Shown here: positions 1 through 64,000 of the stretch, piece by piece
Numbering within the stretch: position 1 is the first letter of the stretch
Layout of the letters: each line of letters begins with the position of its first letter
DNA from: Candidatus Nomurabacteria bacterium
GTDB lineage: Bacteria; Patescibacteriota; Minisyncoccia; Phycocordibacterales; UBA9973
Assembly: GCA_943350875.1 (NCBI GenBank)
Contig: CALRAL010000003.1
Coordinates: 25,174 to 89,173, forward strand
DNA: 64,000 bases
Reading direction: 5' to 3'
Position numbers and translations under genes: made by a program
The notes under the pieces: generated by a model
What the model saw: the letters and a program-made list of their open reading frames with translations, nothing else
Told to the model about the DNA's origin: nothing
Databases searched by the model: none

Positions 1-65
1 TCGATGTCTAATTCTCCTTCGATTTCTACTTCGCTTTTTTCTAGTTTCTTTATTTTTGTTTGCAT
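1..65 (-). CDS. Partial CDS whose 5' end starts at 65 and runs off the window. The N-terminus MQTKIKKLEKSEVEIEGELDI resembles the N-terminus of trigger factor.
   Basis: I translated the minus strand by hand from the ATG (rc of 63-65) and found no stop before the window edge. The trigger-factor-like N-terminal pattern is a weak call. Confidence 0.2.
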   Translation of the reverse strand, partial: MQTKIKKLEKSEVEIEGELDI

Positions 66-88
66 ATTTTTTTTGATTTTTATTTTTT

Positions 89-2101
89 TTATATCAAAAA
101 TGCTACTAAAAGCAAAGCCACAATGTTCAAGATTTTTATCATTGGATTGATAGCAGGACCGGCAGTGTCTTTGTAAGGGTCTCCAACAGTGTCGCCAGTG
201 ATAGCTGCTTTGTGCGCATCGCTTCCTTTACCACCAAAGTGTCCCTTTTCAATATGCTTCTTGGCATTATCCCAAGCGCCTCCACCTGAGGTCATTGAGA
301 TAGCTACGAAAAGTCCAGTGATGATAGAACCAACCAAAAGTCCACCGAGGGCTACTGGTCCTAGGATAAAGCCAACTAAAATAGGAGTGATAACGGGAAT
401 AAGAGCAGGCAGAATCATTTGCTTGATAGCGCTAGTAGTCACCAAGTCAACACATTTGCCGTATTCTGGCTTGCCAGTGCCTTCCATGATGCCTTTGATA
501 TCTCTAAATTGTCGGCGGACTTCTTCTACGACTTTTCCAGCTGTTTTACCTACGGCTTCCATACAAAGTGCACCAAAATAATATGGCAAAAGTCCACCAA
601 TGAAAAGTCCAGCGATTACTTTTGGATCTTCAAGAGTAAAATTCAAATGGACTCCTGCGTTTAAAAATTCTTGAGTATAAGAAGAGAACAACACCAAAGC
701 TGCAAGTCCGGCTGAACCGATGGCATATCCTTTGGTGACAGCTTTAGTGGTGTTGCCGACAGCATCGAGAGCGTCTGTTACTTCACGAACTTTTTCATCC
801 ATTCCAGACATTTCTGCTATCCCTCCAGCATTGTCCGTGATTGGTCCATAAGAATCAATAGCTACGATAATTCCTGTCATTGAGAGCATGCTCATGGCTG
901 CGATAGCAATACCGTAAAGTCCAGCAAAATTATATGAAAGTAAAATACCAGCGACGATGACGAGTAAAGGCCAAGCAGTGGATTTCATTGAAATAGCCAA
1001 ACCTTGAATAATATTTGTGCCGTGTCCTGAGACAGAAGATTCAGCAATGGATTTCACCGGAGCGTATTTTGAAGATGTGAAATATTCTGTGATCACTACG
1101 AGCAGAGCAGTGATGACAAGCCCGACTATAGAAGCGAAGAAAAGATTGTTTACACTATAAATACCATTTTCACTCATCAAAATTTTAGTAATTGGATAAA
1201 AGAGGATAGCAGAGATGACACCGGCACTGACTAGACCTTTGTAAAGAGCATTCATGATGTTTGGAGTTTCACCTTCTTTTTTGGATTTGCCTAATCGGAC
1301 GAACCAAGTTCCAATGATCGAAGCGAGAGTGGCTGCTCCGCCTAAAACTAACGGATAAACGAGAGCATTTTCCATTTTAGTAAATAAAAGAGAGCCGAGG
1401 AGCATCGCTGCGATAGAAGTGACAGCATAAGTCTCAAAAAGGTCTGCTGCCATACCTGCACAATCCCCAACATTGTCTCCGACATTGTCTGCTATTACTG
1501 CCGGGTTTCTTGGATCATCTTCTGGAATACCAGCTTCTAATTTACCGACGAGATCTGCGCCCACATCTGCAGCCTTGGTAAAGATTCCTCCACCAAGTCT
1601 AGCAAACACTGAGATCAAAGATCCTCCAAAACCGAAACCAATTAGAGCTTTTATATCATTTGTTAAAGCGAAAAATCCTGCTACTCCCAAAAGGGCTAGT
1701 CCAACGACGAGGAGTCCGGTGACTGATCCACCCTTAAAAGCAACGGACAATGCACTTGCTAATCCGTCCTTGGCAGCTTCTGCAGTACGGACATTAGCAC
1801 GGACAGAAACATTCATTCCGATATATCCTGCTAAAGCAGAGAGTATTGCGCCTAGTATAAATCCGAGTGCAGAAGTGATACCTAAACCAAGCCATAATAT
1901 GATAAATAGAACAACAGCTATAGCACCGATAGTTTTGTATTGTCTATTTAGATATGCTTTCGCGCCTTCCGCTATGGCCGAAGCGATAGATTGCATTTTT
2001 TCATTCCCAGCGCTTTTTTTTAAGATAGATTTTGCTAAAAATATTCCATAAACGATAACTACCACTGAACTTATAATTGCAAACAATAAAAATTGATTCA
2101 T
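89..2101 (-). CDS. hppA: Membrane-bound proton- or sodium-translocating pyrophosphatase (V-type H+-PPase)
   Basis: The 670-aa ORF is a multi-pass membrane protein. It carries the characteristic H+-PPase motifs [26 protein letters not shown] and [17 protein letters not shown]. Confidence 0.9.
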
Positions 2102-2124
2102 CTTTTTATTTTTTAACTAATAAT

Positions 2125-3375
2125 TTATTCTTTTTCCCCGCCTGCATCGCTATGCGAAACATTGCGGGCAGGTTCAATTATTTCAACTTTTTCTCCGTCA
2201 GTGGAAGCAAGCACTTTGCCTGCCTGCGCAGGCAGGCCATTACCTTTGATGTCTATTCTCCATCCAGTAAGTTTAGCGGCTAGACGTACATTTTGGCCAC
2301 CTTTACCGATGGCGAGTGATAATTGATCATCAGAGACTTCTACTACTGCTTTGTGTTCTTTTTCATCTACTTTAATAGAGATAACTTTGGCTGGGGAGAG
2401 GGAATTAGAAACGAATTGTTTTGGATCGGCAGTCCAAGGGATAATGTCTATTTTTTCTCCACCCAATTCTTGAGTAATAGTATTTACTCTGGTACCTTTT
2501 TGTCCAACACAAGAACCAACTGGGTCGATATGTTCATCGTTAGAGAAGACTGCTATTTTTGAGCGAGCACCTGCTTCACGAGCGATTGATTTTATCTCTA
2601 CCACGCCATTTTCTATCTCTGGTGCTTCGATGGCAAAGAGTTTCTCGATGAATTTAGGATGGGTCCTAGAAAGCCTCAAATTTATTCCTCTTGGTGAGTC
2701 TTCTACAGAATACAAATATGCGCGGATTCTCTGACCTCGGGCAAAATATTCCCCAGGGATTTGTTCCTCAGCAGGGAGGATGCCAGTTGCGCGGTTGAAA
2801 TCAATATAAACATTCCCTCTTTCCACTTTTTGCACTATGCCAGAAATAACTTCTCCTTCTTTGGTGCCATATTCGTCTATGATGGATGTACGTTCTGCTT
2901 CACGGATCTTTTGGATTATGACCTGCTTTGCAGTTTGAGCTGCGATACGTCCATAATCCTCTTTTGGATCCAGTGGAAAGATTATCTCATCATTCAGTTC
3001 CACCCCCTTTTTTATCTTTCTGGCATCTTCGAGCATGATGTGATGTTCTGCATTGAAACGGACTCTTTCATCATCACTCTTAAAGGAATATTCCCCGCCT
3101 GCATCGCTATGCGAAGCATTGCGGGCAGGAGCTTCTTCTCCTTCCTCTTCTATTTTAGCAATAGTTTCATCTACTACTATTTTCACTTGGTAGAAATCAG
3201 CTTTGCCATTCTCCAAATCAAATTTAGCCCTTATTATTTGGCCTTTTTTACCGTAATCTTTCTTGTAAGCGGCGGCCATGGCTTGCTCGATAGCGTCCAA
3301 TATTTTCTCTTTTGGAATTTTCCTTTCTTCCTCTAGTTGCTCTAATGCTGATTTGAATGTTTTTAGATCTAACAT
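2125..3375 (-). CDS. nusA: Transcription termination/antitermination factor NusA. It carries two in-frame palindromic-element insertions.
   Basis: The 416-aa ORF has a NusA N-terminal domain, S1 and tandem KH domains (GGEKIDIIPW, IGKGGQNVRLAAKLTGWRIDI). The peptide PARNxSHSDAGGE occurs twice, each encoded by a copy of a 37-bp palindromic repeat. Confidence 0.9.
   Translation of the reverse strand: MLDLKTFKSALEQLEEERKIPKEKILDAIEQAMAAAYKKDYGKKGQIIRAKFDLENGKADFYQVKIVVDETIAKIEEEGEEAPARNASHSDAGGEYSFKSDDERVRFNAEHHIMLEDARKIKKGVELNDEIIFPLDPKEDYGRIAAQTAKQVIIQKIREAERTSIIDEYGTKEGEVISGIVQKVERGNVYIDFNRATGILPAEEQIPGEYFARGQRIRAYLYSVEDSPRGINLRLSRTHPKFIEKLFAIEAPEIENGVVEIKSIAREAGARSKIAVFSNDEHIDPVGSCVGQKGTRVNTITQELGGEKIDIIPWTADPKQFVSNSLSPAKVISIKVDEKEHKAVVEVSDDQLSLAIGKGGQNVRLAAKLTGWRIDIKGNGLPAQAGKVLASTDGEKVEIIEPARNVSHSDAGGEKE
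2136..2172. repeat. Family-1 palindromic element (CCCCGCCTGCATCGCTATGCGAAACATTGCGGGCAGG), in-frame in the 3' end of nusA
   Basis: It is near-identical to the copy at 3093-3129 and related to 44821-44860. The sequence is an imperfect hairpin and is GC-rich in an AT-rich context. Confidence 0.8.
3093..3129. repeat. Family-1 palindromic element, second copy, in-frame inside nusA
   Basis: It differs from 2136-2172 at one position and encodes APARNASHSDAGGE in the nusA frame. Confidence 0.8.
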
Positions 3376-3402
3376 AATATTGTTTCGTTTAATGATTGTT
3401 AA

Positions 3403-3446
3403 TTTTTACCTGCCCGCCAAAGCTTTAGCGTCGGCGGGTAAAAATA
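3403..3446. repeat. Family-1-related hairpin (TTTTTACCTGCCCGCC...GGCGGGTAAAAA) in the nusA upstream intergenic region
   Basis: It shares the CCTGCCCGC...AGCG...GGCGGG core with the in-gene family-1 copies. It forms a stem-loop but has no following U-run, so it is not a canonical terminator. Confidence 0.5.
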
Positions 3447-3558
3447 AAAGCCCCAGTTGTGACAGGACTTATACTTGTCTATATTATCACAGTTTACTTT
3501 TTCTTGCAACATACGATTTTATCCACAGATTTTGTTTGTTTCTTAATTTCTTTTTTAG

Positions 3559-3921
3559 TTGTATAATATACATGATATGTCTAGAAAAAATATAATAATA
3601 TTATTTTCTGTCTTAATATTGATATTTACCTTTTTCTTCTTTTATGTGATGGACAAGTCTATTTTCTCTGGTTTTAAATTCGGTGGTCCTAGTGAAGAAT
3701 TAAAAGACTTTTCTCAAGATCCTAAATATACCACCAAGCAAGCACAAACAATTAGAGAACTTGAGAATTTTAAACCCATCCCTAGTCAATCTGTTTCAGG
3801 GGTTGAAATCAAACCAAGAACTCCAGAAGAAATAGTGAAAGAACTTAATTCTTTTAAACCTACAAAAAAAACTTCTCTCAGCGCTAGTCAATTAAAAGCC
3901 CTAAATGATTTTCACCCATAA
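3559..3921 (+). CDS. Small membrane-anchored hypothetical protein
   Basis: 120-aa ORF with an N-terminal TM helix (IIILFSVLILIFTFFFFYV) and low-complexity KP-rich repeats. Confidence 0.3.
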   Translation: MYNIHDMSRKNIIILFSVLILIFTFFFFYVMDKSIFSGFKFGGPSEELKDFSQDPKYTTKQAQTIRELENFKPIPSQSVSGVEIKPRTPEEIVKELNSFKPTKKTSLSASQLKALNDFHP

Positions 3922-3923
3922 TT

Positions 3924-4910
3924 ATGAGCAATTTTAAAAAAATATTTATATTAAGCGCTATTGTAGTGGCTTTTGGTATTTATATTGGTTTTTATGGTTT
4001 TGCAATGTCTGCTAATACACAAAGTCTTTCGGGATATGGGTGGAATGCAGATACATCAACAGGGGGAGTAGGTGGTATGGGTTGGCTTGGTTTTAATGGA
4101 GCTAATTACGGCGTAGATTTAGATAAAGATGCATATTTATTAGGTTATGCTTGGTCCAGTAATTATGGTTGGATTAAATTTGGTGGTCTTGCTGATTTTC
4201 CTGTAGGTGCTGGAACCACAACAGCCAATGCTCAGTTAATTAATGGTGAATTGACAGGCTGGGCGAGAGCTTGCAGTACTTTTCAATCTGGTTGTTCTGG
4301 TGATTATTATTATGGCAATAGTCATCCTGATCCGTTAATTTTTAATGACTTGTCGACTAATCCTTACCTTGGTGGTTGGGATGGATGGATAAGTTTAAGT
4401 GGAAATAGTTTAAATGGGGGCAAATACGGTGTGACTTTTTCTGGTAAAGGTGGAGTATCAAATGCTACCGGTTATGCTTGGGGTGGTGGAGGATATAATA
4501 TAGGTTGGATTGATTTTTCTCAAGTGAAGTTAGGAATTATTGATACTTCTTATTTTACTTTAGTATCAGATAAAACTTTTGTTACTGCTTCAACAGATTC
4601 ATTTAATTTAACTTTACAAGGTTCAGGATTGAATTCAAACAGTGGTGTTGCTACTGGTGGTGATCCAAACTGGATAAATCAAGGATTAAATTTATGCCCT
4701 AATTCCGGTTCACCTGTTACATATGGTCCTCGTAGTTTAAGTGAGATTAGTTCTACAACTACATCTGCAACCTATACACTTACATGTACTACTCTTGCTG
4801 GGAATTTTTTAACAAAGAGCGTGACAATAACTTTAAGAGATGTCAATTTTTGCATAAATAATCCGACTGATCCGACTTGTAAAAAGACACCACATTACAT
4901 TGAGAGATAG
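3924..4910 (+). CDS. Secreted or membrane-anchored repeat protein (GYAWxxxxGWIxF repeats)
   Basis: 328-aa ORF with a signal/TM N-terminus, a Gly/aromatic-rich repeated motif and a Cys-rich C-terminus. Confidence 0.35.
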   Translation: MSNFKKIFILSAIVVAFGIYIGFYGFAMSANTQSLSGYGWNADTSTGGVGGMGWLGFNGANYGVDLDKDAYLLGYAWSSNYGWIKFGGLADFPVGAGTTTANAQLINGELTGWARACSTFQSGCSGDYYYGNSHPDPLIFNDLSTNPYLGGWDGWISLSGNSLNGGKYGVTFSGKGGVSNATGYAWGGGGYNIGWIDFSQVKLGIIDTSYFTLVSDKTFVTASTDSFNLTLQGSGLNSNSGVATGGDPNWINQGLNLCPNSGSPVTYGPRSLSEISSTTTSATYTLTCTTLAGNFLTKSVTITLRDVNFCINNPTDPTCKKTPHYIER

Positions 4911-4955
4911 TGTGTTATAATTATTAAATAACTTTATAAATTTAACTTTTAAAAA

Positions 4956-6863
4956 ATGAATCAAAAATCAAAAATATTTTTAAAATCAATTCTTTTACTT
5001 GTCGTTGTTCTTTTTTCAATAAAAGTTTTTGCTGTAGCTATTAATAGTTGGACAGAGCCTACTCTTTCACCGCCTGGTGGCAATATGCTATCTCCTGTTA
5101 ATGTGGGAGGAACACAACAATATAAAGCTGGATCATTGATTTTAGATGGATTTCGATCTTTAGGTGTTGGTCTTTTTGATGGCTATATTAAAATTGGTAA
5201 TACCTCATCTAGTTGTGATTCTGGAACTGCAGGGGCACAAAAATATAATGGCACCAAAATGCAATATTGTGATGGCGTAGGGTGGAAAGATCTTGGCGGA
5301 TCAAGTACTATTAGCGGAACAGTAAATAATATTGCTATGTTTACCCCTTCTGGAACAAGTATTGGAAATTCTTCAATAACTCAAGATGGCAATACTGGTT
5401 TTGTGGGGATTGGGTTGGCTACAGGTGTATCGGCAGCTAAATTGCTTGATGTGGCTGGAGGAATTAAAACTAGAAGTATTCAGATTACAGGACTAGCGGG
5501 AGATCCATCACCTGTAGGGAAATGGTTAAAAGCAGGCATTAATGGTTTTGCTACTTGGGAAGATCTTCCCGCAGCTGCGGCTGGGGTTTGGGTTCCTGCA
5601 ACCGGAGGTAGTATTAATTACGTCGGTGGGAATGTGGGGATTGGGACAAGTGATCCAAAATCATTATTACATGTATATGGGAGTGCAACTTTAAAAAATC
5701 TTCATTTTGGAGAATCTTTAGGGGCTAATTATATACAAAGTGGAAATTCTCAAATAACTGATGGAAGTTGGCTTCCCCTATTTTTTGGACCATACGGATC
5801 AGGTATAGCTGATGCAAAAATGATGATAGATGGGAGTGGAAATGTTGGGATCGGAACGACAACACCAAACTCTAAACTTACTGTAGCAGGAGATCTTCGC
5901 CTTGAAGGTACTACTGCTTATCCAAGTCTTTTCCCTTTAGATCCAACAGAAAATGTGAATCGTATAACTTGGCCTGGGCACTTTCTCCTTTTGCAAAATA
6001 ATGGTTATGCCCATAACCGTGTAGTTATAGCTCCAGGTGGAGCAACTAGTGGTACAACTGATTCTGAACTTAAAATGTATAGTGCAAGTGCTTCAGCAAC
6101 ACCAGTATATACACAAAAAATTGGTTTTGATACCGGTGGTAATAATTTTTTCATGGGTAATTTGGGGATTGGGACAAGTTCACCAAGCTCGAAATTAACT
6201 GTTGCTGGTACCATCGAATCAACTACTGGTGGTATTAAGTTTCCAGATGGAACTGTGCAAGCTACAGCTTATGTGCCTCATGGCAGCCAAAACTTTTTTT
6301 CGCCAGGAACTTTTCCCTTAACTGTTCCATATGGTGTATCTGAAGTTTTTGTCACAATGAGTGGCGGCGGTGGTGGCGGCGGTGGTGGCGGCGGCAATTG
6401 TCGGGGAGATCATAGTAATTATGCAGGTGCTGGCGGCGGCGGCGGCGGCTCTGCTGGTCCATCTTCTAGGACAAGTTTAACTGTGACACCTAACCAATCT
6501 TACGCGATTGTAGTTGGTTCTGGTGGTTCTGGTGGTCAGGGTGGTAACGGTGGTACTTCCTGTCAAAACAATGCTGGAAATGCTAACGCTGGTCTTGCTA
6601 GTTCTTTTGGATCTTTATTTACAGTGTCTGGTGGTGGAGGTGGTTATAGAGGTGAAGCGGGTAATCTTACTGGCGCTTCTCCTGGATCTGGTGGTCCTGC
6701 TGGCTCCGGCGGTTCTTCTGGTTCCGAAGGTTCTGGTACGTCTGGTGGTACTGGGGCTACTGATGGTTATGGGCATGGCGGTAATGGCGGTAATGGTAGT
6801 AGTGCAGGTAATGGGTCATCTGGTTCTAGTGGTTCACCTGGTTTTATTTCTATAGACTGGTAA
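4956..6863 (+). CDS. Secreted surface protein with tail-fibre-like GNVGIGTxxPxxKLxVAG repeats and a C-terminal Gly-rich, collagen- or PGRS-like low-complexity region
   Basis: 635-aa ORF with a signal peptide and repeated NVGIGTTTPNSKLTVAGD/NLGIGTSSPSSKLTVAG motifs. The long (GGY)n tracts at 6361-6450 encode poly-Gly. Confidence 0.4.
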   Translation: MNQKSKIFLKSILLLVVVLFSIKVFAVAINSWTEPTLSPPGGNMLSPVNVGGTQQYKAGSLILDGFRSLGVGLFDGYIKIGNTSSSCDSGTAGAQKYNGTKMQYCDGVGWKDLGGSSTISGTVNNIAMFTPSGTSIGNSSITQDGNTGFVGIGLATGVSAAKLLDVAGGIKTRSIQITGLAGDPSPVGKWLKAGINGFATWEDLPAAAAGVWVPATGGSINYVGGNVGIGTSDPKSLLHVYGSATLKNLHFGESLGANYIQSGNSQITDGSWLPLFFGPYGSGIADAKMMIDGSGNVGIGTTTPNSKLTVAGDLRLEGTTAYPSLFPLDPTENVNRITWPGHFLLLQNNGYAHNRVVIAPGGATSGTTDSELKMYSASASATPVYTQKIGFDTGGNNFFMGNLGIGTSSPSSKLTVAGTIESTTGGIKFPDGTVQATAYVPHGSQNFFSPGTFPLTVPYGVSEVFVTMSGGGGGGGGGGGNCRGDHSNYAGAGGGGGGSAGPSSRTSLTVTPNQSYAIVVGSGGSGGQGGNGGTSCQNNAGNANAGLASSFGSLFTVSGGGGGYRGEAGNLTGASPGSGGPAGSGGSSGSEGSGTSGGTGATDGYGHGGNGGNGSSAGNGSSGSSGSPGFISIDW

Positions 6864-6887
6864 TTAAAATTTTAAATAAACAACTTC

Positions 6888-6917
6888 AAAAAAATCCCCA
6901 TTATGGGGATTTTTTTG
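6888..6917 (+). terminator. Rho-independent terminator (AAAAAATCCCCATTATGGGGATTTTTTT)
   Basis: Perfect stem with a U-run immediately 3' of the 4956..6863 CDS. A TATAAT-like -10 follows at about 6920, ahead of pilB. Confidence 0.7.
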
Positions 6918-6931
6918 ATATAATATAATTA

Positions 6932-8680
6932 ATGCAAATCAATCAGGAACAATTGAAGAAATTTATTTTGGAGGCAGGATTAATTTCTCGTTCTGATCTA
7001 GAGGCTGAGGAAAAAAAGGCAGGGGGAAATAAGCAAAGTTTTGGAGATACTCTCTTGTCAGATGGAAAAATTTCTGAGGCAGATCTAAAAAAGATGGAGG
7101 CGTATGTGCTAGGGATTCCTTTTGTAAGTTTAGCAACAGAGAAGATTGATTTCTCTATACTTTCTTTTATCCCTGAACCAATAGCGCGCAATTACAATAT
7201 TATCGCTTACAAAAAGACTGATACAAGTCTCGAAGTGGCGATGTTAGATATAGATAATTTGCCGATAATTGATTTTGTAAAAAAGCGTTCAGGCCTCAAA
7301 GTCTTACCACGACTCACTGATTCTGCTTCTATAAAATCTGCTTTGCTTCAGTATAAGAAAAGTCTACAGGCTGAATTTAGTGACATCATTCAAAAAGAAT
7401 CAAACTCGCTTGACGGCTCTCTGAAAGACGAAGTTGAAGAATCAGAAGAGGAATTAAAGGAGATGGCAGATGATTTGCCGGTGGTAAAGATAGTGGATTC
7501 TCTTGTTTCTCATGCAATTTTACAAAATGCGTCTGATATACATATCGAACCAGGGGAGAATGATCTGACAGTGAGGTACAGGATAGATGGGATACTACAT
7601 GACGCGATGGTACTCGACAAGAAAGCAAGTGCTGGTATCACTGCTCGCATAAAAGTTCTTTCCAATTTGAAACTTGATGAAAAAAGACTGCCTCAAGATG
7701 GTAGGTTTAAAATTGATCAAAATGGTCAACGTGTTTCTTTCCGTGTTTCTACTTTGCCGACATTTTATGGAGAGAAAACTGTTATCAGAATATTGCGAGA
7801 AAGCTCACATGGATTTTCCTTAGAGGGTCTTGGTTTTCATGGAGAGGCGTTAGAGAGGATTCATGATTCACTAAAACAAAAGACAGGCATGGTGCTTGCC
7901 GCTGGGCCGACGGGTTCTGGTAAGACGACTACTCTCTACACCATGCTCGATATGTTGAACAAGCCAGATGTAAATATTTCTACTGTTGAAGATCCTATCG
8001 AATATCAGATGCCGAGGATAAATCAGACCCAAGTGAAGTCTGAAATTGGTCTTACTTTTGCCAATGGACTCCGCTCACTCCTACGTCAAGATCCAGATGT
8101 AATAATGGTGGGGGAGATTCGTGATAAAGAGACGGCTGGACTAGCGGTCAATGCTTCACTCACTGGGCACTTGGTGCTATCTACTATCCATACAAACTCC
8201 GCATCTGGAGCTATTCCTAGAATGATAGACATGGGAGTGGAACCATTTTTGATAATTTCTACTGTAAAAACAATTATTGCTCAGAGACTGGTGCGTAAAT
8301 TGACTTCAGGTAAAAAAGAATATTTTTTGTCTTCGGCTGAAATAAAAAACATGGCGAAATATGTTGATTTAGAAAAAATGCTTAGGATTTTAAAAGAAGA
8401 AAAAGTTATAGGACCGAATGCAGTTTGGGATAAAATACCTTTTTATAAACCAGTCAAGGATGCTTCTTCAGAAGATGGATATTCTGGTCGGGTAGGTATA
8501 CACGAAGTGTTAAAAGTTACATCGACTATAAAAGAAATGATCATAAAAGGGTCGTCAGAAGATGAGATAGAGACTCAGGCTAAAAAAGAAGGAATGACAA
8601 CTATGCTTGAAGATGGGATTTTTAAAGCTATATCTGGGGAGACATCTATCGAAGAAGTCTTTCGTGTTATTTCCGAATAA
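6932..8680 (+). CDS. pilB: Type IV pilus assembly ATPase PilB (GspE family)
   Basis: 582 aa with the N-terminal GSPII domain, Walker A GPTGSGKTTT, Asp box and Walker B (VDPDVIMVGEIRD), and the conserved histidine box. Confidence 0.85.
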   Translation: MQINQEQLKKFILEAGLISRSDLEAEEKKAGGNKQSFGDTLLSDGKISEADLKKMEAYVLGIPFVSLATEKIDFSILSFIPEPIARNYNIIAYKKTDTSLEVAMLDIDNLPIIDFVKKRSGLKVLPRLTDSASIKSALLQYKKSLQAEFSDIIQKESNSLDGSLKDEVEESEEELKEMADDLPVVKIVDSLVSHAILQNASDIHIEPGENDLTVRYRIDGILHDAMVLDKKASAGITARIKVLSNLKLDEKRLPQDGRFKIDQNGQRVSFRVSTLPTFYGEKTVIRILRESSHGFSLEGLGFHGEALERIHDSLKQKTGMVLAAGPTGSGKTTTLYTMLDMLNKPDVNISTVEDPIEYQMPRINQTQVKSEIGLTFANGLRSLLRQDPDVIMVGEIRDKETAGLAVNASLTGHLVLSTIHTNSASGAIPRMIDMGVEPFLIISTVKTIIAQRLVRKLTSGKKEYFLSSAEIKNMAKYVDLEKMLRILKEEKVIGPNAVWDKIPFYKPVKDASSEDGYSGRVGIHEVLKVTSTIKEMIIKGSSEDEIETQAKKEGMTTMLEDGIFKAISGETSIEEVFRVISE

Positions 8681-8688
8681 ACAATAAA

Positions 8689-9906
8689 ATGCTTTTTACA
8701 TATAAGGCAAAGTTAAAAACTGGTGAAATTGTTGAAGATACTATAGATTCAATAGATCGTTTTTCAGTTTCCAGAGAATTACGATCGAGGGGTTATACAC
8801 CTTTGTTTATTTCTAAAAAAAATAGTAACTTTTTCAGTTCATTTTTTCGGTCAGAAAATTTTTTAAATAAAGTGAAAGTAGCGGAGCAGATTTTATTTAC
8901 TAAAAACTTGGCAGGAATGTTAAAAGCAGGATTATCACTTTCACGGGCCTTGTCGGTATTACAAAAACAAACCAAAAATGCTTACTTGGGAAAGATTTTG
9001 GCTTCGATATCTACTGAGATAAATTCTGGGGGAACTCTTTCTTCTGGACTTTCTAAATTCCCAAATGTTTTCTCGAAACTTTTTGTATCAATGACTAAAG
9101 CTGGGGAAGAATCTGGTAATTTAGACTTAACTCTTACTGAAGTTGGCGTAAATTTAGAGAAATCTCATGCTTTGACTAAAAAGGTCAAGGGAGCGCTCAT
9201 TTATCCGGGAGTCATATTGTGTGCAATGATTTTAATTGGTGTTTTAATGTTTGCTTTTGTCGTACCAACACTGGCTAATACTTTTAAAGACTTGGGTGCA
9301 AAACTACCCGCCTCGACCCAAATGATAATTTTCCTAGGGGATTTTTTCTCTCACTATTTACTTTTGTCATTGAGTATGATTATATTTTCAATATTTGGAT
9401 TGGTTTCACTCTTTCGTGCGGATTTTATGGCAAAATATATTGATTTCTTTGTACTTAAAATCCCAGTTATTGGAAAATTAGCAAAAGAATTAAATACTGC
9501 TCGTACTGCTCGTACTATGTCTTCGCTTCTCATCTCAGGTATTGCTATTACTCGAGCTGTGGAGATAACACAAGATGTGGTGCAAAATATTTATTATAAA
9601 AAAGTTTTAGATGAAGCCAAAGTTTTTATAGAAAAGGGCATTCCATTCTCTCAAGCTTTTTTAGAAAATACCAATCTCTATCCGGTAATAATGTCAGAGA
9701 TGACTCAAGTGGGTGAGGAAACAGGCAAACTCTCCGAAATGTTACTTCAAATTGCTCTTTTTTATGAAGGGGAAATTGAAAATAAAACTAAAAACCTTTC
9801 CACAATTATTGAACCATTCTTAATGATTTTTATTGGCGCTGCTGTAGGATTCTTTGCTATCTCCATGATCTCTCCTATGTATTCAATCTTAGATAGCATA
9901 AAATAA
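8689..9906 (+). CDS. pilC: Type IV pilus platform protein PilC (GspF family)
   Basis: 405 aa with two GspF-type repeats and TM helices. It sits immediately downstream of pilB. Confidence 0.85.
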   Translation: MLFTYKAKLKTGEIVEDTIDSIDRFSVSRELRSRGYTPLFISKKNSNFFSSFFRSENFLNKVKVAEQILFTKNLAGMLKAGLSLSRALSVLQKQTKNAYLGKILASISTEINSGGTLSSGLSKFPNVFSKLFVSMTKAGEESGNLDLTLTEVGVNLEKSHALTKKVKGALIYPGVILCAMILIGVLMFAFVVPTLANTFKDLGAKLPASTQMIIFLGDFFSHYLLLSLSMIIFSIFGLVSLFRADFMAKYIDFFVLKIPVIGKLAKELNTARTARTMSSLLISGIAITRAVEITQDVVQNIYYKKVLDEAKVFIEKGIPFSQAFLENTNLYPVIMSEMTQVGEETGKLSEMLLQIALFYEGEIENKTKNLSTIIEPFLMIFIGAAVGFFAISMISPMYSILDSIK

Positions 9907-10020
9907 AACTGTTTAGTTAACCTTCAAGGGTGATACTGTGCTAACGCAAATTTTCTTAGTTATAGATGTATTAAATGATTTAATAGTAGAAATGGTATTT
10001 TAATGATATTATTATAGATA

Positions 10021-10542
10021 ATGGAAAAAAGATATAATAATTATGCTTTTATTGATGCTCAAAATGTACATTTAGGAATTTTGGAATTTGGTTGGAAAAT
10101 TGATTGGAGTAAATTTAGGATTTGGCTTCGTGATAAATTTAATGTTGGGAAAGCTTTGATATTTATTGGGTATCAAAGTGGCAACGAAAGTCTTTATGCT
10201 TTTTTGCAACATGCGAGTTTCGTTTGTATTTTTAAGCCCATGCTTAAATACAAGGATGGTACAATTAAAGGAAATTGTGATGCAGAACTAGTTTTACATT
10301 CTAGTGCTATCGAATTTAAAAATTATGAAAAAGCTGTAATAGTGTCTGGTGATGGTGATTTTTCTTGTTTGATAGAATTTTTGCAAGAAAAAAACAAGCT
10401 TGAAATGCTTATTGTTCCGAACGAAAACAAGTATTCTGCGTTGTTGAAAAGATTCAATTTTTCAGACAGGAAATTTATTTTGTTTTTAAATAGAGAAAGA
10501 TCTAAAATAGAATATAGGCCCTTAAATGAAAAGGGCGCATAA
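10021..10542 (+). CDS. NYN-domain (LabA-like, PIN-like) predicted ribonuclease
   Basis: 173 aa with AFIDAQNV, GNCDAELVLH and VSGDGDFSCL, the acidic NYN catalytic signature. It is embedded in the pilus operon. Confidence 0.6.
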   Translation: MEKRYNNYAFIDAQNVHLGILEFGWKIDWSKFRIWLRDKFNVGKALIFIGYQSGNESLYAFLQHASFVCIFKPMLKYKDGTIKGNCDAELVLHSSAIEFKNYEKAVIVSGDGDFSCLIEFLQEKNKLEMLIVPNENKYSALLKRFNFSDRKFILFLNRERSKIEYRPLNEKGA

Positions 10543-10572
10543 GGCATTAAGCCATATGCAGCCTTTTCGTGA

Positions 10573-10588
10573 TGATATAATCAGTATA
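10573..10588 (+). promoter_or_regulatory. Extended -10 promoter (TGATGATATAAT) upstream of the major pilin gene
   Basis: TGnTATAAT-type match about 35 bp upstream of the 10623 start. Confidence 0.4.
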
Positions 10589-10622
10589 TATCAATGAAAA
10601 CAAAAGTCAAGCAAACAAAACC

Positions 10623-11093
10623 ATGAAGAATTTTTATAAAAAAGGAATAAGTATGCTTGAGATGTTGATGGTTGTGGCTATTATTGGGATTATCATGGCA
10701 ATTGTGACACCTCAATTTTCAAAAATAAAAGAGAATCAAGTATTAAAAACAGCTTCTGCTGATGTTTTTTCTTCTATAAATAAAGCTTACTCCCAAACTC
10801 TTGCCTCCTTAAATTCTTCCCAATATGGAGTACACTTTCAATCTGATAAAGTTATAATTTTTAAAGGTACATCTTATGTAGTAAATAATGCAAATAATGA
10901 AACCATAAGCATAATTGCACCTGCGACTATTTCTTCAAGTCTTTCATTAATAGCTGGTGGAACAGTGGTTTCTGACTTGTATTTTAGTCGTCTTTCTGGT
11001 GTCCCAAATGCGATTGGTACTATTACTGTTTCCACTACTTCTTATTCCAAAATAATCACGATATTAGCCACTGGTGCCTTTAGTATAAATTAA
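10623..11093 (+). CDS. Type IV pilin, probably the major pilin
   Basis: 156 aa. It has a class III signal of short basic leader, G|ISMLEMLMVVAIIGI with Glu at +5, and a hydrophobic N-terminal helix. Confidence 0.7.
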   Translation: MKNFYKKGISMLEMLMVVAIIGIIMAIVTPQFSKIKENQVLKTASADVFSSINKAYSQTLASLNSSQYGVHFQSDKVIIFKGTSYVVNNANNETISIIAPATISSSLSLIAGGTVVSDLYFSRLSGVPNAIGTITVSTTSYSKIITILATGAFSIN

Positions 11094-11620
11094 TGTTTAA
11101 TTTTTTTAAAAAAAATAAAAAGTGTGGTGGATTTCTAATGGTGGAAATGATGATAGCTGTGTCTATAATTAGTATATTAGTTTTAGTTGTTATGTCTGTA
11201 GCAAGCAAATCTATCACTGTATCTCGCCAAGCTTTACATGTATCACAAGCAAATTTTCTTCTGGAAGAAGGTGCTGAAGTAGTCAGAATTTTTAGAGATA
11301 ATAATTCTTGGTCATCAGGAACAAATTTTACAAATATGTTTTATAATTTTGCAGTTCGTTATATCCCTAGTTCTATTTCTAGTTGGACTACATCTTTACC
11401 ATATATGTCTTTTGGTAATTTAGTTGGTATTTTTACTCGGACAGTCAGAGCAGATCCAGTAAGTCGTGATAATATTACTAATGATATTGTTGCTAATGGA
11501 GCATCGAATAGTAGTGTTGATTCTGGTACGAAATTAATGACAATCACAGTATCTTGGCCAGAGGGCGAAATCACAGTCACTAAAACTTTAAAATTTTATA
11601 TAATGGATATTTTTTCATGA
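11093..11620 (+). CDS. Type IV minor pilin/pseudopilin
   Basis: 175 aa with the prepilin motif KCGG|FLMVEMMIAV, again with Glu at +5. Confidence 0.6.
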   Translation: MFNFFKKNKKCGGFLMVEMMIAVSIISILVLVVMSVASKSITVSRQALHVSQANFLLEEGAEVVRIFRDNNSWSSGTNFTNMFYNFAVRYIPSSISSWTTSLPYMSFGNLVGIFTRTVRADPVSRDNITNDIVANGASNSSVDSGTKLMTITVSWPEGEITVTKTLKFYIMDIFS

Positions 11621-12141
11621 TTATAATTAAAATTAATAAAAAAAATTTTATAGGAAAGAAAAATAAAGGAGATACTCTAGTAGAAACTCTTTTTTATATA
11701 GCACTTTTTGCTGTCCTTTCTATCGCAGTAATAAATTCAATGATCACCATGATGAAGTCTTTTAAAGAAACAGCGATACAGAGAGAGTTAGCCCAAGGAG
11801 CAAATATTATGGAGAGAATTTCTCGTGAAATAAGAGGTGCTTCCAGTGTTAGTTTTACAAACTCAAATGATATAATTTTAACAGAAACGGGGAAGACTTT
11901 AGAGTTTAAAATGTCTGTTGGTACTAATTATATTCAACTTATAGATACTCCCACTTCAGGTAGTCCCACTATAGCTAATTTAAATCCTTCCAATGTTGCA
12001 GTTTCTGGTTTAACCTTCACACAGATTACAACAGCAAAAGGTGTAGCAGTGAAAGTGTTTTTAACTATTTATTCCAATCATGATACATCAAGTCGCACAG
12101 AAAACTTTTATGATACAATAGTTTTGCGTGGAGATTATTAA
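11617..12141 (+). CDS. Type IV minor pilin/pseudopilin
   Basis: 174 aa with the prepilin motif KG|DTLVETLFYIALFAV. Confidence 0.6.
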   Translation: MIIIKINKKNFIGKKNKGDTLVETLFYIALFAVLSIAVINSMITMMKSFKETAIQRELAQGANIMERISREIRGASSVSFTNSNDIILTETGKTLEFKMSVGTNYIQLIDTPTSGSPTIANLNPSNVAVSGLTFTQITTAKGVAVKVFLTIYSNHDTSSRTENFYDTIVLRGDY

Positions 12142-12143
12142 TT

Positions 12144-13937
12144 ATGAAAATAAATTTTAATTTTCTTAAAAAAGAAAACTTGCCTGCCAATAGGCAGGGT
12201 GGGGCAGCAATGCTGATATCTGTAGTTTTTTTTATTTTTATTTCTCTGGCTATTGTTTCTGGACTAGTATCACCCACAGTGCGTGATTTTAAAAATTCTA
12301 CTGTAAATTTGAATTCTAAAAAATCATATTTTTTATCTGAATCAGGTATAGAAGATGCGACATATCGTATTGTAAAAAATAAAACAATTGGATCAAGTGA
12401 GACTATTACTCTCGATTCAAATACTGTGACAACAACGATTACGTCTGTTTCAGGTAGTATAAAACAAATAAGTTCAGAAATAATTTCCGGTGGAAACGCT
12501 CCTATTTATAATCGTAAGAATAGTGCCACGCTTACAAGTAGTGCTGGGACTTCTTTTAACTATGGTGTCCAAGTAGGACAAGGCGGAGTGTATCTTTCAA
12601 GTGGTACGATAAATGGTAATGTGTATGCCAATGGACCGATTATGGTTGATGACTCTAACAATAATGCTATTACTGGTACTGCTATTTCGGCTAATAGTCC
12701 AGCTTTGACTTCCGACCAGTCCAATGGTGCTGGCACTCCTGCTTATAATATTGTTTTTGGTAATGCCAATAGTGCTCAAGATATAGCTCAGAGTTTTCAA
12801 GTTTCAACTGACCAAAATCCATTTAATAAAATACGATTATATATTAAAAAAGTTGGCTCACCGAGCGATGCTACTATTAAAATAGTGAATGATTCAAATG
12901 GCCTTCCTGGAAACACTGTATTTGCCACTGGTACACTTTTAGCTTCCTCTGTGACAATTTCTTATGGTTGGCTTGATATAACTTTTGATTCTAATCCATT
13001 ATTGGATATTAATACTACATATTGGATTACAGTAAATGCTAGTAGTTCGAGTAGCAAATATTATACTATTGGTGCATCAAATGGAGGCTATCCTAATGGT
13101 CTTGGTAAAATTGGTCAAGTAGGTGGAACTTGGAACAGTACCACACCTTCCGGACTCGATTATTTTTTCAGTATTTATTTAGGTGGGGTGAATGGTTCAA
13201 TTATTGGAGATAATGTAAACAATCAACTGCACATAGGCACTGTTTCCGGTACAGCTCAAGCCCATACAGTAAATTATGTAACTGCTACTGGAAACATTTA
13301 TTGTGTCTTTGGTACTGGAAATAATAAATCTTGTACTTCGCAAGCAGATCCGACTTATATAGCTTATCCAATTTCTGATGCCAATATTACCCAATGGCAA
13401 GCCGATGCTCTAGCTGGAGGTATTTCTAATGGTAATTATTCTGTAGGCGGGGCTGGAGCAACTTTAGGTCCTAAAAAAATAGTTGGTGATTTATCTGTTT
13501 CTGATAGTGGTGTCTTGACTGTGTCTGGGACATTGTGGGTGACAGGTAATATTAATTTATCTGGTAACGGAACAATTCAATTGGCTTCTAGCTATGGGAC
13601 AAATGATGGAGTATTGGTTGTTGATGGTACTGTGTCTGTTTCTGGTGGTGGTCATGCTACTGGCTCAGGAATAGCCGGTAGTTATATTATGATGCTTACT
13701 AATGATTCTTCTGAAAATGCTGTTAAAATAGTTGGCGGAGCTGGAGCAGTTATTGTCTATGCCCCAAATGGTACTATTGAAATAGGAGGCGGTGCTAGCC
13801 TGAAAGAGGCAACTGGATATAAAGTTAAAATTGAAGGTAGATCGAGTATTACCTACGAGTCTGGCTTGGCAAACAGCAATTTCTCGAGTGGACCTTCTGG
13901 TTCGTGGACAGTGGGAGGCTGGGGTGAAACACAGTAA
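12144..13937 (+). CDS. Large pilus-associated protein (PilX/PilY-like minor pilin or adhesin)
   Basis: 597 aa with the pilin-like N-terminus RQGGAAMLISVVFFIF, a Thr/Ser/Gly/Asn-rich beta-type body, and position as the last gene of the pilin operon. Confidence 0.45.
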   Translation: MKINFNFLKKENLPANRQGGAAMLISVVFFIFISLAIVSGLVSPTVRDFKNSTVNLNSKKSYFLSESGIEDATYRIVKNKTIGSSETITLDSNTVTTTITSVSGSIKQISSEIISGGNAPIYNRKNSATLTSSAGTSFNYGVQVGQGGVYLSSGTINGNVYANGPIMVDDSNNNAITGTAISANSPALTSDQSNGAGTPAYNIVFGNANSAQDIAQSFQVSTDQNPFNKIRLYIKKVGSPSDATIKIVNDSNGLPGNTVFATGTLLASSVTISYGWLDITFDSNPLLDINTTYWITVNASSSSSKYYTIGASNGGYPNGLGKIGQVGGTWNSTTPSGLDYFFSIYLGGVNGSIIGDNVNNQLHIGTVSGTAQAHTVNYVTATGNIYCVFGTGNNKSCTSQADPTYIAYPISDANITQWQADALAGGISNGNYSVGGAGATLGPKKIVGDLSVSDSGVLTVSGTLWVTGNINLSGNGTIQLASSYGTNDGVLVVDGTVSVSGGGHATGSGIAGSYIMMLTNDSSENAVKIVGGAGAVIVYAPNGTIEIGGGASLKEATGYKVKIEGRSSITYESGLANSNFSSGPSGSWTVGGWGETQ

Positions 13938-13961
13938 TTTAAATAATGGTATAATCTTTTT

Positions 13962-14750
13962 ATGTCTAAAAAAATAGTAATTGCCAATTGGAAAATGAAT
14001 CCGCTTTCATTAAAAGAAGCAGAGAAATTATTTTCTGATATAGCCAAACTTGTTTTAGATATTAAAAAAACAAAAATTGTTGTCTGTCCACCTATTGTGT
14101 ACACAGAGAAATTAAAAAAGCTTTCCCTCGGCTGTACGGGCAAGGCTAGAAAAATAATTCTTGGTGTACAAGATGCCTTTTATGAAGATATGGGAGCTTA
14201 TACAGGTAAAATTAGCACAGAAATGCTTTATAATATCGGGGCTAGGTATATTATTTTAGGGCATTCTGAAACACGAGCATTAGGGGATACAAATCAAGAT
14301 GTAAATAAAAAGATTAAATCTTCGCTCAAAGCAGGACTCTCGCCGGTACTTTGTATTGGAGAGAATGTACGAGATGAGAATCATGAATATTTAAATGCTA
14401 TTAAAACTCAAATTTTTGAGTGCTTGAATGGAGTTTCTAAAGCTTCATTTTCCAAGATAATCATCGCTTATGAGCCAATTTGGTCCATTTCTACTACAGT
14501 GAATCATCATAATGCGACTCCGACAGACTCCATAGAGATGATCATATTTATAAAGAAAGTTCTTTCTGATATTAGCTCGCCAGATATAGCTCAAAGTATG
14601 CGTATGATATATGGTGGTTCTGTGAACAAAAAAAACACTTTTGATTTTTTGAAGAATGGTGGAGTCTCTGGTGTGCTAATTGGTAAAGCGAGTTTGGATG
14701 CAAAAGAATTTTCTGAAATAGTAAAAATTACTGAAAATGAAATCAATTAA
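13962..14750 (+). CDS. tpiA: Triosephosphate isomerase
   Basis: IANWKMN, ILGHSETR and IAYEPIWSI motifs. Confidence 0.9.
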   Translation: MSKKIVIANWKMNPLSLKEAEKLFSDIAKLVLDIKKTKIVVCPPIVYTEKLKKLSLGCTGKARKIILGVQDAFYEDMGAYTGKISTEMLYNIGARYIILGHSETRALGDTNQDVNKKIKSSLKAGLSPVLCIGENVRDENHEYLNAIKTQIFECLNGVSKASFSKIIIAYEPIWSISTTVNHHNATPTDSIEMIIFIKKVLSDISSPDIAQSMRMIYGGSVNKKNTFDFLKNGGVSGVLIGKASLDAKEFSEIVKITENEIN

Positions 14751-15888
14751 ACAATTAAAAAATGTAAAAGGTAAAGTATCTCTGGTGCGAGTTGATTTTA
14801 ATGTGCCCATCAAAGATGGGGTAGTGGAAGATGATTTTAGAATCAAAAAAGCTCTACCCACTATTAAATTTTTAATCAAAAAAGGTATGAAAGTAGTCCT
14901 CATTACTCATTTAGGCAAAGGCGGTGAGACACTGTTACCTGTGGCAAAAGCTTTAAATAAATTTATTAAAACAAAATTTATACCGGAAATAATAAGTGAA
15001 AATGTTTCAAAAGCAGTTAGAGAGATGAAAAATGGTGATGTTATTTTGCTTGAGAATCTAAGGAATGATAAAGGGGAACAGTCTGGTGATAAATTTTTTG
15101 CCATGAATTTGGCTAAATTAGCAGACCCGACCTTAAGTGGACGGGCAGGCATCTATGTAAATGAAGCATTTCCAGTTTCGCATAGAGATGATTCCTCAAT
15201 AGTGCTTTTACCTAAGCTTTTACCGAGTTTTGCTGGACTTCAGATGGAGCTAGAAGTGAAAAATCTTTCTAAAGTCATGAAAAATCCAAAGCATCCATTT
15301 TTATTTATTTTGGGTGGAGCTAAATTTTCGACTAAAATGCCTCTAATCAAGAAATATTTAAAATTAGCAGATTATGTATTTATAGCTGGGGCATTACTAG
15401 ATGATTTCTTAAAAGATGAAGGCTATGAAGTGGGTCAATCTTTGGTAGATGATGAAAACTTTGGGATAGATAAAATTTTAAAAAACAAAAAACTTATTTT
15501 ACCTGTCGATGTGGTTGTACAACACAAAGATAGTTTGATAAATAAAAAAGTAAATGAGATAAATAAAGATGAAATAATCATAGATATAGGGAGTGAGTCA
15601 GTCGAAATGCTAAAACCTTATATCAAAAATTCCAAATTAATACTTTGGAACGGTCCTTTGGGTAAATATGAGTCTGGTGGTGGAGTTGCCACAAAAGAAG
15701 TATTAAAATTAGTTGCAAAAAGTAAAGCGGAAAGTGTTATTGGAGGAGGTGATACCGTGGAGATAATTTCTGAAATGACTAATAAAAATTTTAGCGAAAA
15801 TAAATTCTCTTTTGTTTCAACTGGTGGTGGTGCTACTTTGGACTTTTTAGTAAATGGTACATTACCAGGGATTAAAGCATTGAAATAA
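14737..15888 (+). CDS. pgk: Phosphoglycerate kinase
   Basis: VRVDFNVP N-terminal motif, glycine-rich hinge and a C-terminal GGGDT-like motif (GGGDTVE). It overlaps the tpiA stop. Confidence 0.9.
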   Translation: MKSIKQLKNVKGKVSLVRVDFNVPIKDGVVEDDFRIKKALPTIKFLIKKGMKVVLITHLGKGGETLLPVAKALNKFIKTKFIPEIISENVSKAVREMKNGDVILLENLRNDKGEQSGDKFFAMNLAKLADPTLSGRAGIYVNEAFPVSHRDDSSIVLLPKLLPSFAGLQMELEVKNLSKVMKNPKHPFLFILGGAKFSTKMPLIKKYLKLADYVFIAGALLDDFLKDEGYEVGQSLVDDENFGIDKILKNKKLILPVDVVVQHKDSLINKKVNEINKDEIIIDIGSESVEMLKPYIKNSKLILWNGPLGKYESGGGVATKEVLKLVAKSKAESVIGGGDTVEIISEMTNKNFSENKFSFVSTGGGATLDFLVNGTLPGIKALK

Positions 15889-15987
15889 ATTTTTTCGCAA
15901 GGTATTTCTTTTTTAATTATTTTACAAAATATACAATCGTCTTTTTTTTATAAGATATATTTTAACATATATGTTAAAATTTGCTCT

Positions 15988-17691
15988 ATGCAAAAGTATG
16001 GGGAATTATTAAGAATGCTATTAGAGAAGAGAGGTATAAAGGACGAGGCGCAAGCTGAAGTTTTTCTTAACCCATCTTATAAAAGGGATCTTCACGATCC
16101 GTTTTTAATGAGAGATATGAATGTGGCTTGTGAGAGGATTCTGGAAGCCATAAAAAATAATGAAAGAATAGTTATTTATGCGGATTATGATTGTGATGGT
16201 ATTCCCGGGGCGGTGATTTTACATGATTTGTTTACTAAATTAGATTATAAAAATTACGAGGTTTATATTCCCCAGAGGAATTCGGAAGGTTATGGGTTAA
16301 ATAGTGAGGCAATAGAAATATTTTCAAAAAGTAATGCGAAATTAATAATTACCATAGACTTGGGTATTACAGCTATAGATGAAGTAGCACAAGCAAATGG
16401 CCTTGGCATAGATGTGATTATTACAGATCATCATTTACCTCACAAGAATTTACCAAAAGCTTTGGCCATTTTAAATCCCAAAGTGGATAGTTATCCAGAG
16501 AAGATGTTGTGTGGAGCAGGAGTTGTTTTTAAATTAGTACAGGGTTTAATTCAAAAGATAGTTCCTCAAGGACTTGTCTTGGACCCTCTAAAGGCAAGAC
16601 CTTTCCCCACTATCCTTGATGGTTGGGAGAAATGGATGCTTGATATGGCAGGGCTTGCCACACTTTCAGATATGGTCCCACTTACAGGAGAGAATAGGGC
16701 TATATCTTATTTCGGAATGAAAGTTTTAAGGAAGTCCCCACGTCCAGGATTGATTAAGCTTCTTGCAAAAATGAAAGTGGATCAGAAGTATATGTCAGAA
16801 GATGATGTGAGTTTTATGATTACTCCTAAAATAAATGTCGCTTCTCGCATGGGTGACCCAGTAAAAGCGTATGAACTTCTTTCTGCAAAGGATGAGGCAC
16901 AGGCCGGGGCTATTGTGGATTATTTATTAAAAATAAATGATGAAAGAAAAACTATGGTGACAGGCATAATGCGAGAAGTAAATAAAAAATTAAGCGTAAG
17001 AGAAACAAAAGAAGTAATAGTGATAGGTAATGGTGAATGGAGGGTTGGAGTTTTGGGACTTGTAGCAGGGAAAATCTGTGATGAATATCAAAAGCCAGTT
17101 TTTGTATGGGGCAGAGATGAAAATGACGCTATAAAAGGTTCTTGTCGTTCGGATGGGTCCGTGTCGGTGGTTGAGCTTATGACTGAAGCTACTGAACACT
17201 TTTCTGATTTTGGTGGTCATGAACTAGCAGGAGGTTTTACTGTCCGAAACGATAAAATTCATTTTTTGGAAGATGCTTTATCTGTTGTATTTTTAAAAAT
17301 TTGCGGGAAAAGGCAAGACCTTAAGGAGATTCAAGGTCTTGCATTGAAGAGCGATCTAACTATAAATCTGGGGCAGGTGAATATGAAAAATTGGAATGAG
17401 ATAGAGAAGATGGCGCCTTTTGGCCTAGCAAATCATAAACCAATTTTTCTTTTTGAAAATGTAAAAATAGAAAAAATAAAAAAATTTGGCAAAAATGGTT
17501 CAGGCGAGCATTTGGAAATAATATTTTCTGATTCTTTAGGTAAAGTAAAGGCAATTTCTTTTTTCTCTACCGTTGATTCCTTTAAAAGGACAATCTCAGG
17601 CGGAGAGAGGGTTAAATTACTAGCAAGTTTTGATTTGTCTTATTTTGGTGGTAAAAAAGAGCTTCGATTACGAATTATTGATATAATATAA
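15988..17691 (+). CDS. recJ: Single-stranded-DNA-specific exonuclease RecJ (DHH/DHHA1). It carries two in-frame family-3 element insertions.
   Basis: DYDCDGI, the DHH motif (ITDHH) and a DHHA1 C-terminal region. Insertions lie at 16564-16608 and 17303-17352. Confidence 0.85.
   Translation: MQKYGELLRMLLEKRGIKDEAQAEVFLNPSYKRDLHDPFLMRDMNVACERILEAIKNNERIVIYADYDCDGIPGAVILHDLFTKLDYKNYEVYIPQRNSEGYGLNSEAIEIFSKSNAKLIITIDLGITAIDEVAQANGLGIDVIITDHHLPHKNLPKALAILNPKVDSYPEKMLCGAGVVFKLVQGLIQKIVPQGLVLDPLKARPFPTILDGWEKWMLDMAGLATLSDMVPLTGENRAISYFGMKVLRKSPRPGLIKLLAKMKVDQKYMSEDDVSFMITPKINVASRMGDPVKAYELLSAKDEAQAGAIVDYLLKINDERKTMVTGIMREVNKKLSVRETKEVIVIGNGEWRVGVLGLVAGKICDEYQKPVFVWGRDENDAIKGSCRSDGSVSVVELMTEATEHFSDFGGHELAGGFTVRNDKIHFLEDALSVVFLKICGKRQDLKEIQGLALKSDLTINLGQVNMKNWNEIEKMAPFGLANHKPIFLFENVKIEKIKKFGKNGSGEHLEIIFSDSLGKVKAISFFSTVDSFKRTISGGERVKLLASFDLSYFGGKKELRLRIIDII
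16564..16608. repeat. Family-3 palindromic element, orientation A (CCTCAAGGACTTGTCTTGGACCCTCTAAAGGCAAGACCTTTCCCC), in-frame in recJ
   Basis: Near-identical to 18575-18619 in comEC. It encodes PQGLVLDPLKARPFP. Confidence 0.8.
17303..17352. repeat. Family-3 palindromic element, orientation B (GCGGGAAAAGGCAAGACCTTAAGGAGATTCAAGGTCTTGC...), in-frame in recJ
   Basis: Perfect 10-bp inverted repeat GCAAGACCTT/AAGGTCTTGC. It is homologous to 25269-25320 in argS and is the reverse complement of orientation A. Confidence 0.8.
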
Positions 17692-17696
17692 AGACG

Positions 17697-18227
17697 ATGA
17701 AGAATGATGAGATTATAGTTTATACAGATGGTAGCTCGCTTGGGAATCCTGGGCGGGGCGGTTGGGCTTCTGTTTTAGTGATGCCGGAGGATAAAGTCAG
17801 AGAGTTAGGGGGAAGAGAAAATGAATCCACAAATAACAGGATGGAGATAACAGCTGCTATTGAAGCATTGAAGTTTATTGAGGAGAGAAAAGTAAAAGCA
17901 AAAAGAATAAAAATACACACTGATTCACTTTATTTATTAAATGGTATCACAATGTGGATCTATGTTTGGGTCAAGAATAATTGGCGCACCAAAGGCAAAG
18001 ATCCAGTCCTCAATAAAGATCTATGGGAAATACTTTTTAAAGTTCATTCTAATTTAAAGATGAAATATGAGATAGATTGGATAAAAGTTGAAGGGCACGC
18101 TGGGGTAGATCTAAATGAAAGGTGTGATGTTATAGCTACGAATTTGGCTGGAGAAGAAAGAATGGTTCTATTTACTGGAGATATTAAAGACTATAAAAAA
18201 CTTTTTAGATTCTCTAATATAACTTAA
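17697..18227 (+). CDS. rnhA: Ribonuclease HI
   Basis: VYTDGSSLGNPGRGGWA and TNNRMEITAAIEAL match the RNase H fold signature. Confidence 0.85.
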   Translation: MKNDEIIVYTDGSSLGNPGRGGWASVLVMPEDKVRELGGRENESTNNRMEITAAIEALKFIEERKVKAKRIKIHTDSLYLLNGITMWIYVWVKNNWRTKGKDPVLNKDLWEILFKVHSNLKMKYEIDWIKVEGHAGVDLNERCDVIATNLAGEERMVLFTGDIKDYKKLFRFSNIT

Positions 18228-18229
18228 TA

Positions 18230-19750
18230 ATGAAAGACAAAGCTTTTTACGCTTGTTGTTTTGGTGTCATATTTGGGATATTTTTACGTTCTTTTATTGC
18301 AATAGACATTTATGCACTTATATTTTTTGCTTTAATTTCTATCTCTTTGCTCTTGTTTTTTAGCTTTATCTCAAAAAGAAAATTAGGAATAATATTTTCG
18401 ATTTTTCTATTTGCTTTTTGTTTAGGTGTTTTCAGGTTTCATATATATGACAAAATAAATCCTGATATTTTTGAAACAAAAGTGGGTAAAGAATTTTCTT
18501 TTTCTGGGTTAATAATAGATGAACCAAGCGTTGCAGAAAATAATCAGAAATTAATTATTGAAACAGGATTGGCTCCTCAAGGACTCGCCTTGGACTCCCT
18601 TAAGGCAAGACCTTTTCCCGCCAAAAGTCGCATTTTGGTATCTACGAATTTTGATGAGAGTTTTAAATATGGTGACGAGATAAGTTTTAAGGGAATTTTA
18701 GAAAAACCGGAGAATTTTATTACAGATCAGGGCAAAGAATTTGATTATGTAAATTATCTCAAAAAAGACGGAATATTTTACGTGATGAAATACCCAAAAA
18801 TAGATATTTTGTCCCATAGTAACGGAAGTTTTATAAAAAGTATCTTATTTTCTGCAAAAGAAAAGTTTCTGGATAAAATAAATTTTGTAATTCCAGAACC
18901 AGAGAGCTTACTCATGGGCGGACTTATTTTAGGCGAAAAATCTTCGTTTGGTCAAGAATTAAGGCAAAGTTTTGTAAATACTGGGACTATCCACATAGTG
19001 GCTTTATCTGGGTACAATGTGACAATAGTAGCCGAATGGTTTATGAAATTATTTTCTTTTTTACCTATAAATTTTAGTATTTTTGCTGGTATTTTAGCCA
19101 TCTTACTTTTTATCTTGATGACTGGAGGATCTTCCACTGCTATCAGAGCAGGGGTAATGGCAACTTTGGCTTTGATAGCCCGCGCCACTGGTAGGAATTA
19201 TGATGTGGCGCGGGCGCTTATTCTCTCTGGTGTAGTGATGCTCCTATTTAATCCACTTTTGCTAGTGTATGATGTGTCATTTCAACTATCTTTTTTGGCG
19301 ACCATTGCGGTAATATTTTTGACGCCAAAAATTGAGAAATACTTTTTTTGGGTGACGGAAAGATTTGGTCTGCGGGATGTCGTATCTATCACATTTTCTG
19401 CTTACATTTTTGTGATGCCTTTTATTTTGTATAAGATGGGGAACCTTTCGTTGGTGGCTTTACCTACAAATGTTTTGGTTCTCCCATTTATTCCGTTTAC
19501 CATGTTACTAGGATTTGTGACTGGATTTATAGGACTTATTTCAAGTATCCTAGCTATCCCTCTTGGGTATATTTCTTACTTTTTCTTACATTATGAATTA
19601 TTTATAATTAATTTATTCTCAAACATTCCATTTTCTTCCATATCTATATCAAATTTCCCATTGTTTATTACAATTTTAATTTACATAGTTTTTATTTACA
19701 AAATTTTCGGCACAGATGTTAAAAAACTTTTTACTGTTTTGCCTGAATAA
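18230..19750 (+). CDS. comEC: ComEC/Rec2 competence channel protein (DUF4131 plus competence domain) lacking the C-terminal metallo-beta-lactamase domain. It carries an in-frame family-3 insertion.
   Basis: Polytopic membrane protein with the ComEC competence motif (GTIHIVALSGYNV). The MBL domain is encoded separately at 20342..21211. Confidence 0.75.
   Translation: MKDKAFYACCFGVIFGIFLRSFIAIDIYALIFFALISISLLLFFSFISKRKLGIIFSIFLFAFCLGVFRFHIYDKINPDIFETKVGKEFSFSGLIIDEPSVAENNQKLIIETGLAPQGLALDSLKARPFPAKSRILVSTNFDESFKYGDEISFKGILEKPENFITDQGKEFDYVNYLKKDGIFYVMKYPKIDILSHSNGSFIKSILFSAKEKFLDKINFVIPEPESLLMGGLILGEKSSFGQELRQSFVNTGTIHIVALSGYNVTIVAEWFMKLFSFLPINFSIFAGILAILLFILMTGGSSTAIRAGVMATLALIARATGRNYDVARALILSGVVMLLFNPLLLVYDVSFQLSFLATIAVIFLTPKIEKYFFWVTERFGLRDVVSITFSAYIFVMPFILYKMGNLSLVALPTNVLVLPFIPFTMLLGFVTGFIGLISSILAIPLGYISYFFLHYELFIINLFSNIPFSSISISNFPLFITILIYIVFIYKIFGTDVKKLFTVLPE
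18575..18619. repeat. Family-3 palindromic element, orientation A, in-frame in comEC
   Basis: CCTCAAGGACTCGCCTTGGACTCCCTTAAGGCAAGACCTTTTCCC encodes PQGLALDSLKARPFP. Confidence 0.8.
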
Positions 19751-20327
19751 AGTTTTTTTCAACTGCTTCCCAATTTAAATTTTCAAAAAATGCTTCAATG
19801 TAATGTTTTTTCCCACTTGGTTGAAAGTCTGTGATAAAAGCATGTTCCCACATATCAAGTGCAAGGATGAGTTTGCAGTCTTGAAGTTGTCCTAAATGCT
19901 GTTCATCTACCCAGGCATTCATTAATTTGTTTTCTTTTTTATCAAAATAAAGCATAGCCCAACCGACGCCTCGGATGGTAGCGATACTTTTAAATAATTC
20001 TAGCCATTTTTCAAATGATCCCCATTCTGAAGATATCGCTTTTTTGAGTTCGCTATTTTCTGTCAGATTATTTGATTTTCCAGACAAAGAATTGAAATAA
20101 ATTTCATGATTACGCATACCATTGTATTCAAAACCAAATCTTCTCTGTAATCCACTCAAAATGCCTATATTTTCTTCAGGTTTTACAGATAGTTCTTCTA
20201 TTTTAGCCAGCACTAAGTTTGATTGATTCACATACCCCGCATAGAGTTTTAGATGTTCCTCGATGTTTTTAGCACTTATGCCTTTTAACTCACCAATGTT
20301 AAACTTCTGTTCTTCAAATTTTTTCAT
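19731..20327 (-). CDS. sodA: Fe/Mn superoxide dismutase
   Basis: 198 aa with the DMWEHAF signature and N-terminal metal-ligand His residues. It is convergent with comEC and overlaps it by about 20 bp. Fe versus Mn specificity cannot be decided from the sequence. Confidence 0.85.
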   Translation of the reverse strand: MKKFEEQKFNIGELKGISAKNIEEHLKLYAGYVNQSNLVLAKIEELSVKPEENIGILSGLQRRFGFEYNGMRNHEIYFNSLSGKSNNLTENSELKKAISSEWGSFEKWLELFKSIATIRGVGWAMLYFDKKENKLMNAWVDEQHLGQLQDCKLILALDMWEHAFITDFQPSGKKHYIEAFFENLNWEAVEKNFIQAKQ

Positions 20328-20341
20328 GCTAGTATTATAAC

Positions 20342-21211
20342 ATGCTTCTATATTGCAAAAAGTATGGACTGTTGATTTTTATTTTAGTCCTGATTTTTGC
20401 AGACTTTTTCATTTTTAAAATTGATTTACAAAGTTCAAATCATGAGCTTACTTTTGCGATGCTTGATATTGGGCAAGGTGATGCTATTTTTATACAATCG
20501 CCGACTGGTACACAGATCATGTTTGATGGTGGGCCGATACATAAAGTTCTAGGTCCACTTTCTCGTGTCATGCCTTTCTATGATAAAACTATAGATGCGA
20601 TTGTTATTACAAATCCTGATGCAGATCACATCGGAGGATTTTTAGATATTTTAAAGAATTATAAAGTTAGTACGGTATTTGAGCCAGGAACGAGTAATGT
20701 GTCAAAAACATATCAGAATTTAGAAAATGAAATAAAAAAACAAAATATTAAAGATGTTTTAGTAAAAAGGGGGATGAGGTTAGATATCGGCGGGGGAGCA
20801 TATATAGATATTTTATTCCCGGATCGTGATGTGTCTTCTTGGAGTACAAATGACGGTTCTATAGTGGCAAGACTTGTATATGGTAACACCTCTGTGATGC
20901 TGACTGGAGATGCGACAAAGATGACAGAGCAAATAGTTATGGCAGAGAATTCACCTTCGAAATTAAAAAGTAATATTTTGAAAGTTGGACATCATGGCTC
21001 ACATACTTCTACATCAGCAGAATTTATACAGGAAGTTGCGCCTGCTTATGCGCTCATTTCTGATGGTAAAAATAATAAATATGGACATCCGCATCAAGAA
21101 ACTCTAGACACTTTGAATAATTTTGGCACGAAGATTTTTAGGACTGATTTGTTGGGTACTATAATTATAAATTCAGATGGAGAAAAGTTTTCTTTCATCA
21201 CGAATTTTTGA
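20342..21211 (+). CDS. MBL-fold metallo-hydrolase that corresponds to the detached C-terminal domain of ComEC
   Basis: 289 aa with MLDIGQGDA, HxHxDH-like PDADHIGG and a C-terminal HHGSH. It has an N-terminal TM anchor. Confidence 0.7.
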   Translation: MLLYCKKYGLLIFILVLIFADFFIFKIDLQSSNHELTFAMLDIGQGDAIFIQSPTGTQIMFDGGPIHKVLGPLSRVMPFYDKTIDAIVITNPDADHIGGFLDILKNYKVSTVFEPGTSNVSKTYQNLENEIKKQNIKDVLVKRGMRLDIGGGAYIDILFPDRDVSSWSTNDGSIVARLVYGNTSVMLTGDATKMTEQIVMAENSPSKLKSNILKVGHHGSHTSTSAEFIQEVAPAYALISDGKNNKYGHPHQETLDTLNNFGTKIFRTDLLGTIIINSDGEKFSFITNF

Positions 21212-21326
21212 TCGACACGCATAATTTTCTGCTGAAAATTTGCTATGCTCGGCCCAGTCGGCCTGTGCAATGTCTCTCAAAAACTGTGATTTCAAGAAAA
21301 ACTATAATTTATGATACAATAAAAAC

Positions 21327-22523
21327 ATGCAAGACAAACAAGTGGAAAAATTAATAAAAGATGAGGCAAAAAGGCAGAAAAGCGTCATAAATCTCATAGC
21401 TTCTGAGAACTATGTTTCCAAGGATATTTTACAAGCCTTGGGCTCAGAATTGACCAATAAATATGCAGAAGGGTACCCTGGGAGGCGATATTACGGAGGT
21501 AACACTATCATTGATAAAGTTGAGAATTTGGCCATTTCTCGTGCCTTAAAATTGTTCAAGTTAAAACCTGAGGATTGGCATGTGAATGTGCAACTCCTAT
21601 CTGGTAGCCCTGCGAACTTTGCTCTATATTCCGCTCTTGTATCCCCAGAATTTGATAAAGAAGGCAAACCAACAAAAAAAATCATGGGTATGAAATTGAC
21701 TTCTGGTGGGCACCTTACTCACGGACATCCGCTTTCGATAACTGGTAAACTCTGGAAATCAATCCAGTTCGAATTAGATCCTGTGACTCAAATGATTGAT
21801 TATGAAAAATTAAAAGCTTTGGCTGTGGCAGAAAAGCCAGATATCATAGTGGCTGGATTTACTGCGTATCCTCGTTTTGTAGATTTTAAAAAATTTAGAG
21901 AAATTGCAGATGTGTCAGATTCTTTGCTCCATGTAGATATGTCTCACTTTGCAGGACTCGTGGCAGGGGGAGTGTATCCTTCGCCATTTCCTTATGCCGA
22001 TAGTGTGATGACAACTACTCACAAATCTCTCCGCGGTCCAAGGCAAGCTATTTTATTTGTGAAAAAAGATGAACGTGGATTTGATAAGAAATTAGACAAA
22101 ATGGTTATTCCAGGACTTTTTGGTGGCCCTCATGAGAACAATATTGCAGGTGTAGCTATAGCTCTCAAAGAAGATGATACTCCGGCTTTCAAAAAATATG
22201 CAAAGCAAGTCGTGAAAAATGCGCAGACTCTTGCGAAAGGATTACAGAAATTAGGTTGGAAGATTATTTCTGGCGGGACTGATTCACATTTGATATTAAT
22301 GGATACTTTTTCTTCAAAAGGTATCTCTGGAAAAGAAGCGAGTGAAAAATTAGAAAAGGCAGGAATAATAGTAAATATGAATACTGTGCCAGGGGATACA
22401 CGCAGTGTCATGGACCCTTCTGGTATTCGTCTTGGCACTTGCGCAGAAACTACTCGTGGAAAGAAAGAAAAAGATATGCTCAAAATTGCCCAGAAAATAG
22501 ATAAAATTTTAAAAGGGAAATAA
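21327..22523 (+). CDS. glyA: Serine hydroxymethyltransferase
   Basis: 398 aa with SHMT motifs including the PLP-lysine region TTTHKSLRGPR. Confidence 0.9.
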   Translation: MQDKQVEKLIKDEAKRQKSVINLIASENYVSKDILQALGSELTNKYAEGYPGRRYYGGNTIIDKVENLAISRALKLFKLKPEDWHVNVQLLSGSPANFALYSALVSPEFDKEGKPTKKIMGMKLTSGGHLTHGHPLSITGKLWKSIQFELDPVTQMIDYEKLKALAVAEKPDIIVAGFTAYPRFVDFKKFREIADVSDSLLHVDMSHFAGLVAGGVYPSPFPYADSVMTTTHKSLRGPRQAILFVKKDERGFDKKLDKMVIPGLFGGPHENNIAGVAIALKEDDTPAFKKYAKQVVKNAQTLAKGLQKLGWKIISGGTDSHLILMDTFSSKGISGKEASEKLEKAGIIVNMNTVPGDTRSVMDPSGIRLGTCAETTRGKKEKDMLKIAQKIDKILKGK

Positions 22524-22527
22524 AAAT

Positions 22528-23220
22528 ATGATAAAAAGTGGCAAATTGATTGTGATAGACGGTACGGATGGGAGCGGGAAGACTACTCAGGCAGAATTGT
22601 TGATAAAACATCTAAAAGCAAATAAGCAAAAAGCAAAGTTTATTCATTTTCCACGATACGAAGATAATTTCTTTGGTAAATTCATAGCTCATTGTCTTTC
22701 TGAACAATATTACAATTGGGTAAATATTCACCCTAAAATAGCCAGCATTGCATATGCAGCTGATAGATGGGAGTCTTCAGAGAAAATCAAAAATTGGATA
22801 AAGAAAGGATATACAGTGGTTATGGATAGATATGTCTCTTCAAATCAAATACATCAAGGTGGTAAGATCGCTAATGTGAAGAAAAGAGAAGCATTTATAA
22901 AGTGGCTTGCTGAATTAGAGTATAAAGTTTTTAAAATTCCGGAACCAGATATGACTGTGTATTTGTCTTTACCCATCGAGATAGTTTTAAAATTAATAAA
23001 AAGCAGGGATTACAAAGGAGCCCGGGTATATCTAAACAGCAAAAAAGATGTTCATGAAAAGGACAAGAACTTTTTGAAGAATTCTATCAATAGCGCATTC
23101 TGGCTTTCTAAAACCCAGAAGAATTGGATAAAGATTGATTGTTCAAAGAATGGAGAGATTTTACCACGTGAAGAAATTCATGAGATGATTTATGAAAAAG
23201 TTAAAAAGATTATAAAATAA
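22528..23220 (+). CDS. tmk: Thymidylate kinase
   Basis: P-loop IDGTDGSGKTTQ, and DRY..S..AYQ-like VMDRYVSSNQIHQ. Confidence 0.8.
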   Translation: MIKSGKLIVIDGTDGSGKTTQAELLIKHLKANKQKAKFIHFPRYEDNFFGKFIAHCLSEQYYNWVNIHPKIASIAYAADRWESSEKIKNWIKKGYTVVMDRYVSSNQIHQGGKIANVKKREAFIKWLAELEYKVFKIPEPDMTVYLSLPIEIVLKLIKSRDYKGARVYLNSKKDVHEKDKNFLKNSINSAFWLSKTQKNWIKIDCSKNGEILPREEIHEMIYEKVKKIIK

Positions 23221-23223
23221 ATG

Positions 23224-23345
23224 AATCCCGTTAGAAATCATATAGTTAAGTTATGTTTCTTGGAAAAAATAAATTATGAATTATATAAAAATCATTATTA
23301 ATAAGTTAACTACGGAAATCTAAAGATTTCCTATTTCTAACGGGA
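23224..23345 (+). other. Long-range inverted repeat (AATCCCGTTAGAAAT ... ATTTCTAACGGGAT) enclosing an inner hairpin GGAAATCTAAAGATTTCC, in the tmk-dut intergenic region
   Basis: Seen directly in the sequence. The 13-bp arms lie about 90 nt apart. Confidence 0.4.
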
Positions 23346-23779
23346 TGAAACTAAAAATTAAAAAATTAAAAGAAGGGGCGAAGTTACCAACACATGGACA
23401 CCCAGGAGACGCAGGGATAGATATTTATGCGCTTGGAGAAGTGATTTTTTTACCCCATGAACAGAAACGGGTATATACCGGAATTGCATTTGAAATTCCT
23501 GAAGGGTATGTGGGTTTGGTGTGGGACAAGTCCAGTATTTCTTTCAATAAAAGTCTTAAAATTATGGGAGGAGTTATTGATGCCTGTTTTCGAGGAGAAT
23601 TTGTCGCTTCAATGGTGAATCTGTCGGATCAAAAACAAGTCATTGAAAAGGGTCAAAAATTTACTCAAATGGTTATACAGAAATTCGAGCATTGTGATAT
23701 TGTAGAGGTAGATAAATTGTCAGAAACTGCAAGAGGAGAAGGTAGAGAAGGGAGTACTGGTCATATGCACAAGGAATAG
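23345..23779 (+). CDS. dut: dUTP diphosphatase
   Basis: 144 aa with the GxxGDAGIDI and trimeric dUTPase motifs. Confidence 0.85.
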   Translation: MKLKIKKLKEGAKLPTHGHPGDAGIDIYALGEVIFLPHEQKRVYTGIAFEIPEGYVGLVWDKSSISFNKSLKIMGGVIDACFRGEFVASMVNLSDQKQVIEKGQKFTQMVIQKFEHCDIVEVDKLSETARGEGREGSTGHMHKE

Positions 23780-23780
23780 A

Positions 23781-25583
23781 ATGATAAAAGAAAAAATAGA
23801 AAAATTAATAAAAGATGCGTTGAAAAGTCTCGGTCTCGAAGATCTTAATTTTGTGGTAGAACATCCAGAGGATTTGAAGAATGGAGATTATTCTACAAAT
23901 GTAGCAATGGTTTGTGCTAAAAATCTAAAAACAAATCCTAGAGAATTGGCAGAAAATATAGTTGCCGAGTTAAAAAACTCTCCCCTTGCCAAGGGGGAGG
24001 TTGGAGGGGGTCTAATACATGAAATTCAAATAGCCGGTGCTGGGTTTATCAATTTTTATCTTTCTCGTGAATTTTTTTCAAACTCCATAAAAGAAATCCT
24101 AGAACAAAAAGAAAATTGGGGTAAAAATAGTTTCCTTGCGGGGAAAAAGGTAATGGTGGAATATACAGACCCAAATCCTTTTAAACCTTTTCATATCGGG
24201 CATTTGATGAGTAATGCTATAGGTGAATCAATATCAAGAATTTTTGAATTCTCTGGAGCACATACTGTTCGTGCAAATTATCAGGGTGATGTAGGGCTTC
24301 ATGTGGCCAAAGCAATATATGGGATTTTGAATGACCCTCTCGCCTTCGACACTCCCCCTTGGCAGGAGGAGATTGGAACGATGCCTGCTTCTGTGCAGGC
24401 AGACTATATTGGGCGATTCTATGCAAAAGGCAGTGATGCTTATGAAAGTGATGAAAAAGCAAAAAATGAAATTGATGAAATAAATAAAAAAGTTTATGAA
24501 AAAAGTGACGATGAAATAAATAAAATATATAATTGGGGTAGAAGAGTCACATTAGAGGCTTTTGAAGAAATATATAAAGTTCTTGGAACAAAATTCAAAT
24601 ATTACTTTTTTGAAAGCGAGATGGCGCCTATTGGCAATAAAATAGTCCGTGCAAATATGAGTAAAATTTTTGAAGAATCAGATAACGCAATAATTTTTCA
24701 TGCCGAAACATACGATCCAAAACTCCACACTCGTGTATTTGTAACTTCAAAGAATTTACCTACATATGAAGCAAAAGAAATTGGCTTAACATTCACAAAG
24801 TTTGAAAAAGAAAATCCAGATATTTCTGTAGTAGTGACAGCACACGAGCAAGCTGAATATATGAAAGTTGTAGCGAAAGCCATCTCACTAATACACCCTG
24901 AATACGAAAACAGGATGAAACACATCACTCATGGTATGATGCGCCTAGCCTCGGGCAAGATGTCTTCTCGAAAGGGAAATGTGGTCACCGGTGAATCCCT
25001 TTTGCATGATTCGATAGATACGATAAAAGAAAAAATATCCGCCCGAGGCGGACCAGCCTTGGGCTGGAAAGAAGTAGAAGTTCAAGAAGTTTCAGAATCT
25101 GTGGGAGTATCGGCGCTTAAATATTCAATTCTTCGTTCCTCAATGGGTTCTGATATAGTTTATGATTTTGAGAAGTCCATTTCGTTTGAAGGTGATTCTG
25201 GGCCATATCTGCAATATTCTGCAATTCGTGCGAAATCAGTTTTAGCAAAAGCTGGCGATACCAACTTTGGCGGGAAAAGGTCAGACCTTAAGAATTTAGA
25301 AAGGTCTGTCCTTGAGGAGCCAAAAGAAGTTTCAAATTTAGAAAAAACCCTATATCGTTTCCCCGAAGTTGTAGTTTTGTCATATCAAAAGTTTGAACCA
25401 CATCATATTGCAACATATCTGACAGAACTTGCCTCATCATTTAACACTTTTTACACAGAAACAAAAATAATAAACGAAGCAGATAAATATTCACCATATT
25501 ATCTTGCATTGACCAAAGCATTTCTACAAACAATACAAAACGGCCTTTGGCTCCTTGGCATCACTCTGCCAGAGAAGATGTAA
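23781..25583 (+). CDS. argS: Arginine--tRNA ligase. It carries two in-frame GC-rich element insertions.
   Basis: 600 aa with HIGH (PFHIGHLMS), the DALR anticodon-binding domain and a C-terminal Met. Insertions lie at 23981-24017 and 25269-25320. Confidence 0.9.
   Translation: MIKEKIEKLIKDALKSLGLEDLNFVVEHPEDLKNGDYSTNVAMVCAKNLKTNPRELAENIVAELKNSPLAKGEVGGGLIHEIQIAGAGFINFYLSREFFSNSIKEILEQKENWGKNSFLAGKKVMVEYTDPNPFKPFHIGHLMSNAIGESISRIFEFSGAHTVRANYQGDVGLHVAKAIYGILNDPLAFDTPPWQEEIGTMPASVQADYIGRFYAKGSDAYESDEKAKNEIDEINKKVYEKSDDEINKIYNWGRRVTLEAFEEIYKVLGTKFKYYFFESEMAPIGNKIVRANMSKIFEESDNAIIFHAETYDPKLHTRVFVTSKNLPTYEAKEIGLTFTKFEKENPDISVVVTAHEQAEYMKVVAKAISLIHPEYENRMKHITHGMMRLASGKMSSRKGNVVTGESLLHDSIDTIKEKISARGGPALGWKEVEVQEVSESVGVSALKYSILRSSMGSDIVYDFEKSISFEGDSGPYLQYSAIRAKSVLAKAGDTNFGGKRSDLKNLERSVLEEPKEVSNLEKTLYRFPEVVVLSYQKFEPHHIATYLTELASSFNTFYTETKIINEADKYSPYYLALTKAFLQTIQNGLWLLGITLPEKM
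23981..24017. repeat. Family-2-type GC-rich hairpin (CTCCCCTTGCCAAGGGGGAGGTTGGAGGGGGTC), in-frame in argS
   Basis: CTCCCC/GGGGAG stem. It is related to the CCCCTTGTCAGGGGG and GGAGGGGGTTGGGGGTGG modules at 60524, 63845 and 52830. Confidence 0.6.
25269..25320. repeat. Family-3 palindromic element, orientation B, in-frame in argS
   Basis: GGCGGGAAAAGGTCAGACCTTAAGAATTTAGAAAGGTCTGTCCTTGAGGAGC encodes GGKRSDLKNLERSVLEE. Compare recJ GKRQDLKEIQGLALKS. Confidence 0.8.
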
Positions 25584-25644
25584 TCTTGTAAAAGTTATCC
25601 CCGTTTTTGTTGTGTATTAGTGGTAGACCTGTATAATTGGACTA

Positions 25645-28600
25645 ATGCGTACAAACAAGACGTTTAGTTTCCTGTTTGTGTTTTTTATTTTTCTCAGCAT
25701 TTTCTATATTTTTACTCCGAAAGTTTACGCTAATTCTCCGACCATTGTGACGAATAATATTACGGAAAATATAACTTGGAATTTAGAAGGAAGTCCATAT
25801 TTAGTGGTTGATCATATCACTGTAATTCGGGGTGTGACCCTTACTATAGATGCAGGAGTTGTTGTTAAATTTGACGACAACTCCATCGCTGTTTTAGGTA
25901 CCATAAATGTAAATGGTACTTCTGGCTTACCAGTATTTTTTACTTCGTATTATGATGATACAGTTAGTGGTAGTATTGATGATAAAGAATCTTGTTATGA
26001 AAATATAGATGAGGAAGGTAATGACTTAGGTGAAATTTGTGAAACCTACGATCTGGGCGATCCATCTTTTGAGGATTGGCATGGAATTTTTGTAAGTGAT
26101 ATAACAGGTGCTAGCAATTTCTCTTATGCTAATTTTAGCTATGCTAGAACTGCCTTATTTTTAGATAGTAATCCTTCATTTACAGCGGACGATATAAATA
26201 TCAATGAAGCCAAGAGTGGTATTACCATTAGTAAAAGCACAGCTAATTTTTCAAATTTAAAGGAAAATAATGTTTCTTCTGATGGTTTGGTAATTTATGA
26301 TCATGGCATTGTCACTTTGGATGGTTTTATAAATGCTGGTAGTCGTGATGCAGTGAGTGTTTATAATACGAGCTCTCTTACACTAAAAAATGCTAGCATT
26401 TCAAGTGCCTTCGGTGATAGTATAGCTATTTTTAATGATAGTAGTTTAATTTCGACCAATGTAATGATAAGTGAATCATTCCACAATTCTCTAGCCATTT
26501 TTAATAACAGTAAGGCAGTTTTTAATAATAGTAAAATCACTAATGGTCAATATATCTTTAATGCTGTTGCGGTTTTTAATGATTCTTCACTTTCAGCGGA
26601 TAAGACTATTTTTGATGGAGGTTTAAGTGGCGGTATTGAAATTTTTAATAGTTCTAAGCTAATACTGACGCATTCTGTCGTGAAGAATTTTCTAACAGCA
26701 GGTATCGAAGATTATGGAAGTGAATTAAATTCCGAGCCTAATGTTATTTCTATTAATAATTCAAGCATCACAAACAATGATATAGGGCTAGACATTTATA
26801 ATGCACCTACTCGGACTCCTACTACACTCTTGGTTTCCAATAATATTATTTCAGACAATACTTCTTTTGGGGCACGGACTTTTAGTGAAATTATTGATGC
26901 ATCTTTTGAGAAGAATTGGTGGGGAGACAAAACTGGACCATACAATGACCCCTCGAATCCTGATGGCCTAGGTGATATGGTTTCCAGTCATATAGCCTTT
27001 ACTCCATGGTGTCTGAATAAATTCTGCTCTTTTCATGAGTCTGTGATAATCATCCCGGGGATAATGGGTTCAGAAATTGTAAAGAATTATGATGATTTTG
27101 GGGAAGTGTGGCCGAATGTCACGAAGCTAGTCCTTTCTTTCTTTGACGGCCACTTAGATGAGCTGATATTGAACCCTGACGGCACGGAGAGTGTAGACAG
27201 GCCAATGCTCGAGCCAGACATCATCCGGAAGACAGTCACGACAGATACATTTGATGGATTGATCAAAGAATTAACCGCTAATGGCTATGAAGAGGGCAAG
27301 GATTTATTTGTTTTCCCTTATGATTGGCGCAAAGATAATGCAGAGACAGCTCTAAAGTTGAAAGAGAAAATTGCAGAAGTGCTGAAGATAGATGGAGGGA
27401 CAAAGGTAGACATCGTTGCGCACTCGATGGGTGGCTTGGTAGCGAAGGCATACATTGCAGAGAACGGCGTCAGTAAAGTGGACCAGCTTTTCTTTGTAGG
27501 CACACCGCACCTGGGTGCGCCAAAGGCCTTCAAAGCTCTGATGTATGGAGATGATATGGGAATAAATACATTTTTTGGTTTTATACAACTTTTAAGTCCA
27601 AACAGAATAAGAGTAATTTCTCAAAATATGCCTGCAGTATATGAGCTCCTACCAAGTCGGAAATATGTGGATACTTTGGGTTTTAAATATGTAAAAGATT
27701 TATTTACTGGTTTCTTGTATGGAGCGGAACTTGCGAATTTGAATTATGCAGATACGCAGGCTTTGATGGTCAAAGATGGCAGGAATAAAGATATGTTTCT
27801 GATGGCGAATAGTTTACACGAGAGCATAGATAGTTTAGATTTATCCAAAATAGACGTTTATAACTTCATCGGCGCCGGCACGAAGACCTTGGGCAAGATA
27901 ATAATCAAAAACAAGAGGGAGAGGATGGGCTTCTTCTCCCTTTTCTCTCCAGACTATATGTTGGAGTATGTGAGTGGCGACAAGACAGTGCCGAAGGCCT
28001 CGGCGGAGGGCCAAATATATGGCAAGAAATATTACGTAGATAGCGTGTCACACTCAGAGCTTCCTTCATTCCAAAGTGTGAGAGATAAAATCTTGGAAAT
28101 ATTAAAGAAAGATACAGAGAAAGATTTAGCACATCTTTCAAAGAATCAGAAAGCGTACAATATATCTGGCAAAGTAGTGAGCTCACATGATTCTGTGGTG
28201 CTTCATATATATGATGACGCGGGGCACCATACAGGCCCAGTGGATGAAAAGGGTGTACCATCAAAGACGAATACTGGCCATATAGAACAGGGGATAAGCG
28301 GGGTGAGCTATGACCAGATAGGGGCAAATAGCTTTGCTTTCTTGCCAGCTGAGGGACATTATAAAGTAGTGAATTATACAGCAGAGGCTGATTCTACCGG
28401 ATATTACAATTTTTACATTGAAAACATAGACACAGATGATATAAAGACAAAAGAGACATATTGGGACCAAATACCTGTGAAAACTCCTGAGACTGTTTCT
28501 GAGATAGATGTAGTGGATGATGTAGCTATTCCAGATCCATCAATACCAGAAGCTTTACCTGTAATCCTTGTGGATAATGATGGCGATGGTGTTTTTGAGC

Positions 28601-29232
28601 AGAGCATCACTCCTTCTTCAGTGCTTGATACAGTACAGGCATCTGACTTGATTCCGCCAGTGGCTGTGGGCTCTGTAGTAGAGAATACTGTCTCTATTAT
28701 ATCTACCGATGAGAACTCGGGGGTATTAAAAACTGAATATTCTACAGACGGAGCGACTTGGCTGAAATATGAAATTCCTATTTTAGTAAAGCCTCATACT
28801 GACGGCACAGAGATAGTTTTCCAATATTTTTCTACTGATAAAGCGGGGAATGTGGGCGAAGTGAAGACTCTAAATATTCTACCATCAGTACCTGAAAAGG
28901 TAATTGCTCAAGATGTTGTGCCTGTAGTGCATAGTTCTGGAGGCGGACATGTGTTTTTGAATAATCAACCGAATATTCCCGTTTTAGTAACTGTAGTGCA
29001 AAATAAAGAAGAAGTGACAGAAAAAAAGCCGAAGGTCCCGACAACAGGAGGGATAAAAAAGAAGACCGTAAAAGTAGCTGTAACACCAAATATTCCTAAA
29101 AATAAAATAGAGCCGATAGACCTTACAGCTTCAGCGGGCAGTACGGGCACACATACGAATACAGTGCTACTTATCTCTGTCATAGGTGGTTCTGCAGTTT
29201 TGTTATTAGCTAAAAGGTTTATAAAAATGTAG
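25645..29232 (+). CDS. Large secreted surface protein with a right-handed beta-helix region, an alpha/beta-hydrolase (LCAT/PGAP1-like lipase, GxSxG) domain, and a C-terminal TM anchor with a basic tail
   Basis: 1195 aa with a signal peptide and NNS/NDS beta-helix repeats. DIVAHSMGGLVAKAY is the serine nucleophile elbow. It ends in a hydrophobic helix followed by KRFIKM. Confidence 0.5.
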   Translation: MRTNKTFSFLFVFFIFLSIFYIFTPKVYANSPTIVTNNITENITWNLEGSPYLVVDHITVIRGVTLTIDAGVVVKFDDNSIAVLGTINVNGTSGLPVFFTSYYDDTVSGSIDDKESCYENIDEEGNDLGEICETYDLGDPSFEDWHGIFVSDITGASNFSYANFSYARTALFLDSNPSFTADDININEAKSGITISKSTANFSNLKENNVSSDGLVIYDHGIVTLDGFINAGSRDAVSVYNTSSLTLKNASISSAFGDSIAIFNDSSLISTNVMISESFHNSLAIFNNSKAVFNNSKITNGQYIFNAVAVFNDSSLSADKTIFDGGLSGGIEIFNSSKLILTHSVVKNFLTAGIEDYGSELNSEPNVISINNSSITNNDIGLDIYNAPTRTPTTLLVSNNIISDNTSFGARTFSEIIDASFEKNWWGDKTGPYNDPSNPDGLGDMVSSHIAFTPWCLNKFCSFHESVIIIPGIMGSEIVKNYDDFGEVWPNVTKLVLSFFDGHLDELILNPDGTESVDRPMLEPDIIRKTVTTDTFDGLIKELTANGYEEGKDLFVFPYDWRKDNAETALKLKEKIAEVLKIDGGTKVDIVAHSMGGLVAKAYIAENGVSKVDQLFFVGTPHLGAPKAFKALMYGDDMGINTFFGFIQLLSPNRIRVISQNMPAVYELLPSRKYVDTLGFKYVKDLFTGFLYGAELANLNYADTQALMVKDGRNKDMFLMANSLHESIDSLDLSKIDVYNFIGAGTKTLGKIIIKNKRERMGFFSLFSPDYMLEYVSGDKTVPKASAEGQIYGKKYYVDSVSHSELPSFQSVRDKILEILKKDTEKDLAHLSKNQKAYNISGKVVSSHDSVVLHIYDDAGHHTGPVDEKGVPSKTNTGHIEQGISGVSYDQIGANSFAFLPAEGHYKVVNYTAEADSTGYYNFYIENIDTDDIKTKETYWDQIPVKTPETVSEIDVVDDVAIPDPSIPEALPVILVDNDGDGVFEQSITPSSVLDTVQASDLIPPVAVGSVVENTVSIISTDENSGVLKTEYSTDGATWLKYEIPILVKPHTDGTEIVFQYFSTDKAGNVGEVKTLNILPSVPEKVIAQDVVPVVHSSGGGHVFLNNQPNIPVLVTVVQNKEEVTEKKPKVPTTGGIKKKTVKVAVTPNIPKNKIEPIDLTASAGSTGTHTNTVLLISVIGGSAVLLLAKRFIKM

Positions 29233-29241
29233 AATGCTATT

Positions 29242-29583
29242 ATGGCTGGAAAATTACAAAATTTATTTCATACTGAAACTTGGTGGGGTAAAACAATTTT
29301 TATTGTTTTAGTATATTCTATTTTCTGGTGTATTTCTTATGGAAGTATTCTTCTTATTCCAGAAGATACTTTCACTAATTCCAATAGTTATATGCCTTTT
29401 TTCTTATTTATTTATGTTGCAGTATTATTACCTATCTTGAGTTTATTTTTTACTTCTCGTATTAGAAAATCTATTTTTATAAAACATTATTATTTATTTA
29501 ATACCATTTTTATAATTTTATCTCTTCTCTTATTTTTTTACATTGATTTATTAAAGTCAATGCCTAATTGGTTTAATTTCTAA
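29242..29583 (+). CDS. Small polytopic membrane protein, hypothetical
   Basis: 113 aa with three predicted TM helices. Confidence 0.25.
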   Translation: MAGKLQNLFHTETWWGKTIFIVLVYSIFWCISYGSILLIPEDTFTNSNSYMPFFLFIYVAVLLPILSLFFTSRIRKSIFIKHYYLFNTIFIILSLLLFFYIDLLKSMPNWFNF

Positions 29584-29715
29584 TCCACTTTACTTTACTA
29601 AACTAAAGTAGATAGGAGGGGGGAATGGGAGTTTTTTTTAAAGGTCTTTCCTTGAAGGGGGAGCGTAGCGACGGGAAAGGTGAGGCCTTGGGGAGTTTTG
29701 TGGTAGACTTAAGGG

Positions 29716-30009
29716 GTGAAGAAGAAACCATCAAAATTAAAGTCTACAAAAGACAGGGTTATCAAATATTGTATTCTTTGTAGTAGTAAAATTAAGGTTA
29801 TTTTATATACTGACCGTTCTTATGTGGGTGGGTATTATTTTGGTAAGATTCCAATGTCTACAAAAAAAGAATGGGCAAGAGTTATGAAACTTGGAACAAG
29901 GAAATCAAAAATAGGGAGTTTAGATATTCAAGTCTTAAAAGAAGATCCAAAACCATATAAATATTTTGAGTATTGGGAATGTTTGAAGTGTTGCACGGAT
30001 GCTATTTGA
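29716..30009 (+). CDS. Small basic hypothetical protein with CxxC...CxxCC (zinc-ribbon-like) cysteines
   Basis: 97 aa with YCILCSS and WECLKCC, at the edge of the accessory island. Confidence 0.3.
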   Translation: MKKKPSKLKSTKDRVIKYCILCSSKIKVILYTDRSYVGGYYFGKIPMSTKKEWARVMKLGTRKSKIGSLDIQVLKEDPKPYKYFEYWECLKCCTDAI

Positions 30010-30143
30010 GCCTGTTTTTCTAGGTGTTTTTGTGGTAAAATGAATGTTTAATATAAAGAACAAATTAGATATCTAAAACTTATGATGATTACAAAATTGG
30101 TGAAAGTGGTTGGGATTTTAGTTAATAAACTTTTGAAATAATT

Positions 30144-33100
30144 ATGGCAATTACCAACATTGGAACAAATACATTATCTTCAAACCTAAAAACAATCTTA
30201 CCTGAGTGCGACAAGATTGATGCTTTAGTTGGCTATTTTTATTTTTCAGGGTTTAAAGATTTACACAATGAACTAAAAGATAAACAAATCCGTATTCTTG
30301 TGGGAATGGATATTGATAAAAAAATTATTGAAAAAGTATCAACGTTAAAAGAATTAAATTTAGACTCTTATTCTATAGATACTCACATAACTTCCCGATC
30401 AAGTGTTACTGAAGATTATATTGATAATTTCTCTCAAATTTTTAATGATAATGATTATTTCGATAACGAAGAATCACAAAATGCATTTGAAATATTTTTG
30501 AATAAAATAAAAGACGGTAGTTTGCAAATTAAGAAAACAGCTAAGGCTAACCACTCTAAATTTTATATACTACATAATAAAAATGGAGGCGGAATAGTAA
30601 TTGAGGGCTCAAGCAATTTAACGTTATCCGGATTGCGAGGACAAGCGGAACATAATAGAATCTTGACTGAAAAACATTATTACGATGATGATGTAAATAG
30701 ATTTGAAGAATGCTGGAACGATCAAGAGAATATAATTTTAACTAATATTGAATCAGCGGATAATTTTATAAAAGAAGTAAAAAGTAAAATTTGGTTATAT
30801 GCATTACCTGACCCACTGTTAATGTATTATAGAGTTTTAAATGAATATTTCTCAATTACTGAAATTGAGAATATGAAGACTCCTAAAAACATAACTGCTG
30901 GTAAGTTCTCTGATTTAAAATATCAAAAAGATGCGATTAATTTAGGTATTGATAGAATAAACAAATTTGGTGGTGTAATTATTGCAGATGTTGTTGGACT
31001 TGGAAAAAGTATTATTGCTTCAGCAATTGCACATAATTTGGGATTAAAAACTGTGATAATTGCTCCACCTCATCTTGAAGATCAATGGAATGACTATCGT
31101 TCTGATTTTAATTTTAACGGATTTGTTTACAGCACAGGTAAAATTGAAGAAGCCCTTGAAAGACATCAAAATGACGAAAAACTCCTCATTGTTTTAGATG
31201 AAGCACATAAACATAGAAATGAGGATACAGATAATTATAAACTTCTTCATAAACTTTGTGCCGGTCATCCTGTTATGGCTCTTTCTGCCACACCATTTAA
31301 CAATGATCCTAAAGATATTTATGCTTTGATAAAATTATTTAGTACACCCGGACAATCTACCATAAGGACAGTAGAAAATTTAAGCATGGCTTTCCATACT
31401 CTTTTTAAGAGATATAAAAAAGTTAGAAAAGATTTAAGAAAAACTAATGCAAAGGAAGAAAAGAAAGATGAAGTAAATAAAGAATCACATGAAATAGCAA
31501 AATATCTTAGAATAATGATCGAACCACTCATTATTCGTCGTTCCCGTAGAGATTTAGAAGAAATAGAAGATTATAAAAATGACCTAAAAAATCAAGGGGT
31601 TGCTTTTGCGAAAGTGAAAGAACCGGAATTGCTAGAATATCCACTTAACGGAATGTCAGACCTTTACATTAGAACACTTGAAAAAATATCACCGAATGAT
31701 AAAAGTGTAAGTTTTCGTGGTGTTCGATACAAGATATTAAGTTATTTAAAAGAGGGTTCAAATTTTGCTGAAAAATTAGTAGAAGATATTGATGATGATA
31801 GTATTTCTGCAGAAGAAAAAGTACAGCAAATTAAACAAGCTCAAGTAAACATAGCAAAATTTATGAGACGTTTGCTTGTGCGTAGATTTGAGAGTTCTGT
31901 TGGTGCTTTCAACATATCTCTTGAAAATATGATAACTTCTTCTGAAAAAATTCTTGAATGGTATAAAAATAGGCAAGAAATTCCAATATATAAGAAGGGT
32001 GAACTACCAACCGCAGAATATCTAAACGATTTAGATGAGGAAGAATTGGAGGGGGTTTTATCTAATTTGGACGCTAAAGGATTAATTCGTGTTCCCACTT
32101 CTGAATTACAATCTTCTTTTGAAAAACACTTAAATGAAGATATCGCATTATTAAAAAAAATAAAATCAGAATGGTTAGAAAATAATGAAGATCCTAAATT
32201 TGATTTCCTTAAAGAAAAAATTGCGAATTCTATATCAAGTGATTCTAATAGGAAAATTATAATTTTTACTGAATTTTCTGATACTGCAAATTATTTATTT
32301 AAAAAATTTAATGAGGATAATTTTAAGCGTATTTTCAAATATAGCTCAGAGGATTCTAACGATACTAATAAAAAGATTATTCGTTCAAATTTTGATGCTG
32401 GATTAGAAAAATTACAACAGGCTAACGATTTTGATGTAATTATCGCCACAGATGCAATTTCTGAAGGTTTTAATTTACATAGAGCAGGAAGTGTTATAAA
32501 TTACGATATTCCTTATAATCCAACAAAGGTTATACAGCGAGTTGGTCGTATTAATCGCATTAATAAAAAAGTTTTTGAAGAATTATATATTTTTAACTTT
32601 TTTCCTACATTTATTGGTGAAGAAGAAACCGGTATGCGTTCTATATCCACACTAAAAATGGATTTTATTCATGATCTTTTGGGTGAAGATACAAAAATCT
32701 TAACAAAAGAGGAAGACCTGAAAAATTATTTTGCTAAACAATATCAAGAAGAAAATACTAAAAATGATAGTTTGTCTTGGGATGCAAGATATAGAAATGA
32801 TTGGCTTAAAATAAAAGATGATCAAGATATAATTGCAAAAATTTCAAAGATTCCTCATAGATCAAGAATTGCTAGAAAATCTAAAGATATTTCTGGTGTT
32901 GTAGCATTTGCAAAAAAGGGTTCAAATTACATTTTTGCATTTGGTGAGAACCCTGAAAATGTTCGGATTGTTTCGCCTGAAGAAGCATTACCACTTTTCA
33001 ATGAAGTTGCTGATATGGAAAAATCTCTTGAGACAAGTATTAAATTTGAGCCCATCTATAAAATAGCAAAAGAACATATATTTAAGGACAATACCCACGC

Positions 33101-33404
33101 ACCGATAGACACCGGCAGAAGACAAGACGCTTTGTTGAAATTAACCCTTATCAAAGAAAACTACACACAAGCAGTTGAGTTGTGTAAAGATTTAGAGACT
33201 TTAATAAAAGATTTTGATGCGCTACCAAATGGGTTACTAAAAGATATTATTGACTTATCTATTGATAGAAATGATTATAGTAAGATTTTTAAAGAATTAA
33301 AAAATATGTTTCCTAATAATTATATTAAAAAGTTATTCCTAACAGCTGATAAAGCCAAAGATAATGGAAAACTTATTGTATTATCCGAAGAACTAATTGC
33401 ATGA
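30144..33404 (+). CDS. Fusion protein of a PLD-family (HKD) nuclease domain and an SNF2/SF2 helicase. Candidate restriction or DISARM-like DrmC+DrmD-type effector.
   Basis: 1086 aa. The N-terminus has the HKD motif NHSKFYILHNKNGGGIVIEGSSNLT. The SNF2 motifs are I (ADVVGLGKS), II (LIVLDEAHKHRN), III (SATPFNND) and V/VI (TDAISEGFNLHRAGSVINYDIPYNPTKVIQRVGRINR). It overlaps the downstream MTase by 4 bp. Confidence 0.75.
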   Translation: MAITNIGTNTLSSNLKTILPECDKIDALVGYFYFSGFKDLHNELKDKQIRILVGMDIDKKIIEKVSTLKELNLDSYSIDTHITSRSSVTEDYIDNFSQIFNDNDYFDNEESQNAFEIFLNKIKDGSLQIKKTAKANHSKFYILHNKNGGGIVIEGSSNLTLSGLRGQAEHNRILTEKHYYDDDVNRFEECWNDQENIILTNIESADNFIKEVKSKIWLYALPDPLLMYYRVLNEYFSITEIENMKTPKNITAGKFSDLKYQKDAINLGIDRINKFGGVIIADVVGLGKSIIASAIAHNLGLKTVIIAPPHLEDQWNDYRSDFNFNGFVYSTGKIEEALERHQNDEKLLIVLDEAHKHRNEDTDNYKLLHKLCAGHPVMALSATPFNNDPKDIYALIKLFSTPGQSTIRTVENLSMAFHTLFKRYKKVRKDLRKTNAKEEKKDEVNKESHEIAKYLRIMIEPLIIRRSRRDLEEIEDYKNDLKNQGVAFAKVKEPELLEYPLNGMSDLYIRTLEKISPNDKSVSFRGVRYKILSYLKEGSNFAEKLVEDIDDDSISAEEKVQQIKQAQVNIAKFMRRLLVRRFESSVGAFNISLENMITSSEKILEWYKNRQEIPIYKKGELPTAEYLNDLDEEELEGVLSNLDAKGLIRVPTSELQSSFEKHLNEDIALLKKIKSEWLENNEDPKFDFLKEKIANSISSDSNRKIIIFTEFSDTANYLFKKFNEDNFKRIFKYSSEDSNDTNKKIIRSNFDAGLEKLQQANDFDVIIATDAISEGFNLHRAGSVINYDIPYNPTKVIQRVGRINRINKKVFEELYIFNFFPTFIGEEETGMRSISTLKMDFIHDLLGEDTKILTKEEDLKNYFAKQYQEENTKNDSLSWDARYRNDWLKIKDDQDIIAKISKIPHRSRIARKSKDISGVVAFAKKGSNYIFAFGENPENVRIVSPEEALPLFNEVADMEKSLETSIKFEPIYKIAKEHIFKDNTHAPIDTGRRQDALLKLTLIKENYTQAVELCKDLETLIKDFDALPNGLLKDIIDLSIDRNDYSKIFKELKNMFPNNYIKKLFLTADKAKDNGKLIVLSEELIA

Positions 33405-36400
33405 TAAATTTTAATGATAAATATAATTATAATGAGTTTATAGATTTCTTATGTAACTTTCTACCGAATGACTTCAAGGAAATAGAAAAAGATATTGTTA
33501 TAAAAAAAGAAAGATATAAAGAAATTTCTAAAGCAAAAATACTTGGCTATTCAAGCTCTTTAGATTTGCATGTATTAGAAATGGATCATGCTCGTGAAAA
33601 TGACCCGAGAATTACGATTGCGACAGATGCTTTCAAAATACTTGCTGATAATTGGGTACATAAAGCTTTAGTAATCTTCAAGAACAGCACTTCAGATAAT
33701 TATCGATTTTCTTACTTAACAATATCTATAGATTTAAATGATAAAAATAAACCAATTAAAACATATTCAAACGCCCGCCGGTATTCTTTTTATCTTGGTT
33801 CCGGCGCAAAAATTAACACCCCAAAACAACAACTTGTTAGTAAGGGTCGAATAAAAGATTTAAATGATTTAGTAAGTAGATTTTCTGTTGAAGTTGTGAA
33901 TAAGCAATTTTACTTTGAGATTGCAAAATTCTTTGATGAACTTGTTTCGAGTGAGGATAAAAATCTAGCACTTCCGGGTATATCAGAAGAAGACACGAAT
34001 ATCAGAAAGAGTTTTGCTGTTCGGCTTATTGGTCGTATAATGTTTTGTTGGTTTTTGAAACAGAAAAAATCTGACAATGGTCAACTTATTCCTGATGAAC
34101 TACTTTCCTCAAAAACAGTATCGGATAGTTATTATCACAGTACTCTTGAACCATTATTTTTCGGCGTATTAAATACCAGCATTGAATCTCGAGATATTCG
34201 TAGTGATTTGTTTGATAAAGTGCCGTATCTCAATGGAGGACTGTTTAATCCTCAATCAGACGACTATTATGACCTAGATAGAGAAACTTTTACCTCGAGA
34301 CATATTAACACTCTTAAAATCAGTGATGACTGGTTCAAGAACTTCTTTGAGCTTCTCGAGACTTATAATTTTACAATTGATGAGAATACTGTTTTTGATC
34401 AAGAGCTTTCTGTTGATCCAGAAATGCTTGGAAGGATTTTTGAGAATTTGCTTGCAGAAATAAACCCAGAAACTGGAAGCAGTGAGCGTAAGCGTACGGG
34501 AAGTTTTTATACGCCACGTCAGATTGTTGAATATATGGTAGACCAGTCTTTGATTGAATATTTAAAAACAAAAACAGGGATTCAAGATAAAAAATTATCT
34601 GCTCTTGTTAGCTACGATTTAGCAGACGATACAGAGCACCCACTAGACGATAAGGATAAACAAGAAATAATAAACGCAATAGAATCTCTTAAAATTCTTG
34701 ATCCAGCTTGTGGTTCGGGGGCATACTCAATCGGTGCGCTTCAAAAAATTGTTTATATTCTTCAACAAATAGATCCAGATTGTAAATTATGGCTTGAGCA
34801 AAAATTAAAAGGTGTTCCAGAGTTGTATAAGAAAAAAATAATTGATGAAGTTAAATCGAACCCTTTTGACTACACACGGAAACTAGATATTATTAAAAAT
34901 TCAATCTTTGGCGTAGATATTCAGCCAATTGCTGTAGATGTTTCCCGTTTGAGATGCTTTTTGACACTTGTCGTTGAGTCAGAAGTAAATGATACAAAAC
35001 TAAACAGAGGGATAGAACCTTTACCGAACTTGGACTTTAAATTTGTCTGTGCAAATACTTTGATTAGCTTGCCAAAATCTCAATCTAGCAATCTTTTCGA
35101 AGACCATTCCGGTATCATCGAGCTTTCAAAAATAATGTCGGAATATTTCTCTTGCAATAGCCAAAGAAAAAATGAAATTAAACTTAAATTTACAAATTTA
35201 CAAAAAGAAATACTAGAAAAGACAATATCCGCTTTCGGTAAAAATACGGGAGAGCTAACTTTAAAACTTACAACTTGGAATCCATTTAGTAATAATTCAA
35301 ATTCTTGGTTTGACCCGGAATGGATGTTTGGGTTGGAGGAAAAGTTTGATGTGGTTATCGGTAATCCGCCCTATGTTGATTCAGAGACAATGGTAAAAGA
35401 TAACCCTGATTTGAGAAATTTGTATACTTTGCTTTACAAAACAGCTATAGGTAATTGGGATTTGTTTATCATTTTTATAGAGCAGGGCATCAATTTTCTA
35501 AGCAATTATGGAAATTTGTCATTTATCGTGCCTAACAAATTGATTGCTGCGAAATATTCTGAGTCTATTAGATTACACATGCAGACTAAAAATATAAAAT
35601 ACATAAGAGATTATTCTGATGTGAGAGTATTTAAGGAAGCGAGCGTGTATCCTATTGTTTTTCAGATATCGAACTCATTGAATTCAGATTCAAGCGTTAT
35701 CTTAACAAAAATGAAAGATATCGAAGAATATGAATTAATTAACAAAATACCCCATGCACTGTTTTATGCGGATGTATTTTGGGATAGGTATTTTATAAAA
35801 CCAGAAGCACTCAAGGTAATTATTAAAATCTCACAAAATCCTAAACTTGAAAAAATTAATGATTTAGTTTTGGGTGCAGCCACTGTTAATGAAGCATATA
35901 AATTAAAAGAAATTATTACTGAGGCAGAAATTGAAAAACAAGAATATAAAAAACTAATTAATTCCGGGACAATTGATCCATATACTTCTTTATGGGGTGA
36001 CAAAAAAACTCAATATATTAAATCGTCATATAAAGTGCCTGTGGTGGAAAATGACAAGCTAAATAAATTATTACCGAGACGATTTATTCAAGCAAATAGT
36101 GAAAAGCTTATTATTGCCGGGATGTCAAAGAGATTAGAGGTTTTCTATGATTCCGGTGAATACATTGCTGGTAAATCTACCACAATCATTTTAAATAATG
36201 AGAAAATTGACTTGTTATATTTACTTGCAGTTCTTAATTCAAAATTGATTTCTTATTGGTATAAGGTATATTTTAGTTCTTTGTCACTTGCTGGAGGTTA
36301 TTTGAGAATTAGTAATAACGAAATCAAAAAGATTCCAATTGTAGTGGCTAATAAAAAGACGCAAGAAGGTATAATTAAAATTGTTAACCAAATTCACGAT

Positions 36401-36514
36401 TGTAAAAAAGGAAGTAATAAAAATACAGACGACCTAGAGTCAAAAATTGATGAATTGGTCATGGATTTATACGGACTAAATGAAGATGAAAAAGAAATTA
36501 TTAGAAATTCGTAA
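33401..36514 (+). CDS. Large gamma-class N6-adenine DNA methyltransferase (Eco57I/type IIG/BREX-PglX-like) with a C-terminal specificity region
   Basis: 1037 aa with LGRIFENLL...GSFYTPRQIVEYMV, motif I LDPACGSGAYSIG and motif IV VIGNPPYV. It is translationally coupled to the PLD-SNF2 gene. Confidence 0.8.
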   Translation: MINFNDKYNYNEFIDFLCNFLPNDFKEIEKDIVIKKERYKEISKAKILGYSSSLDLHVLEMDHARENDPRITIATDAFKILADNWVHKALVIFKNSTSDNYRFSYLTISIDLNDKNKPIKTYSNARRYSFYLGSGAKINTPKQQLVSKGRIKDLNDLVSRFSVEVVNKQFYFEIAKFFDELVSSEDKNLALPGISEEDTNIRKSFAVRLIGRIMFCWFLKQKKSDNGQLIPDELLSSKTVSDSYYHSTLEPLFFGVLNTSIESRDIRSDLFDKVPYLNGGLFNPQSDDYYDLDRETFTSRHINTLKISDDWFKNFFELLETYNFTIDENTVFDQELSVDPEMLGRIFENLLAEINPETGSSERKRTGSFYTPRQIVEYMVDQSLIEYLKTKTGIQDKKLSALVSYDLADDTEHPLDDKDKQEIINAIESLKILDPACGSGAYSIGALQKIVYILQQIDPDCKLWLEQKLKGVPELYKKKIIDEVKSNPFDYTRKLDIIKNSIFGVDIQPIAVDVSRLRCFLTLVVESEVNDTKLNRGIEPLPNLDFKFVCANTLISLPKSQSSNLFEDHSGIIELSKIMSEYFSCNSQRKNEIKLKFTNLQKEILEKTISAFGKNTGELTLKLTTWNPFSNNSNSWFDPEWMFGLEEKFDVVIGNPPYVDSETMVKDNPDLRNLYTLLYKTAIGNWDLFIIFIEQGINFLSNYGNLSFIVPNKLIAAKYSESIRLHMQTKNIKYIRDYSDVRVFKEASVYPIVFQISNSLNSDSSVILTKMKDIEEYELINKIPHALFYADVFWDRYFIKPEALKVIIKISQNPKLEKINDLVLGAATVNEAYKLKEIITEAEIEKQEYKKLINSGTIDPYTSLWGDKKTQYIKSSYKVPVVENDKLNKLLPRRFIQANSEKLIIAGMSKRLEVFYDSGEYIAGKSTTIILNNEKIDLLYLLAVLNSKLISYWYKVYFSSLSLAGGYLRISNNEIKKIPIVVANKKTQEGIIKIVNQIHDCKKGSNKNTDDLESKIDELVMDLYGLNEDEKEIIRNS

Positions 36515-36577
36515 ATAACAGGAAAAATCACTGTAACCGGCGTAAGTGATTTTTCAAAACTTCAACATAAGAAGTTT

Positions 36578-36796
36578 TTAACCGCGTGGTGGAAATGGAT
36601 CGTTTCCAAAAGAGTTTCTTTCACGAATTTTGCCATCTCGTCCGTGGATGAGAAGTTCAACTTGGTATGCTATTGCAAGTGATGTACCAGAATCTATGAT
36701 TTCTGATTGTGTCTTTGCTGTAAATACCGGATATGGATTGTGTTCTTGTTTGAGTGCCCAGTTTTGTCCGTTTTTTACTACATGTAGATTACTCAT
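36578..36796 (-). CDS. DUF2188-like small protein
   Basis: 72 aa with the C-terminal LIHGRDGKIRERNSFGNDPFPPRG signature, which I recall as typical of the DUF2188 family. Called from memory of the family consensus. Confidence 0.35.
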   Translation of the reverse strand: MSNLHVVKNGQNWALKQEHNPYPVFTAKTQSEIIDSGTSLAIAYQVELLIHGRDGKIRERNSFGNDPFPPRG

Positions 36797-36951
36797 AATG
36801 AATTTGAATTAAAGTTTTATTATTTTAGTTCTGTAATTTTCATTTCTTCGATTTCAGTGCCGGTTTCTGGTAAGCCGAAATGTAGACCTACATTTGCATT
36901 ATAGCATATTTTTTATTGAATCCAAAATTTTGCCGACGAAGAGGGGGATTG

Positions 36952-37118
36952 ACTTGAACGAAGCTCATGAACTCTGGCAAGAGCTTTAACTTTAACTTCA
37001 CCACTCAGCTAGGCCTTACCTATCAATTAACAAGGCCCAAAATCAATCTACTTTACTCAACTAAAGTGTAGAATGGTTTTTGGGGTTCTGTGAATTATCA
37101 TTACTGTGATAGACTTAG
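36952..37118 (+). repeat. Direct repeat copy A of an approximately 170-bp repeat (AACGAAGCTCATGAACTCTGGCAAGAGCTTTAACTTT ... ATCAATCTACTTTACTCAACTAAAGTGTAGAATGG...)
   Basis: Approximately 85-90% identical to copy B at 37352-37520. It contains a degenerate CTAGGC..CCTA hairpin. Confidence 0.7.
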
Positions 37119-37127
37119 CAAGTGAAA

Positions 37128-37304
37128 GAAGAAAATAATGTTGCCTATATAGACGGAGCTAACTTGCACAATGGTGTGGAAACTTTAGATTGGGAATTTG
37201 ATTACAAACGCTTCAGAGTATGGTTAAAAGAAAAATACAGTGTTAAGCAAGCTTATTTATTTCTAGGATTAATTCCAAAATATAAAGATCTTTGAATAGT
37301 AAGA
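37128..37304 (+). pseudogene. Truncated NYN-domain gene fragment (VKEENNVAYIDGANLHNGVETLDWEFDYKRFRVWLKEKYSVKQAYLFLGLIPKYKDL*)
   Basis: I translated it by hand. It is homologous to the N-terminal 60 aa of the NYN protein at 10021..10542, has a GTG start and a premature stop, and is flanked by the 170-bp direct repeats. Confidence 0.45.
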
Positions 37305-37351
37305 ACCGTTCTTGCTATAGGACATGACTTCAAGAACTTATCGATGAAACT

Positions 37352-37520
37352 GGATTAGATGTAAACGAAGCTCATGAACTCTGGCAAGAGTTTTAACTTT
37401 CATTCTATGAATTGCTAGGCAAGACCTAGCAATTACAATTAACAAGGCCCAGAATCAATCTACTTTACTAAACTAAAGTGTAGAATGTTTTTTTGATTCT
37501 GTAAATCGTCATAGTAATTT
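37352..37520 (+). repeat. Direct repeat copy B of the approximately 170-bp repeat, containing the GCTAGGCAAGACCTAGC hairpin
   Basis: See copy A. Its internal hairpin is identical to the rpsR terminator core at 57466-57482. Confidence 0.7.
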
Positions 37521-37536
37521 TAATATTTCAGAGAGC

Positions 37537-37830
37537 TTATGATTTAGTCTTGAATGGTCGTTTGTTTGCTTCTTTTAGAATTCTAAGTGTTGCTTGTACT
37601 GAAAGGTTCTCGCTGGTAAGAAGCACTAATCTATCATTCAACTGATTAAGTAATGGGCTTAAAAACTCATCTGCCCATGATGGCGACAATGTCAAAACAC
37701 CAGCGAAATCTATTTCTAGTTCTTCGTCTTTAGGAAACTCACGCAAGGTCGGAGTAAATGCTTTGAAAGCCTCACTGCCCAATTCTCGTGATATTAATGT
37801 CTTTCCAAATTTTTCTAATTGTAATTTCAT
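37537..37830 (-). CDS. STAS-like DUF4325-type small protein, the putative partner of the upstream GHKL ATPase
   Basis: 97 aa with an anti-sigma-antagonist-like fold signature (ELEIDFAGVLTLSPSWADEFL). It is immediately downstream of 37855..38610 on the same strand. Confidence 0.45.
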   Translation of the reverse strand: MKLQLEKFGKTLISRELGSEAFKAFTPTLREFPKDEELEIDFAGVLTLSPSWADEFLSPLLNQLNDRLVLLTSENLSVQATLRILKEANKRPFKTKS

Positions 37831-37854
37831 ATATTTTAAAAATTATTAAACTAC

Positions 37855-38610
37855 TTAAAATTCTATTTTTGCTAAACAGCCTCGTACGATACGCTGACCA
37901 CGCGTAACATGAAACACTTTGTCTGGACTACTCATACGTACTTCGGCATCACCACTTTTATAAAATAAATCTATTGGCTGATCAGTAACGACTTCTCTGA
38001 CAAGTTTCAAACCGTTCCCGCGCTTCTCCGGCGCACGCCCAGAAATGAATTCTGTAAAGGCGACTTCCACGGCAGCGACATGGCTCGGAAGCTCCGGCCG
38101 AATTTGCCGTAATGTTTCTAAAATGCCCAATCCTCTATCGGCAAGAACAATGATCCGTTTTTCCAGATCGTAGCCAAAGAATATTCCCGCGGTGTCTGGC
38201 CATTTGCCTAAGTTGTGAGCAAACGAGTTATCACCAATCTCCCCAGTAATCAAAGTGATCAAAGAATACAACTGCTCAAACCCTGGCTTTCCCAATAATG
38301 CATTTTGCATCTTAATCAGTCTGGCATTAAAAATAGAACTTGTCGGACAGTAAAACGTCCCCGGGAACTCAGTCCCATTTTCTATCCAATCGGATGCAAA
38401 CTTTATCAAATCGCTAGCAAATATTTCCAAGTCTTTTTCACGGTAATATCGATGAGTACCCCCGTCCTTTTTAATCGGTAGCAGTTTACCGCTTTCGTCC
38501 CAACGACGAAGCGTTTGCAAGGAAATCCCTAGATATTCAGCTGCCTGGCTGATTGTAAGTAATTTTTCATCCATATAATTAAGGATACCATAATATACAA
38601 ATCTATACAA
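37855..38610 (-). CDS. MerR-type HTH fused to a GHKL (HATPase_c, RsbW-like) ATPase/kinase domain
   Basis: LTISQAAEYLGISLQTLRRWDESGKL is the MerR/excisionase HTH. The ATPase shows N-box ITGEIGDNSFAHN and G-boxes LADRGLGI and RGNGLKLV. The real start is probably the internal Met at about 38574, since the annotated start is TTG. Confidence 0.55.
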   Translation of the reverse strand: MYRFVYYGILNYMDEKLLTISQAAEYLGISLQTLRRWDESGKLLPIKKDGGTHRYYREKDLEIFASDLIKFASDWIENGTEFPGTFYCPTSSIFNARLIKMQNALLGKPGFEQLYSLITLITGEIGDNSFAHNLGKWPDTAGIFFGYDLEKRIIVLADRGLGILETLRQIRPELPSHVAAVEVAFTEFISGRAPEKRGNGLKLVREVVTDQPIDLFYKSGDAEVRMSSPDKVFHVTRGQRIVRGCLAKIEF

Positions 38611-38650
38611 CTAGAAGATAAATCTATACAAAAATATACCAATCTATACA
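38600..38650. promoter_or_regulatory. Three direct AATCTATACA repeats spaced 20-21 bp apart, immediately upstream of the MerR-GHKL gene
   Basis: Repeats at 38600, 38621 and 38641 have about two-helical-turn spacing, which is iteron- or operator-like. Confidence 0.4.
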
Positions 38651-38777
38651 TTTCTTAGTAAAAACTACCCTTAAAATAGTTTCGTATAATCAGCTAGGCC
38701 TTGCCTAGCAGTTTTGCTCGGTTTTAGGCTGATAACCGTGAAAAATGGCATTAAAAACACAGCTTTTCACGATTATG

Positions 38778-38805
38778 TTGACAAAAGCGTGAAAATGACT
38801 ATAAT
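38778..38805 (+). promoter_or_regulatory. Consensus sigma70-type promoter (TTGACA, 16-bp spacer, TATAAT) for the Fic gene, overlapped by three CGTGAAAA repeats
   Basis: TTGACA lies at 38778-38783 and TATAAT at 38800-38805. The CGTGAAAA octamer occurs at 38742, 38764 (reverse complement) and 38787. Confidence 0.55.
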
Positions 38806-38807
38806 AG

Positions 38808-39710
38808 ATGTATATGGCGAAAGTCCCTGCAGTATTTAATAAAATAAATTCTCTTCGCGAGAGGTACTGGAAAGCTTTCAATAACAAAGAATCTCTAATT
38901 AAACTTGTTAGCGAGTCAGAAATTGCTGAGCAAGTGTATAACTCAAATGCTATCGAAAATAGTACTCTTACACTTGAAGAAACAGAAAAAATTTTATTAC
39001 AGATTGACCTAGATCGATATATAAGTGAGCGCGAGATTTTTGAAGCCAAAAATCTCGCGCGAGTGGTGTCATATATTGAGAAGCGAGCAAAAGAACAGGA
39101 GTTAACACTTGAAGTTGTATTATCACTTCACAAGATGCTTATTTCAAATATTCGTGATGAAATTGCAGGCAGGTTTAGAAAAGAAAAAGAATTTGTGCGA
39201 GTGGGTAGTCACATTGCTCCCGCACCGCAAGAAATACTTGAGAGGTTGGGAAATATGCTCGCAGAATATAATGCAAATAATCATGAAAATATTGTAAAAT
39301 GTATTGCACGATTGCATTTAGATTTTGAGTATATCCATCCATTTATCGATGGCAATGGTTGTATTGGTCGCGCGCTTAATAATTATCTTTTGATTCGTGA
39401 AGGATTTGTCCCCATCAATATTAAATTTATAGATCGCAAAAAATATTATGATGCATTTAAAGAATTTGATGAAAAAGGTAAAATAGAAATAATGGAAGAA
39501 ATTGTTGCCAAAGCTCTGACCAATAGTTATCACAAGCGTTTGGCATATTTAGAAGACAAGAAAATTATAACATTAGTGGAATATGCAAAATCTCAAAAAA
39601 TTTCTCATTCAAATTTGATAAATAAAGCTAAACGACAAACTATTGAAGCTTTTATGGAACGAGGGATTTGGAAAATAGGAGTTGAGTATAAGAAAAAATT
39701 ATATGAATGA
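38808..39710 (+). CDS. Fic/Doc family protein (AMPylator or toxin-like)
   Basis: 300 aa with the canonical Fic motif HPFIDGNGCIGRAL. The start may be the ATG at 38814, giving a leaderless transcript. Confidence 0.8.
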   Translation: MYMAKVPAVFNKINSLRERYWKAFNNKESLIKLVSESEIAEQVYNSNAIENSTLTLEETEKILLQIDLDRYISEREIFEAKNLARVVSYIEKRAKEQELTLEVVLSLHKMLISNIRDEIAGRFRKEKEFVRVGSHIAPAPQEILERLGNMLAEYNANNHENIVKCIARLHLDFEYIHPFIDGNGCIGRALNNYLLIREGFVPINIKFIDRKKYYDAFKEFDEKGKIEIMEEIVAKALTNSYHKRLAYLEDKKIITLVEYAKSQKISHSNLINKAKRQTIEAFMERGIWKIGVEYKKKLYE

Positions 39711-42700
39711 AGAAAATGTAAAAAATAATAAATCAGAAGTAGCTCTCAGGGAGGAGAGGGTTTTGGAATTTTGGGAGCAAAATAAAATATTTGAAAAAGT
39801 TTCAAAAAAGGTAGCGAAGAAGGGTGACTATGTATTTTATGACGGTCCGCCGACGGCCAACGGCATGCCGGGGCTACACCATGTGGAGCCACAATCTTTC
39901 AAGGATTTAATTCCTCGATACAAAACTATGCGAGGGTATAATGTCTTGCGTAAAGCGGGCTGGGATACACACGGGCTTCCAGTAGAGCTTCAAGTAGAAA
40001 AAGCGCTTGGGCTAAAATCTAAAAAAGATATTGAAAAATACGGAGTAGAACTTTTTAATCAGAAATGCAAAGAAAGTGTTTGGCAATATAAAGCAGAATG
40101 GATGAAAATGCGTACTCGCATGGGTTTCTGGACTGATCTGGAGAATGCATACGTAACTTATACGAATAATTATATTGAAGCCTTGTGGGGAGTAGTGCAA
40201 AAGGCAGATGAGAGAGGATTCTTGTATAAAGATTTCAAGATCTTGCCTTGGTGCCCTCGCTGTGGGACAGCTCTCTCTAGCCATGAGCTCAATCAGCCTG
40301 GGGCATACAAAGATGTAAAAGATCTGTCTGTTTATGTGAAATTTAAAATTATTGGTGGCAATGATGCTTTTGCGGGGTCGCTGTCTCCGTCTGTTGACGG
40401 AGCGCTGCCTCTCGGCTCGTCAGCCTGCGAGACACCCCGACAAAAGCACATTGCCACCAATTTTTACATTCTTGCTTGGACAACAACACCTTGGACTTTG
40501 CCGGGGAATGTGGCTTTGGCAGTGGGGAATGATATTGATTACGTAAAAGTGAAATTTGGTGGGGAGATTTTGATTTTAGCAGAGGCTAGACTTTCTGTTT
40601 TGGGTGGCGAATATGAAATTTTGGAAAAATTGAAAGGCAAAGATTTAATTGGTTTAGAATATGAACCACTTTTTCCATATTTGTCCGCCCAAGGCGGATC
40701 CGCCTCTGGCGGAAAAGATTTTAGTGAAAGTATAAAAAATGCTTTTAAAATTTATCCAGCAGACTTTGTGACGACCACAGACGGCACAGGAGTGGTGCAT
40801 ACAGCTGTGATGTATGGAGTGGATGATTTTGAGCTTGGAACTAAATTAAATTTACCGAAATATCATCTCGTAAATGAAGAAGGTAAATTTATAAAAGGTA
40901 CAGGATTCTTGGAGGGGCGATATGTTAAGGAAGCTGACGAGAATGGCAAGCCGACACTCGCTGTGGACATCATTGATGACTTAACCAAGCGTGGACTTTT
41001 GTTTAAAAAAGAAAATCACTTGCACAGCTATCCACATTGTTGGCGTTGTGATACACCACTTATTTATTACGCTCGGATGTCTTGGTATTTTAAGATGAGT
41101 GCGCTACGTAGCCAATTAATGGCTGGAAATGAAAAGATACATTGGGAGCCAGAACATATCAAACACGGACGTTTTGGTGAGTGGCTTGATGGTATAAAAG
41201 ACTGGGCCATTTCTCGGGACAGATATTGGGGTACACCGATACCAGTCTGGCAGAAAAAAGATGGCACATATAAAACTATCGGCTCACTTTCAGAACTAAA
41301 AAAATATACTAAAAAGTCAGGTAATAAGTATTTTGTCATGCGACATGGGGAAGCAGAAAATAATATGGGAGAATTATATAAAGTTGATCCGACTCAAAGT
41401 TTTAATCTTACTGAAAAAGGGTGTCAACAGGTTTTAGAAAATATTAAAAATTTTAAAGAAAAAGTAGATGTTATTATTTCTTCCCCATTTGAACGAACAA
41501 GAGAAACTACAAAAATAGTTTGTGAATTTTTAGGTTTTCCGTTAGATAAAGTTATTTATGATGATAGAGTGCAAGAGTGGGAAGTAAGCTCTATGTTTAA
41601 TGGTAAGACACGTAAAGAGATGAAACAATATTATGATAATGATTATATGTATGCTCCACACGAAAGTCTTGCTGATGCAGAAAGTTTTATCCATGTTGTA
41701 AAAAGAACTGGGGATTTCCTTTATGACATAGAATCTAAATATAAAGATAAAACTATTTTACTTGTTAGCCATGCTGGGGCAGGCAGGGCTATGACGTTTG
41801 TCTCGAATGGAGCTACTTTTACTGATTTACCAAATAGACCAGATATAACCAAGATGCTAGATAATGCAGAAATCAAAAAACTTGATTTCGTGCCACTTCC
41901 TCACAATCAAAATTATGAACTTGATTTTCATAAACCATATATTGATGAAATAATTTTAGAAGAAAACGGAGAACAAATGTCTCGCACACCGGAGGTGATG
42001 GATGTGTGGTTTGATTCAGGGGCTATGCCTTATGCACAGAGTCATGTGTTAGGTACTCCGATGGACTTCTCTCCAGCCAAGGCAGACTACATATCTGAAG
42101 CGATAGATCAGACTCGTGGATGGTTCTATACTTTGCATGCAGTTATAAATTTGGTAAATAATAAATCAAGTAATGCTTTTAAAAATGTTATTTGTCTCGG
42201 GCATATTTTGGATGCGAATGGGCAGAAAATGTCTAAATCAAAAGGCAATGTAGTGGACCCATGGATGATGTTTGATAAATACGGGGCGGACACCCTCCGC
42301 TTATGGATGTATTCTGTGAATCAGCCAGGGGAGTCAAAGAACTTTGACGAGAAAAATGTTTTGGAATTAAATAGACAAGTTTTTGGCTTGCTTTATAATA
42401 TTGTGGCTTTTTATGAGCTTTATCGGGATAAAGATTTAGAAATTATACAAGGACAGTCCTTAAGAGAGTTTCCCCAAGGACTGTCCTTTAAAAATATTTT
42501 AGATATTTGGATTCTTGCTAGATTAAACGAGTTGATAGAACTCACTACTAAAAATCTAGATAGTTTTAAACTTTTAGAGCCGACTCGAGCTATGAAAGAT
42601 TTTATAAATGATCTCTCTACATGGTATCTGCGTCGTTCTAGAGATAGATTAAAAGATGAAGATAAAAATGCAAAACTTACACTGTATTTTGTATTAAAAA

Positions 42701-43347
42701 ATCTGGCAAAACTTATGGCACCATTTGCTCCCTTTTCTGCGGAAGATATCTGGCAGAAATTGAAAAATGAGGAAGATGTAGAAAGTGTGCATTTGGTAGA
42801 TTGGCCAAAAGTGTCAAAGGGCATCTTTGACATGTTTAGCAAAAAAGAGGAGAAAGTCTTGAAAAATATGCAAATTGTGCGTGATATTGTTTCTCTTGGG
42901 CTTGAAGCGAGGCAGAAAGCGGGGATAAAAGTCCGTCAACCGCTCGCTACGCTCAAGTGTAAAGTAGAAAGTGGAAAGTTGTCGAGTGAATACTTGGAAC
43001 TTATTAAAGACGAGTTGAACGTAAAAGAAGTATTATTAGAGCCTCGAGCCTCGAACCTAGAAACTAATGTAGAACTCGATACAAGAATAACTCCAGAATT
43101 AAAATCTGAAGGAGATTATAGGGAGCTTGTGCGAGCAATACAGGATATGAGGAAAAAGATGGGGCTGACTCCGAGTGATGTGGTGTCTTTCTCCTTTGAC
43201 ACAAATGAAGAAGGAAAAAAGTTAATCCAGAATTTTGAAAAGGAACTAAAAAAAGTAATTCTTGCTTCAGAAATAAAATTCATGGCAAATGATGGCGACC
43301 CAATCGTTATAGATGAACTAATATTTAAAATAAAAGTGGTAAAATAA
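39682..43347 (+). CDS. ileS: Isoleucine--tRNA ligase with an inserted histidine-phosphatase (PGAM-like) domain and two short in-frame palindromic-element insertions
   Basis: 1221 aa with HVEPQ (HIGH-like), TTTPWTLPGN, HKPYIDE, KMSKSKGN and the anticodon-binding domain. The phosphatase insertion is bounded by FVMRHGEAENN...SSPFERTRET...LLVSHAG at about 41300-41925. Confidence 0.9.
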   Translation: MSIRKNYMNEENVKNNKSEVALREERVLEFWEQNKIFEKVSKKVAKKGDYVFYDGPPTANGMPGLHHVEPQSFKDLIPRYKTMRGYNVLRKAGWDTHGLPVELQVEKALGLKSKKDIEKYGVELFNQKCKESVWQYKAEWMKMRTRMGFWTDLENAYVTYTNNYIEALWGVVQKADERGFLYKDFKILPWCPRCGTALSSHELNQPGAYKDVKDLSVYVKFKIIGGNDAFAGSLSPSVDGALPLGSSACETPRQKHIATNFYILAWTTTPWTLPGNVALAVGNDIDYVKVKFGGEILILAEARLSVLGGEYEILEKLKGKDLIGLEYEPLFPYLSAQGGSASGGKDFSESIKNAFKIYPADFVTTTDGTGVVHTAVMYGVDDFELGTKLNLPKYHLVNEEGKFIKGTGFLEGRYVKEADENGKPTLAVDIIDDLTKRGLLFKKENHLHSYPHCWRCDTPLIYYARMSWYFKMSALRSQLMAGNEKIHWEPEHIKHGRFGEWLDGIKDWAISRDRYWGTPIPVWQKKDGTYKTIGSLSELKKYTKKSGNKYFVMRHGEAENNMGELYKVDPTQSFNLTEKGCQQVLENIKNFKEKVDVIISSPFERTRETTKIVCEFLGFPLDKVIYDDRVQEWEVSSMFNGKTRKEMKQYYDNDYMYAPHESLADAESFIHVVKRTGDFLYDIESKYKDKTILLVSHAGAGRAMTFVSNGATFTDLPNRPDITKMLDNAEIKKLDFVPLPHNQNYELDFHKPYIDEIILEENGEQMSRTPEVMDVWFDSGAMPYAQSHVLGTPMDFSPAKADYISEAIDQTRGWFYTLHAVINLVNNKSSNAFKNVICLGHILDANGQKMSKSKGNVVDPWMMFDKYGADTLRLWMYSVNQPGESKNFDEKNVLELNRQVFGLLYNIVAFYELYRDKDLEIIQGQSLREFPQGLSFKNILDIWILARLNELIELTTKNLDSFKLLEPTRAMKDFINDLSTWYLRRSRDRLKDEDKNAKLTLYFVLKNLAKLMAPFAPFSAEDIWQKLKNEEDVESVHLVDWPKVSKGIFDMFSKKEEKVLKNMQIVRDIVSLGLEARQKAGIKVRQPLATLKCKVESGKLSSEYLELIKDELNVKEVLLEPRASNLETNVELDTRITPELKSEGDYRELVRAIQDMRKKMGLTPSDVVSFSFDTNEEGKKLIQNFEKELKKVILASEIKFMANDGDPIVIDELIFKIKVVK
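40351..40460. repeat. MITE-like 110-bp GC-rich element with perfect 13-bp terminal inverted repeats (ATTGGTGGCAATG / CATTGCCACCAAT), in-frame in ileS just upstream of TTTPWTLP
   Basis: The terminal and nested inverted repeats (CTCCGTC/GACGGAG) are visible directly. It encodes IGGNDAFAGSLSPSVDGALPLGSSACETPRQKHIATN. Confidence 0.7.
40685..40717. repeat. Family-4 palindromic element (CCGCCCAAGGCGGATCCGCCTCTGGCGGAAAAG), in-frame in ileS
   Basis: It shares GGATCCGCCTTGGGCGGAAAA with the copies at 57605-57628 and 62428-62451 and encodes SAQGGSASGGKD. Confidence 0.7.
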
Positions 43348-43351
43348 AAGT

Positions 43352-43915
43352 ATGAAAAAGGTATTTATGATACATGGTTTTGAGGGAGAACCAAATGGCG
43401 GTTGGAGGCCTTGGCTGATGGGTGAATTAGCAAAGAAGGATATTTATGCGTGTGCCTTACCTATGCCCACTCCAGATAAGCCAGAGAAAAATGAATGGAT
43501 AAAAGTTGTCTCTGATTCTGTTAGAGTCCCAACTGAAGAAATATTTCTAATTGGCCATTCTCTCGGTGTGCCAACTATTCTAAGATATTTAGAAACTTTG
43601 CCAGAAGAAACAAAAATCGGTGGGGCTATACTTATAGCTGGTCCAGCTTTTGTAATAAATAAGTCTGGGTATGAAAAAGTAAACGTTTTTTTAAAAGAGC
43701 CATTTGATTTTGGGCATATAAAAAATGCTTGTAAAAAATTTGCCATAATTCATGGAGATAATGATACAGCTGTTCTATTTTCTGATGCCGAATATTTAGC
43801 AAAAAATCTTTCTTGTAGTTTAATTTCTATAAAAAATGGTAAACATTTAGCTGGTCACGATGGTTTTTATGAACTCCCAGAAGCATTAGAAGAAATTTTA
43901 AAAATGGTAAAATAA
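43352..43915 (+). CDS. RBBP9/YdeN-family alpha/beta serine hydrolase
   Basis: 187 aa with the GHSLG nucleophile elbow and small esterase architecture. Confidence 0.55.
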   Translation: MKKVFMIHGFEGEPNGGWRPWLMGELAKKDIYACALPMPTPDKPEKNEWIKVVSDSVRVPTEEIFLIGHSLGVPTILRYLETLPEETKIGGAILIAGPAFVINKSGYEKVNVFLKEPFDFGHIKNACKKFAIIHGDNDTAVLFSDAEYLAKNLSCSLISIKNGKHLAGHDGFYELPEALEEILKMVK

Positions 43916-43919
43916 TGGT

Positions 43920-44423
43920 ATGGAAAGAAAATTAATTTGTGGAGATAAATTTGTTTTTGGTCACGGGACTATATCATTACCAGTTTCGTTTGAAAATGTT
44001 CCAAATGAGCTAGTATTTGAGGGTAATAATCTTTTGATAAATGATTTTTTACATGTGAGTTTGGTATGTATAGGTAAAATAATTGAAAAATATAATGTTA
44101 AGATTCCTGATTTTGAAAATAAAATAATAGAAGATTTTTGTGAGTTTTCTAATGAAAATAGTGTTGAACCTGTAATTTATAATAATGATTATAAATTAGC
44201 TGAGAAAGATGAAAAGAAAACTATAGTTGTGATGTGCAAGGTTCCTAACCTGAATAAATTTTTTGAATTGATAAATAAAAAATATGGATTAAATGTAGAA
44301 TATCCTCCTACACATGTGACTTTGTACAAACAGCCTGGTAAACTTGGTATATTCTTAACTAATATGGAAGATATAAAAAATTTTACTAAGCCTATTACAA
44401 ATCCAATAGGCCATTTGTTGTAA
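43920..44423 (+). CDS. Hypothetical protein, possibly a 2H phosphoesterase (LigT/ThpR-like)
   Basis: 167 aa with two H-x-[ST]-L motifs (HVSL, HVTL) about 90 aa apart. Confidence 0.3.
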   Translation: MERKLICGDKFVFGHGTISLPVSFENVPNELVFEGNNLLINDFLHVSLVCIGKIIEKYNVKIPDFENKIIEDFCEFSNENSVEPVIYNNDYKLAEKDEKKTIVVMCKVPNLNKFFELINKKYGLNVEYPPTHVTLYKQPGKLGIFLTNMEDIKNFTKPITNPIGHLL

Positions 44424-44427
44424 TCTA

Positions 44428-45051
44428 ATGCATCATATACACCACACAGAGGGGATAATATTAGGGAGTAGGAATTTTGGAGAGACGGGGAAATATTATT
44501 CCATTTTCACTCGTGATTTGGGCTTGGTATATGCTAGCGCGCAGGGAGTACGCAAGATGTCCTCCAAACTCCGTTTTGTCCTTTCAGATTATTCTCATAT
44601 AAAAGTGGATTTAGTAAAAGGCAAAGACCTCTGGCGAGTGACGAGCGCTTCAAAGACAGGGAGTCTTGAAGACATCTCAAAAGATAAAGAGAATTTTGTA
44701 GTTTTTGTCAGTATTTTAAATCTATTGAAAAGATTATTAGCTGGGCAAGAAGCAAATGAAACTTTATTTACAGATTTGGTAAAAGGTTTTAATTTTTTAG
44801 AAAAAGTTGGGCAAAAAGAACCTGCCCGCAATGCTTTCAGTATAGCTGATGCAGGCGGGGATAATTTAAGGAATATAGAAATAATAATAGTTTTACGAAT
44901 GTTGAATAATCTGGGATACATAGGAGCCGGAGAAACATCAGAGAATATAATAAAATCTCCATTTGAAGAGAATTTGGTGTTTGAAGTATCAAAGAATAGG
45001 TCTAAAGTTTTAGAGCAGATAAACAAGGCCTTAAAAGAGACTCATTTGTAA
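44428..45051 (+). CDS. recO: DNA repair protein RecO, compact, with an in-frame family-1 insertion
   Basis: RecO N-terminal OB-fold pattern EGIILGSRNFGETGKYYSIFTRDLGLVYASAQGVRK. The insertion at 44821-44860 encodes EPARNAFSIADAGGD. Confidence 0.65.
   Translation: MHHIHHTEGIILGSRNFGETGKYYSIFTRDLGLVYASAQGVRKMSSKLRFVLSDYSHIKVDLVKGKDLWRVTSASKTGSLEDISKDKENFVVFVSILNLLKRLLAGQEANETLFTDLVKGFNFLEKVGQKEPARNAFSIADAGGDNLRNIEIIIVLRMLNNLGYIGAGETSENIIKSPFEENLVFEVSKNRSKVLEQINKALKETHL
44821..44860. repeat. Family-1 palindromic element, in the reverse-complement orientation relative to the nusA copies, in-frame in recO
   Basis: CCTGCCCGCAATGCTTTCAGTATAGCTGATGCAGGCGGGG. Confidence 0.75.
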
Positions 45052-45107
45052 TGTGTTTGCCCCGTAAGAAATTTCTAAAATTTCGTTCGGGGTGGTATAA
45101 TTAAAGG

Positions 45108-47033
45108 ATGTCATTGCGAGACAGAGAGAAATTAAATAGGGTGGAAGAACTAAAAGCCAAGCTATTTAGTAAAGATTATCAGACAAAGATAGGCTTTAGG
45201 GATGGCTTTTCTCATACAGAACGGGTGGATGTGCCGGATTCTTGGCAGGATGATACTAAAAACAGTTTGAAAGAAAAGTTTTTTATGAAGACATCCATGT
45301 TTAAAAAGTTTTTTATTTTTTCTATTGTATTTTTTATTCTAGCTTTGGGATATGCTTCCTATGTATTTTTCGTAGGTAGTAACATCGTATCTAATGACAA
45401 CATAGAGATATCAGTATTAGGGAATGCTTTCACCGCTGGTGGGGAAGATCTACCACTCCAAGTGGAAATAGCTAATAAAAATAATTCTGCCCTCGAACTC
45501 GTGGATCTAGTATTAGAATATCCAAAAAGTTCATCCACAGATCTCTCCCAGGACACTGAGCACATCAGGGAGTCATTAGGTACTATTCCTGCGGGGTCAG
45601 TAAAAGATGAAAATGTAAAAGTCATGCTTTTTGGAGAACAAGGTAGTACTCGCCAAGTAAAAATCTCTATTGAATACAGAGTAGAAGGCTCAAACGCTAT
45701 ATTTGTGAAAGATAAATTATATGATGTCAGCATAAATGGAACCCCGATAAACCTCTCGGTGGATGCTCCAGAAGAAACGACTCCAAACCAAGACATAACT
45801 TTGAACGTGAAAGCTACCTTGAATGCTACCAAGCCAGCGTCTAAAATGCTTATAAAGGTTGATTATCCAGCTGGTTTTCAATTTGCATCTGCAAAACCTT
45901 CTCCTTCTTTTGGTAATAATGTCTGGAATTTAGGGGATCTGGCGCCTGGGTCTGAACGCAACATCTCGATCCTAGGCAAGATGGTGGATGTGTTTGACGG
46001 GGAAGATAAAACTTTCCATATCTGGAGTGGTCCGCAATCTGATTCGGATAAATCATTGATCGGAGTAGTGTTCAATTCACTTGGGCATACTGTTGCTATA
46101 AAGAAGTCTTCTGTAGAAGCTCGACTTTTCATAAACGGTGTCTACCAGAGAGAATATGCTATTAACACTAAGACTATCATTCAAGGAAATATAAATTGGG
46201 CAAACAATTTAGACACTAAAATAAACGATCTTACTATTACTGCTAAAATATCTGGAAATGCTGTAAATAAAAGTACTATTTCGGCTTCGCAAGGATTTTA
46301 TAATTCTTTAACTAACTCCATCATCTGGGATAAAAATTCACAAAATAATTTAGCAGGAGTAAATCCTGGAGATACAGGTACTGTCACTTTTTCTCTGTAT
46401 CCACTTTCACTTTTCTCTGGGGGTAGTGGGATGCTCACTGAGCCGAGTGTGAATATAGAGGTGAATATCACAGGTAAGCAATCTCTCGAAGGTTATGCTG
46501 TGAAAAACCTTGGCAGTTCTGAATCAAAAGTTGTAAAAATAATTTCAGATGTTGGATTTGCCACTAAAGCCCTTTACTATTCTGGGCCTTTTTCAAACAC
46601 TGGACCTATTCCTCCAAAAGTAGATAAAGAGACTACTTATACTATCGTTTGGACTCTTTCAAATACTGCTAATAATATATCAAATGCACAAGTGAGCTCG
46701 ACTTTGCCACCATGGATCCGTTTTGTGGGGCCTATTTCGCCTCCAGCTGAAGACCTGACTTATAACCCTTCTACCAAGGAAATCCTTTGGAAAATAGGAG
46801 GAATTCCTAGGGGGACGGGCATCACAGAGGCTGGCAGGGAAGTTGCTTTTCAAGTGGCCCTCATTCCTTCGCTTTCTCAGGTGAATACCGCGCCTCTATT
46901 GATCAATGATGCTATTTTGACGGGACACGATGATTTTGCTAATGTGAATGTGAGGGTGAATAAATCGTCGCTTAATACTTTGCTTTCAAATGATCCATTG
47001 TTACCTCCTTCTGGAGATAGGGTGGTGGAATAA
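45108..47033 (+). CDS. Large membrane-anchored extracytoplasmic protein, hypothetical
   Basis: 641 aa with a cytoplasmic N-terminus, a single TM segment at about aa 65-87, and a large beta-rich ectodomain. Confidence 0.35.
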   Translation: MSLRDREKLNRVEELKAKLFSKDYQTKIGFRDGFSHTERVDVPDSWQDDTKNSLKEKFFMKTSMFKKFFIFSIVFFILALGYASYVFFVGSNIVSNDNIEISVLGNAFTAGGEDLPLQVEIANKNNSALELVDLVLEYPKSSSTDLSQDTEHIRESLGTIPAGSVKDENVKVMLFGEQGSTRQVKISIEYRVEGSNAIFVKDKLYDVSINGTPINLSVDAPEETTPNQDITLNVKATLNATKPASKMLIKVDYPAGFQFASAKPSPSFGNNVWNLGDLAPGSERNISILGKMVDVFDGEDKTFHIWSGPQSDSDKSLIGVVFNSLGHTVAIKKSSVEARLFINGVYQREYAINTKTIIQGNINWANNLDTKINDLTITAKISGNAVNKSTISASQGFYNSLTNSIIWDKNSQNNLAGVNPGDTGTVTFSLYPLSLFSGGSGMLTEPSVNIEVNITGKQSLEGYAVKNLGSSESKVVKIISDVGFATKALYYSGPFSNTGPIPPKVDKETTYTIVWTLSNTANNISNAQVSSTLPPWIRFVGPISPPAEDLTYNPSTKEILWKIGGIPRGTGITEAGREVAFQVALIPSLSQVNTAPLLINDAILTGHDDFANVNVRVNKSSLNTLLSNDPLLPPSGDRVVE

Positions 47034-47036
47034 AAT

Positions 47037-48260
47037 ATGAAAAAAGAAAATACAGAAGAAAATAATTTAATGGAGAAAATAGTGTCGCTATGTAAAAGGC
47101 GAGGCTTTATCTTTTCTGGTTCAGAGATATACGGTGGGTTTGCCGGCACGTATGATTGGGGGCATTTTGGGTTGGCATTAAAGAATAATATAAAGCAAAA
47201 TTGGTGGAAAAAGTTTGTGGATTCGAGGCGTGATATGTATGGCATAGATGCTGCGATATTGATGCGACAAGAAGTCTGGCAGGCCACGGGGCATGTGGCG
47301 AATTTTGCTGACCCCCTTGATGGTAAAGCTTTTAATACGATGCTCAAGACGCAAGTCGGGGCCAAGAAAGACGAAATTGCAGTTTCTTATTTACGTCCAG
47401 AAACAGCTCAGGGAATGTTTGTGAATTTTAAAAATACAGTGGATGCTTTTCATCCAAAACTTCCTTTTGGTATGGCGCAAATTGGTAAAGCGTTTAGGAA
47501 TGAAATAGCTCCACGGGATTTTCTTTTTCGTCAGAGAGAGTTTGAGCAGATGGAAATAGAATATTTTATAAGAGCAGAAGATTGGGAAAAATATTTTGAT
47601 TATTGGAAAGATGAAATGCTTGTTTGGATGGAAGAAGTTGGTATTGATATGTCCAAAGTGCATGAACTAGAGGTAGTAAAAGAAGATAGAGCTCATTATT
47701 CTAGCCGAACCATTGATTTTGAATTTGATTATCCTTTTGGCAAGAAAGAACTTTTTGGTTTAGCTTATAGAACTGATTTTGATTTAAAAACTCACAAACT
47801 TGAATATATAGACGAAGAAGAAGGTGGAAAAATGGTTCCACATGTGATAGAGCCGACTTTTGGAGTAGATAGAGCATTTTTAGCTTTGATACTTTCTTCC
47901 TACAAAGAAGATGAGAAGGACGGGGAAGTGCGTTCATATCTTAAATTTAAACCCAGCATTGCTCCAGTGATCTGTGCCGTGTCTCCACTTTTGAAAAATA
48001 AACCAGAACTCGTGGAATATGCAAATACCAAAGTTTTCGTTCCACTCAAATCAGAATTTGGACGAGTGATCTGGGATGACAATGGGAACATTGGTAAGCG
48101 GTACCGCCGTCAAGATGAGATAGGCACTCCATGGTGTATCGTTGTTGATTTTGATACTTTGACAAACAATACTGTGACGGTCCGCGACCGTGATACAGGA
48201 GAGCAAGAACGAGTAAAAGTCTCCGAATTAATTTCGTATATAAAAGATAAGTTGGATTAA
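47037..48260 (+). CDS. glyQS: Glycine--tRNA ligase, alpha2 dimeric class II type
   Basis: SEIYGGFAGTYDWGHFG and class II motifs 2 and 3 (FRNE, GxGxGxxR-like), with a C-terminal anticodon-binding domain. Confidence 0.85.
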   Translation: MKKENTEENNLMEKIVSLCKRRGFIFSGSEIYGGFAGTYDWGHFGLALKNNIKQNWWKKFVDSRRDMYGIDAAILMRQEVWQATGHVANFADPLDGKAFNTMLKTQVGAKKDEIAVSYLRPETAQGMFVNFKNTVDAFHPKLPFGMAQIGKAFRNEIAPRDFLFRQREFEQMEIEYFIRAEDWEKYFDYWKDEMLVWMEEVGIDMSKVHELEVVKEDRAHYSSRTIDFEFDYPFGKKELFGLAYRTDFDLKTHKLEYIDEEEGGKMVPHVIEPTFGVDRAFLALILSSYKEDEKDGEVRSYLKFKPSIAPVICAVSPLLKNKPELVEYANTKVFVPLKSEFGRVIWDDNGNIGKRYRRQDEIGTPWCIVVDFDTLTNNTVTVRDRDTGEQERVKVSELISYIKDKLD

Positions 48261-48718
48261 TGAAAACTTTGACTTTGGCAATTTTGTTTCGAGGGGATAA
48301 AATTCTTCTAGCGATGAAGAAGCGGGGTTTTGGTGTAGGGAAGTGGAATGGTTATGGAGGTAAATTAGAAGGAGTAGAAAAGCCGATAGATGCTATTGTG
48401 CGCGAAATAGAAGAAGAAAGTGGTTTGGTTGTGGATAGAAATTTACTGAAAGAACTTGGTTTCATAGATTTTTATTTTGATGATAAAAAAGAATGGGATC
48501 AAAGAGTAATAATTTACAGACTTAATAAGTTTACAGGTGAACCGATAGAGACAGAAGAAATGGCGCCAGAATTTTTTGATTTAGATAAAATACCATACAA
48601 TGATATGTGGCCTGCTGATAGTAAATGGTTGCCATACGTTATTTCGGGGATAAAATTTAGTGGTGAAATACATTTTTCTGGCACTGGTGAGCGTATTTTT
48701 AGTTGTGTGATAGAATAA
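48260..48718 (+). CDS. NUDIX hydrolase (MutT-like)
   Basis: Nudix box GGKLEGVEKPIDAIVREIEEESGL. Confidence 0.75.
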   Translation: MKTLTLAILFRGDKILLAMKKRGFGVGKWNGYGGKLEGVEKPIDAIVREIEEESGLVVDRNLLKELGFIDFYFDDKKEWDQRVIIYRLNKFTGEPIETEEMAPEFFDLDKIPYNDMWPADSKWLPYVISGIKFSGEIHFSGTGERIFSCVIE

Positions 48719-48755
48719 CTTGACATCCTGTAGCACAATTTGCTACACTTAAAAT

Positions 48756-48971
48756 ATGAGAACAACATTAAATATATCAATGCCACCGAAGCTTTTTAGC
48801 CAAGTGGAATCAACAGTTAGGGAACATAATTATTCATCTATAAGTGAGTTTATTCGTGATGCTATAAGGGCATGGAATGAGGAGCAACTGTATCAGTCTG
48901 TTTTACGAAGTGAAAGAGAATTTGCTCAAGGAAAAGGGAAGAGACTTCGTTCACTAAAGGATTTATTGTAA
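48756..48971 (+). CDS. Ribbon-helix-helix antitoxin (ParD/RelB-like)
   Basis: 71 aa with N-terminal beta-strand LNISMP and an RHH pattern. It is immediately upstream of a RelE/ParE-like toxin. Confidence 0.5.
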   Translation: MRTTLNISMPPKLFSQVESTVREHNYSSISEFIRDAIRAWNEEQLYQSVLRSEREFAQGKGKRLRSLKDLL

Positions 48972-48979
48972 TTATTTTT

Positions 48980-49237
48980 ATGGATATAGATTATTCACCG
49001 GAATTTAATCATTGTTTTAAAAAATTACCTCACAAACTAAAGCTTAAAGCTATTGAAAAAGAAAAAATTTTTAGAAAAAATCAGTTTGATCCCCAGTTAA
49101 AAACTCATAAACTTTCGGGTAAGTTAAAAGGTAAGTATGCTTTTTGGATTGATTTTAAAAATAGAATCATTTTTTCTATTATCAATTCAAAAATAATCTA
49201 CTTTCACTCCATTGGCAGTCATGATATTTATAAATAG
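48980..49237 (+). CDS. RelE/ParE-family toxin
   Basis: 85 aa with LKTHKLSGKLKGKYAFWIDFKNRIIF...IYFHSIGSHDIYK, the RelE/ParE C-terminal pattern. Confidence 0.5.
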   Translation: MDIDYSPEFNHCFKKLPHKLKLKAIEKEKIFRKNQFDPQLKTHKLSGKLKGKYAFWIDFKNRIIFSIINSKIIYFHSIGSHDIYK

Positions 49238-49270
49238 AGTTATGTGATAGAATGAAGATAATTTAAATTT

Positions 49271-49702
49271 ATGCAAAAAGGGATTGATTATGTAGGTGTC
49301 ACTGTGTCTTACATTTGCCATGATGGCAAGGGTAACTATATCATGAATAAGAGGAGTAAAAATTGTCGTGATGAGCATGGCACGTGGGATTTTGGCGGTG
49401 GCGGTTTAGATTTTGGTGATACTGTGGAAGAAACACTCAAGAAAGAATTAAGAGAAGAATATTGTGTAGAAAATATTAGTTATGAATTTCTTGGGTATTA
49501 TGATTTGTTTCGTGAATTAAATGGAAAGAAAACCCATTGGCTTGCATTAAACTTTTTAGTGCTTGTCGATCCAAAAGAGGTAAAAAATGGTGAGCCACAT
49601 AAATTTGATGATTTACAATGGTTTAAAATTGATAATTTACCCACACCACTTCATTCTGCCATGCCTTTATTTATAAAAAAATACAAAGATAAATTAATTT
49701 AA
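49271..49702 (+). CDS. NUDIX hydrolase
   Basis: Nudix box GGGLDFGDTVEETLKKELREEYCVE. Confidence 0.7.
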   Translation: MQKGIDYVGVTVSYICHDGKGNYIMNKRSKNCRDEHGTWDFGGGGLDFGDTVEETLKKELREEYCVENISYEFLGYYDLFRELNGKKTHWLALNFLVLVDPKEVKNGEPHKFDDLQWFKIDNLPTPLHSAMPLFIKKYKDKLI

Positions 49703-49707
49703 GATTT

Positions 49708-50979
49708 ATGCAATTCTCAAAAAAGATTTTAAAGAATGGTTTGCGTGTGGTGACAGTACCGATGAAAGACAATCCGACTGTGACGGTGTTGGTACTCGTC
49801 GAAGCAGGTTCAAAATACGAGACGAAAAGGGTAAATGGCATATCCCACTTTTTGGAGCATATGTGTTTTAAAGGTACTGTGAAAAGGCCAAAGGCTATTG
49901 ATATATCTAAAGAATTAGACTCTATTGGGAGCCAATATAATGCTTTTACAGCTCAAGAATACACTGGATATTATGCCAAATCCGATGCTAAGCATTTTGC
50001 TAGAATTTTTGATGTAGTTTCTGATATTTATTTGAATTCTACTTTTCCTGAGGCAGAGATAGAAAGGGAAAAAGGTGTGATAATCGAGGAAATAAATATG
50101 TATGAAGATATGCCAAACAGACACGTACAGGATCTGATCATGGAGCTACTTTATGGTGACCAGCCAGCTGGCTGGAATGTAGCCGGAGAGAAAAAGAATA
50201 TTACAGATATGAAACGTACTGATTTCGTGGCTTACAAAAAAGCTCATTATGTACCGAGCGCGACCACGATAGTAGTATCAGGCTCTGTGACAGAAAAAGA
50301 AGTTTTAAAAGAAGTTAAAAAAGTTTTCGGTGACATTTCCGGTGGTAAAAAAACAGGTAAATTAAAAGTAAAAGAAAGTCAGAACAAACCAGAAGTTTTA
50401 GTGAAATTTAAAAAGACGGATCAGACCCATTTCGTGCTTGGCGTGCGCACTTATGATTTGTTTAGTAAGAAAAATGCTGTTTTGTCAGTTTTAGGAGGAG
50501 TGCTTGGTGGGGGAATGAGTTCCAGACTTTTCCAAAAACTGCGGGAAGAGATGGGAGTTTGCTATTACGTGCGTGCTTACAATGACTCTTATACTGACCA
50601 CGGATTTTTCCAGATATCTGCCGGAGTAGACAATAAAAGAGTCACAGAGGTTGTAAAAGTTATCTTAGAAGAATGTAAGAAATTAAAAAATGAGAAAGTA
50701 AGTGCAGATGAATTGGAAAAAGTAAAAGAATGCTTGATAGGTAACATGAAGCTTTCTCTTGAGTCTAGCGACGACATAGCAAACTTCATCGGTGGACAAG
50801 AATTGTTAAAAAAAGAGATTTTGTTGGCCGAAGAAAAAGCCAAAGAGATAAGGAAAGTAAAAGCGGAAGACGTACAGAAGTTAGCTAAAGAAATATTTAT
50901 AGATAAAAAATTAAATCTGGGCTTGATTGGACCTTTTGCAGGCAAAAAAGAGTTTTTAGATATATTAAGTCTAAAGTAG
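49708..50979 (+). CDS. M16-family (pitrilysin/insulinase-like) zinc peptidase
   Basis: Inverted zinc motif HFLEHMCFKGT with the downstream Glu. Confidence 0.8.
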   Translation: MQFSKKILKNGLRVVTVPMKDNPTVTVLVLVEAGSKYETKRVNGISHFLEHMCFKGTVKRPKAIDISKELDSIGSQYNAFTAQEYTGYYAKSDAKHFARIFDVVSDIYLNSTFPEAEIEREKGVIIEEINMYEDMPNRHVQDLIMELLYGDQPAGWNVAGEKKNITDMKRTDFVAYKKAHYVPSATTIVVSGSVTEKEVLKEVKKVFGDISGGKKTGKLKVKESQNKPEVLVKFKKTDQTHFVLGVRTYDLFSKKNAVLSVLGGVLGGGMSSRLFQKLREEMGVCYYVRAYNDSYTDHGFFQISAGVDNKRVTEVVKVILEECKKLKNEKVSADELEKVKECLIGNMKLSLESSDDIANFIGGQELLKKEILLAEEKAKEIRKVKAEDVQKLAKEIFIDKKLNLGLIGPFAGKKEFLDILSLK

Positions 50980-51011
50980 TTTATAGTATTTTTTTATGAT
51001 ATAGTATTTGT

Positions 51012-52091
51012 ATGTTTGAAAAGGATGAAATAACTTCTATCTCAATATCGACGGGTACGCTGATTCGCGCAGTTTTGGTCGCGCTTGGTGTTTTCCTTCT
51101 ATGGTATTTGCATGGTTTGATTTTAATTATTTTGACGGCGATAGTTTTGGCTTCTTTTGTGGAGTCTACCTTGCCATATTTCGCTAAAATAAAGATTTCT
51201 CGTGTTTGGGGAGTAGTTATATTTTATTTTCTTTCTATCCTTATATTTGCCGGAGTATTTTATTTATTTGCGCCACTTCTCATCACTGAAGTTTATAATT
51301 TTTCTACATTCATTTCTCATTATGTGCAGGGAGTGGACTTTTTGGATTATTTCAAGAGCAATAATTTCTCTGGGGCCAAGGATCTAGTAGCCAATCTTTC
51401 TAATAATTTTTCCTTACCAGAACTCCTCTCTGTATCCAAAGCATTTATCACCAATCTTTCTGGAGGATTCTTTCAGACTCTCTCCATCACTTTCGGTAGC
51501 ATCTTTAATTTTATCTTAATAATCATTATTTCTTTTTACCTTTCCATTCAAGAGAGGGGAATTGAAGACTTTTTAGGAATTATTGTACCGGCTAAATATG
51601 AAGATTATGCGATAGATTTATGGCAACGTTCAAATAGGAAAATAGCTCTTTGGATCAGGGGCCAGATGCTTGTCGGATTCTTGATAGCAGTGCTAACTTA
51701 CCTAGTACTCTCGCTTATGGGCATACAGTATGCTTTGCTTTTGTCTATCATTTCTGGAGCCATGGATTTGGTGCCATATGGTATCCTAATAGCTTTGATA
51801 CCTGCCGCTTCTTTTTCATATGTTTCAGGTGGTATCTCAACTGCTCTCATGGTGACTGGCGCTTATTTGATAATTCACCAATTTGAAGTTTTCCTTTTTG
51901 CTCCGCTTATTATTAAAAAAGTAGTAGGACTTTCACCCCTCGTCATTATTCTCTCTGCGGTGGTTGGGTTTGAATTGGGTGGTATCTGGGGGCTCGTGCT
52001 TGCAATACCTCTGACTATATTTATCATGGAATTGATAGGTGATGTTGAAAAGCATAAAAGTTTTGCTAGAACAAAAAATGAAGAAAAATAG
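51012..52091 (+). CDS. AI-2E family (PerM/UPF0118-like) membrane transporter
   Basis: 359 aa with about 8 TM helices and the AI-2E topology. Confidence 0.5.
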   Translation: MFEKDEITSISISTGTLIRAVLVALGVFLLWYLHGLILIILTAIVLASFVESTLPYFAKIKISRVWGVVIFYFLSILIFAGVFYLFAPLLITEVYNFSTFISHYVQGVDFLDYFKSNNFSGAKDLVANLSNNFSLPELLSVSKAFITNLSGGFFQTLSITFGSIFNFILIIIISFYLSIQERGIEDFLGIIVPAKYEDYAIDLWQRSNRKIALWIRGQMLVGFLIAVLTYLVLSLMGIQYALLLSIISGAMDLVPYGILIALIPAASFSYVSGGISTALMVTGAYLIIHQFEVFLFAPLIIKKVVGLSPLVIILSAVVGFELGGIWGLVLAIPLTIFIMELIGDVEKHKSFARTKNEEK

Positions 52092-53607
52092 TTTTTATAT
52101 TACCACTACTTTGCCTTATGTAAATGCTCCATTGCATTTAGGACACGCTACGGAGATAATACGTGCAGATACTATAGCTCGATTTAAAAAAATACAAGGT
52201 TTCGATGTGTTTTTTAATACTGGAACAGATGAACATGGGCAAAAAATTTATGAATCTGCAGAAAAGGCTGGTAAGGGAGTAAAAGAATATGTTGATTATT
52301 ATGCGGATTTATACAAGAGAACTTTAGAGAGGTTTGGTGTATTGTCAGATGTGCATTATATCCGGACGACAGATGAAAATCATACAAAAGCCGCAAAAGA
52401 ATTTTGGGCAAGATGTAAAGACAAGGGTTTTATATACAAAAAGAATTACCAGGCAAAGTATTGTGTTGGTTGCGAGGAAGAGAAAACTGAAAGTGAACTG
52501 GTTGATGGCAAATGCCCTGAACATGATAGGGTTCCGGATTTAATAAACGAAGAGAACTACTTTTTTAAATTTAGTGCTTTTACAGATAAATTAGAGAATT
52601 TCTATAAAGAAAATTCAGATTTTATCGTTCCTAATTATAGGATGAATGAGATGCGTGAGTTCATAAAACATGGACTCAATGATTTTAGTATTTCTCGCTT
52701 AAAATCAAAGATGTCTTGGGGTATAGATGTGCCGGGAGATGAAGATCATGTCATGTATGTCTGGTTTGATGCATTAACAAATTATATTTCTACATTAGGA
52801 TGGCCGGATAAAACTCCCCTCCTTATGGAGGAGGGGGTTGGGGGTGGTAATTCAAAAAATCACCACCTCGCCCTAAAGGGCTCTCCTCCTCAACAAGGAG
52901 GAGAGGAATCTCTATTTTCAAAGTACTGGATAAATGGTAATCCAACACAATATTGTGGTAAAAATAATACTCGTTTTCAAGGTCTTATGTGGCAGGCAAT
53001 GCTCTTGGCAGTAGATTTGCCATTAACACATCAGATTATCGTTGATGGTTTTATTTTAGGAGAAGGAGGTATAAAAATGTCTAAGACTCTTGGCAACACA
53101 ATAGATCCACTAGATTTAATACAAGAATATGGGACCGATGGACTCCGATATTTCGTATTACGAGATTTTCATTCTTTTGAGGATACCGCGGTTTCAAAAG
53201 ATAGGCTTAAAGAATCATATAATGCAAATCTGGCGAATGGGCTAGGGAATCTGACTAGTCGCATTTTGACTTTATCTGAGAAATATTTAGATAATGGAAT
53301 AAAAGAAACGAAATTTTCTATACCACAAGTAAATGATTTCTTAAATACTTTTGACATACAGCTTGCAATGAAAGTTATTTTTGATTTGATAAACGATTTG
53401 GATAAACAAATACAGAAAACAGAACCGTTCAAAGTTATAAAAGTGAATGAAGAAGAAGGAAAGAAATTAATTAAAAGTCATGTAAAGCAACTCCTTACCA
53501 TCGCGAAATCTTTAGCTCCATTTTTGCCTGAGACCTCAGAAAAAATAGTAGAACTTATTAAACAAAATAAAAAACCAGAAAAGCCCCTATTTTTAAGGAA
53601 AGAATAA
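52039..53607 (+). CDS. metG: Methionine--tRNA ligase with an in-frame family-2 GC-rich element insertion
   Basis: LHLGHA (HIGH) and KMSKT motifs. The insertion at 52813-52915 encodes DKTPLLMEEGVGGGNSKNHHLALKGSPPQQGGEESLF. Confidence 0.9.
   Translation: MMLKSIKVLLEQKMKKNSFYITTTLPYVNAPLHLGHATEIIRADTIARFKKIQGFDVFFNTGTDEHGQKIYESAEKAGKGVKEYVDYYADLYKRTLERFGVLSDVHYIRTTDENHTKAAKEFWARCKDKGFIYKKNYQAKYCVGCEEEKTESELVDGKCPEHDRVPDLINEENYFFKFSAFTDKLENFYKENSDFIVPNYRMNEMREFIKHGLNDFSISRLKSKMSWGIDVPGDEDHVMYVWFDALTNYISTLGWPDKTPLLMEEGVGGGNSKNHHLALKGSPPQQGGEESLFSKYWINGNPTQYCGKNNTRFQGLMWQAMLLAVDLPLTHQIIVDGFILGEGGIKMSKTLGNTIDPLDLIQEYGTDGLRYFVLRDFHSFEDTAVSKDRLKESYNANLANGLGNLTSRILTLSEKYLDNGIKETKFSIPQVNDFLNTFDIQLAMKVIFDLINDLDKQIQKTEPFKVIKVNEEEGKKLIKSHVKQLLTIAKSLAPFLPETSEKIVELIKQNKKPEKPLFLRKE
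52813..52915. repeat. Family-2 composite GC-rich hairpin element (CCCCTCC..GGAGGGG, GGTGGTAATT..AATCACCACC, GCCCTAAAGGGC, CTCCTCC..GGAGGAG), in-frame in metG
   Basis: Collinear with the intergenic copy at 60509-60655 and with the ftsK copy at 62891-62975. All three are read in frame. Confidence 0.8.
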
Positions 53608-53611
53608 ATTA

Positions 53612-53636
53612 CACAGGGTTCCCCTGTGTAATTTAT
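53612..53636. repeat. REP-like 24-bp palindrome TTACACAGGGTTCCCCTGTGTAAT, copy 1
   Basis: Identical palindromes occur at 54228-54252 and 54941-54965, flanking the RAYT gene. Confidence 0.8.
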
Positions 53637-53650
53637 ATAAGACTTACAAT

Positions 53651-54202
53651 TTAATTAGCTGTACAAAAAAACTCTCTTACGCACCAAACTTTTCCATCTA
53701 CAGGCTGACTTATCGATTCGCTAACAAAAGATTTTGGCATTCTATGGTTACCATATTTTAAATTAAAAGTGTCCATCATTTGTTGCACTTTACCTGATTG
53801 TTTAAGTTCTGTCTCTACATTATCATGAGCTATTTGAGGTGTTTCCCCAAACAAAAGTGTTCCTCGTCTATCGAAATAGTAATCAGCTTCTTCTTTTTTA
53901 GATTTAACAAAATTGCAATGCCAAGTAAATTTAAACTTACTTACTCCTGATTCTTTAATAACCTCGATTTTTACCAATGGATTTTGGACTTTTGAAGGAT
54001 ATTGTTTTTTTAAAGTGTCTCCAACTATTTTTGCAAATTCATTCCCACTTTTATGAGCTTCTGCTCCATTTGTAGATTCAAATGTATATTCATTATGTTC
54101 TCGAAAATTCTTATCACTAAACGCATCTAGTGAACCAAAGATCGCCGTTCCCGCTATAATTTTACTTGTTTGTTTTATAAAATTTCTTCGTGATTCATCC
54201 AT
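53651..54202 (-). CDS. Tat-signal secreted hypothetical protein, lying between REP copies
   Basis: 183 aa whose N-terminus SRRNFIKQTSKIIAGTAIFG is a twin-arginine motif. Confidence 0.45.
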   Translation of the reverse strand: MDESRRNFIKQTSKIIAGTAIFGSLDAFSDKNFREHNEYTFESTNGAEAHKSGNEFAKIVGDTLKKQYPSKVQNPLVKIEVIKESGVSKFKFTWHCNFVKSKKEEADYYFDRRGTLLFGETPQIAHDNVETELKQSGKVQQMMDTFNLKYGNHRMPKSFVSESISQPVDGKVWCVREFFCTAN

Positions 54203-54227
54203 CTTTAAATTATATCACAACGAAGGT

Positions 54228-54252
54228 TATACACAGGGTTCCCCTGTGTAAT
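54228..54252. repeat. REP-like palindrome, copy 2, at the 5' flank of the RAYT gene
   Basis: ACACAGGGTTCCCCTGTGTAAT. Confidence 0.8.
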
Positions 54253-54267
54253 GTGTGGTATATTACA

Positions 54268-54966
54268 GTAATGGAAAGAAAAATACCTTTTGTGAAAGGT
54301 GAATACTATCATATTTATAATCGTGGCGTAGAAAAGAGAATTATATTTAAGACAGATTTTGATTATAAAAGATTTATTCTTTTGTTGCATGTTTTGAATA
54401 CAGACAAAAATCTTAAAATAAGGGATTTACTCCGGTCTAGTTCTTTTAATGAATTGTTAAAAATAAAAAATGATAATCCTATTGTGGCGATTGGATCATA
54501 CTGCCTGATGCCAAATCATTTCCATCTACTTATTACTCCTTTGGTGGAGGGAGGTATTTCAAAATTTATGTTGAAATTAGAAACTGCGTATTCTATGTAT
54601 TTTAATGGAAAAAATGAACGAAGTGGTGCTTTATTTCAAGGTGTGTTTAAATCGCAACATCTAGACAATGATGAGTATTTAAGATACATATATTCTTATA
54701 TACACTTAAATCCAGCAAAATTAAAAGATAAAAATTGGAAAGAGAATAGACCCAAAGATTCTAGATCTTTAAAAGAATTTATTGTGAGTTATAAATATTC
54801 TAGTATTGGAGAATATATTAATAATAACTTTACTATAGTAAATATTTCAGTTTTTCCTGATTATAGAGAGTTATATAAATCTAATAAGGAATTTTTCAAG
54901 ATTATGATTGATGATTGGTTGAATTATAAGGAGATTACAACAATTACACAGGGGAACCCTGTGTAA
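54268..54966 (+). CDS. REP-associated tyrosine transposase (RAYT; IS200/IS605 TnpA-like HUH Y1 transposase)
   Basis: YHIYNRGVEKRIIF, the HUH motif LMPNHFHLLI and Tyr-containing YIYSYIHLNPAK. I placed the start at 54268 (MERKIPFVKGEYY), whereas the ORF track begins at 54190. It is flanked by identical REP hairpins. Confidence 0.7.
   Translation, partial: VMERKIPFVKGEYYHIYNRGVEKRIIFKTDFDYKRFILLLHVLNTDKNLKIRDLLRSSSFNELLKIKNDNPIVAIGSYCLMPNHFHLLITPLVEGGISKFMLKLETAYSMYFNGKNERSGALFQGVFKSQHLDNDEYLRYIYSYIHLNPAKLKDKNWKENRPKDSRSLKEFIVSYKYSSIGEYINNNFTIVNISVFPDYRELYKSNKEFFKIMIDDWLNYKEITTITQGNPV
54941..54965. repeat. REP-like palindrome, copy 3, in the reverse-complement orientation, at the 3' end of the RAYT gene
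   Basis: ATTACACAGGGGAACCCTGTGTAAT overlaps the last RAYT codons. Confidence 0.8.
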
Positions 54967-54977
54967 TTTAAGAGATT

Positions 54978-55817
54978 ATGCCAATATATATAGATATACA
55001 TAGTCATGTTAATTTCAAAGCTTTTGACGAAGACAGAGATACTGTCATCAAACGAGCTCTTGATAATGATACGTGGGTCATAAATGTAGGCACTCAAGTA
55101 GATACTTCAAGGAGTGCAGTAGAACTTGCAGATAAATACGAGGACGGGGTGTATGCTATCGTCGGTCTTCACCCGATACATACCAGTGCATCGTATCATG
55201 ATGAGCAAGAGTTGGGTGTTGGTGGTGTAGAATTTACTTCGCGTGGAGAAATTTTTGATAAAAACGTTTACAGAGAATTCTTAAAAGATCCAAAGGTAGT
55301 GGCGATAGGTGAGTGTGGGTTAGATTATTTTAGATGTACCCCTGAAACTATTTCAAAACAAAAAGAAGCCTTTATCGCGCAAATAGGACTTGCAAATGAA
55401 TTCAATAAGCCGTTGATGCTTCATATCCGTAATAATCCTAAAGACAAAACGAAAGATGCTTACAAAGATGCAATAGAAATTCTTAAGAAATATCCTACGG
55501 TTAGGGGCAATGTGCATTTTTTCGCTGGGATGCCAGAACATGCGAAAAGTTTCCTTGAGATTGGCTTTACACTTTCTTTTACCGGAGTGATAACTTTTAC
55601 CCATGATTATGATGAAGTAATTAAAAATACTCCGCTAGATATGATCATGTCTGAGACGGATTCCCCGTATGTTGCTCCTGTGCCATATAGGGGCAAAAGA
55701 AATGAGCCGGTGTATGTAAGTGAGGTGGTCAAAAAGATTGCTGAAATAAAAAATTTGCCAATAGACGAGGTTGCACAGGCGATAATAGCCAATGCAAAGC
55801 GAGTTTTTTGGATTTGA
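54978..55817 (+). CDS. tatD: TatD-family metal-dependent DNase/hydrolase
   Basis: IDIHSHVNF N-terminus and TIM-barrel TatD motifs. Confidence 0.85.
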   Translation: MPIYIDIHSHVNFKAFDEDRDTVIKRALDNDTWVINVGTQVDTSRSAVELADKYEDGVYAIVGLHPIHTSASYHDEQELGVGGVEFTSRGEIFDKNVYREFLKDPKVVAIGECGLDYFRCTPETISKQKEAFIAQIGLANEFNKPLMLHIRNNPKDKTKDAYKDAIEILKKYPTVRGNVHFFAGMPEHAKSFLEIGFTLSFTGVITFTHDYDEVIKNTPLDMIMSETDSPYVAPVPYRGKRNEPVYVSEVVKKIAEIKNLPIDEVAQAIIANAKRVFWI

Positions 55818-55943
55818 TTTCTTATACCTTTCTATGTTATAATACATTTGGTTCAGTGAGAAGAGGGTTTGTGTTCTCACCGGAGACTTTGGTCTTTGAA
55901 AACTTAAATTCACAATTTTTTTCAGGGAGTGAAAGACAGAAAT

Positions 55944-56087
55944 TATGCTGAAAAAATTCCTATATTTTGTTCTTGTATTTATAGGAGTAATGTGTTTACT
56001 TTACAGTATTCACTTACTCTATGCTTATAAAGAACAATCAGTAAAAAATACCCACCAGACTACTGTCGGTGGGTATTTTATTTTTTA
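55944..56087 (+). CDS. Possible small hydrophobic peptide (MLKKFLYFVLVFIGVMCLLYSIHLLYAYKEQSVKNTHQTTVGGYFIF)
   Basis: I translated it by hand. It ends in a hairpin plus T-run at 56044-56088. It is speculative. Confidence 0.15.
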
Positions 56088-56095
56088 GATTTAAA

Positions 56096-56190
56096 TTCTC
56101 CTCTTGAGGAGTACCTGCAGGGGGAGGTGGATGAATTCTTCCACCTCGTCTTTTGATTACAAAAGCCACCCCTCAAGAGGGGAATATGAA
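56096..56190. repeat. Cluster of GC-rich hairpins (CTCCTCTTGAGGAG; GAGGTGG..CCACCTC; CCCCTCAAGAGGGG) upstream of rpsF
   Basis: Same polypurine/polypyrimidine stem style as family 2. Confidence 0.5.
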
Positions 56191-56231
56191 AACAGTGGAC
56201 TTTTCCAAAACTTTTTGCTATTATCAATCCA

Positions 56232-56753
56232 ATGAAAGATTTAGGAGTTAAAAATGAAAATGACTCATTGGTAGATGAGAATGGTGTTTCGGACGCTCGG
56301 GTCTACGAAGTGGGGTACCTTTTGGTGCCTACTTTGGGCGAGGAAAACGTTCCTGCCATCTATGGCAACTTGAAAGAACTCGTGTCCTCTTTTGGTGGGG
56401 AGATGATCTCAGATGAAATGCCAAAGATGATAGATCTTGCCTACACTATGGAAAAAGTCACAGCAAATGTCCGCAGTAAATTCAACACTGCTTATTTTGG
56501 TTGGGTGAAATTCTACATAGACAGTCAGAAAGTTTTAGAATTAAAGAAAAAGCTCGCCCTCGATGCAAACATTATTCGTTTTTTGATAGTGAAGACTGTT
56601 AAAGAAAATACAATTGCTGCCAAGAGATTTGTGCATAGAGATACTTTTAAAAAGAGGACGCCTGTTATGAAAGAGGGTGCTGAAAATGAAGAAGTAGTGC
56701 CTATAAACAAAGAAGAGATAGATAAAGAAATAGATGCGATGGTAGCTGTTTAA
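56232..56753 (+). CDS. rpsF: 30S ribosomal protein S6, with terminal extensions
   Basis: The S6 core VYEVGYLLVP...LAYTMEK. It is followed by ssb and rpsR in the conserved order. Confidence 0.7.
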   Translation: MKDLGVKNENDSLVDENGVSDARVYEVGYLLVPTLGEENVPAIYGNLKELVSSFGGEMISDEMPKMIDLAYTMEKVTANVRSKFNTAYFGWVKFYIDSQKVLELKKKLALDANIIRFLIVKTVKENTIAAKRFVHRDTFKKRTPVMKEGAENEEVVPINKEEIDKEIDAMVAV

Positions 56754-56775
56754 TTATCATTTAACCAATCAAATT

Positions 56776-57231
56776 ATGTATTTAAACAAAGCAATTGTAA
56801 TAGGGAACTTAACTCGTGATCCAGAATTAAAGTCTTTGCCTTCTGGTATCAAAGTATGTTCTTTTTCTTTAGCTACAAATCGTGTTTGGAAAGATAAGAA
56901 TGGTGCTCGCCAAGAATCTGCTGATTATCACAATGTGGTAGTATTTGGACGCCAAGCCGAGACAGTCGCTCAGTATATGAAAAAGGGAAGCTCAATGATG
57001 GTAGAAGGCAGGATGCAGACTAGGAGCTGGGATGATAAAAACAGTGGTGAGAAGAAATACCGCACCGAGATAGTAGCAGAGAAAACACAGTTTGGTCCAA
57101 AAAGTGCTGGTTCTACAGGTGGATCATCGATGTCATCTCCTAAAACACCGACAGTAGATGTGGCAGGTGGGGAAGTAGATACCATAGAATACCCAGAAGA
57201 GGACATTAACCCAGAAGATATACCATTTTAA
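56776..57231 (+). CDS. ssb: Single-stranded DNA-binding protein
   Basis: OB-fold N-terminus NKAIVIGNLTRDPEL, with an acidic C-terminal tip DIPF. Confidence 0.9.
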   Translation: MYLNKAIVIGNLTRDPELKSLPSGIKVCSFSLATNRVWKDKNGARQESADYHNVVVFGRQAETVAQYMKKGSSMMVEGRMQTRSWDDKNSGEKKYRTEIVAEKTQFGPKSAGSTGGSSMSSPKTPTVDVAGGEVDTIEYPEEDINPEDIPF

Positions 57232-57249
57232 TAAAATTTTAATAAATAT

Positions 57250-57450
57250 ATGAAACAAGATTATTTTTCAGCCAACAACATAAAACACATAGATTACAAA
57301 GATATTGAGATCTTAAGTAAATTCATCAACCCAAATGGCAAGATTTTAAGCCACAAGAAGACTGGGGTGACAGCTAAAAACCAGCGTCAACTCTCAGGAG
57401 CCATCAAAAACGCTCGTTTTATGGGCCTTTTGCCTTTCGTAGCGAAGTAG
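57250..57450 (+). CDS. rpsR: 30S ribosomal protein S18
   Basis: IDYKDIEILSKFI...RQLSGAIKNARFMGLLPF. Confidence 0.85.
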   Translation: MKQDYFSANNIKHIDYKDIEILSKFINPNGKILSHKKTGVTAKNQRQLSGAIKNARFMGLLPFVAK

Positions 57451-57456
57451 TTTAGT

Positions 57457-57491
57457 GTCAAAGTTGCTAGGCAAGACCTAGCAACTTTGAC
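57457..57491 (+). terminator. Rho-independent terminator with a perfect 15-bp stem (GTCAAAGTTGCTAGG-CAAGA-CCTAGCAACTTTGAC) plus T-rich tail
   Basis: Immediately 3' of rpsR. The core GCTAGGCAAGACCTAGC recurs at 37405 and, in variant form, at 38699 and 59830. Confidence 0.7.
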
Positions 57492-57527
57492 TTTATATGT
57501 TAATAACTTTGCCTTTACTTCTCGCGC

Positions 57528-57538
57528 GGGGGGGGGGG
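57528..57538. repeat. Homopolymeric G11 tract upstream of a surface-protein gene
   Basis: GGGGGGGGGGG sits in an AT-rich intergenic region about 95 bp upstream of the ATG at 57632. Confidence 0.8.
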
Positions 57539-57604
57539 TTATACTTACCTTATGCTTAAAAGGTGTATCTTTTTGAGCTTTAAAATTAACTTATTTCAGC
57601 CATA

Positions 57605-57628
57605 GGCTGATCCGCCTTGGGCGGAAAA
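57605..57628. repeat. Family-4 palindromic element (GGCTGATCCGCCTTGGGCGGAAAA) immediately upstream of the 57632 start codon
   Basis: Matches 62428-62451 in ftsK and 40685-40717 in ileS. Confidence 0.7.
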
Positions 57629-59770
57629 ATTATGAAAAAATATATAGGAATTTTGTTTGTTTTGAGTTTTTTGATTGCCTCACCGAGTTTTGTTTTCGCT
57701 GCTCAGGATGGAGATCTTGATCCAGCCGATGTCGGAGCGAGTTGTGCCGATATTACTCATGACTTGCGTTATAGGATGCGAGATACTGCTACTAATGATG
57801 ACATTGCTGTCTTGCAAGATTTCTTGAATAGTAATGGATATACGACTGTATCTCCAGCTGGATTCTTCGGAACTTCTACCTTGAAAGCGGTTAAAAAGTT
57901 TCAGTCTGCCAATGGTTTGCGTCAAACTGGTTTCGTTGGTCCTAAAACTCGTGCCAAAATAAAAGCGATTGATTGTGGAGATGTAATTGTTCCCCCTGTT
58001 GCCGGTGCTCCTTGTATTTCTATAAATAGTCCATTAGCTAATTCGCAAGTTGCTCTTCCTTTTACTGTGAGAGGTGTATTTAATGATGACAGAAGTGAAA
58101 GACCTACAGGGTGTTCAATGTGGAAATTCTTTGAAGGACAGGCTGGGACAGCTAAATTACATTACAAGAATAATGGCTCTTGGTTTTCTCTAGGTGGAGT
58201 AAAAGTTATTCCAGTTTCTGATTGGATGTCATCAGGACCAAAATCTTTTTCTGTGATTATGGATTTGAAGGGTGGTAGTGGTGTTGACGCCATGTATTCA
58301 TTCAAAGACGGTATGCCATTGGAGGTTGTATTTCAAGAAGAAGATCCTTCGGGCATGGGTCATGGTAAAGCTTTTACATTACCACTTGTATATAAATCTA
58401 CAGTCACTCCTCCTACCACCCCATCCATTACAGTCCTTTCTCCAAATGGAGGGGAGACATATACAGCGGGACAACAGATTATGGTGAAATGGAACAGTTC
58501 AAATATTACATATCCAGTTTCAATTTATCTAGATAAAGTACCTGTAGGATATATTCCATCTTTTAGTAATGTAATATCTAGAGTTACTTTAGTTTCTAGT
58601 ACACCTAATGATGGACAAGAACAAATTACATTACCAAATTCTTCTGATTGGTTTTCTGGTCAAAAGCAATATGCTGTGACTGTATCTCCAGTAGAGTCAT
58701 CAGGTCTTGATGTTGCTGATATTTCTAATAATTCATTTACAATCAACGCCCCATCTTCCACCAATCCTCCCGTTATTGATGGCGTCTCTGGACCTTCAAC
58801 ATTAAACACAGGTGCGACAGGTACTTGGACAGTCACAGCTCACGATTCAAATGCTGGTAATTTGTCATACTCTGTAGTCTGGGGTGATGAAGGTTCTAAG
58901 AGAGCTATGGCTTCTTCTACCACATCTCAAACAGCTACATTTACACATGTTTACAGTACTGCTGGGAATTATGTTCCTACCTTTACAGTCACAAACATGA
59001 CAACCAATCAGAGTGCTACTACTAGTTTGAGTGTAAATGTGACAGCTACAACTCCTTCTCTATCTGTAGTTTTGTCTAGAAATACAGCTTATATAAATCA
59101 GAGTTTCTATACTAACAGTACTCATAAAAAAATTGCTTCATTTACAATACAAGCTGGAGGTTCTCAAGGTGTTCATGTAAACAATTTTCAGATGGATTTT
59201 TCTGGATATAATCCAGGAAGTATTGCTCCTACAGGTATTTCTAACTTAGGCATATATTCAAATGGTGTTCAGCTTGGTTCAACTATTGCTACTGTCCTTA
59301 CTATCAATAATGTCCCAATGAACTTCAATATAGTTGCTGGCAATACTTCTGTTATTGATGTTTATGCTGATTTAGGATCTTCAGCTGGTTCCTTGATAGT
59401 ACCATTAAATGCAAGTGGAATTGGTCTCGTATCTGGAACTACTTTCTCTACCCAGACAATGAATGGTCAAACAATCACTGTGAAGATTCCAACCCCTCCT
59501 CAAATATTTGGTGTCTCTGGTCCTTCATCGTTAGGTCCAAATCAAATGGGAACTTGGACAGTATCATCTCATGATAATAATACTGGTACTTTGCAATATG
59601 CCGTAAATTGGGGTGAATCAGATCCAAATTATTATCCACAATCAACTTCTGTTTTTACTCATGCTTATAAAACTGTGGGGACATATACAGCTACATATAT
59701 TGTCACGAATACTGCAACAGGTCAGTACACACAAAAGACATTTAGTACAAAAATCAGTTTAATTAATTAA
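57617..59770 (+). CDS. Secreted cell-surface protein with a peptidoglycan-binding (PG_binding_1) domain and tandem PKD/Ig-like domains
   Basis: Signal peptide MKKYIGILFVLSFLIASPSFVFA, so the likely true start is 57632. The PG-binding motif is LQDFLNSNGYTTVSPAGFFGTSTLKAVKKFQSANGL. The repeated PKD-like blocks are TGTWTVTAHDSNAGNLSYSVVWGDEGS and MGTWTVSSHDNNTGTLQYAVNWGESD. Confidence 0.6.
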   Translation: MGGKIMKKYIGILFVLSFLIASPSFVFAAQDGDLDPADVGASCADITHDLRYRMRDTATNDDIAVLQDFLNSNGYTTVSPAGFFGTSTLKAVKKFQSANGLRQTGFVGPKTRAKIKAIDCGDVIVPPVAGAPCISINSPLANSQVALPFTVRGVFNDDRSERPTGCSMWKFFEGQAGTAKLHYKNNGSWFSLGGVKVIPVSDWMSSGPKSFSVIMDLKGGSGVDAMYSFKDGMPLEVVFQEEDPSGMGHGKAFTLPLVYKSTVTPPTTPSITVLSPNGGETYTAGQQIMVKWNSSNITYPVSIYLDKVPVGYIPSFSNVISRVTLVSSTPNDGQEQITLPNSSDWFSGQKQYAVTVSPVESSGLDVADISNNSFTINAPSSTNPPVIDGVSGPSTLNTGATGTWTVTAHDSNAGNLSYSVVWGDEGSKRAMASSTTSQTATFTHVYSTAGNYVPTFTVTNMTTNQSATTSLSVNVTATTPSLSVVLSRNTAYINQSFYTNSTHKKIASFTIQAGGSQGVHVNNFQMDFSGYNPGSIAPTGISNLGIYSNGVQLGSTIATVLTINNVPMNFNIVAGNTSVIDVYADLGSSAGSLIVPLNASGIGLVSGTTFSTQTMNGQTITVKIPTPPQIFGVSGPSSLGPNQMGTWTVSSHDNNTGTLQYAVNWGESDPNYYPQSTSVFTHAYKTVGTYTATYIVTNTATGQYTQKTFSTKISLIN

Positions 59771-59810
59771 ATATTATTAATATCAAGGACTACCCTTGAT
59801 ATTAATACAA

Positions 59811-59886
59811 AAATCCCTAAGGTTAGCCTAGGGATTTTGCGTTAGGTCTTGCCTAACGCACAAATACACAGGCGTTGCCTGTGTAT
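59811..59886 (+). terminator. Three consecutive GC-rich hairpins (CCCTAAGG..CCTAGGG; GCGTTAGGTCTTGCCTAACGC; GCACAAATACACAGGCGTTGCCTGTGTATTTGTGC) between the convergent PKD-protein gene and efp
   Basis: Stems seen directly. The third resembles the REP palindrome TACACAGG..CCTGTGTA. They are probably bidirectional terminators and REP-like elements. Confidence 0.55.
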
Positions 59887-59895
59887 TTGTGCTAA

Positions 59896-60474
59896 TTACA
59901 CTCGCTCCACATATTCTCCAGTTTCTGTGTTGATGCGGATAGTGTCGCCTTCGGCGACGAACATCGGAGCGTTGATAGTGGTGCCATTTTCAAGGGTTAT
60001 GACTTTTATTCCACCTTTGGATGTGTCTCCACGGACTGCAGGAGGAGCTTCTTTGACTTTGAATTCCATTTTGATAGGCAGATCCACACTGATATTCACT
60101 TCTTCGCCGTCATTGTCCCAGACTAGGACTGTGGTGTTGCTATTTTGTTTCAAGAATTTTGCTGCAGTACCGATGAGTGATGCGTCTAGTTTGAATCTGT
60201 TTGCTTTGTCATTTGGATCGCAGAACCAATATTCTCCACGGTTAGCGTATAAGAATGTGACTTCGCGTTTCTGTATATCTGCTTCATCGGCAGAGTCTGC
60301 GACGTGAAAAGTAGCAGGGAAGACCTTACCAGATATTAAGCTTTTTAATTTGACCTGATTTTGAGGCTTCCTTTGTTGGGTACGAGCGACATGCGACTCC
60401 ACCACCATGCATGGCTCATCATTATGAATTATAATTTTTTTTTCTCTGATTTCAGAGTATTGTAATTGAGACAT
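59896..60474 (-). CDS. efp: Elongation factor P
   Basis: 192 aa with the three-domain EF-P pattern. The loop sequence is divergent from the canonical KPGKG. Confidence 0.8.
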   Translation of the reverse strand: MSQLQYSEIREKKIIIHNDEPCMVVESHVARTQQRKPQNQVKLKSLISGKVFPATFHVADSADEADIQKREVTFLYANRGEYWFCDPNDKANRFKLDASLIGTAAKFLKQNSNTTVLVWDNDGEEVNISVDLPIKMEFKVKEAPPAVRGDTSKGGIKVITLENGTTINAPMFVAEGDTIRINTETGEYVERV

Positions 60475-60508
60475 GACTTTATACTAGCAGAAAAATTGTT
60501 TAAATCAA

Positions 60509-60655
60509 CCCCCTAAATCCCCCTTGTCAGGGGGACTTTCTATTTTTCCTCCCCTCCTTAATCAAGGAGGGGAATGAGGGGTGGTAATTAAGAAATTTAA
60601 TAAATCACCACCTCGCCCTAAAGGGCACTCCTCCTCCACAAGGAGGAGATGATCC
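60509..60655. repeat. Family-2 composite GC-rich hairpin element, intergenic copy between efp and recA
   Basis: Its modules are CCCCTTGTCAGGGGG; CCCCTCCTTAATCAAGGAGGGG; GGTGGTAATTAAG...ATCACCACC; GCCCTAAAGGGC; and CTCCTCCTCCACAAGGAGGAG. It is collinear with the metG in-frame copy. Confidence 0.8.
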
Positions 60656-60657
60656 AA

Positions 60658-61701
60658 TTATGCCTCCTCCACAAATTTCTTGCGGATTTCCTTTAATATT
60701 TCATTTGCAATTTTTGTATTCTCTTTCAAGAATGTGCGAGTGGAGTCATAGCCTACACCTAGTTTCATTTTTTCTTTTGATTCACCACTTGGCATATAAA
60801 AGTATGAATTCCCAGTTTTCTCTACTATTTTAAATTTCTCTCCGAGGGCTATTATTTCTCCTTCTTTAGAAATTCCTTCGTTGTAGATGATATCAAACTC
60901 TGTTTGTTTAAACGGCGCGGCGACTTTGTTCTTGACCACTTTTATACGAGTTCTAGAACCCACTATTTCCTCTCCTTTTTTGATTTGGGCAATTTTACGT
61001 ATATCTAGGCGAACTGAAGTGTAGAATTTGAGAGCTTTACCTCCTGGGGTAGTCTCTGGGTTACCAAACATCACTCCTATCTGCATGCGGATCTGGTTTA
61101 TGAATATGACAGCTGTTTTAGAATGAGAAACTATCGCTGTGAGCTTGCGGAGCGCTTGAGACATCAGACGGGCTTGTTTACCCACGTGATATGCTCCCAT
61201 ATCGCCTTCTATTTCATCTTTTGGGGTGAGTGCTGCTACAGAGTCCACGACTATCACATCCACTTTACCTGTACGCACAAGGCTGTCCACTATGTCGAGA
61301 GCTTGTTCACCTGTGTCTGGTTGAGAAATGAGCAAGTCATTTATATTTACTCCGAGCTTTTTTGTGTAATCAGGATCCATCGCATGTTCGGCATCTATGT
61401 ATGCACAAACCCCGCCGAGTTTTTGCGCCTCAGCTACTATATGGAGCGAGAGGGTAGTCTTGCCGGAGGACTCTGGCCCGAATATCTCAATTATTCTTCC
61501 ACGTGGTATGCCTCCGATGCCGAGCGCCATGTCGAGCCCTATCGAGCCAGTCGGTATCGCATTTATGTGCACTTTTGGAGTTTCACCTAGTTTCATTATT
61601 GAACCCTCGCCGAATTTTGCTTGAATGGCCTTTAATGTATCATCTAGCCCTGTTGCTCCCATTGATTTGTCTTCTTTCTGCTCTTTTTTCTTTTTCATCA
61701 T
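60658..61701 (-). CDS. recA: Recombinase RecA
   Basis: [10 protein letters not shown] Walker A and full-length RecA signature motifs. Confidence 0.95.
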
Positions 61702-61816
61702 AATCTTATCCTTCTTAGGATTACAGGATTTGCTTTTTTGAGCTGGTCTGGCTGGGATAGGGACCCAGAGAACCGAGGACCCGAAAAAAAGAAAAGCCTG
61801 TGATCCTAATTATTAA

Positions 61817-62167
61817 CTAATAAACTAATTTATAATTTTTTTCATCAACATTCCCAAATTTATCGCTTGCTTTTATATTTACCACATTATACCCCGAAAG
61901 TAGAGCTATCGTTTCCTTAAAATTTCCACTCTGATCTACTGATATTTCTCGACCATTCAAGTAGAGTTTGTTGGCATTTTTGGCATTTCCAGCAATATTC
62001 ATAATACTTTCAGTTATTTTTGTCCCATCTACTATATTTACGTCTCTTATTTTTACTCCTGTTATCAGATTTTGTGAACGGTAAATTCCATAGAATATTA
62101 TTATTAAGAAAAACACTGCTAGCCCCATCATTTTCAATATCCTTTTGTTAGTTGGTTCTGTACTCAT
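61817..62167 (-). CDS. Small membrane-anchored protein, possibly a FtsQ/POTRA-like division protein
   Basis: 116 aa with an N-terminal TM helix. It sits immediately downstream of ftsK on the same strand. This is a weak call. Confidence 0.25.
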   Translation of the reverse strand: MSTEPTNKRILKMMGLAVFFLIIIFYGIYRSQNLITGVKIRDVNIVDGTKITESIMNIAGNAKNANKLYLNGREISVDQSGNFKETIALLSGYNVVNIKASDKFGNVDEKNYKLVY

Positions 62168-62168
62168 T

Positions 62169-63971
62169 TTATTGCATTATATTATTTCCAGATTCATCGT
62201 GTTCTATTTTTTGTAATACTTCCCTTGGTTTTGCTCCATCGCCAGGGCCTATCACTTCGCGTTCTTCGAGTTGGTCCATGAGTCGGGCTGCTCTAGCGTA
62301 GCCCAGCTTTAATTTCCTTTGTAAATACGAAGTAGATGCCTTGCCAGCTTCTATGACACAAGCTCGAGCTTCTTCATACATTTCATCATCTGATTCATTA
62401 TTTTCATCTAAGTTTTCCCAGCCAAAGGCTGGTCCGCCTTGGGCGGAAAATATCGATTTGTCAGCTGAGATACTTCCGTTACTGAGTGATATCTCTTCTG
62501 TTATTTCATCTCGATATTTATCTGCCAAATACTTGACCACTTTCTTTACTTCATTTTCAGAAATAAAGGCAGACTGGAGTCTTTCTGGTTGAGCTTCTCC
62601 CGAAGAGTAGAGCATGTCTCCAGCTCCGAGGAGCTTTTCTGCTCCGCCGGTGTCAAGTATAGTGCGAGAATCTATTTGGGAAGACACTTTTAGAGCGATG
62701 CGGGCAGGGATGTTGGCCTTGATGAGTCCAGTAATGACGTTTACCTCTGGGCGTTGAGTGGAAAGTATGAGGTGTATGCCCACAGCTCGAGACATTTGAG
62801 CCAGGCGCACGATAGCGGACTCGAGCTCTCTAGGATAGGAGCTCATTATATCTGCCAATTCATCCAATATTATGACTATATATGGCAAACGATCACCACC
62901 CCCTGCTCCCTCCTCCACAAAGAGGGGGTCTGAGTTTCCCCGCCTCGATGAGGAGGGGACGGAAGGGGTGGTCTTTCCCCATACATTATTGTGATAACTT
63001 TCTATATCTCGTACTGATTCCGCTTCCAAGATGTCATAACGGCGATCCATTTCTTTGGCCGCCCATTTAAGGGCGAGTATTGCCTTTTTGGCTTCAGTTA
63101 TGACAGGGGTGAGTAAGTGAGGGATCTTGTTATAAAGGGTGAGTTCTACTCGTTTTGGATCTATCATTATTAATTTCAAATCATCTGGACTATTTCTGTA
63201 TAACAAGGATGTGATGATAGCGTGTATTGAGACAGATTTTCCAGAGCCAGTAGTTCCTGCGATGAGAACGTGTGGCATCTTGGCCAAGTTCCCAAAGCTG
63301 GCTCTGCCAGATATTCCACGCCCGAGCGCAATAGTGAGTGGTTTAGTAGAATTTTGGAATTTCTCATCGGAAAGGAGAGTAGCGAGGCCCACGGTTGATT
63401 TTACTTTATTTGGGATTTCGATACCTACGAGGGATTTGCCAGGAATTGGTGCTTCTATGCGGATAGGGTGTGCGGCTAGGGCTAGGGCGAGGTCACTTTG
63501 AAGTCCGACTATGCGGGAGAGTTTCACTCCTTCGGCTGGTTTTAGCGCATACCTCGTCACTGTGGGGCCAATGGTTATCTCATCCATCTCGACTTCGATA
63601 CCGAAGTTCTGTAAGGTACGTTTTATTATATTTGCATTTGCTTTTATGTCTCCAGTATTTGGTTTGCCTTGATCGCCTTCGAGGAGGGAGAGTGGGGGAG
63701 GTGTATAAGCTGAAAATAGTCCAGACTTTATTTTTTTAATCGGCATCTCATCTTCTTCCTCTGTTTTTTCTTCTTTTTTATTTTTTCCTACACCTAATGC
63801 TTTTTTAATTTTTTCTCCTGTTGTCTCATTTCCCTCCTCCCCTGACAAGGGGAGGAAAGAGGAGGGGTTATTTACCCCCTCTGCTTCCGGTATCTCCCCC
63901 GAGGCCGAGGGCGAAATGTATCCATTTTTTTTCTTCCAAATCATCCCCCACACTTTTTTCAAAAATGGCAT
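62169..63971 (-). CDS. ftsK: DNA translocase FtsK/SpoIIIE with three in-frame palindromic-element insertions
   Basis: Walker A GTTGSGKSVSI, the motor domain, and a C-terminal gamma winged-helix. Insertions lie at 62428-62451, 62891-62975 and 63826-63895. Confidence 0.9.
   Translation of the reverse strand: MPFLKKVWGMIWKKKNGYISPSASGEIPEAEGVNNPSSFLPLSGEEGNETTGEKIKKALGVGKNKKEEKTEEEDEMPIKKIKSGLFSAYTPPPLSLLEGDQGKPNTGDIKANANIIKRTLQNFGIEVEMDEITIGPTVTRYALKPAEGVKLSRIVGLQSDLALALAAHPIRIEAPIPGKSLVGIEIPNKVKSTVGLATLLSDEKFQNSTKPLTIALGRGISGRASFGNLAKMPHVLIAGTTGSGKSVSIHAIITSLLYRNSPDDLKLIMIDPKRVELTLYNKIPHLLTPVITEAKKAILALKWAAKEMDRRYDILEAESVRDIESYHNNVWGKTTPSVPSSSRRGNSDPLFVEEGAGGGDRLPYIVIILDELADIMSSYPRELESAIVRLAQMSRAVGIHLILSTQRPEVNVITGLIKANIPARIALKVSSQIDSRTILDTGGAEKLLGAGDMLYSSGEAQPERLQSAFISENEVKKVVKYLADKYRDEITEEISLSNGSISADKSIFSAQGGPAFGWENLDENNESDDEMYEEARACVIEAGKASTSYLQRKLKLGYARAARLMDQLEEREVIGPGDGAKPREVLQKIEHDESGNNIMQ
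62428..62451. repeat. Family-4 palindromic element, in-frame in ftsK
   Basis: GGCTGGTCCGCCTTGGGCGGAAAA encodes, on the minus strand, FSAQGGPAFGW. Confidence 0.7.
62891..62975. repeat. Family-2 GC-rich hairpin element, in-frame in ftsK
   Basis: ACCACCCC...GGGGTGGT outer stem with inner CCCTCC/GGAGGG stems. It encodes ...PLFVEEGAGGGD. Compare the metG insertion PLLMEEGVGGGN. Confidence 0.75.
63826..63895. repeat. Family-2-type GC-rich nested hairpin (CCCTCCTC-CCCTGACAAGGGG-AGGAAA-GAGGAGGG), in-frame near the ftsK 5' end
   Basis: Encodes NNPSSFLPLSGEEGNE. It shares the CCCCTGACAAGGGG module with 60524-60538. Confidence 0.65.
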
Positions 63972-64000
63972 GAGTTCTGGTTTTGTATCAAATATAACGA

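What the first reader, a model, noticed from the sequence alone, without database searches (positions are those of the whole stretch)
2125..3446. A 37-bp GC-rich palindromic element is inserted twice in-frame in nusA, with a third related copy just upstream
The sequence CCCCGCCTGCATCGCTATGCGAA[A/G]CATTGCGGGCAGG occurs at 2136-2172 and 3093-3129. Both copies are read in the nusA frame and add the peptide PARNxSHSDAGGE, once internally and once as a new C-terminal tail. A diverged copy forms the hairpin at 3403-3446 in the nusA 5' region. A fourth copy in the opposite orientation sits in-frame in recO at 44821-44860 and encodes PARNAFSIADAGGD. An imperfect palindrome of the right length can be read as a small peptide loop in either orientation. 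That would explain how the element is tolerated in essential genes, and the same has been reported for Rickettsia palindromic elements. I am not aware of a comparable report for CPR/Patescibacteria.
Basis: partly seen in the sequence, partly recalled or inferred. Interest (0 to 1): 0.85.

Follow-up and report, generated by a model that had tools for sequence, protein, structure and literature searches.

The report
Hairpin repeats inserted in-frame in genes
A 36-base GC-rich hairpin-forming repeat sits precisely and in frame in nusA (twice) and recO of a small AT-rich Nomurabacteria-type bacterium, where it encodes short floppy protein loops; this is a new example, in a new bacterial group, of the "selfish palindromes inside genes" already known from Rickettsia and other bacteria.

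Summary
The repeated unit is 36 nt (CCTGCCCGCAATG[C/T]TTCGCATAGCGATGCAGGCGGG on the coding strand), with a 39-nt variant in recO. All three copies lie in the same orientation and reading frame relative to their gene (PARN..AGG). An empty-site relative shows the internal nusA insertion is exact and has no target-site duplication. Most close NusA and RecO orthologues lack it. AlphaFold places every inserted segment in a low-confidence loop or tail. In other low-GC genomes, copies inside long ORFs are multiples of 3 in 21 of 22 cases, against 10 of 21 elsewhere, so they are most likely translated. The same NusA and RecO loops are hotspots for at least five unrelated GC-palindrome families. The window holds more such inserts in ArgRS, IleRS, MetRS, FtsK, RecJ and ComEC.

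The 36-mer family also occurs in other Patescibacteria, in PVC-type MAGs and in high-GC virus-like contigs. The window encodes a RAYT-like Y1 transposase, but it is flanked by a different hairpin. None of 80 related transposase loci carries this element, so the mobiliser is unknown.

Verdict: a REP/RPE-like intragenic palindromic element. It is a new member of a known kind, with no CPR report found in the literature I could search. Interest is moderate.

The parts
3094..3129 (-). Element copy 1: 36 nt, CCTGCCCGCAATGCTTCGCATAGCGATGCAGGCGGG on the coding strand. It lies inside the NusA N-terminal domain and encodes residues 83-94 (PARNASHSDAGG).
   Evidence: Pattern match. Covariance model 61.9 bits, E = 4e-11. 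Exactly absent from the empty site of L123, GAGGAA|GAATAT. pLDDT is below 50 over residues 77-99.
2137..2172 (-). Element copy 2: 36 nt, 1 nt different from copy 1 (C to T, Ala to Val). It lies in the C-terminal tail of NusA, residues 402-413, followed by EKE-stop.
   Evidence: 58.5 bits. Absent from the tails of L121 and L123. pLDDT is below 50 over residues 401-416.
44821..44859 (+). Element copy 3: 39-nt variant, CCTGCCCGCAATGCTTTCAGTATAGCTGATGCAGGCGGG. It lies in RecO, residues 132-144 (PARNAFSIADAGG), in the same orientation and frame relative to the gene as copies 1 and 2.
   Evidence: Covariance model 38.9 bits, E = 3e-6. 81 of 120 RecO orthologues have the short 7-8-residue loop and no insert. 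pLDDT is below 50 over residues 131-142, between helices 111-129 and 143-161.
2219..2236 (.). 18-nt perfect palindrome, CCTGCCTGCGCAGGCAGG. It resembles the family's two arms without the interior. It lies in the NusA tail and encodes LPAQAG (residues 381-386).
   Evidence: An 18-nt gap in both relatives. The same LPAQAG/LSAQAG peptide occurs at the NusA and RecO hotspots of other genomes. The covariance model is only marginal (15.3 bits, E = 0.39). pLDDT is below 50 over residues 381-386.
3403..3446 (+). GC-core hairpin with A/T-rich feet, TTTTTACCTGCCCGCC..GGCGGGTAAAAA, in the nusA 5' region. It is an inserted palindrome; membership in the same family is doubtful.
   Evidence: Fold energy -18.3 kcal/mol, z = -3.4. 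Absent in L121; L123 has a different GC palindrome at about the same position. The covariance model matches the arms only, 16 bits, E = 0.27.
2125..3375 (-). nusA host gene (416 aa).
   Evidence: Pfam NusA_N, S1, KH_5 and KH_NusA_C. Residues 7-162 map to 117 positions of the NusA_N profile, so the domain carries extra residues.
44428..45051 (+). recO host gene (207 aa).
   Evidence: Pfam RecO_N. Orthologues are mostly 192-193 aa.

Best explanation
The 36/39-nt sequence is a copy of a short, GC-rich, hairpin-forming dispersed repeat, a REP/RPE-like selfish element. It has been inserted repeatedly and precisely into this AT-rich (about 36% GC) Nomurabacteria/Paceibacterota genome.

Shown:
- The internal nusA insertion is exact (CCTGCC...GGCGGG) and has no target-site duplication.
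- It is lineage-specific and has been gained or lost many times at the same loops.
- Copies inside genes keep a length that is a multiple of three.
- The inserted segments map to predicted disordered loops and tails.

Inferred:
- The copies are transcribed and translated as short, flexible, hydrophilic peptides (PARN..AGG). They are tolerated because selection retains only copies that land in permissive Glu/Lys-rich surface loops, in a benign frame and with a length of 3n. That filtering, rather than targeting, creates the apparent hotspots.
- Speculative, about 0.3: spread occurs as single-stranded hairpin DNA, by a trans-acting HUH/Y1 (IS200/RAYT-type) or similar enzyme. This would fit the hairpin, the lack of duplication and the strand asymmetry. 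The cognate enzyme was not found.
For: - The repeat is far beyond chance: 2 exact matches against 0 expected, and three covariance-model hits at E <= 3e-6.
- Filled versus empty site: window and L121 are filled (36 and 39 nt) and L123 is empty, with identical codon counts on both flanks, so there is no duplication.
- NusA: 17 of 120 orthologues (81% identity or more) carry a PAR..AGG insert at this position, which needs at least 13 gain/loss events on a neighbour-joining tree. P0002 (filled) is nested within a clade of empty alleles.
- RecO: 81 of 120 orthologues have the short 7-8-residue loop and no insert. The closest (P0122, 78% identity) is empty, and 9 carry PAR..AGG.
- Structure: pLDDT below 50 falls on NusA 77-99, 381-386 and 401-416 and on RecO 131-142, the same stretches as the inserts.
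- Translation constraint: in low-GC genomes 21 of 22 copies in ORFs of 150 aa or more are 3n long, against 10 of 21 elsewhere (Fisher p = 6e-4). 18 of 22 are in sense orientation and 13 of 22 in the PAR..AGG frame.
- The hosts are real genes: UvrC-, RecG-, UvrD-, ATP synthase gamma-, L25-, FolC- and RNase J-like ORFs, identified by reading the translations.
- A GA(N) codon following the insert is common for in-ORF copies but not for intergenic copies, which points to selection rather than target choice.
- The sequence is nearly invariant across very different genomes: the identical 36-mer occurs in L091 and L214, and the host GC ranges from 0.30 to 0.64. This argues for recognition by a sequence-specific machinery.
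- The hairpin is stable on the coding strand (-19 kcal/mol, z = -3.2) and uses G.U/G.T pairs that become A.C mismatches on the other strand.
- A RAYT-like Y1 transposase with REPtron architecture is present in the window. The family is very abundant in CPR: 7737 homologues.
- Precedent: intragenic REPs and RPEs in repair genes and tRNA synthetases (PMC3733652).
Against: - No mobiliser was identified. The window's RAYT-like gene is flanked by a different hairpin (TACACAGGG-TTC-CCCTGTGTA).
- 80 related RAYT loci from metagenomes are flanked by their own stem-AGG-N3-5-CCT-stem hairpins, and none has a CCTGCC element within 1.5 kb.
- No gene family recurs next to the copies. No transposase lies between an inverted pair in L205.
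- The element lacks the GTAG/CGTC tag of classical REPs.
- There is no statistical covariation: 83 of 500 shuffles reach the observed score. Hairpin conservation therefore cannot be separated from plain sequence conservation.
- Translation of the insert is inferred, not observed.
- Presence/absence patterns cannot by themselves distinguish insertion from precise deletion.
- An empty-site DNA comparison was obtained only for nusA.
Confidence: 0.72

Rival explanations
1. The hairpin is a functional cis-acting signal, for example an mRNA stability, RNase or translation-pausing hairpin, or a DNA site bound by a conserved host or phage protein. It would be maintained by selection and spread by recombination or gene conversion, not as a selfish mobile element.
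For: The primary sequence is extremely conserved across phyla and across GC contents. The hairpin is strand-asymmetric, with G.U pairs on the sense strand. In-ORF copies show a sense-orientation bias of 18:4. In high-GC contigs the copies look intergenic, and one lies directly after a terminator-like hairpin.
Against: The hosts are unrelated genes with no common function. The same loops accept at least five unrelated palindrome families. Close orthologues do well without it. Copy density is far too low for an uptake-type signal: the 9-mer arm occurs 5 times in 64 kb. There is no Rfam match.
Confidence: 0.12
2. The peptide segments are ancestral, native parts of NusA and RecO that were lost in other lineages.
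For: PAR..AGG peptides recur at the same position in several orthologues.
Against: The same DNA occurs in unrelated genes, in intergenic DNA and in other frames and orientations. The filled allele P0002 is nested among empty alleles, and at least 13 state changes are needed. Most orthologues lack the insert.
Confidence: 0.02
3. Palindromes arise de novo at each site by template switching or fold-back replication errors in purine-rich tracts, and the similarity between copies is convergent.
For: The insertion sites are GAA/AAA-rich low-complexity tracts. A minimal arms-only 18-mer exists.
Against: Thirty-six-nucleotide near-identity between unrelated genes and between genomes of 30-64% GC cannot be convergent. 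The inserted sequence has no template in the flanks.
Confidence: 0.02
4. The element is not translated. It is removed from the transcript or bypassed by the ribosome, as with byp elements of yeast mitochondria.
For: None directly. GC-rich hairpins inside AT-rich coding sequence resemble mitochondrial GC clusters and byps (my own knowledge).
Against: If the element were excised or bypassed, its length would not need to be 3n and stop-free. Yet 21 of 22 in-ORF copies are 3n and all are open in the host frame. The used frames encode small hydrophilic residues.
Confidence: 0.03
5. It is an assembly or chimerism artefact that duplicated a sequence.
For: The two nusA copies are near-identical and 957 bp apart.
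Against: The copies differ by 1 nt and have unique flanks. The identical protein is on record from 2 contigs. The variant-filled allele occurs in two JGI samples. Related copies come from dozens of independent assemblies.
Confidence: 0.01

Closest known systems
Rickettsia palindromic elements (RPE-1 to RPE-10; Ogata et al. 2000 and 2002, from my own knowledge; cited in PMC3733652)
   Same: These are dispersed palindromic repeats inserted in frame into housekeeping genes of a small AT-rich genome. They are translated as extra surface segments, are absent from orthologues, also occur in intergenic DNA, and have an unknown mobiliser.
   Different: RPE-1 is about 100-150 bp (35-50 aa) and restricted to Rickettsia. 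The present element is 36-39 nt (12-13 aa), strongly GC-rich, and sequence-conserved across phyla. No sequence comparison with RPE consensus sequences could be made here.
REP/REPIN elements and intragenic REPs (GTAG- and CGTC-tagged palindromes; Di Nocera et al. 2013, PMC3733652; Bertels and Rainey 2011, PMC3116915)
   Same: They are 20-40-nt imperfect palindromes with G.T pairs. Some are inserted in frame in DNA-repair genes and tRNA synthetases, the same gene classes as here. RAYT-type Y1 transposases are present in the genome.
   Different: The present element has no GTAG or CGTC tag, does not flank a RAYT gene, and occurs as singletons rather than inverted dimers. All three copies in this window are coding. 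Classical REP families are mostly species-specific, whereas this 36-mer is shared across phyla.
GC clusters of yeast mitochondrial DNA (my own knowledge)
   Same: They are short GC-rich palindromic elements scattered in a very AT-rich genome, occasionally in frame within a coding gene (var1), with an unclear mobility mechanism.
   Different: They are organellar and eukaryotic, belong to different sequence families, and some derivatives (byps) are bypassed rather than translated.
Small dispersed repeats (SDR) of cyanobacteria (Elhai et al. 2008, my own knowledge)
   Same: They are very short (about 21-27 nt) hairpin repeats that behave as mobile insertions without coding capacity or obvious duplication, and they sometimes sit inside genes or other repeats (compare the nesting in L109).
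   Different: They occur in a different phylum with different sequences, and mostly insert into other repeats rather than protein loops.
MITEs (for example Correia/NEMIS, RUP)
   Same: They are non-autonomous repeats that can be co-transcribed or fused to ORFs.
   Different: MITEs are 70-300 bp with terminal inverted repeats and target-site duplications. Here the element is 36 nt, the whole unit is a hairpin, and there is no duplication.

Membership tests
REP / REPIN-RAYT system | Short (20-40 nt) imperfect palindrome, dispersed in many copies | tested here: met
   The hairpin is 36/39 nt, at -19 kcal/mol and z = -3.2. There are 3 copies in 64 kb and 49 covariance-model hits in 63 sources.
REP / REPIN-RAYT system | Conserved GTAG or CGTC tetranucleotide at one end of the stem-loop | tested here: not met
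   The ends are CCTG.../...CGGG in all three copies, with no GTAG or CGTC at either end. Only the doubtful upstream hairpin has CGTC next to its 3' arm.
REP / REPIN-RAYT system | The family flanks its cognate RAYT gene in inverted orientation (REPtron) | tested here: not met
   The window RAYT-like gene (54271-54966) is flanked by TACACAGGG-TTC-CCCTGTGTA. None of 80 RAYT loci has the element within 1.5 kb. In L096 the element lies near a RAYT but is not its flanking hairpin.
REP / REPIN-RAYT system | Predominantly extragenic; often inverted dimers | tested here: not met
   All 3 window copies are coding. 22 of 43 copies in low-GC genomes lie in ORFs of 150 aa or more. All are singletons.
Rickettsia palindromic elements (RPE) | In-frame insertion in functional genes, absent from orthologues, with the peptide on the protein surface | tested here: met
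   presence/absence; low-pLDDT loops and tails.
Rickettsia palindromic elements (RPE) | Sequence homology to an RPE consensus, and occurrence in Rickettsia | not tested
   No RPE consensus sequences were available in the tools. The organism is Nomurabacteria/Paceibacterota according to source names of the homologues. The size (36 nt) differs from RPE-1.
MITE | Terminal inverted repeats flanking a 70-300 bp body, with a target-site duplication | tested here: not met
   There is no duplication at the nusA site, and the element is 36 nt.
CRISPR repeat / mini-array | Regularly spaced direct repeats separated by unique spacers of similar length | tested here: not met
   The copies are 957 bp and 42 kb apart and lie inside genes. 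Multi-copy loci (L095, L205) have irregular kb-scale spacing. There is no Rfam CRISPR-DR hit.
Intrinsic terminator | GC hairpin followed by a T-run downstream of a gene | tested here: not met
   The three copies are inside ORFs and are followed by GAA/GAT, not T-runs.
Structured RNA family (Rfam) | Match to a curated covariance model; covariation supporting a structure | tested here: not met
   No Rfam hit at gathering threshold; the best match has E = 0.3. The covariation score is reached by 83 of 500 shuffles.

The most novel reading that the evidence does not exclude
A single, almost invariant 36-nt hairpin is an active ssDNA-type mobile unit, the smallest class of transposable DNA. It crosses phylum boundaries (CPR, PVC bacteria, virus-like contigs) through an unidentified enzyme that is not the classical flanking RAYT. 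In the gene-dense, ultra-small genomes of Patescibacteria it and sister families are a major, ongoing source of new loops and tails in essential proteins, with about 15 candidate in-ORF inserts in this 64-kb window and recurrent hotspots in NusA and RecO.
Probability: 0.25. Interest if true: 0.7.

Novelty: new member of a known kind. Interest (0 to 1): 0.52.

Why it matters
CPR/Patescibacteria genomes are regarded as extremely streamlined. Yet this window shows housekeeping and probably essential genes (NusA, RecO, three tRNA synthetases, FtsK, RecJ, ComEC) carrying repeated palindromic inserts. If this holds genome-wide, three things follow.
1. Selfish hairpin DNA persists even in roughly 1-Mb genomes and shapes protein surfaces.
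2. Annotation and phylogenomics of CPR marker proteins must allow for hypervariable, element-derived segments.
3. The large metagenomic diversity of these lineages offers thousands of natural filled and empty sites. These could be used to work out how RPE/REP-like elements move, which is still unresolved for Rickettsia RPEs.

The cross-phylum conservation of the 36-mer is unexplained and is the most interesting loose end.

Tried and rejected
- **RAYT link.** I found a RAYT-like Y1 transposase in the window, collected homologues and 80 metagenomic loci, and examined their flanks. All carry their own stem-AGG-N-CCT-stem hairpins. The covariance model found no CCTGCC element near any of them.
- **Guilt by association.** Clustering 695 ORFs within 2 kb of copies gave no recurrent neighbour family. 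ORFs between an inverted pair in L205 have no Pfam transposase hit. tblastn with the RAYT against the viral loci found nothing.
- **Known RNA.** Rfam gave nothing.
- **Covariation.** It is not distinguishable from shuffles, so I make no claim of structure-level selection.
- **Cultured plasmids and phages.** No match in PLSDB or INPHARED.
- **Uptake-signal idea.** Rejected, because the 9-mer arms occur only 5 times in 64 kb.
- **CRISPR-repeat idea.** Rejected on spacing.
- **Replication origin at 3.4-3.6 kb.** There is one perfect DnaA box but no cluster, and the window-wide count equals chance.
- **Empty-site DNA for recO.** The closest empty orthologue (P0122) has no DNA on file.
- **Scan design.** My genome contigs pattern was too permissive.
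- **Literature.** Searches by topic and by sequence string found no CPR report. The library is incomplete, so this is not proof of absence.
Full report
**Observation.** Both copies lie inside one 416-aa ORF on the minus strand (2125..3375). This ORF is NusA: NusA_N, S1 and two KH domains. On the coding strand the sequence is CCTGCCCGCAATG[C/T]TTCGCATAGCGATGCAGGCGGG. It is read as PARNASHSDAGG (residues 83-94) and PARNVSHSDAGG (402-413, then EKE-stop). The recO copy (44821-44859; RecO_N domain) is a 39-nt variant read as PARNAFSIADAGG. That is true only on the + strand. nusA is on the minus strand and recO on the plus strand, so all three copies have the same orientation and the same reading frame relative to their gene. 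Five of the six frames of the element are open (my reading of the sequence), so this agreement is suggestive rather than trivial.

**What the unit is.** I fetched the nusA loci of two close relatives: L121, which encodes P0002, and L123, which encodes P0025. I aligned their DNA with the window.
- At the internal site the window has 36 extra nt, L121 has a 39-nt variant (PARNAFGIVNAGG) and L123 has nothing.
- The number of flanking codons is identical in all three. The insertion is therefore exactly CCTGCC...GGCGGG, between GAA and GAA, with no target-site duplication.
- An 18-nt perfect palindrome, CCTGCCTGCGCAGGCAGG (2219-2236, LPAQAG), is a further insertion absent from both relatives. It resembles the two arms of the element without an interior.
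- The C-terminal copy is absent from both relatives. L123 has an unrelated GC palindrome in its own tail.
- The upstream hairpin (3403-3446) is absent from L121. L123 has another GC palindrome at about the same position.

A covariance model built from 13 copies finds three solid members in the window, at 61.9, 58.5 and 38.9 bits. The upstream hairpin (E = 0.27) and the 18-mer (E = 0.39) match only through their arms. The 'third related copy' is therefore doubtful as a family member.

**Lineage specificity.**
- NusA: the 120 best homologues (81-89% identity; source names include Candidatus Nomurabacteria and Paceibacterota) are hypervariable exactly at this point. About half have no insert (..EEGEEE-EYS..). 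Seventeen have a PAR..AGG insert. Others carry at least four unrelated GC-palindrome-derived peptides: PLPNLPLSKGEEKGGG, RPESDSDTRSE, PEGVGIPTSD..RNVG and LPAQAG.
- On a neighbour-joining tree of the conserved columns, the PAR..AGG state needs at least 13 changes. The filled allele P0002 is nested inside a clade of empty alleles.
- RecO: 81 of 120 orthologues have the short loop, including the closest one (P0122, 78% identity). Nine have PAR..AGG inserts. Others have AKDxxxFGGK, GGPASGW or LSAQAG inserts.

The refutation condition 'ancestral sequence' is therefore not met, and neither is 'assembly artefact': the two copies differ, their contexts differ, and alleles recur in independent samples.

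**Where the peptides sit.** AlphaFold2 models with 86-90-sequence alignments were of moderate quality for NusA (mean pLDDT 72.7) and good for RecO (81.4). The segments with pLDDT below 50 are NusA 77-99, 381-386 and 401-416 (plus 193-210) and RecO 131-142. These coincide with the three NusA inserts and with the RecO insert, which lies between helices 111-129 and 143-161.

**The family elsewhere.** About half of the matches are chance hits in high-GC genomes with non-palindromic interiors.
- The low-GC hits have palindromic interiors closely related to the window's sequence. They come from MAGs labelled Nomurabacteria, Paceibacterota, Parcubacteria, Saccharibacteria, Magasanikbacteria and 'Patescibacteria group', plus some labelled Gammaproteobacteria or Bdellovibrionales.
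- Elements can be nested inside one another (L109).
- A near-perfect variant (CCTGCCCGCAGTGCTACAGCGTTGCAGGCGGG) recurs in Verrucomicrobia, Kiritimatiellia and Lentisphaerae MAGs of 55-62% GC.
- Thirteen IMG/VR contigs of 47-69% GC carry the family. One of them (L214) has the identical 36-mer.
- Nothing matched in PLSDB plasmids or INPHARED phages or in Rfam.

Such sequence constancy across hosts is unusual for REP-type repeats and remains unexplained.

**Evidence that in-gene copies are translated and filtered by selection.**
- In low-GC genomes, 21 of 22 copies inside ORFs of 150 aa or more are 3n long, against 10 of 21 elsewhere (Fisher p = 6e-4).
- 18 of 22 are in sense orientation and 13 of 22 are in the PAR..AGG frame.
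- By reading the translations, the hosts look like real genes: UvrC, RecG, UvrD, ATP synthase gamma, L25, a P-type ATPase, and, in antisense orientation, FolC and RNase J.
- In-ORF copies are usually followed by a GAN codon, and intergenic copies are not. The apparent GAA|GA 'target' is better explained by survival in acidic surface loops than by target recognition.

**Mechanism.** The window encodes a 231-aa IS200-like Y1 (HUH) transposase at 54271-54966.
- It scores 33 bits against Pfam Y1_Tnp. Its best NCBIfam hit is REP-associated tyrosine transposase, at 37.9 bits, below the cut-off of 80.
- It is flanked by inverted copies of TACACAGGG-TTC-CCCTGTGTA, which is a REPtron architecture.
- The protein family is very abundant in these lineages, with 7737 homologues.
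- Most of the 80 metagenomic homologues are flanked by their own hairpins of the form stem-AGG-N3-5-CCT-stem. None has a CCTGCC element within 1.5 kb.
- In L096 a RAYT-like gene has the element about 60 nt beyond its own flanking hairpin, which is probably coincidence.
- No gene family recurs beside the copies.

Several features fit single-strand 'peel-and-paste' transposition by an HUH enzyme: the precise insertion without duplication, the hairpin, the strand-asymmetric G.T pairs and the sequence constancy. This step is inference, at about 0.3, and the cognate enzyme is unidentified. Covariation does not exceed shuffles, so I cannot show selection on the structure as such.

**Comparison with what is known.** In-frame palindromic inserts are classical for Rickettsia RPEs. 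Di Nocera et al. 2013 (PMC3733652) described intragenic GTAG/CGTC REPs in several bacteria, many of them in DNA-repair genes and tRNA synthetases. The same gene classes are decorated here.

The present family fails the membership tests for REP/RAYT. It has no GTAG or CGTC tag, does not flank a RAYT gene, occurs as singletons and is mostly coding. It is not a MITE, because it has no duplication and is only 36 nt. It works like an RPE or intragenic REP. Five topic searches and one sequence-string search found no report for CPR/Patescibacteria. The library is incomplete.

**Verdict.** It is a new member of a known kind. The points of interest are:
- the taxon, which has ultra-small 'streamlined' genomes;
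- the density: about 15 candidate inserts of several families in 64 kb by my count, of which only the nusA, recO and recJ cases were checked against orthologues;
- the recurrent hotspots;
- the unexplained cross-phylum conservation of the 36-mer.

Interest is about 0.5.

Noticed in passing
window 54230-54966 (also 53610-53630 and about 59865-59885): A RAYT-like IS200-family Y1 transposase gene (54271-54966; HUH motif NHFHLLI; Tyr motif YIYSYIHLNP) is flanked by inverted copies of the 21-nt hairpin TACACAGGG-TTC-CCCTGTGTA. The 3' copy overlaps the stop codon. Two more copies lie nearby. This is a REPtron-like unit in a Nomurabacteria-type genome. Most of 80 metagenomic homologues are flanked by their own stem-AGG-N3-5-CCT-stem hairpins. 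I found no paper that mentions both RAYTs and CPR.
   Followed up: yes
window 25038-25067 (ArgRS), 40684-40713 (IleRS), 62418-62447 (FtsK, minus strand), 57596-57625 (intergenic): A second repeat family is a double hairpin, TCCGCC-NNNG-GCGGA plus CCAGCC-NNNG-GCTGG. In all three genes it is read in one orientation and frame, as SA(Q/R)GG(P/S)A(L/F/S)G(W/G). The same GGPASGW peptide occupies the RecO hotspot in other genomes. I made no orthologue comparison for these three genes.
   Followed up: partly
window 16563-16608 (RecJ) and 18574-18619 (ComEC): A 46-nt repeat encodes PQGL(V/A)LD(P/S)LKARPFP. It is absent from the RecJ of relative L123 but present in the ComEC of both genomes. Its AAAGG-CAAGA-CCTTT unit resembles the AGGTCTTGCCT hairpins that flank RAYT-like genes in other CPR contigs.
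   Followed up: partly
window 52816-52907 (MetRS), 62886-62977 and 63828-63859 (FtsK), 60518-60652 (intergenic), 23983-24016 (ArgRS): Compound GC/poly-purine hairpins (CCCCTCC..GGAGGGG and CTCCTCC..GGAGGAG types, down to -49.5 kcal/mol) appear to add about 10-30 residues to MetRS, FtsK and ArgRS. Related copies are intergenic. MetRS shows about 29 extra residues relative to the Pfam profile. This was not verified against orthologues.
   Followed up: partly
window 41332-41835 (IleRS residues 551-718): The 1221-aa isoleucyl-tRNA synthetase contains a complete histidine-phosphatase (PF00300, His_Phos_1) domain, E = 2e-23, inserted between its catalytic-domain segments.
   Followed up: no
window about 3400-3600: GC skew changes sign and gene orientation diverges here: nusA and the H+-PPase gene run leftwards and nearly everything else runs rightwards. 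One perfect DnaA box lies at 3519-3527, but there is no cluster, and the window-wide count equals chance. The site could be near a replication origin; this is not established.
   Followed up: partly
window about 3446-3480 (minus strand), upstream of nusA: A short hairpin plus T-run (GTCCTGTCRCAACWGGGGCTTTTATTTTT on the nusA strand) is conserved in the window, L121 and L123. It is terminator- or attenuator-like and sits in the nusA leader.
   Followed up: no
window 36957-37081 and 37364-37493: There are two 95-97% identical direct-repeat segments about 410 nt apart, in the gene-poor stretch between the Eco57I/MmeI-like methylase-nuclease gene and a DUF4325 gene (families D10 and D17). Their nature is unknown. 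Rfam found nothing at gathering threshold anywhere in the 64-kb window.
   Followed up: no
L092 (UvrD-like ORF) and L097 (UvrC-like ORF): A longer shared peptide, ERTLGR(N/S)DGDGQRKFS(A/T)ENFRGE(F/S)EN, appears in two different repair proteins of two different Nomurabacteria/Paceibacterota genomes. This suggests a larger (about 90 nt) RPE-like element family.
   Followed up: no
L109 3655-3745; L096 4880-5060: In L109 one CCTGCC element is nested inside another related palindrome. In L096 the element lies beside tRNA-like sequence that is followed by further GGCGGGCAGG-containing DNA.
   Followed up: no
L214, L091, L205-L209 (IMG/VR and MAG loci): The identical or near-identical 36-mer occurs in contigs of 51-64% GC classified as viral, and in a MAG labelled Gammaproteobacteria. 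Either the element crosses phyla or some bins and labels are wrong. This is unexplained.
   Followed up: partly

Follow-up and report, generated by a model that had tools for sequence, protein, structure and literature searches.

Palindromic hairpin repeats are normally intergenic, and the question raised by this locus is how one comes to lie inside essential genes of a tiny, uncultured member of the Patescibacteria with the reading frame kept. The window (the whole 64,000-nt stretch of Candidatus Nomurabacteria DNA analyzed) also contains a REP-type transposase gene bracketed by hairpins akin to this repeat, which is designated family 3. On balance, the evidence favors family 3 being a small, nonautonomous hairpin element of the REP/REPIN kind served by a RAYT-like Y1 enzyme; activity of the enzyme on the hairpins is inferred.

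Anatomy and copies of the family-3 element

The structured unit is ~58 nt long once its locus-specific outer stem and internal loop are counted, rather than the 45 to 50 bp given in the initial annotation. From outside to inside, the outer stem is followed by an internal loop of 5x5 purines (GGGAA/GAGGA), an inner stem of 13 bp (AAGG-N5-CCTT) and a loop of 10 to 14 nt, and the inner part amounts to two inverted 13-nt AAGG-N5-CCTT modules with 10- to 14-nt spacing. In the coding-adapted form of the family, the internal loop and locus-specific outer stem bracket this module pair. The core motif is enriched in the window, where the 13-mer AAGGCAAGACCTT occurs six times with ≤1 mismatch (0.06 expected), and recJ copy 1 and comEC copy 3 share 87% identity across 46 nt. 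An Rfam search returned no match for the element. The copies in the window are as follows.

16557..16614, - strand: copy 1, recJ linker site 1; covariance model 62.7 bits; peptide PQGLVLDPLKARPFP; outer stem GATAGT/ACTATC
17299..17356, + strand: copy 2, recJ linker site 2; covariance model 62.7 bits; peptide GKRQDLKEIQGLALKS
18568..18625, - strand: copy 3, comEC; covariance model 73.4 bits; peptide PQGLALDSLKARPFP; outer stem TTGGC/GCCAA
25266..25324, + strand: copy 4, argS; 75.6 bits; peptide GGKRSDLKNLERSVLEEP; inner pentamers TCAGA/TCTGT; outer stem TTTGGC/GCCAAA
29640..29694, + strand: decayed intergenic relic; 21 bits, E 0.002; GGGAAAGG-TGAGG-CCTTGGGGAG, partner arm noncomplementary
42438..42499, + strand: fifth intragenic copy, ileS; covariance model 34.6 bits, E 2.6e-7; arms AAGGACAGTCCTT/AAGGACTGTCCTT, 14-nt loop; peptide IQGQSLREFPQGLSFK

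The initial annotation listed four in-frame copies (two in recJ and one each in comEC and argS). Its coordinates, peptides (PQGLVLDPLKARPFP and GKRQDLKEIQGLALKS in recJ, PQGLALDSLKARPFP in comEC and GKRSDLKNLERSVLEE in argS) and orientations, the last judged from the covariance model strands, were correct, and all four copies lie in uninterrupted ORFs. The list was incomplete, missing the ileS copy, which was outside the covariance model training set, and the intergenic relic. The claim that copies are always in frame is true of those seen but largely reflects survivorship, because the canonical element is open in three of six phases and an intact essential gene tolerates only an open, length-compatible copy. 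Translation of the elements is inferred, not shown.

Free-standing hairpins

A core shared with free-standing hairpins had also been claimed, and this held in part: GCAAGACC is exact at 37419, 57471 and 59845, and the sequence near 38699 is GCAAGGCC. In the free-standing hairpins (no strand assigned), the core forms the apex (AGG, 5-nt loop, CCT), whereas coding copies have it as a single arm of the 13-bp stem.

37410..37434: free-standing hairpin AATTGCTAGG-CAAGA-CCTAGCAATT
38690..38712: free-standing, terminator-like hairpin GCTAGG-CCTTG-CCTAGC; core one base off GCAAGACC
57457..57491: free-standing, terminator-like hairpin GTCAAAGTTGCTAGG-CAAGA-CCTAGCAACTTTGAC
59775..59807: hairpin TATTAATATCAAGG-ACTAC-CCTTGATATTAATA, with an AAGG-N5-CCTT apex
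59835..59892: two neighboring hairpins, GCGTTAGG-TCTTG-CCTAACGC and ACACAGG-CGTTG-CCTGTGT, with convergent genes on either side

AGG/CCT is by far the most frequent closing triplet among perfect hairpins with 5-nt loops, and their loop pentamers are those of the coding stems. This single-module form (variable stem, AGG, 5-nt loop, CCT) is the most common intergenic hairpin of these Patescibacteria. In related genomes, this inner hairpin type was found both within ORFs and between genes. The proposal that a single hairpin family occupies both intergenic and coding positions is therefore supported, with evidence beyond that originally available.

Conservation of pairing across Patescibacteria

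A scan of species-representative genomes found at least 117 loci, nearly all in Patescibacteria. The scan left N5 unconstrained, and the N5 arms were nevertheless complementary with ≤1 mismatch in 102 of 105 Patescibacteria-type copies (84 with none and 18 with one; the other three had two), compared with a calculated chance expectation of ~1.6%. In a 26-copy set, 95.2% of cells were paired, cells with both sides changed numbered 94 versus 25.5 in shuffles, and covariation was present in all six outer and all five inner variable pairs. This set was picked partly for pairing, and the same caveat applies to the set behind the perfectly complementary outer stems. Sixty-seven of the 105 copies lie inside ORFs of ≥150 codons and 25 are clearly intergenic, with the long-ORF share of copies at 64 to 76%. 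The purine-flanked form accounts for 22 of the 67 coding copies versus 2 of the 25 noncoding copies. Anatomy, covariation, taxonomic spread and coding fraction are shown.

Among 145 copies, 41 have an outer stem of ≥6 bp (~7 expected). Palindromes could instead arise de novo, site by site and without shared descent, by template switching (quasi-palindrome correction). Outward templated hairpin extension would yield both the locus-specific, perfectly complementary outer stems and a structure longer than the net insertions. However, unrelated genes and genomes share the nonpalindromic parts (GGGAA/GAGGA plus loop classes AAGGGAGCCC and AAGAATTCAAA), which is beyond local copying and makes this origin very improbable. 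Template switching may still be a secondary process behind the outer stems.

Insertion relative to orthologues

Four of the five intragenic copies are insertions relative to orthologues (ileS was outside the comparison), supporting the insertion interpretation of the initial annotation, as most RecJ, ComEC and ArgS orthologues are without the segments. Both recJ segments are absent from most of 120 RecJ homologues (~70% identity), and residues 193 to 204, the copy 1 site, are missing in >50% of them. The comEC copy is a clean 14-aa insertion versus four syntenic orthologues, and the argS copy adds a net 9 aa versus three. The AlphaFold model of RecJ has just three segments with pLDDT of <50, two of which are the family-3 inserts (residues 196 to 201 at site 1 and 445 to 452 at site 2). 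At recJ linker site 2, the same family is found in seven RecJ sequences representing six separate clades, in addition to one decayed copy, and recJ genes with 90% protein identity carry three different sequences at one identical spot. Neither an exact insertion junction nor a target duplication could be defined for family-3 copies, and the net insertions (18 to 42 nt) fall short of the 58-nt unit, both of which count against a REP-like element.

Protein-level conservation of the segments in distant orthologues would have refuted insertion; RecJ, ComEC and ArgS pass this test, and nuance is added by topA-like and ligA-like genes of other Patescibacteria, in which orthologues of 61 to 85% identity retain the element at one shared position. 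At these sites, pairing is conserved through compensatory changes, the peptide is not, and conservation of the element equals or exceeds that of flanking coding DNA. Perfect stems at such orthologous sites fit simple selfish decay poorly and require continued selection or gene conversion; the way in which they persist is inferred, not shown.

One alternative is a host-selected, cis-acting hairpin kept for its function rather than as a by-product of mobility, acting as RNA (pausing, stability or attenuation) or as DNA (a signal for uptake or protein binding). It is supported by the compensatory changes at the topA-like and ligA-like sites, by DNA metabolism genes among the hosts (recJ, comEC, topA-like and ligA-like) and by the terminator-like appearance of some free-standing copies. 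Nevertheless, both orientations occur within same-strand mRNAs, so that an RNA signal would be strand inconsistent. In addition, most recJ, comEC and argS orthologues lack the element, other palindromes occupy the same spot in close relatives, and the constant parts are limited to AAGG/CCTT and the purine loops. Known uptake signals occur about once per kb, and the density of family 3 (~1 copy per 11 to 13 kb) is far lower. Host selection is therefore considered an unlikely origin.

A second alternative is a protein-level module, i.e., a short linear motif (GKRxDLK...QGLxL) under selection for the action of the peptide, as similar peptides occur in several proteins. This is all but ruled out: substitutions follow base pairing and not the peptide (RSDL...GPTL versus RQGL...GLAL), the encoded peptide differs between the two orientations, and the same DNA is present between genes.

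The Y1 transposase gene and its flanking hairpins

The transposase gene and its adjacent hairpins (no strand assigned to the hairpins) are as follows.

53604..53636: third ACACAGG-GTTCC-CCTGTGT hairpin, at the metG 3' end; terminator-like on the - strand
54227..54255: hairpin TACACAGG-GTTCC-CCTGTGTA, with an AGG-N5-CCT apex; ends 18 nt before the Y1 start codon
54271..54966, + strand: Y1 (HUH, IS200-like) REP-associated-type transposase gene, 231 aa; PF01797; motifs YHIYNRG, MPNHFHLL and YIYSYIHLNP
54942..54970: the hairpin of 54227..54255 with its loop inverted (GGAAC); overlaps the Y1 stop codon

The hairpin at 53604..53636 borders a 183-aa ORF with no known function, which adjoins the Y1 gene. 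The Y1 protein matches Pfam PF01797 with 33 bits (cutoff, 23), and its top fold match is the Escherichia coli REP-associated transposase (4er8; E 1e-4), followed by IS608 and ISDra2 TnpA. It has >7,700 homologues, and Candidatus Nomurabacteria predominate among those with a named source. The Y1 gene neighborhood is kept in close relatives. Against a REP/RAYT assignment, the best NCBIfam match (NF047646, REP-associated tyrosine transposase) reaches 38 bits, under the cutoff of 80, a profile of the Y1 protein gave no match to PDB sequences, and a search for a GTAG/CGTC-like tag at the hairpin foot found none, unlike in classical REPs.

Adjacency of hairpin and transposase is shown. Among 80 metagenomic Y1 homologues, an AGG-N5-CCT hairpin was present upstream in 48 of 75, downstream in 44 of 72 and on both sides in 34 of 67. 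Closing AGG was found in 104 of ~117 hairpins near the homologues, and the remainder of these loci had merely 14 such hairpins in a total of 169 kb. One homologue (L026) has a double-arm AAGG-TACGA-CCTT...AAGG-TCGTA-CCTT hairpin on both flanks, another locus (L143) contains the exact AAGG-CAAGA-CCTT, and hairpins at two more (L197 and L161) match the free-standing ones in the window. The Y1 gene of the window is flanked by GTTCC-type hairpins, and family-3 copies use CAAGA, TCAGA or ACAGT, so that one enzyme for all pentamers is an assumption.

A less likely reading is that family 3 is a selfish insert of the Rickettsia palindromic element (RPE) type. Its spread would then be transposase independent and follow an unknown route, for example, recombination or slippage of replication at hairpins, and the Y1-adjacent hairpins would be separate. 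The in-frame intragenic habit, conserved peptide per orientation, loop location and patchy distribution match RPE descriptions, and a different pentamer type flanks the window's own Y1 gene. However, the AAGG-N5-CCTT module, with the exact CAAGA core and the double-arm form among its variants, occurs directly beside Y1 genes far above its frequency elsewhere, and Y1 enzymes are known to act on such hairpins (4er8 and 2vjv).

In the preferred REP/REPIN-like explanation, mobilization by this Y1 enzyme is inferred, its activity not having been shown. The enzyme would recognize the folded single-stranded hairpin and cut and rejoin it in the manner of IS200/IS605 and RAYT enzymes, and copies would thereby be seeded across the chromosome. 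In a genome this small, about nine-tenths of the sequence is coding, and most landings would therefore fall within genes. A copy would survive if one of the three open phases were read, the net length kept the frame and the landing site were a tolerant surface linker, where the insert would be a hydrophilic peptide of 6 to 17 aa.

Comparison with known systems

Family 3 resembles the REP/REPIN-RAYT systems of Proteobacteria (as defined in PMC3337134 and PMC5581495; PDB 4er8) in having a short palindromic module repeated over the chromosome, a doublet of two inverted modules and a spacer that folds into a long hairpin, as in REPINs, and a Y1/HUH transposase gene bracketed by cognate hairpins, in many cases in inverted orientation. 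Another common trait is the long palindromic singlet with a locus-specific stem, as described for Pseudomonas fluorescens SBW25, and copies of both persist at orthologous positions. REPs are, however, extragenic by definition, whereas family-3 copies lie mostly inside genes and in frame. Furthermore, the unit is smaller (36 to 58 nt), the conserved motif is apical (C-A-AGG/CCT-T-G) with an untagged foot, the central pentamer is free to vary, even inside one genome, the hosts are Patescibacteria, and the enzyme is only distantly related.

IS200/IS605 elements and their nonautonomous derivatives share the enzyme fold (2vjv, 2xm3 and 2f4f) and subterminal DNA hairpins read as single strands. They have distinct left and right ends and travel together with their own gene as one unit, whereas the small hairpin of family 3 is dispersed alone and the Y1 gene neighborhood is retained in close relatives.

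Coding palindromes of Nematomorpha mitochondria (PMC6649704) and GC-rich hairpin elements of fungal mitochondria are likewise perfect inverted repeats in translated genes of A+T-rich genomes, and protein function and stem pairing are therefore preserved together. The repeats in these organelles differ in sequence or are far longer and have no associated transposase, and in Nematomorpha the protein encoded by both arms is conserved, whereas the family-3 insert is an extra linker.

RPEs (Ogata et al. 2000, per PMC10969869) are also in-frame palindromic repeats in unrelated housekeeping genes, with other copies intergenic and a family-specific peptide added at fold-compatible positions. They are ~100 to 150 bp long, restricted to Rickettsia and without a known transposase, unlike the ~58-nt family 3, which is found in many lineages of Patescibacteria and linked to a Y1 transposase gene. 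Family 3 is best viewed as a REPIN-like doublet of a REP-like module, the mostly intragenic location of which is an unusual trait shared with RPEs.

Architecture of the family-3 element

The four family-3 segments that the initial annotation had placed in recJ (two copies), comEC and argS were all confirmed at their reported positions. The source sequence is a metagenome contig of 150 kb, and the window RecJ is ~70% identical to proteins labelled Candidatus Nomurabacteria, Paceibacterota or Patescibacteria. The 13-mer AAGGCAAGACCTT (≤1 mismatch) occurs 6 times in the window against 0.06 expected, and AAGG-N5-CCTT occurs 11 times in the 64 kb against 1.5 expected. When copies are read in one orientation, the unit spans ~58 nt. 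Its outer stem of 5-6 bp is different at each locus (e.g., TTTGGC/GCCAAA in the argS copy and GATAGT/ACTATC in the first recJ copy). Inside this stem come a symmetric 5x5 internal loop with one strand wholly purine (GGGAA / GAGGA), a 13-bp inner stem, AAGG-N5-CCTT, and a terminal loop or spacer of 10-14 nt. A DNA uptake sequence (DUS/USS) is a single fixed 9-12-nt sequence found about once per kb. This explanation was rejected, as the central pentamer is variable, AAGG/CCTT being the only fixed part, and 64 kb contain 11 AAGG-N5-CCTT.

Base pairing is supported by 26 aligned copies, drawn from the window and from related genomes, in which 95.2% of cells are paired, two-sided changes affect 94 cells versus 25.5 in shuffles, and covariation is present at all six outer pairs and five variable inner pairs. 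Pairing partly guided the choice of this set, and two independent controls, the outer-stem count and the N5-unconstrained genome scan described below, weigh more. Outer stems of ≥6 bp were found in 41 of 145 copies, compared with ~7 when 5' and 3' flanks were paired at random. A covariance model made from the 26-copy alignment and run on the window recovered the four known copies and two new matches, with otherwise nothing above noise; the new copy in ileS was outside the training set.

Host genes and covariance model matches in the window:
15988-17691: RecJ open reading frame (ORF), intact, hosting two family-3 copies
18230-19750: ComEC ORF, intact, hosting one copy
23781-25583: ArgS ORF, intact, hosting one copy
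29640-29694: decayed family-3 relic, intergenic
42438-42499: fifth family-3 copy, in ileS (34.6 bits)

All five intact double-arm copies of the window, i.e., those with two inverted modules, are intragenic, and the single-module hairpins are intergenic. Identity as intrinsic terminators (a G+C-rich hairpin plus a T run at a gene 3' end) was rejected for the double-arm copies, all of which lie inside ORFs; the ileS copy alone was flagged as a terminator, on the antisense strand. Among the free-standing hairpins, those at 38693, 53604, 57457 and 59775 match a simple terminator consensus and those at 37410 and 59838 do not.

Insertion relative to orthologues

Comparison with orthologues showed that the family-3 segments of RecJ, ComEC and ArgS are inserts; the ileS copy was not part of this comparison. 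RecJ site 1 reads KKYGEYFKIK, and site 2 is a short KR...YDIKSDL linker, in most of 120 homologues, >50% of which have no counterpart of residues 193-204 of the window protein or of parts of 444-451. A clean 14-aa block of ComEC is missing from four syntenic orthologues, and 9 aa of ArgS are missing from three. In the AlphaFold model of RecJ (mean pLDDT of 86.4), just three segments fall below 50, and these include both inserts (196-201 and 445-452), which are flanked by confident helices. Net insertions are 18-42 nt, less than the unit length, and the outer structure therefore apparently overlies host sequence in part.

In the homologue tree, family 3 occupies RecJ site 2 in seven sequences, which fall into six distinct clades, with one further copy in decayed form, and the closest relatives of these RecJs carry either no insert or other palindrome-derived peptides. 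Three RecJ genes whose proteins are ~90% identical have three different sequences at one spot: a family-3 hairpin, another palindrome (TCGCTCGCGAGCGA) and an unrelated sequence. Both linkers of RecJ are thus hot spots at which sequences turn over quickly. The exact insertion junction was not found by DNA alignment of RecJ genes sharing 86-91% identity, which revealed linker turnover and no clean empty site.

At least four other insert families were seen in the same RecJ linkers (window-equivalent residues ~190-205 and ~440-455) of other Nomurabacteria, including homologues P0018, P0053, P0068, P0006, P0021 and others, with peptides such as FLPAELALLKQSSSAKS, AEDCLSE.SSAGKK, TLKNTPSALGTSPYVGGGQVG and SEKGQSLKNSERTVLE. 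The RecJ linker DNA of one related locus (L126) is a palindrome; the remaining families are presumed to derive from palindromes on the basis of their peptides alone.

Reading frame

The earlier claim that family 3 is always in frame held for the copies themselves, but the pattern is largely survivorship, because intact essential genes can bear only open, length-compatible copies. By direct reading of the sequence, 3 of 6 phases of the canonical element are open. Phase usage in ORFs of ≥150 codons is skewed, with 37 of 67 copies in the GKRxDLK phase, 19 in the second same-strand phase and 11 on the opposite strand; the search pattern favours one orientation. As the element is palindromic, its arms are read in equivalent codon phases in both orientations, and QGL(A/V)L consequently appears in both peptides. 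Excision from mRNA was dropped as an explanation, every genic copy being open and in frame. Restriction-site mimicry was also considered and dropped.

Spread across genomes and coding versus intergenic copies

A scan of one genome per species, with both N5 pentamers unconstrained, returned at least 117 loci, nearly all from Patescibacteria, and the same pattern had zero matches in viral contigs. Among 105 Patescibacteria-type copies, the arms have no mismatch in 84, one in 18 and two in 3; ≤1 mismatch is thus found in 102 of 105, for which the calculated chance expectation is ~1.6%. Tabulation of the 105 copies by coding and intergenic position, as the initial annotation had proposed, placed the majority inside genes: 67 (64%) lie in ORFs of ≥150 codons and 80 (76%) in ORFs of ≥100 codons, and 24% are clearly intergenic.

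The earlier proposal that a single hairpin family populates both settings also held, and coding and intergenic copies are one family. Inner hairpins are identical in coding and intergenic settings (e.g., loop AAGAATTCAAA). Related Patescibacteria loci contain 144 perfect hairpins with a 5-nt centre, of which 27 are closed by AGG/CCT, far more than by any other triplet. Their loop pentamers, CAAGA, TCTGA, TCCGA, TCGAA, ACCGT and GTTCC, are also inner-stem pentamers of coding copies. The geometry differs, as the core forms the apex in free-standing hairpins and a stem arm in coding copies. The purine-flanked version occurs in 22 of 67 coding copies versus 2 of 25 non-coding copies. The purine flanks encode G-K-R and L-E-E, and together with these counts this suggests that the version is a sub-lineage fitted to reading frames.

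Free-standing AGG/CCT-type hairpins in the window:
37410, 57457 and 59838: CAAGA/TCTTG
38693: CCTTG

The hairpin at 37410 falls within a ~410-bp tandem duplication (36957-37493) inside a 1.3-kb non-coding stretch. The duplicated blocks (36957-36993/37364-37400 and 37024-37081/37436-37493) are 95-97% identical, and the first repeat has AGGCCTTACCT at the matching place. Just downstream of the 57457 hairpin is an intergenic run of ten G (CGCGCGGGGGGGGGG, 57518-57537), which is unusual for a genome of 35% G+C.

Y1 transposase gene and its hairpins

A Pfam scan of other window ORFs identified a Y1_Tnp (IS200-like) domain in 54190-54966 (PF01797; 33 bits, with a cut-off of 23). Translation probably starts from the ATG at 54271, for a protein of 231 aa that contains the motifs YHIYNRG, HFH (HUH) and YIYSYIHLNP (YxxxYIHLNP). 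The best NCBIfam match, NF047646 (REP-associated tyrosine transposase [RAYT]), scored 38 bits, below the cut-off of 80, and the top structural match of the predicted model was 4er8 (Escherichia coli TnpA-REP with REP hairpin), with the IS608 and ISDra2 transposases ranking next. The Y1 protein is therefore RAYT-like without being an equivalog. The gene came to light through the Pfam scan alone; a phmmer search of all ORFs of related loci with an approximate IS200 TnpA query gave no match. A profile of the Y1 family run against PDB sequences gave no match either, and the single Y1 sequence gave a weak PDB match (E value of 0.32 to 4er8). The fold search settled the relationship.

Hairpins around the Y1 gene (54271-54966):
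53604-53636: third ACACAGG-GTTCC-CCTGTGT hairpin, 600 nt upstream of Y1
54227-54255: ACACAGG-GTTCC-CCTGTGT hairpin, ending 18 nt ahead of the Y1 start codon
54942-54970: ACACAGG/CCTGTGT hairpin with inverted loop, over the Y1 stop codon

This arrangement recurs among homologues. In a set of 80 metagenomic Y1 homologues, 48 of 75 had an AGG-N5-CCT hairpin in the 200 nt upstream of the gene, 44 of 72 had one in the 200 nt downstream and 34 of 67 were flanked on both sides. AGG closes 104 of the ~117 hairpins by Y1 genes, and just 14 such hairpins were found in the other 169 kb of these loci. At two-sided loci, 21 pairings have reverse-complementary loops, 10 have identical loops and 10 have unrelated ones. 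In genome locus L026, the Y1 homologue has AAGG-TACGA-CCTT...AAGG-TCGTA-CCTT on both sides, a double-arm form like family 3, and double-arm forms also adjoin Y1 genes in L204, L164, L185, L188, L173 and L166. Furthermore, Y1-associated sequences in related loci resemble individual window copies: an exact AAGG-CAAGA-CCTT in L143, CTAGG-TCTTG-CCTAG in L197, GCGTTAGG...CCTAACGC in L161 (matching window position 59838) and AAGG-ACAGT-CCTT, the form present in the ileS copy, in both L132 and L158. The pentamer at the window Y1 gene (GTTCC) is unlike those of the family-3 copies, and only one Y1 copy is present in the 64-kb window, the whole genome not being covered. Adjacency and fold are the only basis for inferring that the Y1 enzyme mobilizes family 3, and hairpin binding and cleavage are likewise inferred.

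The neighbourhood AI-2E transporter-metG-Y1-tatD is kept in L129, and Y1-tatD is kept in L130; other Y1 homologues, and the contig of RecJ homologue P0010, have different gene contexts. A 183-aa ORF (53651-54202, minus strand) adjoins the Y1 gene between two copies of the Y1-associated hairpin and is missing from the otherwise syntenic L129; searches of Pfam, NCBIfam and PADLOC returned nothing for it. The ORF may represent inserted cargo bounded by hairpins.

Persistence at old sites

In other genomes, family 3 occupies one shared site in four orthologues of a topA-like gene (61-85% identical) and one shared site in three orthologues of a ligA-like gene (~72% identical). Stems at these sites are perfect or nearly so, inner pentamers and even loop classes differ, and the element is conserved at least as well as the flanking coding DNA. 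Simple junk decay does not predict this pattern. It would be expected from selection on the hairpin, from conversion by copies elsewhere, or from excision followed by re-insertion into a scaffold that is retained. Stem mismatches were also counted by eye for a G:T versus A:C asymmetry that would point to a constraint at the RNA level, but they were too few to use: related loci had ~6 G:T and 2-3 A:C on the sense strand, and the window had transversions only.

A bolder reading, which we consider unlikely, is that genic hairpins are not passive and are rewritten in situ by the Y1 enzyme or by hairpin-templated conversion. The surface linker of an essential protein would then contain a fixed scaffold, made up of the outer stem and the purine loop, into which inner hairpin cassettes could be exchanged. 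Such a domesticated REPIN/RAYT system operating within reading frames would hold perfect stems for very long periods and incidentally diversify protein loops.

Other palindromes and neighbouring genes

A second family is a G+C-rich double hairpin, GTCCGCC-CAAG-GGCGGA followed by CCGCC-TCTG-GGCGG, whose three genic copies are in frame and encode SA(R/Q)GG(P/S)A.G(W/G)K-type peptides.

Second-family copies:
25029-25070: argS
40675-40716: ileS
57587-57628: intergenic
62409-62450: ORF of 600 aa (minus strand)

Two further ArgS inserts, NSPLAKGEVGGGL (around residue 66) and PLAFDTPPWQEE (around residue 186), are specific to the window when compared with orthologues, and this one 600-aa protein bears approximately four inserts, including family 3 and the double hairpin. 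The nusA gene (minus strand) contains two 39-nt palindromic repeats (2134-2172 and 3091-3129; 97% identical), both of which keep the frame (PARN.SHSDAGGE); one copy falls in the N-terminal domain and the other at the C terminus. One copy of a 59-nt repeat is in metG (52849-52907, in frame, HHLALKGSPPQQGGEE) and another, 92% identical, is at an intergenic site (60594-60652); the repeat contains two hairpins, GCCC-TAAA-GGGC and CTCCTCC...GGAGGAG. A perfect 11-bp inverted repeat in comEC (GCCCGCGCCAC/GTGGCGCGGGC, 19178-19215) lies within the conserved segment ARATGRNYDVARAL; it is kept in three orthologues (L004, L006 and L128 were compared) with compensatory synonymous changes and is absent from two, and it is a coding palindrome within conserved protein sequence. 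In addition, a candidate defence pair is located at 30144-36514, comprising a PLD(HKD)+SNF2 helicase (top PADLOC matches, HKD+Snf2 and DrmD) and then a type IIG restriction-methyltransferase-like protein (Eco57I/MmeI type).

Comparison with known systems

Rfam contained nothing relevant, either at gathering thresholds for the whole window or in a permissive search of 16400-18800. The searchable literature contained no account of such elements in CPR/Patescibacteria and nothing linking RAYT or REPIN to Patescibacteria. The inserts account for much length variation of conserved Patescibacteria proteins, with stem pairing and protein coding kept jointly across deep divergence, and caution is needed, as they will distort alignments, phylogenies and structure predictions of these genomes.

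REP/REPIN repeats are defined as extragenic, and their transposases have been studied almost solely in Proteobacteria. The defining arrangement of REP/REPIN-RAYT systems is a transposase gene flanked by its repeated palindromes (PMC3337134, PMC5581495). The window has a RAYT-like Y1/HUH gene that is bracketed by repeated hairpins, as are many of its homologues, and family 3, like a REPIN, consists of two inverted 13-nt modules that form a hairpin across a 10-14-nt spacer. Unlike classical REPs, the Patescibacteria hairpins have no GTAG/CGTC tag 5' of the hairpin foot; no flank position was >50% conserved among 103 hairpins adjoining Y1 genes, and the conserved bases are apical. In addition, REP repeats are mainly extragenic, whereas family-3 copies are mostly intragenic.

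In this latter respect, family 3 resembles the Rickettsia palindromic elements (RPEs), in-frame palindromic inserts in protein genes that add a family-specific peptide. Translation of the family-3 copies is inferred, and the RecJ model predicts that their insertion sites are likewise fold-compatible surface loops. RPEs are ~100-150 bp and occur in Rickettsia, whereas family 3 is ~58 nt and occurs in Patescibacteria; no direct alignment to RPEs was made. To our knowledge, no mobilizing enzyme is known for in-frame palindromic inserts, a long-standing oddity of Rickettsia.

Overall, the initial annotation was confirmed in its observation and supported in its interpretation. Family 3 is likely a REPIN-like element within a REP/RAYT-like system of Patescibacteria, and, as with RPEs, protein linkers probably often accommodate its copies in frame. 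The two phenomena would meet in the Candidate Phyla Radiation, where a RAYT-like gene stands by REPIN-like hairpins with most copies inside essential genes, providing a concrete, testable candidate mechanism for palindromic inserts in frame.

Follow-up and report, generated by a model that had tools for sequence, protein, structure and literature searches.

It is quite likely that the region between 29.6 and 39.7 kb of the window (the whole stretch of 64,000 nucleotides analysed here, taken from a metagenomic Candidatus Nomurabacteria/Paceibacterota (CPR) genome) is a mosaic accessory island that carries three kinds of cargo and now lacks mobility genes; as we infer, it was built stepwise at a lineage-specific variable site, the argS–ileS spacer. 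The first cargo is an apparently intact restriction-modification (R-M)-like two-gene system that moves horizontally among CPR bacteria on prophage-like elements. The second is a decayed middle part in which a DUF2188 gene is followed by an NYN gene cut short and by the duplicated tail of a gene, terminator region included. The third comprises two conflict or regulatory modules with very strong conservation across CPR, a predicted kinase/STAS switch and a predicted SoFic-type Fic AMP-transferase that is probably co-transcribed with ileS by now. A first-pass annotation of the sequence had read this stretch as an accessory or defence island, and the genes, palindromes and direct repeats it had listed were all recovered where it had placed them (Table 1).

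Table 1. Features of the argS–ileS interval and its anchors (positions in the window)
Feature	Coordinates	Strand	Evidence or remark
ArgRS	23781..25583	+	Left anchor, conserved; 55-65% identical in relatives (tblastn), where IleS is always downstream
Surface protein, 1195 aa, beta-helix and LCAT-type lipase domain	25645..29232	+	Pfam
Membrane protein, 113 aa, paired with the surface protein	29242..29583	+	Homologous small ORF after surface-protein homologues in L050, L051
Hairpin 1, ACTTTA-N6-TAAAGT	29586..29609	.	Left island border
Putative zinc-ribbon ORF, 97 aa, GTG start, two CxxC pairs	29716..30009	+	Candidate gene
HKD(PLD) nuclease fused to Snf2-type helicase, predicted restriction subunit	30144..33404	+	Pfam PLDc_2, SNF2-rel_dom, Helicase_C
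Gamma-class N6-adenine DNA methyltransferase, TaqI_C-type target-recognition domain	33401..36514	+	Pfam Eco57I 1e-31, TaqI_C 1e-10
DUF2188 small protein, PADLOC candidate PDC-S16	36578..36796	-	Pfam E=3e-16
Direct repeat copy A, comprising the last codons of a gene (..NEAHELWQEL*) followed by hairpins 2 and 1 in that order	36957..37081	+	
Truncated NYN-domain gene, N-terminal 57 codons only	37122..37295	+	PADLOC NYN 9e-5
Direct repeat copy B, same layout, with ..NEAHELWQEF*	37364..37493	+	
DUF4325 STAS-like protein, predicted kinase antagonist and substrate	37537..37830	-	Pfam 23.1 bits vs cut-off 23
MerR/excisionase-type HTH fused to SpoIIAB/RsbW-like GHKL kinase domain, 239 aa from ATG at 38574	37855..38574	-	
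Three direct boxes (G/T)(G/A)TAGATT, spacing 20-21 nt, predicted operator/promoter	38600..38649	-	Just upstream of HTH-GHKL start
Hairpin 2, GCTAGGC-N-GCCTAGC, terminator-like	38692..38710	.	Between divergent HTH-GHKL and Fic genes
Class II (SoFic-type) Fic	38814..39710	+	Pfam E=3e-21; PADLOC SoFic 5e-29, PDC-S04 5e-32
IleS, inserted His_Phos_1 domain	39703..43347	+	Conserved right anchor

Synteny and integrity of the locus

The gene order SOD–SHMT–dNK–dUTPase–ArgRS–IleS–RecO is common to about 12 relatives, which keep both flanks and whose IleS is 46-61% identical to that of the window. In none of them did we find an island gene between argS and ileS. Five have ArgRS abutting IleS with a spacer of 66-260 bp, and the gap of the remaining relatives holds 0.6-7.6 kb of unrelated cargo (PIF1 helicase, LCAT-type surface protein, small membrane proteins, NUDIX, Cas2/PaaX-like gene). 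Since the block is present here and missing at the syntenic site of these relatives, this comparison, which the first-pass annotation had proposed as the decisive test, supports an accessory island. PADLOC moreover detected more than one defence-type system in the cluster (the R-M-like pair, SoFic/PDC-S04 and PDC-S16), all with predicted functions.

The 10-kb block proposed earlier stood, but the lineage-variable region around it reaches further left than had been assumed: it already opens at the ArgRS stop codon (25583) and takes in the surface-protein gene. This gene is older, lineage-variable cargo outside the island as first drawn. Weak homologues of the surface protein occupy the same position in three genomes (L008, L031, L053) and other positions in two more (L050, L051); a metagenome scan with this protein returned just five distant loci (30-39% identity) and no informative junction.

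The absence of the block from the relatives could also stem from repeated loss: the block would then be an ancestral possession of this CPR lineage that the reduced genomes of the sampled relatives no longer have, and differential loss instead of acquisition would have created the pattern. The native-like composition, the age of the Fic and HTH-GHKL/DUF4325 genes (saturated synonymous sites), their wide distribution across CPR and the streamlining of CPR genomes (PMC12259885) are compatible with such a scenario, but not one of the approximately 12 relatives has any of the island genes here, the same genes lie in quite different neighbourhoods in other genomes, and the nuclease-helicase is 74% identical across classes when IleS reaches 65% (global) to the nearest relatives. 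We therefore consider differential loss improbable. None of the sampled relatives is close (IleS at most 61-65% identical), so that both the timing and the direction of change, acquisition in this genome or loss in the others, are judged by parsimony.

Because the source is metagenomic and two short contigs end near the left border (29628 and 30145), we also considered an assembly chimera of fragments from different organisms. Contigs from several runs and assemblies, however, match the window at 100% identity over the left border (L001, 19242-39583) or over both borders (L005, 28808-49710; L006, 28808-40427), and the overlap of the Fic stop with the ileS start is frame-consistent. These independent contigs argue strongly against a chimera, for which we see hardly any room. 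All contigs with exactly matching proteins were 100% identical, and neither strain variants with an alternative junction nor an empty site were found among them. A look-up with the exact IleS sequence found no record.

Composition and mobility marks

When the island genes were compared with the flanks, neither GC (Mann-Whitney p=0.58) nor GC3 (p=0.53) differed, and their codon usage and codon distance equalled those of the rest of the window. In the per-gene analysis the only exceptions were slightly low values in the R-M pair (0.29-0.32) and a high one in the kinase gene (0.425). The compositional check that the first-pass annotation had asked for thus showed no deviation, and foreign origin on the basis of composition was rejected. 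Nor did the window contain an integrase or tRNA of the kind it had suggested looking for at the island borders. Scans for tRNA, tmRNA and Rfam families across the window were negative, Pfam searches of the island ORFs revealed no integrase, transposase or recombinase domain in or next to the island, and no clear target-site duplication was seen at it. The sole transposase-like gene of the window is IS200-like and is located at 54 kb. Hence, the island has no mobility machinery of its own, and two criteria commonly applied to islands, deviating composition and integrase, tRNA or att-type repeats, gave negative results. Synonymous sites were saturated in every comparison (pS 0.52-0.86), so that recent transfer cannot be shown, and dating of the transfers via synonymous divergence was dropped.

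The nuclease-helicase and methyltransferase pair

Pfam and PADLOC confirmed the PLD-SNF2/methyltransferase pair that had been recognized in the first reading. The nuclease-helicase matched the PADLOC models 'HKD+Snf2' (1e-31) and DrmD (1.5e-31), and its motifs are intact (HSK...GSSN at 137, GLGKS at 285, DEAH at 352, QRVGRINR at 798). The methyltransferase (1037 aa) matched type IIG models (PADLOC 3e-84) and carries DPACGSG at 434 and NPPY at 655; within residues 1-333 we detected only DUF7814 and a weak MmeI_hel match. The two genes overlap by 4 nt, here and in four homologous loci (L037-L040). Judged from these motifs, the two-gene R-M-like system is apparently intact. The methyltransferase would mark host DNA, with its swappable TaqI_C-type recognition domain determining the site, and the HKD-Snf2 protein would translocate on unmarked DNA and cut it via its single-HKD nuclease domain, presumably as a dimer.

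Homologues of the pair in Moranbacteria and comparable lineages share 73-75% identity with it, those in Roizmanbacteria, Taylorbacteria and a 'Firmicutes' MAG 63-69%. The variable specificity region of the methyltransferase is the part encoded at 35403-36443: compared with L037, a nucleotide identity of 84% ends at 35403 and returns for the final 72 nt, and the recognition-domain region is swapped relative to a partner whose nuclease-helicase is 92% identical. In L038/L039, which are identical to the IMG/VR UViG L049, and in L040 the pair adjoins serine recombinases, a ParB-methylase and a terminase. The pair bears a signature of horizontal transfer and circulates among CPR bacteria on prophage-like elements.

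Among described systems, the pair resembles the Type-2 BREX-related (BR)/Hma-like group, in which an N-terminal HKD endonuclease-Swi2/Snf2 effector is combined with an N6-adenine methyltransferase that marks self DNA, following a predicted R-M-like logic (Rakesh & Krishnan 2026, PMC12839542). Both components are present here. However, those loci are defined by a DUF499 AAA+ ATPase and a standalone DUF3780 gene (PMC12839542), both of which were absent from the island ORFs (Pfam) and from the recorded neighbours of the CPR homologues examined; instead, we found a two-gene unit with overlapping frames. Class 1 DISARM (DrmD Snf2 helicase, DrmMI methyltransferase, DrmC PLD) is similar in that DrmD models give the helicase its best named matches, a weak match links the methyltransferase to DrmMI, and a PLD nuclease is involved. 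In contrast to DISARM, the island contains neither DrmA nor DrmB (DUF1998), the NCBIfam DrmD score is 137 bits against a cut-off of 610, and the PLD domain is fused to the helicase and not separate. With type III R-M the pair shares a specificity-bearing methyltransferase and an SF2 helicase-nuclease encoded by the adjacent gene, and with type IIG R-M an Eco57I/MmeI-like methyltransferase with a TaqI_C recognition domain; recognition-domain swapping is seen as well. The nuclease is HKD/PLD rather than PD-(D/E)XK, and the gamma-class methyltransferase, although of type IIG length, has no recognized endonuclease domain in its N-terminus.

Repeats and the decayed middle

The palindrome CTTTACTAAACTAAAGT, which had been reported at 29595, 37050 and 37460, is located at 29593, 37051 (one mismatch) and 37463 (three matches versus 0.04 expected). 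The direct repeats, described initially as 170 bp, are present as well, but they are only about 125-150 nt long, with a spacing of 407-412 nt. An identical copy of hairpin 2 follows rpsR at 57465, and the hairpin 1 motif also ends the small membrane-protein gene in L008 and L031, both of which lack the island. The lineage-wide hairpin repeats are terminator-like elements and neither island-specific nor mobility marks, and the occurrence of hairpin 1 in relatives lacking the island weakened its candidacy as att site. The window contains 10 families of long direct repeats, two of which stem from the island's one duplication of about 150 nt and the others lie elsewhere. Measured against the rest of the window, the island thus shows no clear excess of repeats, contrary to what had been proposed.

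One might argue that a single prophage-like remnant, integrated site-specifically with hairpin 1 as att core and now without its recombinase, makes up the leftmost 7.5-7.9 kb of the island (from 29.6 kb to 37.05 or 37.46 kb). A motif of 17-24 nt (looser similarity over about 45 nt) is indeed directly repeated at the left border and twice inside at the excess given above, and the same R-M pair occurs on serine-recombinase-bearing elements in other CPR genomes. However, hairpin 1 sits at the equivalent spot in the two island-free relatives, both internal copies are part of the duplication, which includes a gene tail and the terminator hairpin, no recombinase was found in the island or elsewhere in the window, and there was no similarity to the backbone of those elements beyond the two R-M genes. 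Serine recombinases are not known to make long direct repeats, which also counts against this explanation. We regard it as unlikely, if slightly less so than differential loss, and prefer stepwise assembly of a mosaic. Of the horizontally acquired or mobile content claimed in the first reading, the transfer signature of the R-M pair remains, whereas composition, integrase or tRNA and the repeats failed as marks of mobility.

The DUF2188-like gene and the repeat-flanked NYN pseudogene were both verified, the former by Pfam. By its PADLOC match the DUF2188 protein is a candidate defence protein. The NYN fragment aligns to the N-terminus of an intact paralogue in the window (10021-10542; 42% identity, E=3e-15) and is therefore a truncated gene. 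For the proposed zinc-ribbon protein an ORF with two CxxC pairs does exist, but it had no Pfam, NCBIfam or PADLOC match, and the source annotations call an overlapping 52-aa ORF at 29625-29783 instead. With tblastn and tblastx, neither the small ORFs of the island nor the decayed stretch at 36.8-37.5 kb matched any of the loci compared.

The HTH-GHKL kinase and DUF4325

The MerR-GHKL gene with its DUF4325 neighbour was borne out, with Pfam recognizing the HTH and DUF4325 and the family alignment revealing the GHKL domain. Originally, the HTH_17 (MerR) ORF had been called at 37855-38610 (minus strand, Pfam), but homologues are 239 aa long and the true start is likely 38574. On the protein itself HMMs and a shallow-profile PDB search missed the GHKL domain and found the HTH alone; the N, G1 and G2 boxes of ATP binding are invariant in the 45-member family alignment, in which 10 of 45 members weakly match HATPase_c_2 and 7 of 45 HATPase_c. 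An AF2 model reached a pLDDT of 42 with a shallow alignment (83-92% identical homologues), and modelling worked only with 30-51% identical relatives. Both elements of a partner-switching system, a GHKL serine-kinase fold with its ATP-binding boxes and an adjacent STAS-domain antagonist, were thus found, the latter just above the Pfam cut-off.

In distant CPR genomes DUF4325 is 84% identical and always lies directly 3' of the HTH-GHKL gene, and the pair adjoins type I R-M systems in four loci (L045-L048). The TAGATT boxes are conserved in three distant lineages. Kinase and STAS-like partner would form a partner-switching switch that probably autoregulates via these three boxes. The module departs from SpoIIAB-SpoIIAA, RsbW-RsbV and SiaB-SiaC in that, in place of sigma-factor binding, the kinase has a fused MerR/excisionase-type HTH, its partner is DUF4325 and not a canonical STAS protein, and the two proteins share 84-87% identity among distant CPR lineages, with their genes often adjoining R-M systems. 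No sigma factor is encoded near the kinase gene, and the fused HTH suggests DNA binding as kinase output. The viral-contig scan yielded no locus with the kinase gene.

The Fic gene

The Fic gene named in the first-pass annotation was substantiated by Pfam. Its true start is likely 38814 and not 38808 as called, since homologues begin with MAK. A perfect sigma-70-like promoter precedes it at 38778-38805, from which the mRNA would be leaderless. Fic stop and ileS start overlap over 8 nt, and the two genes are probably co-transcribed. The protein shares with SoFic the Fic fold, the N-terminal inhibitory helix motif (S/T)xxxE(G/N), here SNAIEN, and the matches to the PADLOC models SoFic and PDC-S04. 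It differs from SoFic in its NCBIfam equivalog score (36.8 vs a cut-off of 550), in the overlap with ileS and in its Fic motif HPFIDGNGCIGR, which departs from the canonical HxFx(D/E)GN(G/K)RxxR. The first arginine of this motif is a cysteine in this copy only, whereas it is kept in 14 of 14 aligned homologues (consensus GNGR), and Fic may therefore be attenuated. In L055 and L056 members of this Fic family adjoin type I or type ISP-like R-M systems.

Discussion

Fic and the kinase/STAS pair are 78-91% identical across CPR classes between which ArgRS is as low as 26% identical, and both often adjoin R-M systems; we infer a defence role for them. Very strong purifying selection on old genes fits these data as well as transfer. 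A more far-reaching, tentative reading, which we hold to be possible but not probable, is that Fic and HTH-kinase/DUF4325 form a CPR-wide, ultra-conserved and relocating 'sentinel' set with a preference for R-M neighbours. The kinase/STAS pair would then be a DNA-bound regulator or an abortive back-up of restriction. Separately, HKD-Snf2 plus methyltransferase would be a distinct minimal R-M type spread by CPR prophages.

As an island, the locus is real but fairly ordinary: among aquifer prokaryotes R-M and SoFic have already been described as the most common defence families, and the defence density of CPR bacteria is high (PMC12259885). Since CPR/Patescibacteria, with their tiny genomes, lack cultured phage systems, knowledge of their phage resistance rests largely on such loci. 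The island pinpoints a variable insertion site for a Nomurabacteria-like lineage and documents a compact predicted nuclease-helicase/methyltransferase restriction module that moves among CPR classes on prophage-like elements. It also brings to light two uncharacterised modules, a putative DNA-binding SpoIIAB-like kinase with its STAS partner and a SoFic-type Fic protein, both far better conserved than housekeeping enzymes and repeatedly found next to R-M systems.

Synteny and gene content of the argS-ileS interval

The first-pass annotation had read the 10-kb stretch upstream of ileS as an accessory or defence island of horizontally acquired or mobile content. To compare synteny, we retrieved 30 loci by IleS from one-genome-per-species contigs and mapped every window protein onto them. 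The nearest loci, in which IleS is 46-61% identical, belonged to Candidatus Nomurabacteria/Paceibacterota MAGs. Here, we found that the order SOD, metallo-beta-lactamase, SHMT, dNK, dUTPase, ArgRS, IleS, (Ser hydrolase/167-aa protein), RecO, 641-aa protein, class II aaRS and 423-aa protein is kept in about 12 relatives. The ArgRS-IleS spacer measured 66-260 bp at five loci (L007, L009, L013, L032, L036), 634 bp at L030 and 1.5-7.6 kb in six further relatives. The longer gaps are filled by a PIF1 helicase, an LCAT-type surface protein with small membrane proteins, NUDIX, a Cas2/PaaX-like protein and a 582-aa protein, and this filling is unlike that of the window. Surface-protein/membrane-protein cargo also lies between argS and ileS at three relative loci (L008, L031, L053). 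No island gene matched any of the relatives' loci. Since the flank order is kept while spacer and cargo vary and the island genes are absent from the relatives' loci, the argS-ileS interval is a lineage-variable site. Of the genomes sampled, this one alone carries the 10-kb block. Contigs of several runs were 100% identical to the window over one or both block borders and thus, the block is no assembly artefact. It is real, and presence/absence supports its reading as an accessory or defence island.

ORF listing and family scans (Pfam, PADLOC, NCBIfam) reproduced the gene list of the first-pass annotation except for its zinc-ribbon small protein. The 97-aa ORF and its two CxxC pairs are present, but the scans gave no family match and the ORF is uncalled in the source contigs. 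The neighbouring IleS carries an inserted histidine-phosphatase (His_Phos_1) domain, which is common to Nomurabacteria-like relatives. Uhrbacteria and other Patescibacteria have a shorter IleS from which this insert is apparently missing, because their matches are shorter and split in two alignment pieces.

Features of the argS-ileS interval and other features of the window
Feature	Position	Strand	Remarks
argS	end 25583		
Surface protein	25645-29232		1195 aa, beta-helix/LCAT-type
Membrane protein	29242-29583		113 aa
Palindrome CTTTACTAAACTAAAGT	29593, 37051, 37463		
G-rich stretch	29610-29720		between hairpin 1 and first island ORFs
ORF with two CxxC pairs	29716-30009		97 aa
PLD/HKD-Snf2 helicase	30144-33404		
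Eco57I/TaqI_C N6-adenine methyltransferase	33401-36514		4-nt overlap with helicase gene
DUF2188	36578-36796	minus	
Direct repeats	36957-37081, 37364-37493		
NYN fragment	37122-37295		57 codons
DUF4325	37537-37830	minus	
MerR/HTH_17 protein	37855-38610	minus	
(G/T)(G/A)TAGATT boxes	38600-38649	minus	three, 20-21 nt apart
Fic	38808-39710		stop overlaps ileS start
ileS	39703-43347		1214 aa
Intact NYN gene	10021-10542		173 aa
IS200-like Y1 transposase ORF	54190-54966		
Hairpin 2, further copy	57465		after rpsR
G10 run	57520-57540		after rpsR terminator hairpin
Double-hairpin family	25029-25070, 40675-40716, 57587-57628, 62409-62450		about 40 nt, GC-rich
GC-rich direct-repeat pairs	2134-2172/3091-3129, 16563-16608/18574-18619, 52849-52907/60594-60652		39-59 nt, 87-97% identical

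Composition, mobility genes and repeats

Base composition did not set the block apart. Gene by gene, the island was indistinguishable from the flanking window genes in GC, GC3 and codon-usage distance (Mann-Whitney against the other 45 scored window genes, p=0.58 for GC and 0.53 for GC3). The only slight GC outliers among the island genes were the AT-rich restriction-modification (R-M) pair, i.e. the helicase and methyltransferase genes (0.29-0.32), and the GC-rich kinase gene encoding the HTH protein (0.425), which hints at a mosaic and nothing beyond. Scans of the whole window detected no tRNA, tmRNA or Rfam families, and the ORF family scans no recombinase or transposase within or adjoining the block. 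Thus, neither an integrase nor a tRNA marks its borders. The sole transposase-like gene of the window is the IS200-like ORF, located in an AT-rich stretch at 53-55 kb (GC about 0.30).

The copies of the palindrome CTTTACTAAACTAAAGT were recovered (3 observed, 0.04 expected by chance). In each copy of the direct repeat, previously described as 170 bp, a gene's final codons (..NEAHELWQE[L/F]*) are followed by hairpin 2 (TGCTAGGCAAGACCTAGCA) and then hairpin 1 (ACTTTA-N6-TAAAGT). The repeat is the duplicated end of a gene together with its terminator region. These repeats do not serve as marks of an island or of mobility. Two relatives (L008, L031) also have hairpin 1 between argS and ileS, right where their small membrane-protein gene ends, and hairpin 2, which looks like a common intrinsic-terminator stem, is found again after rpsR. 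In L031, a partial, imperfect hairpin 2 (GCTAGTAGAGGCAAGACCTAGCAA) follows hairpin 1. Nor is the island unusually rich in repeats, because the window holds several further repeat families. Copies of the double-hairpin family (e.g. CAGCCAAAGGCTGG-TCCGCCTTGGGCGGA) lie in frame within ArgRS (..SARGGPALGWK..), IleS (..SAQGGSASGGK..) and FtsK, and relatives are without extra residues at these sites; one copy is mainly intergenic and reaches the start of a 717-aa ORF at 57617. This pattern of in-frame insertion recalls the Rickettsia palindromic elements. Some of the GC-rich direct-repeat pairs fall within coding regions. The G-rich stretch preceding the first island ORFs, unusual for an AT-rich genome, and the stretch with the G10 run gave no Rfam match.

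Taken together, the island is a mosaic without mobility machinery of its own. Its reading as an accessory or defence island draws support from presence/absence and none from composition, mobility genes or repeats.

The HKD-Snf2/methyltransferase pair

All catalytic motifs of the R-M pair are intact, including the HKD motif (HSK..GSSN, residue 137), the helicase motifs (GLGKS 285, DEAH 352, QRVGRINR 798) and the methyltransferase motifs (DPACGSG 434, NPPY 655). Top PADLOC matches were the 'HKD+Snf2', DrmD and type IIG methyltransferase models; in NCBIfam, the two proteins scored far under the cut-offs of DrmD, PglX and related models. The best nuclease-helicase homologue, on a single contig (L037), was 92% identical, and homologues with 63-75% identity were found in Moranbacteria, Paceibacterota, Taylorbacteria, Roizmanbacteria and Minisyncoccia MAGs and even in one 'Firmicutes' MAG. 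For comparison, IleS is just 65% identical globally to its nearest relatives, and pN of the nuclease-helicase across classes was 0.17 versus 0.23 for IleS. Wherever its context was examined, the nuclease-helicase gene is followed by the overlapping methyltransferase gene. At the Moranbacteria loci L038/L039, which are identical to IMG/VR viral contig L049, and at L040, the pair adjoins serine recombinases, a ParB-methylase and a terminase large subunit; these neighbours make its setting there a prophage-like element. The two elements, in Moranbacteria-type CPR genomes, are related: both carry one or two serine recombinases, the ParB-methylase and the terminase large subunit with the R-M pair in the middle, and they share an 880-1160-aa protein with 89% nucleotide identity between them. 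Horizontal spread is clearly indicated by these comparisons for the R-M pair and for no other part of the island.

Relative to L037, a nucleotide identity of 84% ends at 35403 and returns for the final 72 nt alone, and for this reason the methyltransferase recognition domain has been exchanged, as usually happens when R-M systems switch specificity. Among described families, the Type-2 BREX-related/Hma-like system is the nearest; it comprises an HKD-Snf2 helicase, an N6-methyltransferase, a DUF499 ATPase and DUF3780 (PMC12839542). Since the latter two defining genes are missing here and at the homologous CPR loci, we did not file the pair under this system. Its predicted mode of action is that of an R-M system which follows type III logic but uses an HKD nuclease.

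The NYN fragment between the direct repeats

The NYN pseudogene lies between the two direct repeats, as previously annotated, and is truncated. Its match to the intact NYN gene covers the first 48 residues of that gene (42% identity, E=3e-15), and the remaining ~115 are missing. Behind the fragment, in another frame, comes the duplicated ..NEAHELWQEF* end. Fragment and tail fit gene decay within a patchwork region.

The Fic protein

Fic carries the class II inhibitory motif SNAIEN and matches the PADLOC SoFic and PDC-S04 models. Homologues with 78-88% identity occur in Nomurabacteria, Azambacteria, Taylorbacteria, Minisyncoccia and CPR1, with synonymous sites saturated. Because the homologues begin MAK.., the true start is likely at 38814. 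A perfect sigma-70-type promoter (TTGACA-16-TATAAT) ends at 38805, 8 nt before this likely start codon, and because of this position the mRNA would be leaderless and run on into ileS. In the motif HPFIDGNGCIGR, Cys185 replaces the first arginine in this copy alone, while 14 of 14 aligned homologues have GNGR, and this Fic may be attenuated. The family adjoins type I R-M and RhuM-Fic genes at L055 and a PLD protein, a serine recombinase and a type ISP-like methyltransferase at L056; at L058 it lies amid housekeeping genes. An aquifer genome survey found R-M (type IIG foremost) and SoFic to be the commonest defence families and a high defence-system density in CPR (PMC12259885), and a cluster of both in a Paceibacteria-type genome is therefore expected.

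The HTH-GHKL kinase and DUF4325

The MerR-GHKL protein is paired with DUF4325. HMM searches of the HTH protein itself recognised no GHKL domain. A library-wide search for its relatives, reaching 30% identity, yielded a 45-member alignment with invariant E112, N116, H120, N121, G123, D146, G148, G150, R185, G186, G188 and L189 and a nearly invariant N187; these residues form the Bergerat-fold N, G1 and G2 boxes. Weak HMM matches were obtained for HATPase_c_2 in 10 members and for HATPase_c in 7. AF2 modelling with this alignment gave a pLDDT of 91.9, and Foldseek matched the model exclusively to GHKL ATPases. These data support a GHKL kinase domain in the HTH protein.

DUF4325 ('STAS-like') lies immediately downstream of the kinase gene in all contexts examined. 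The pair is 84-87% identical in amino acids and 77% in nucleotides to copies as far as a lineage with ArgRS 26% identical. Saturated pS (0.52-0.73) together with low pN (0.06-0.08) means that purifying selection has long acted very strongly, and that no recent sweep took place. About 75 nt upstream of the kinase gene are also conserved and contain the three TAGATT boxes, a predicted operator for the fused HTH. Kinase, DUF4325 and boxes (37537-38652, minus strand) are far better conserved than aminoacyl-tRNA synthetases. The pair neighbours type I R-M, Phd/ParE, reverse transcriptase and RhuM-Fic genes at L045/L046, and type I R-M, an HATPase_c_3 protein and a C5-methylase at L047/L048; at L041-L044 its neighbourhood is without defence genes. 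Like Fic, the kinase/DUF4325 pair looks like an old, relocating and extremely constrained set of CPR genes.

The literature scarcely mentions DUF4325 (3 papers). Two points are of most interest, the minimal two-gene HKD-Snf2/methyltransferase unit on prophage-like CPR elements, and the ultra-conserved HTH-SpoIIAB-like kinase/DUF4325 module.
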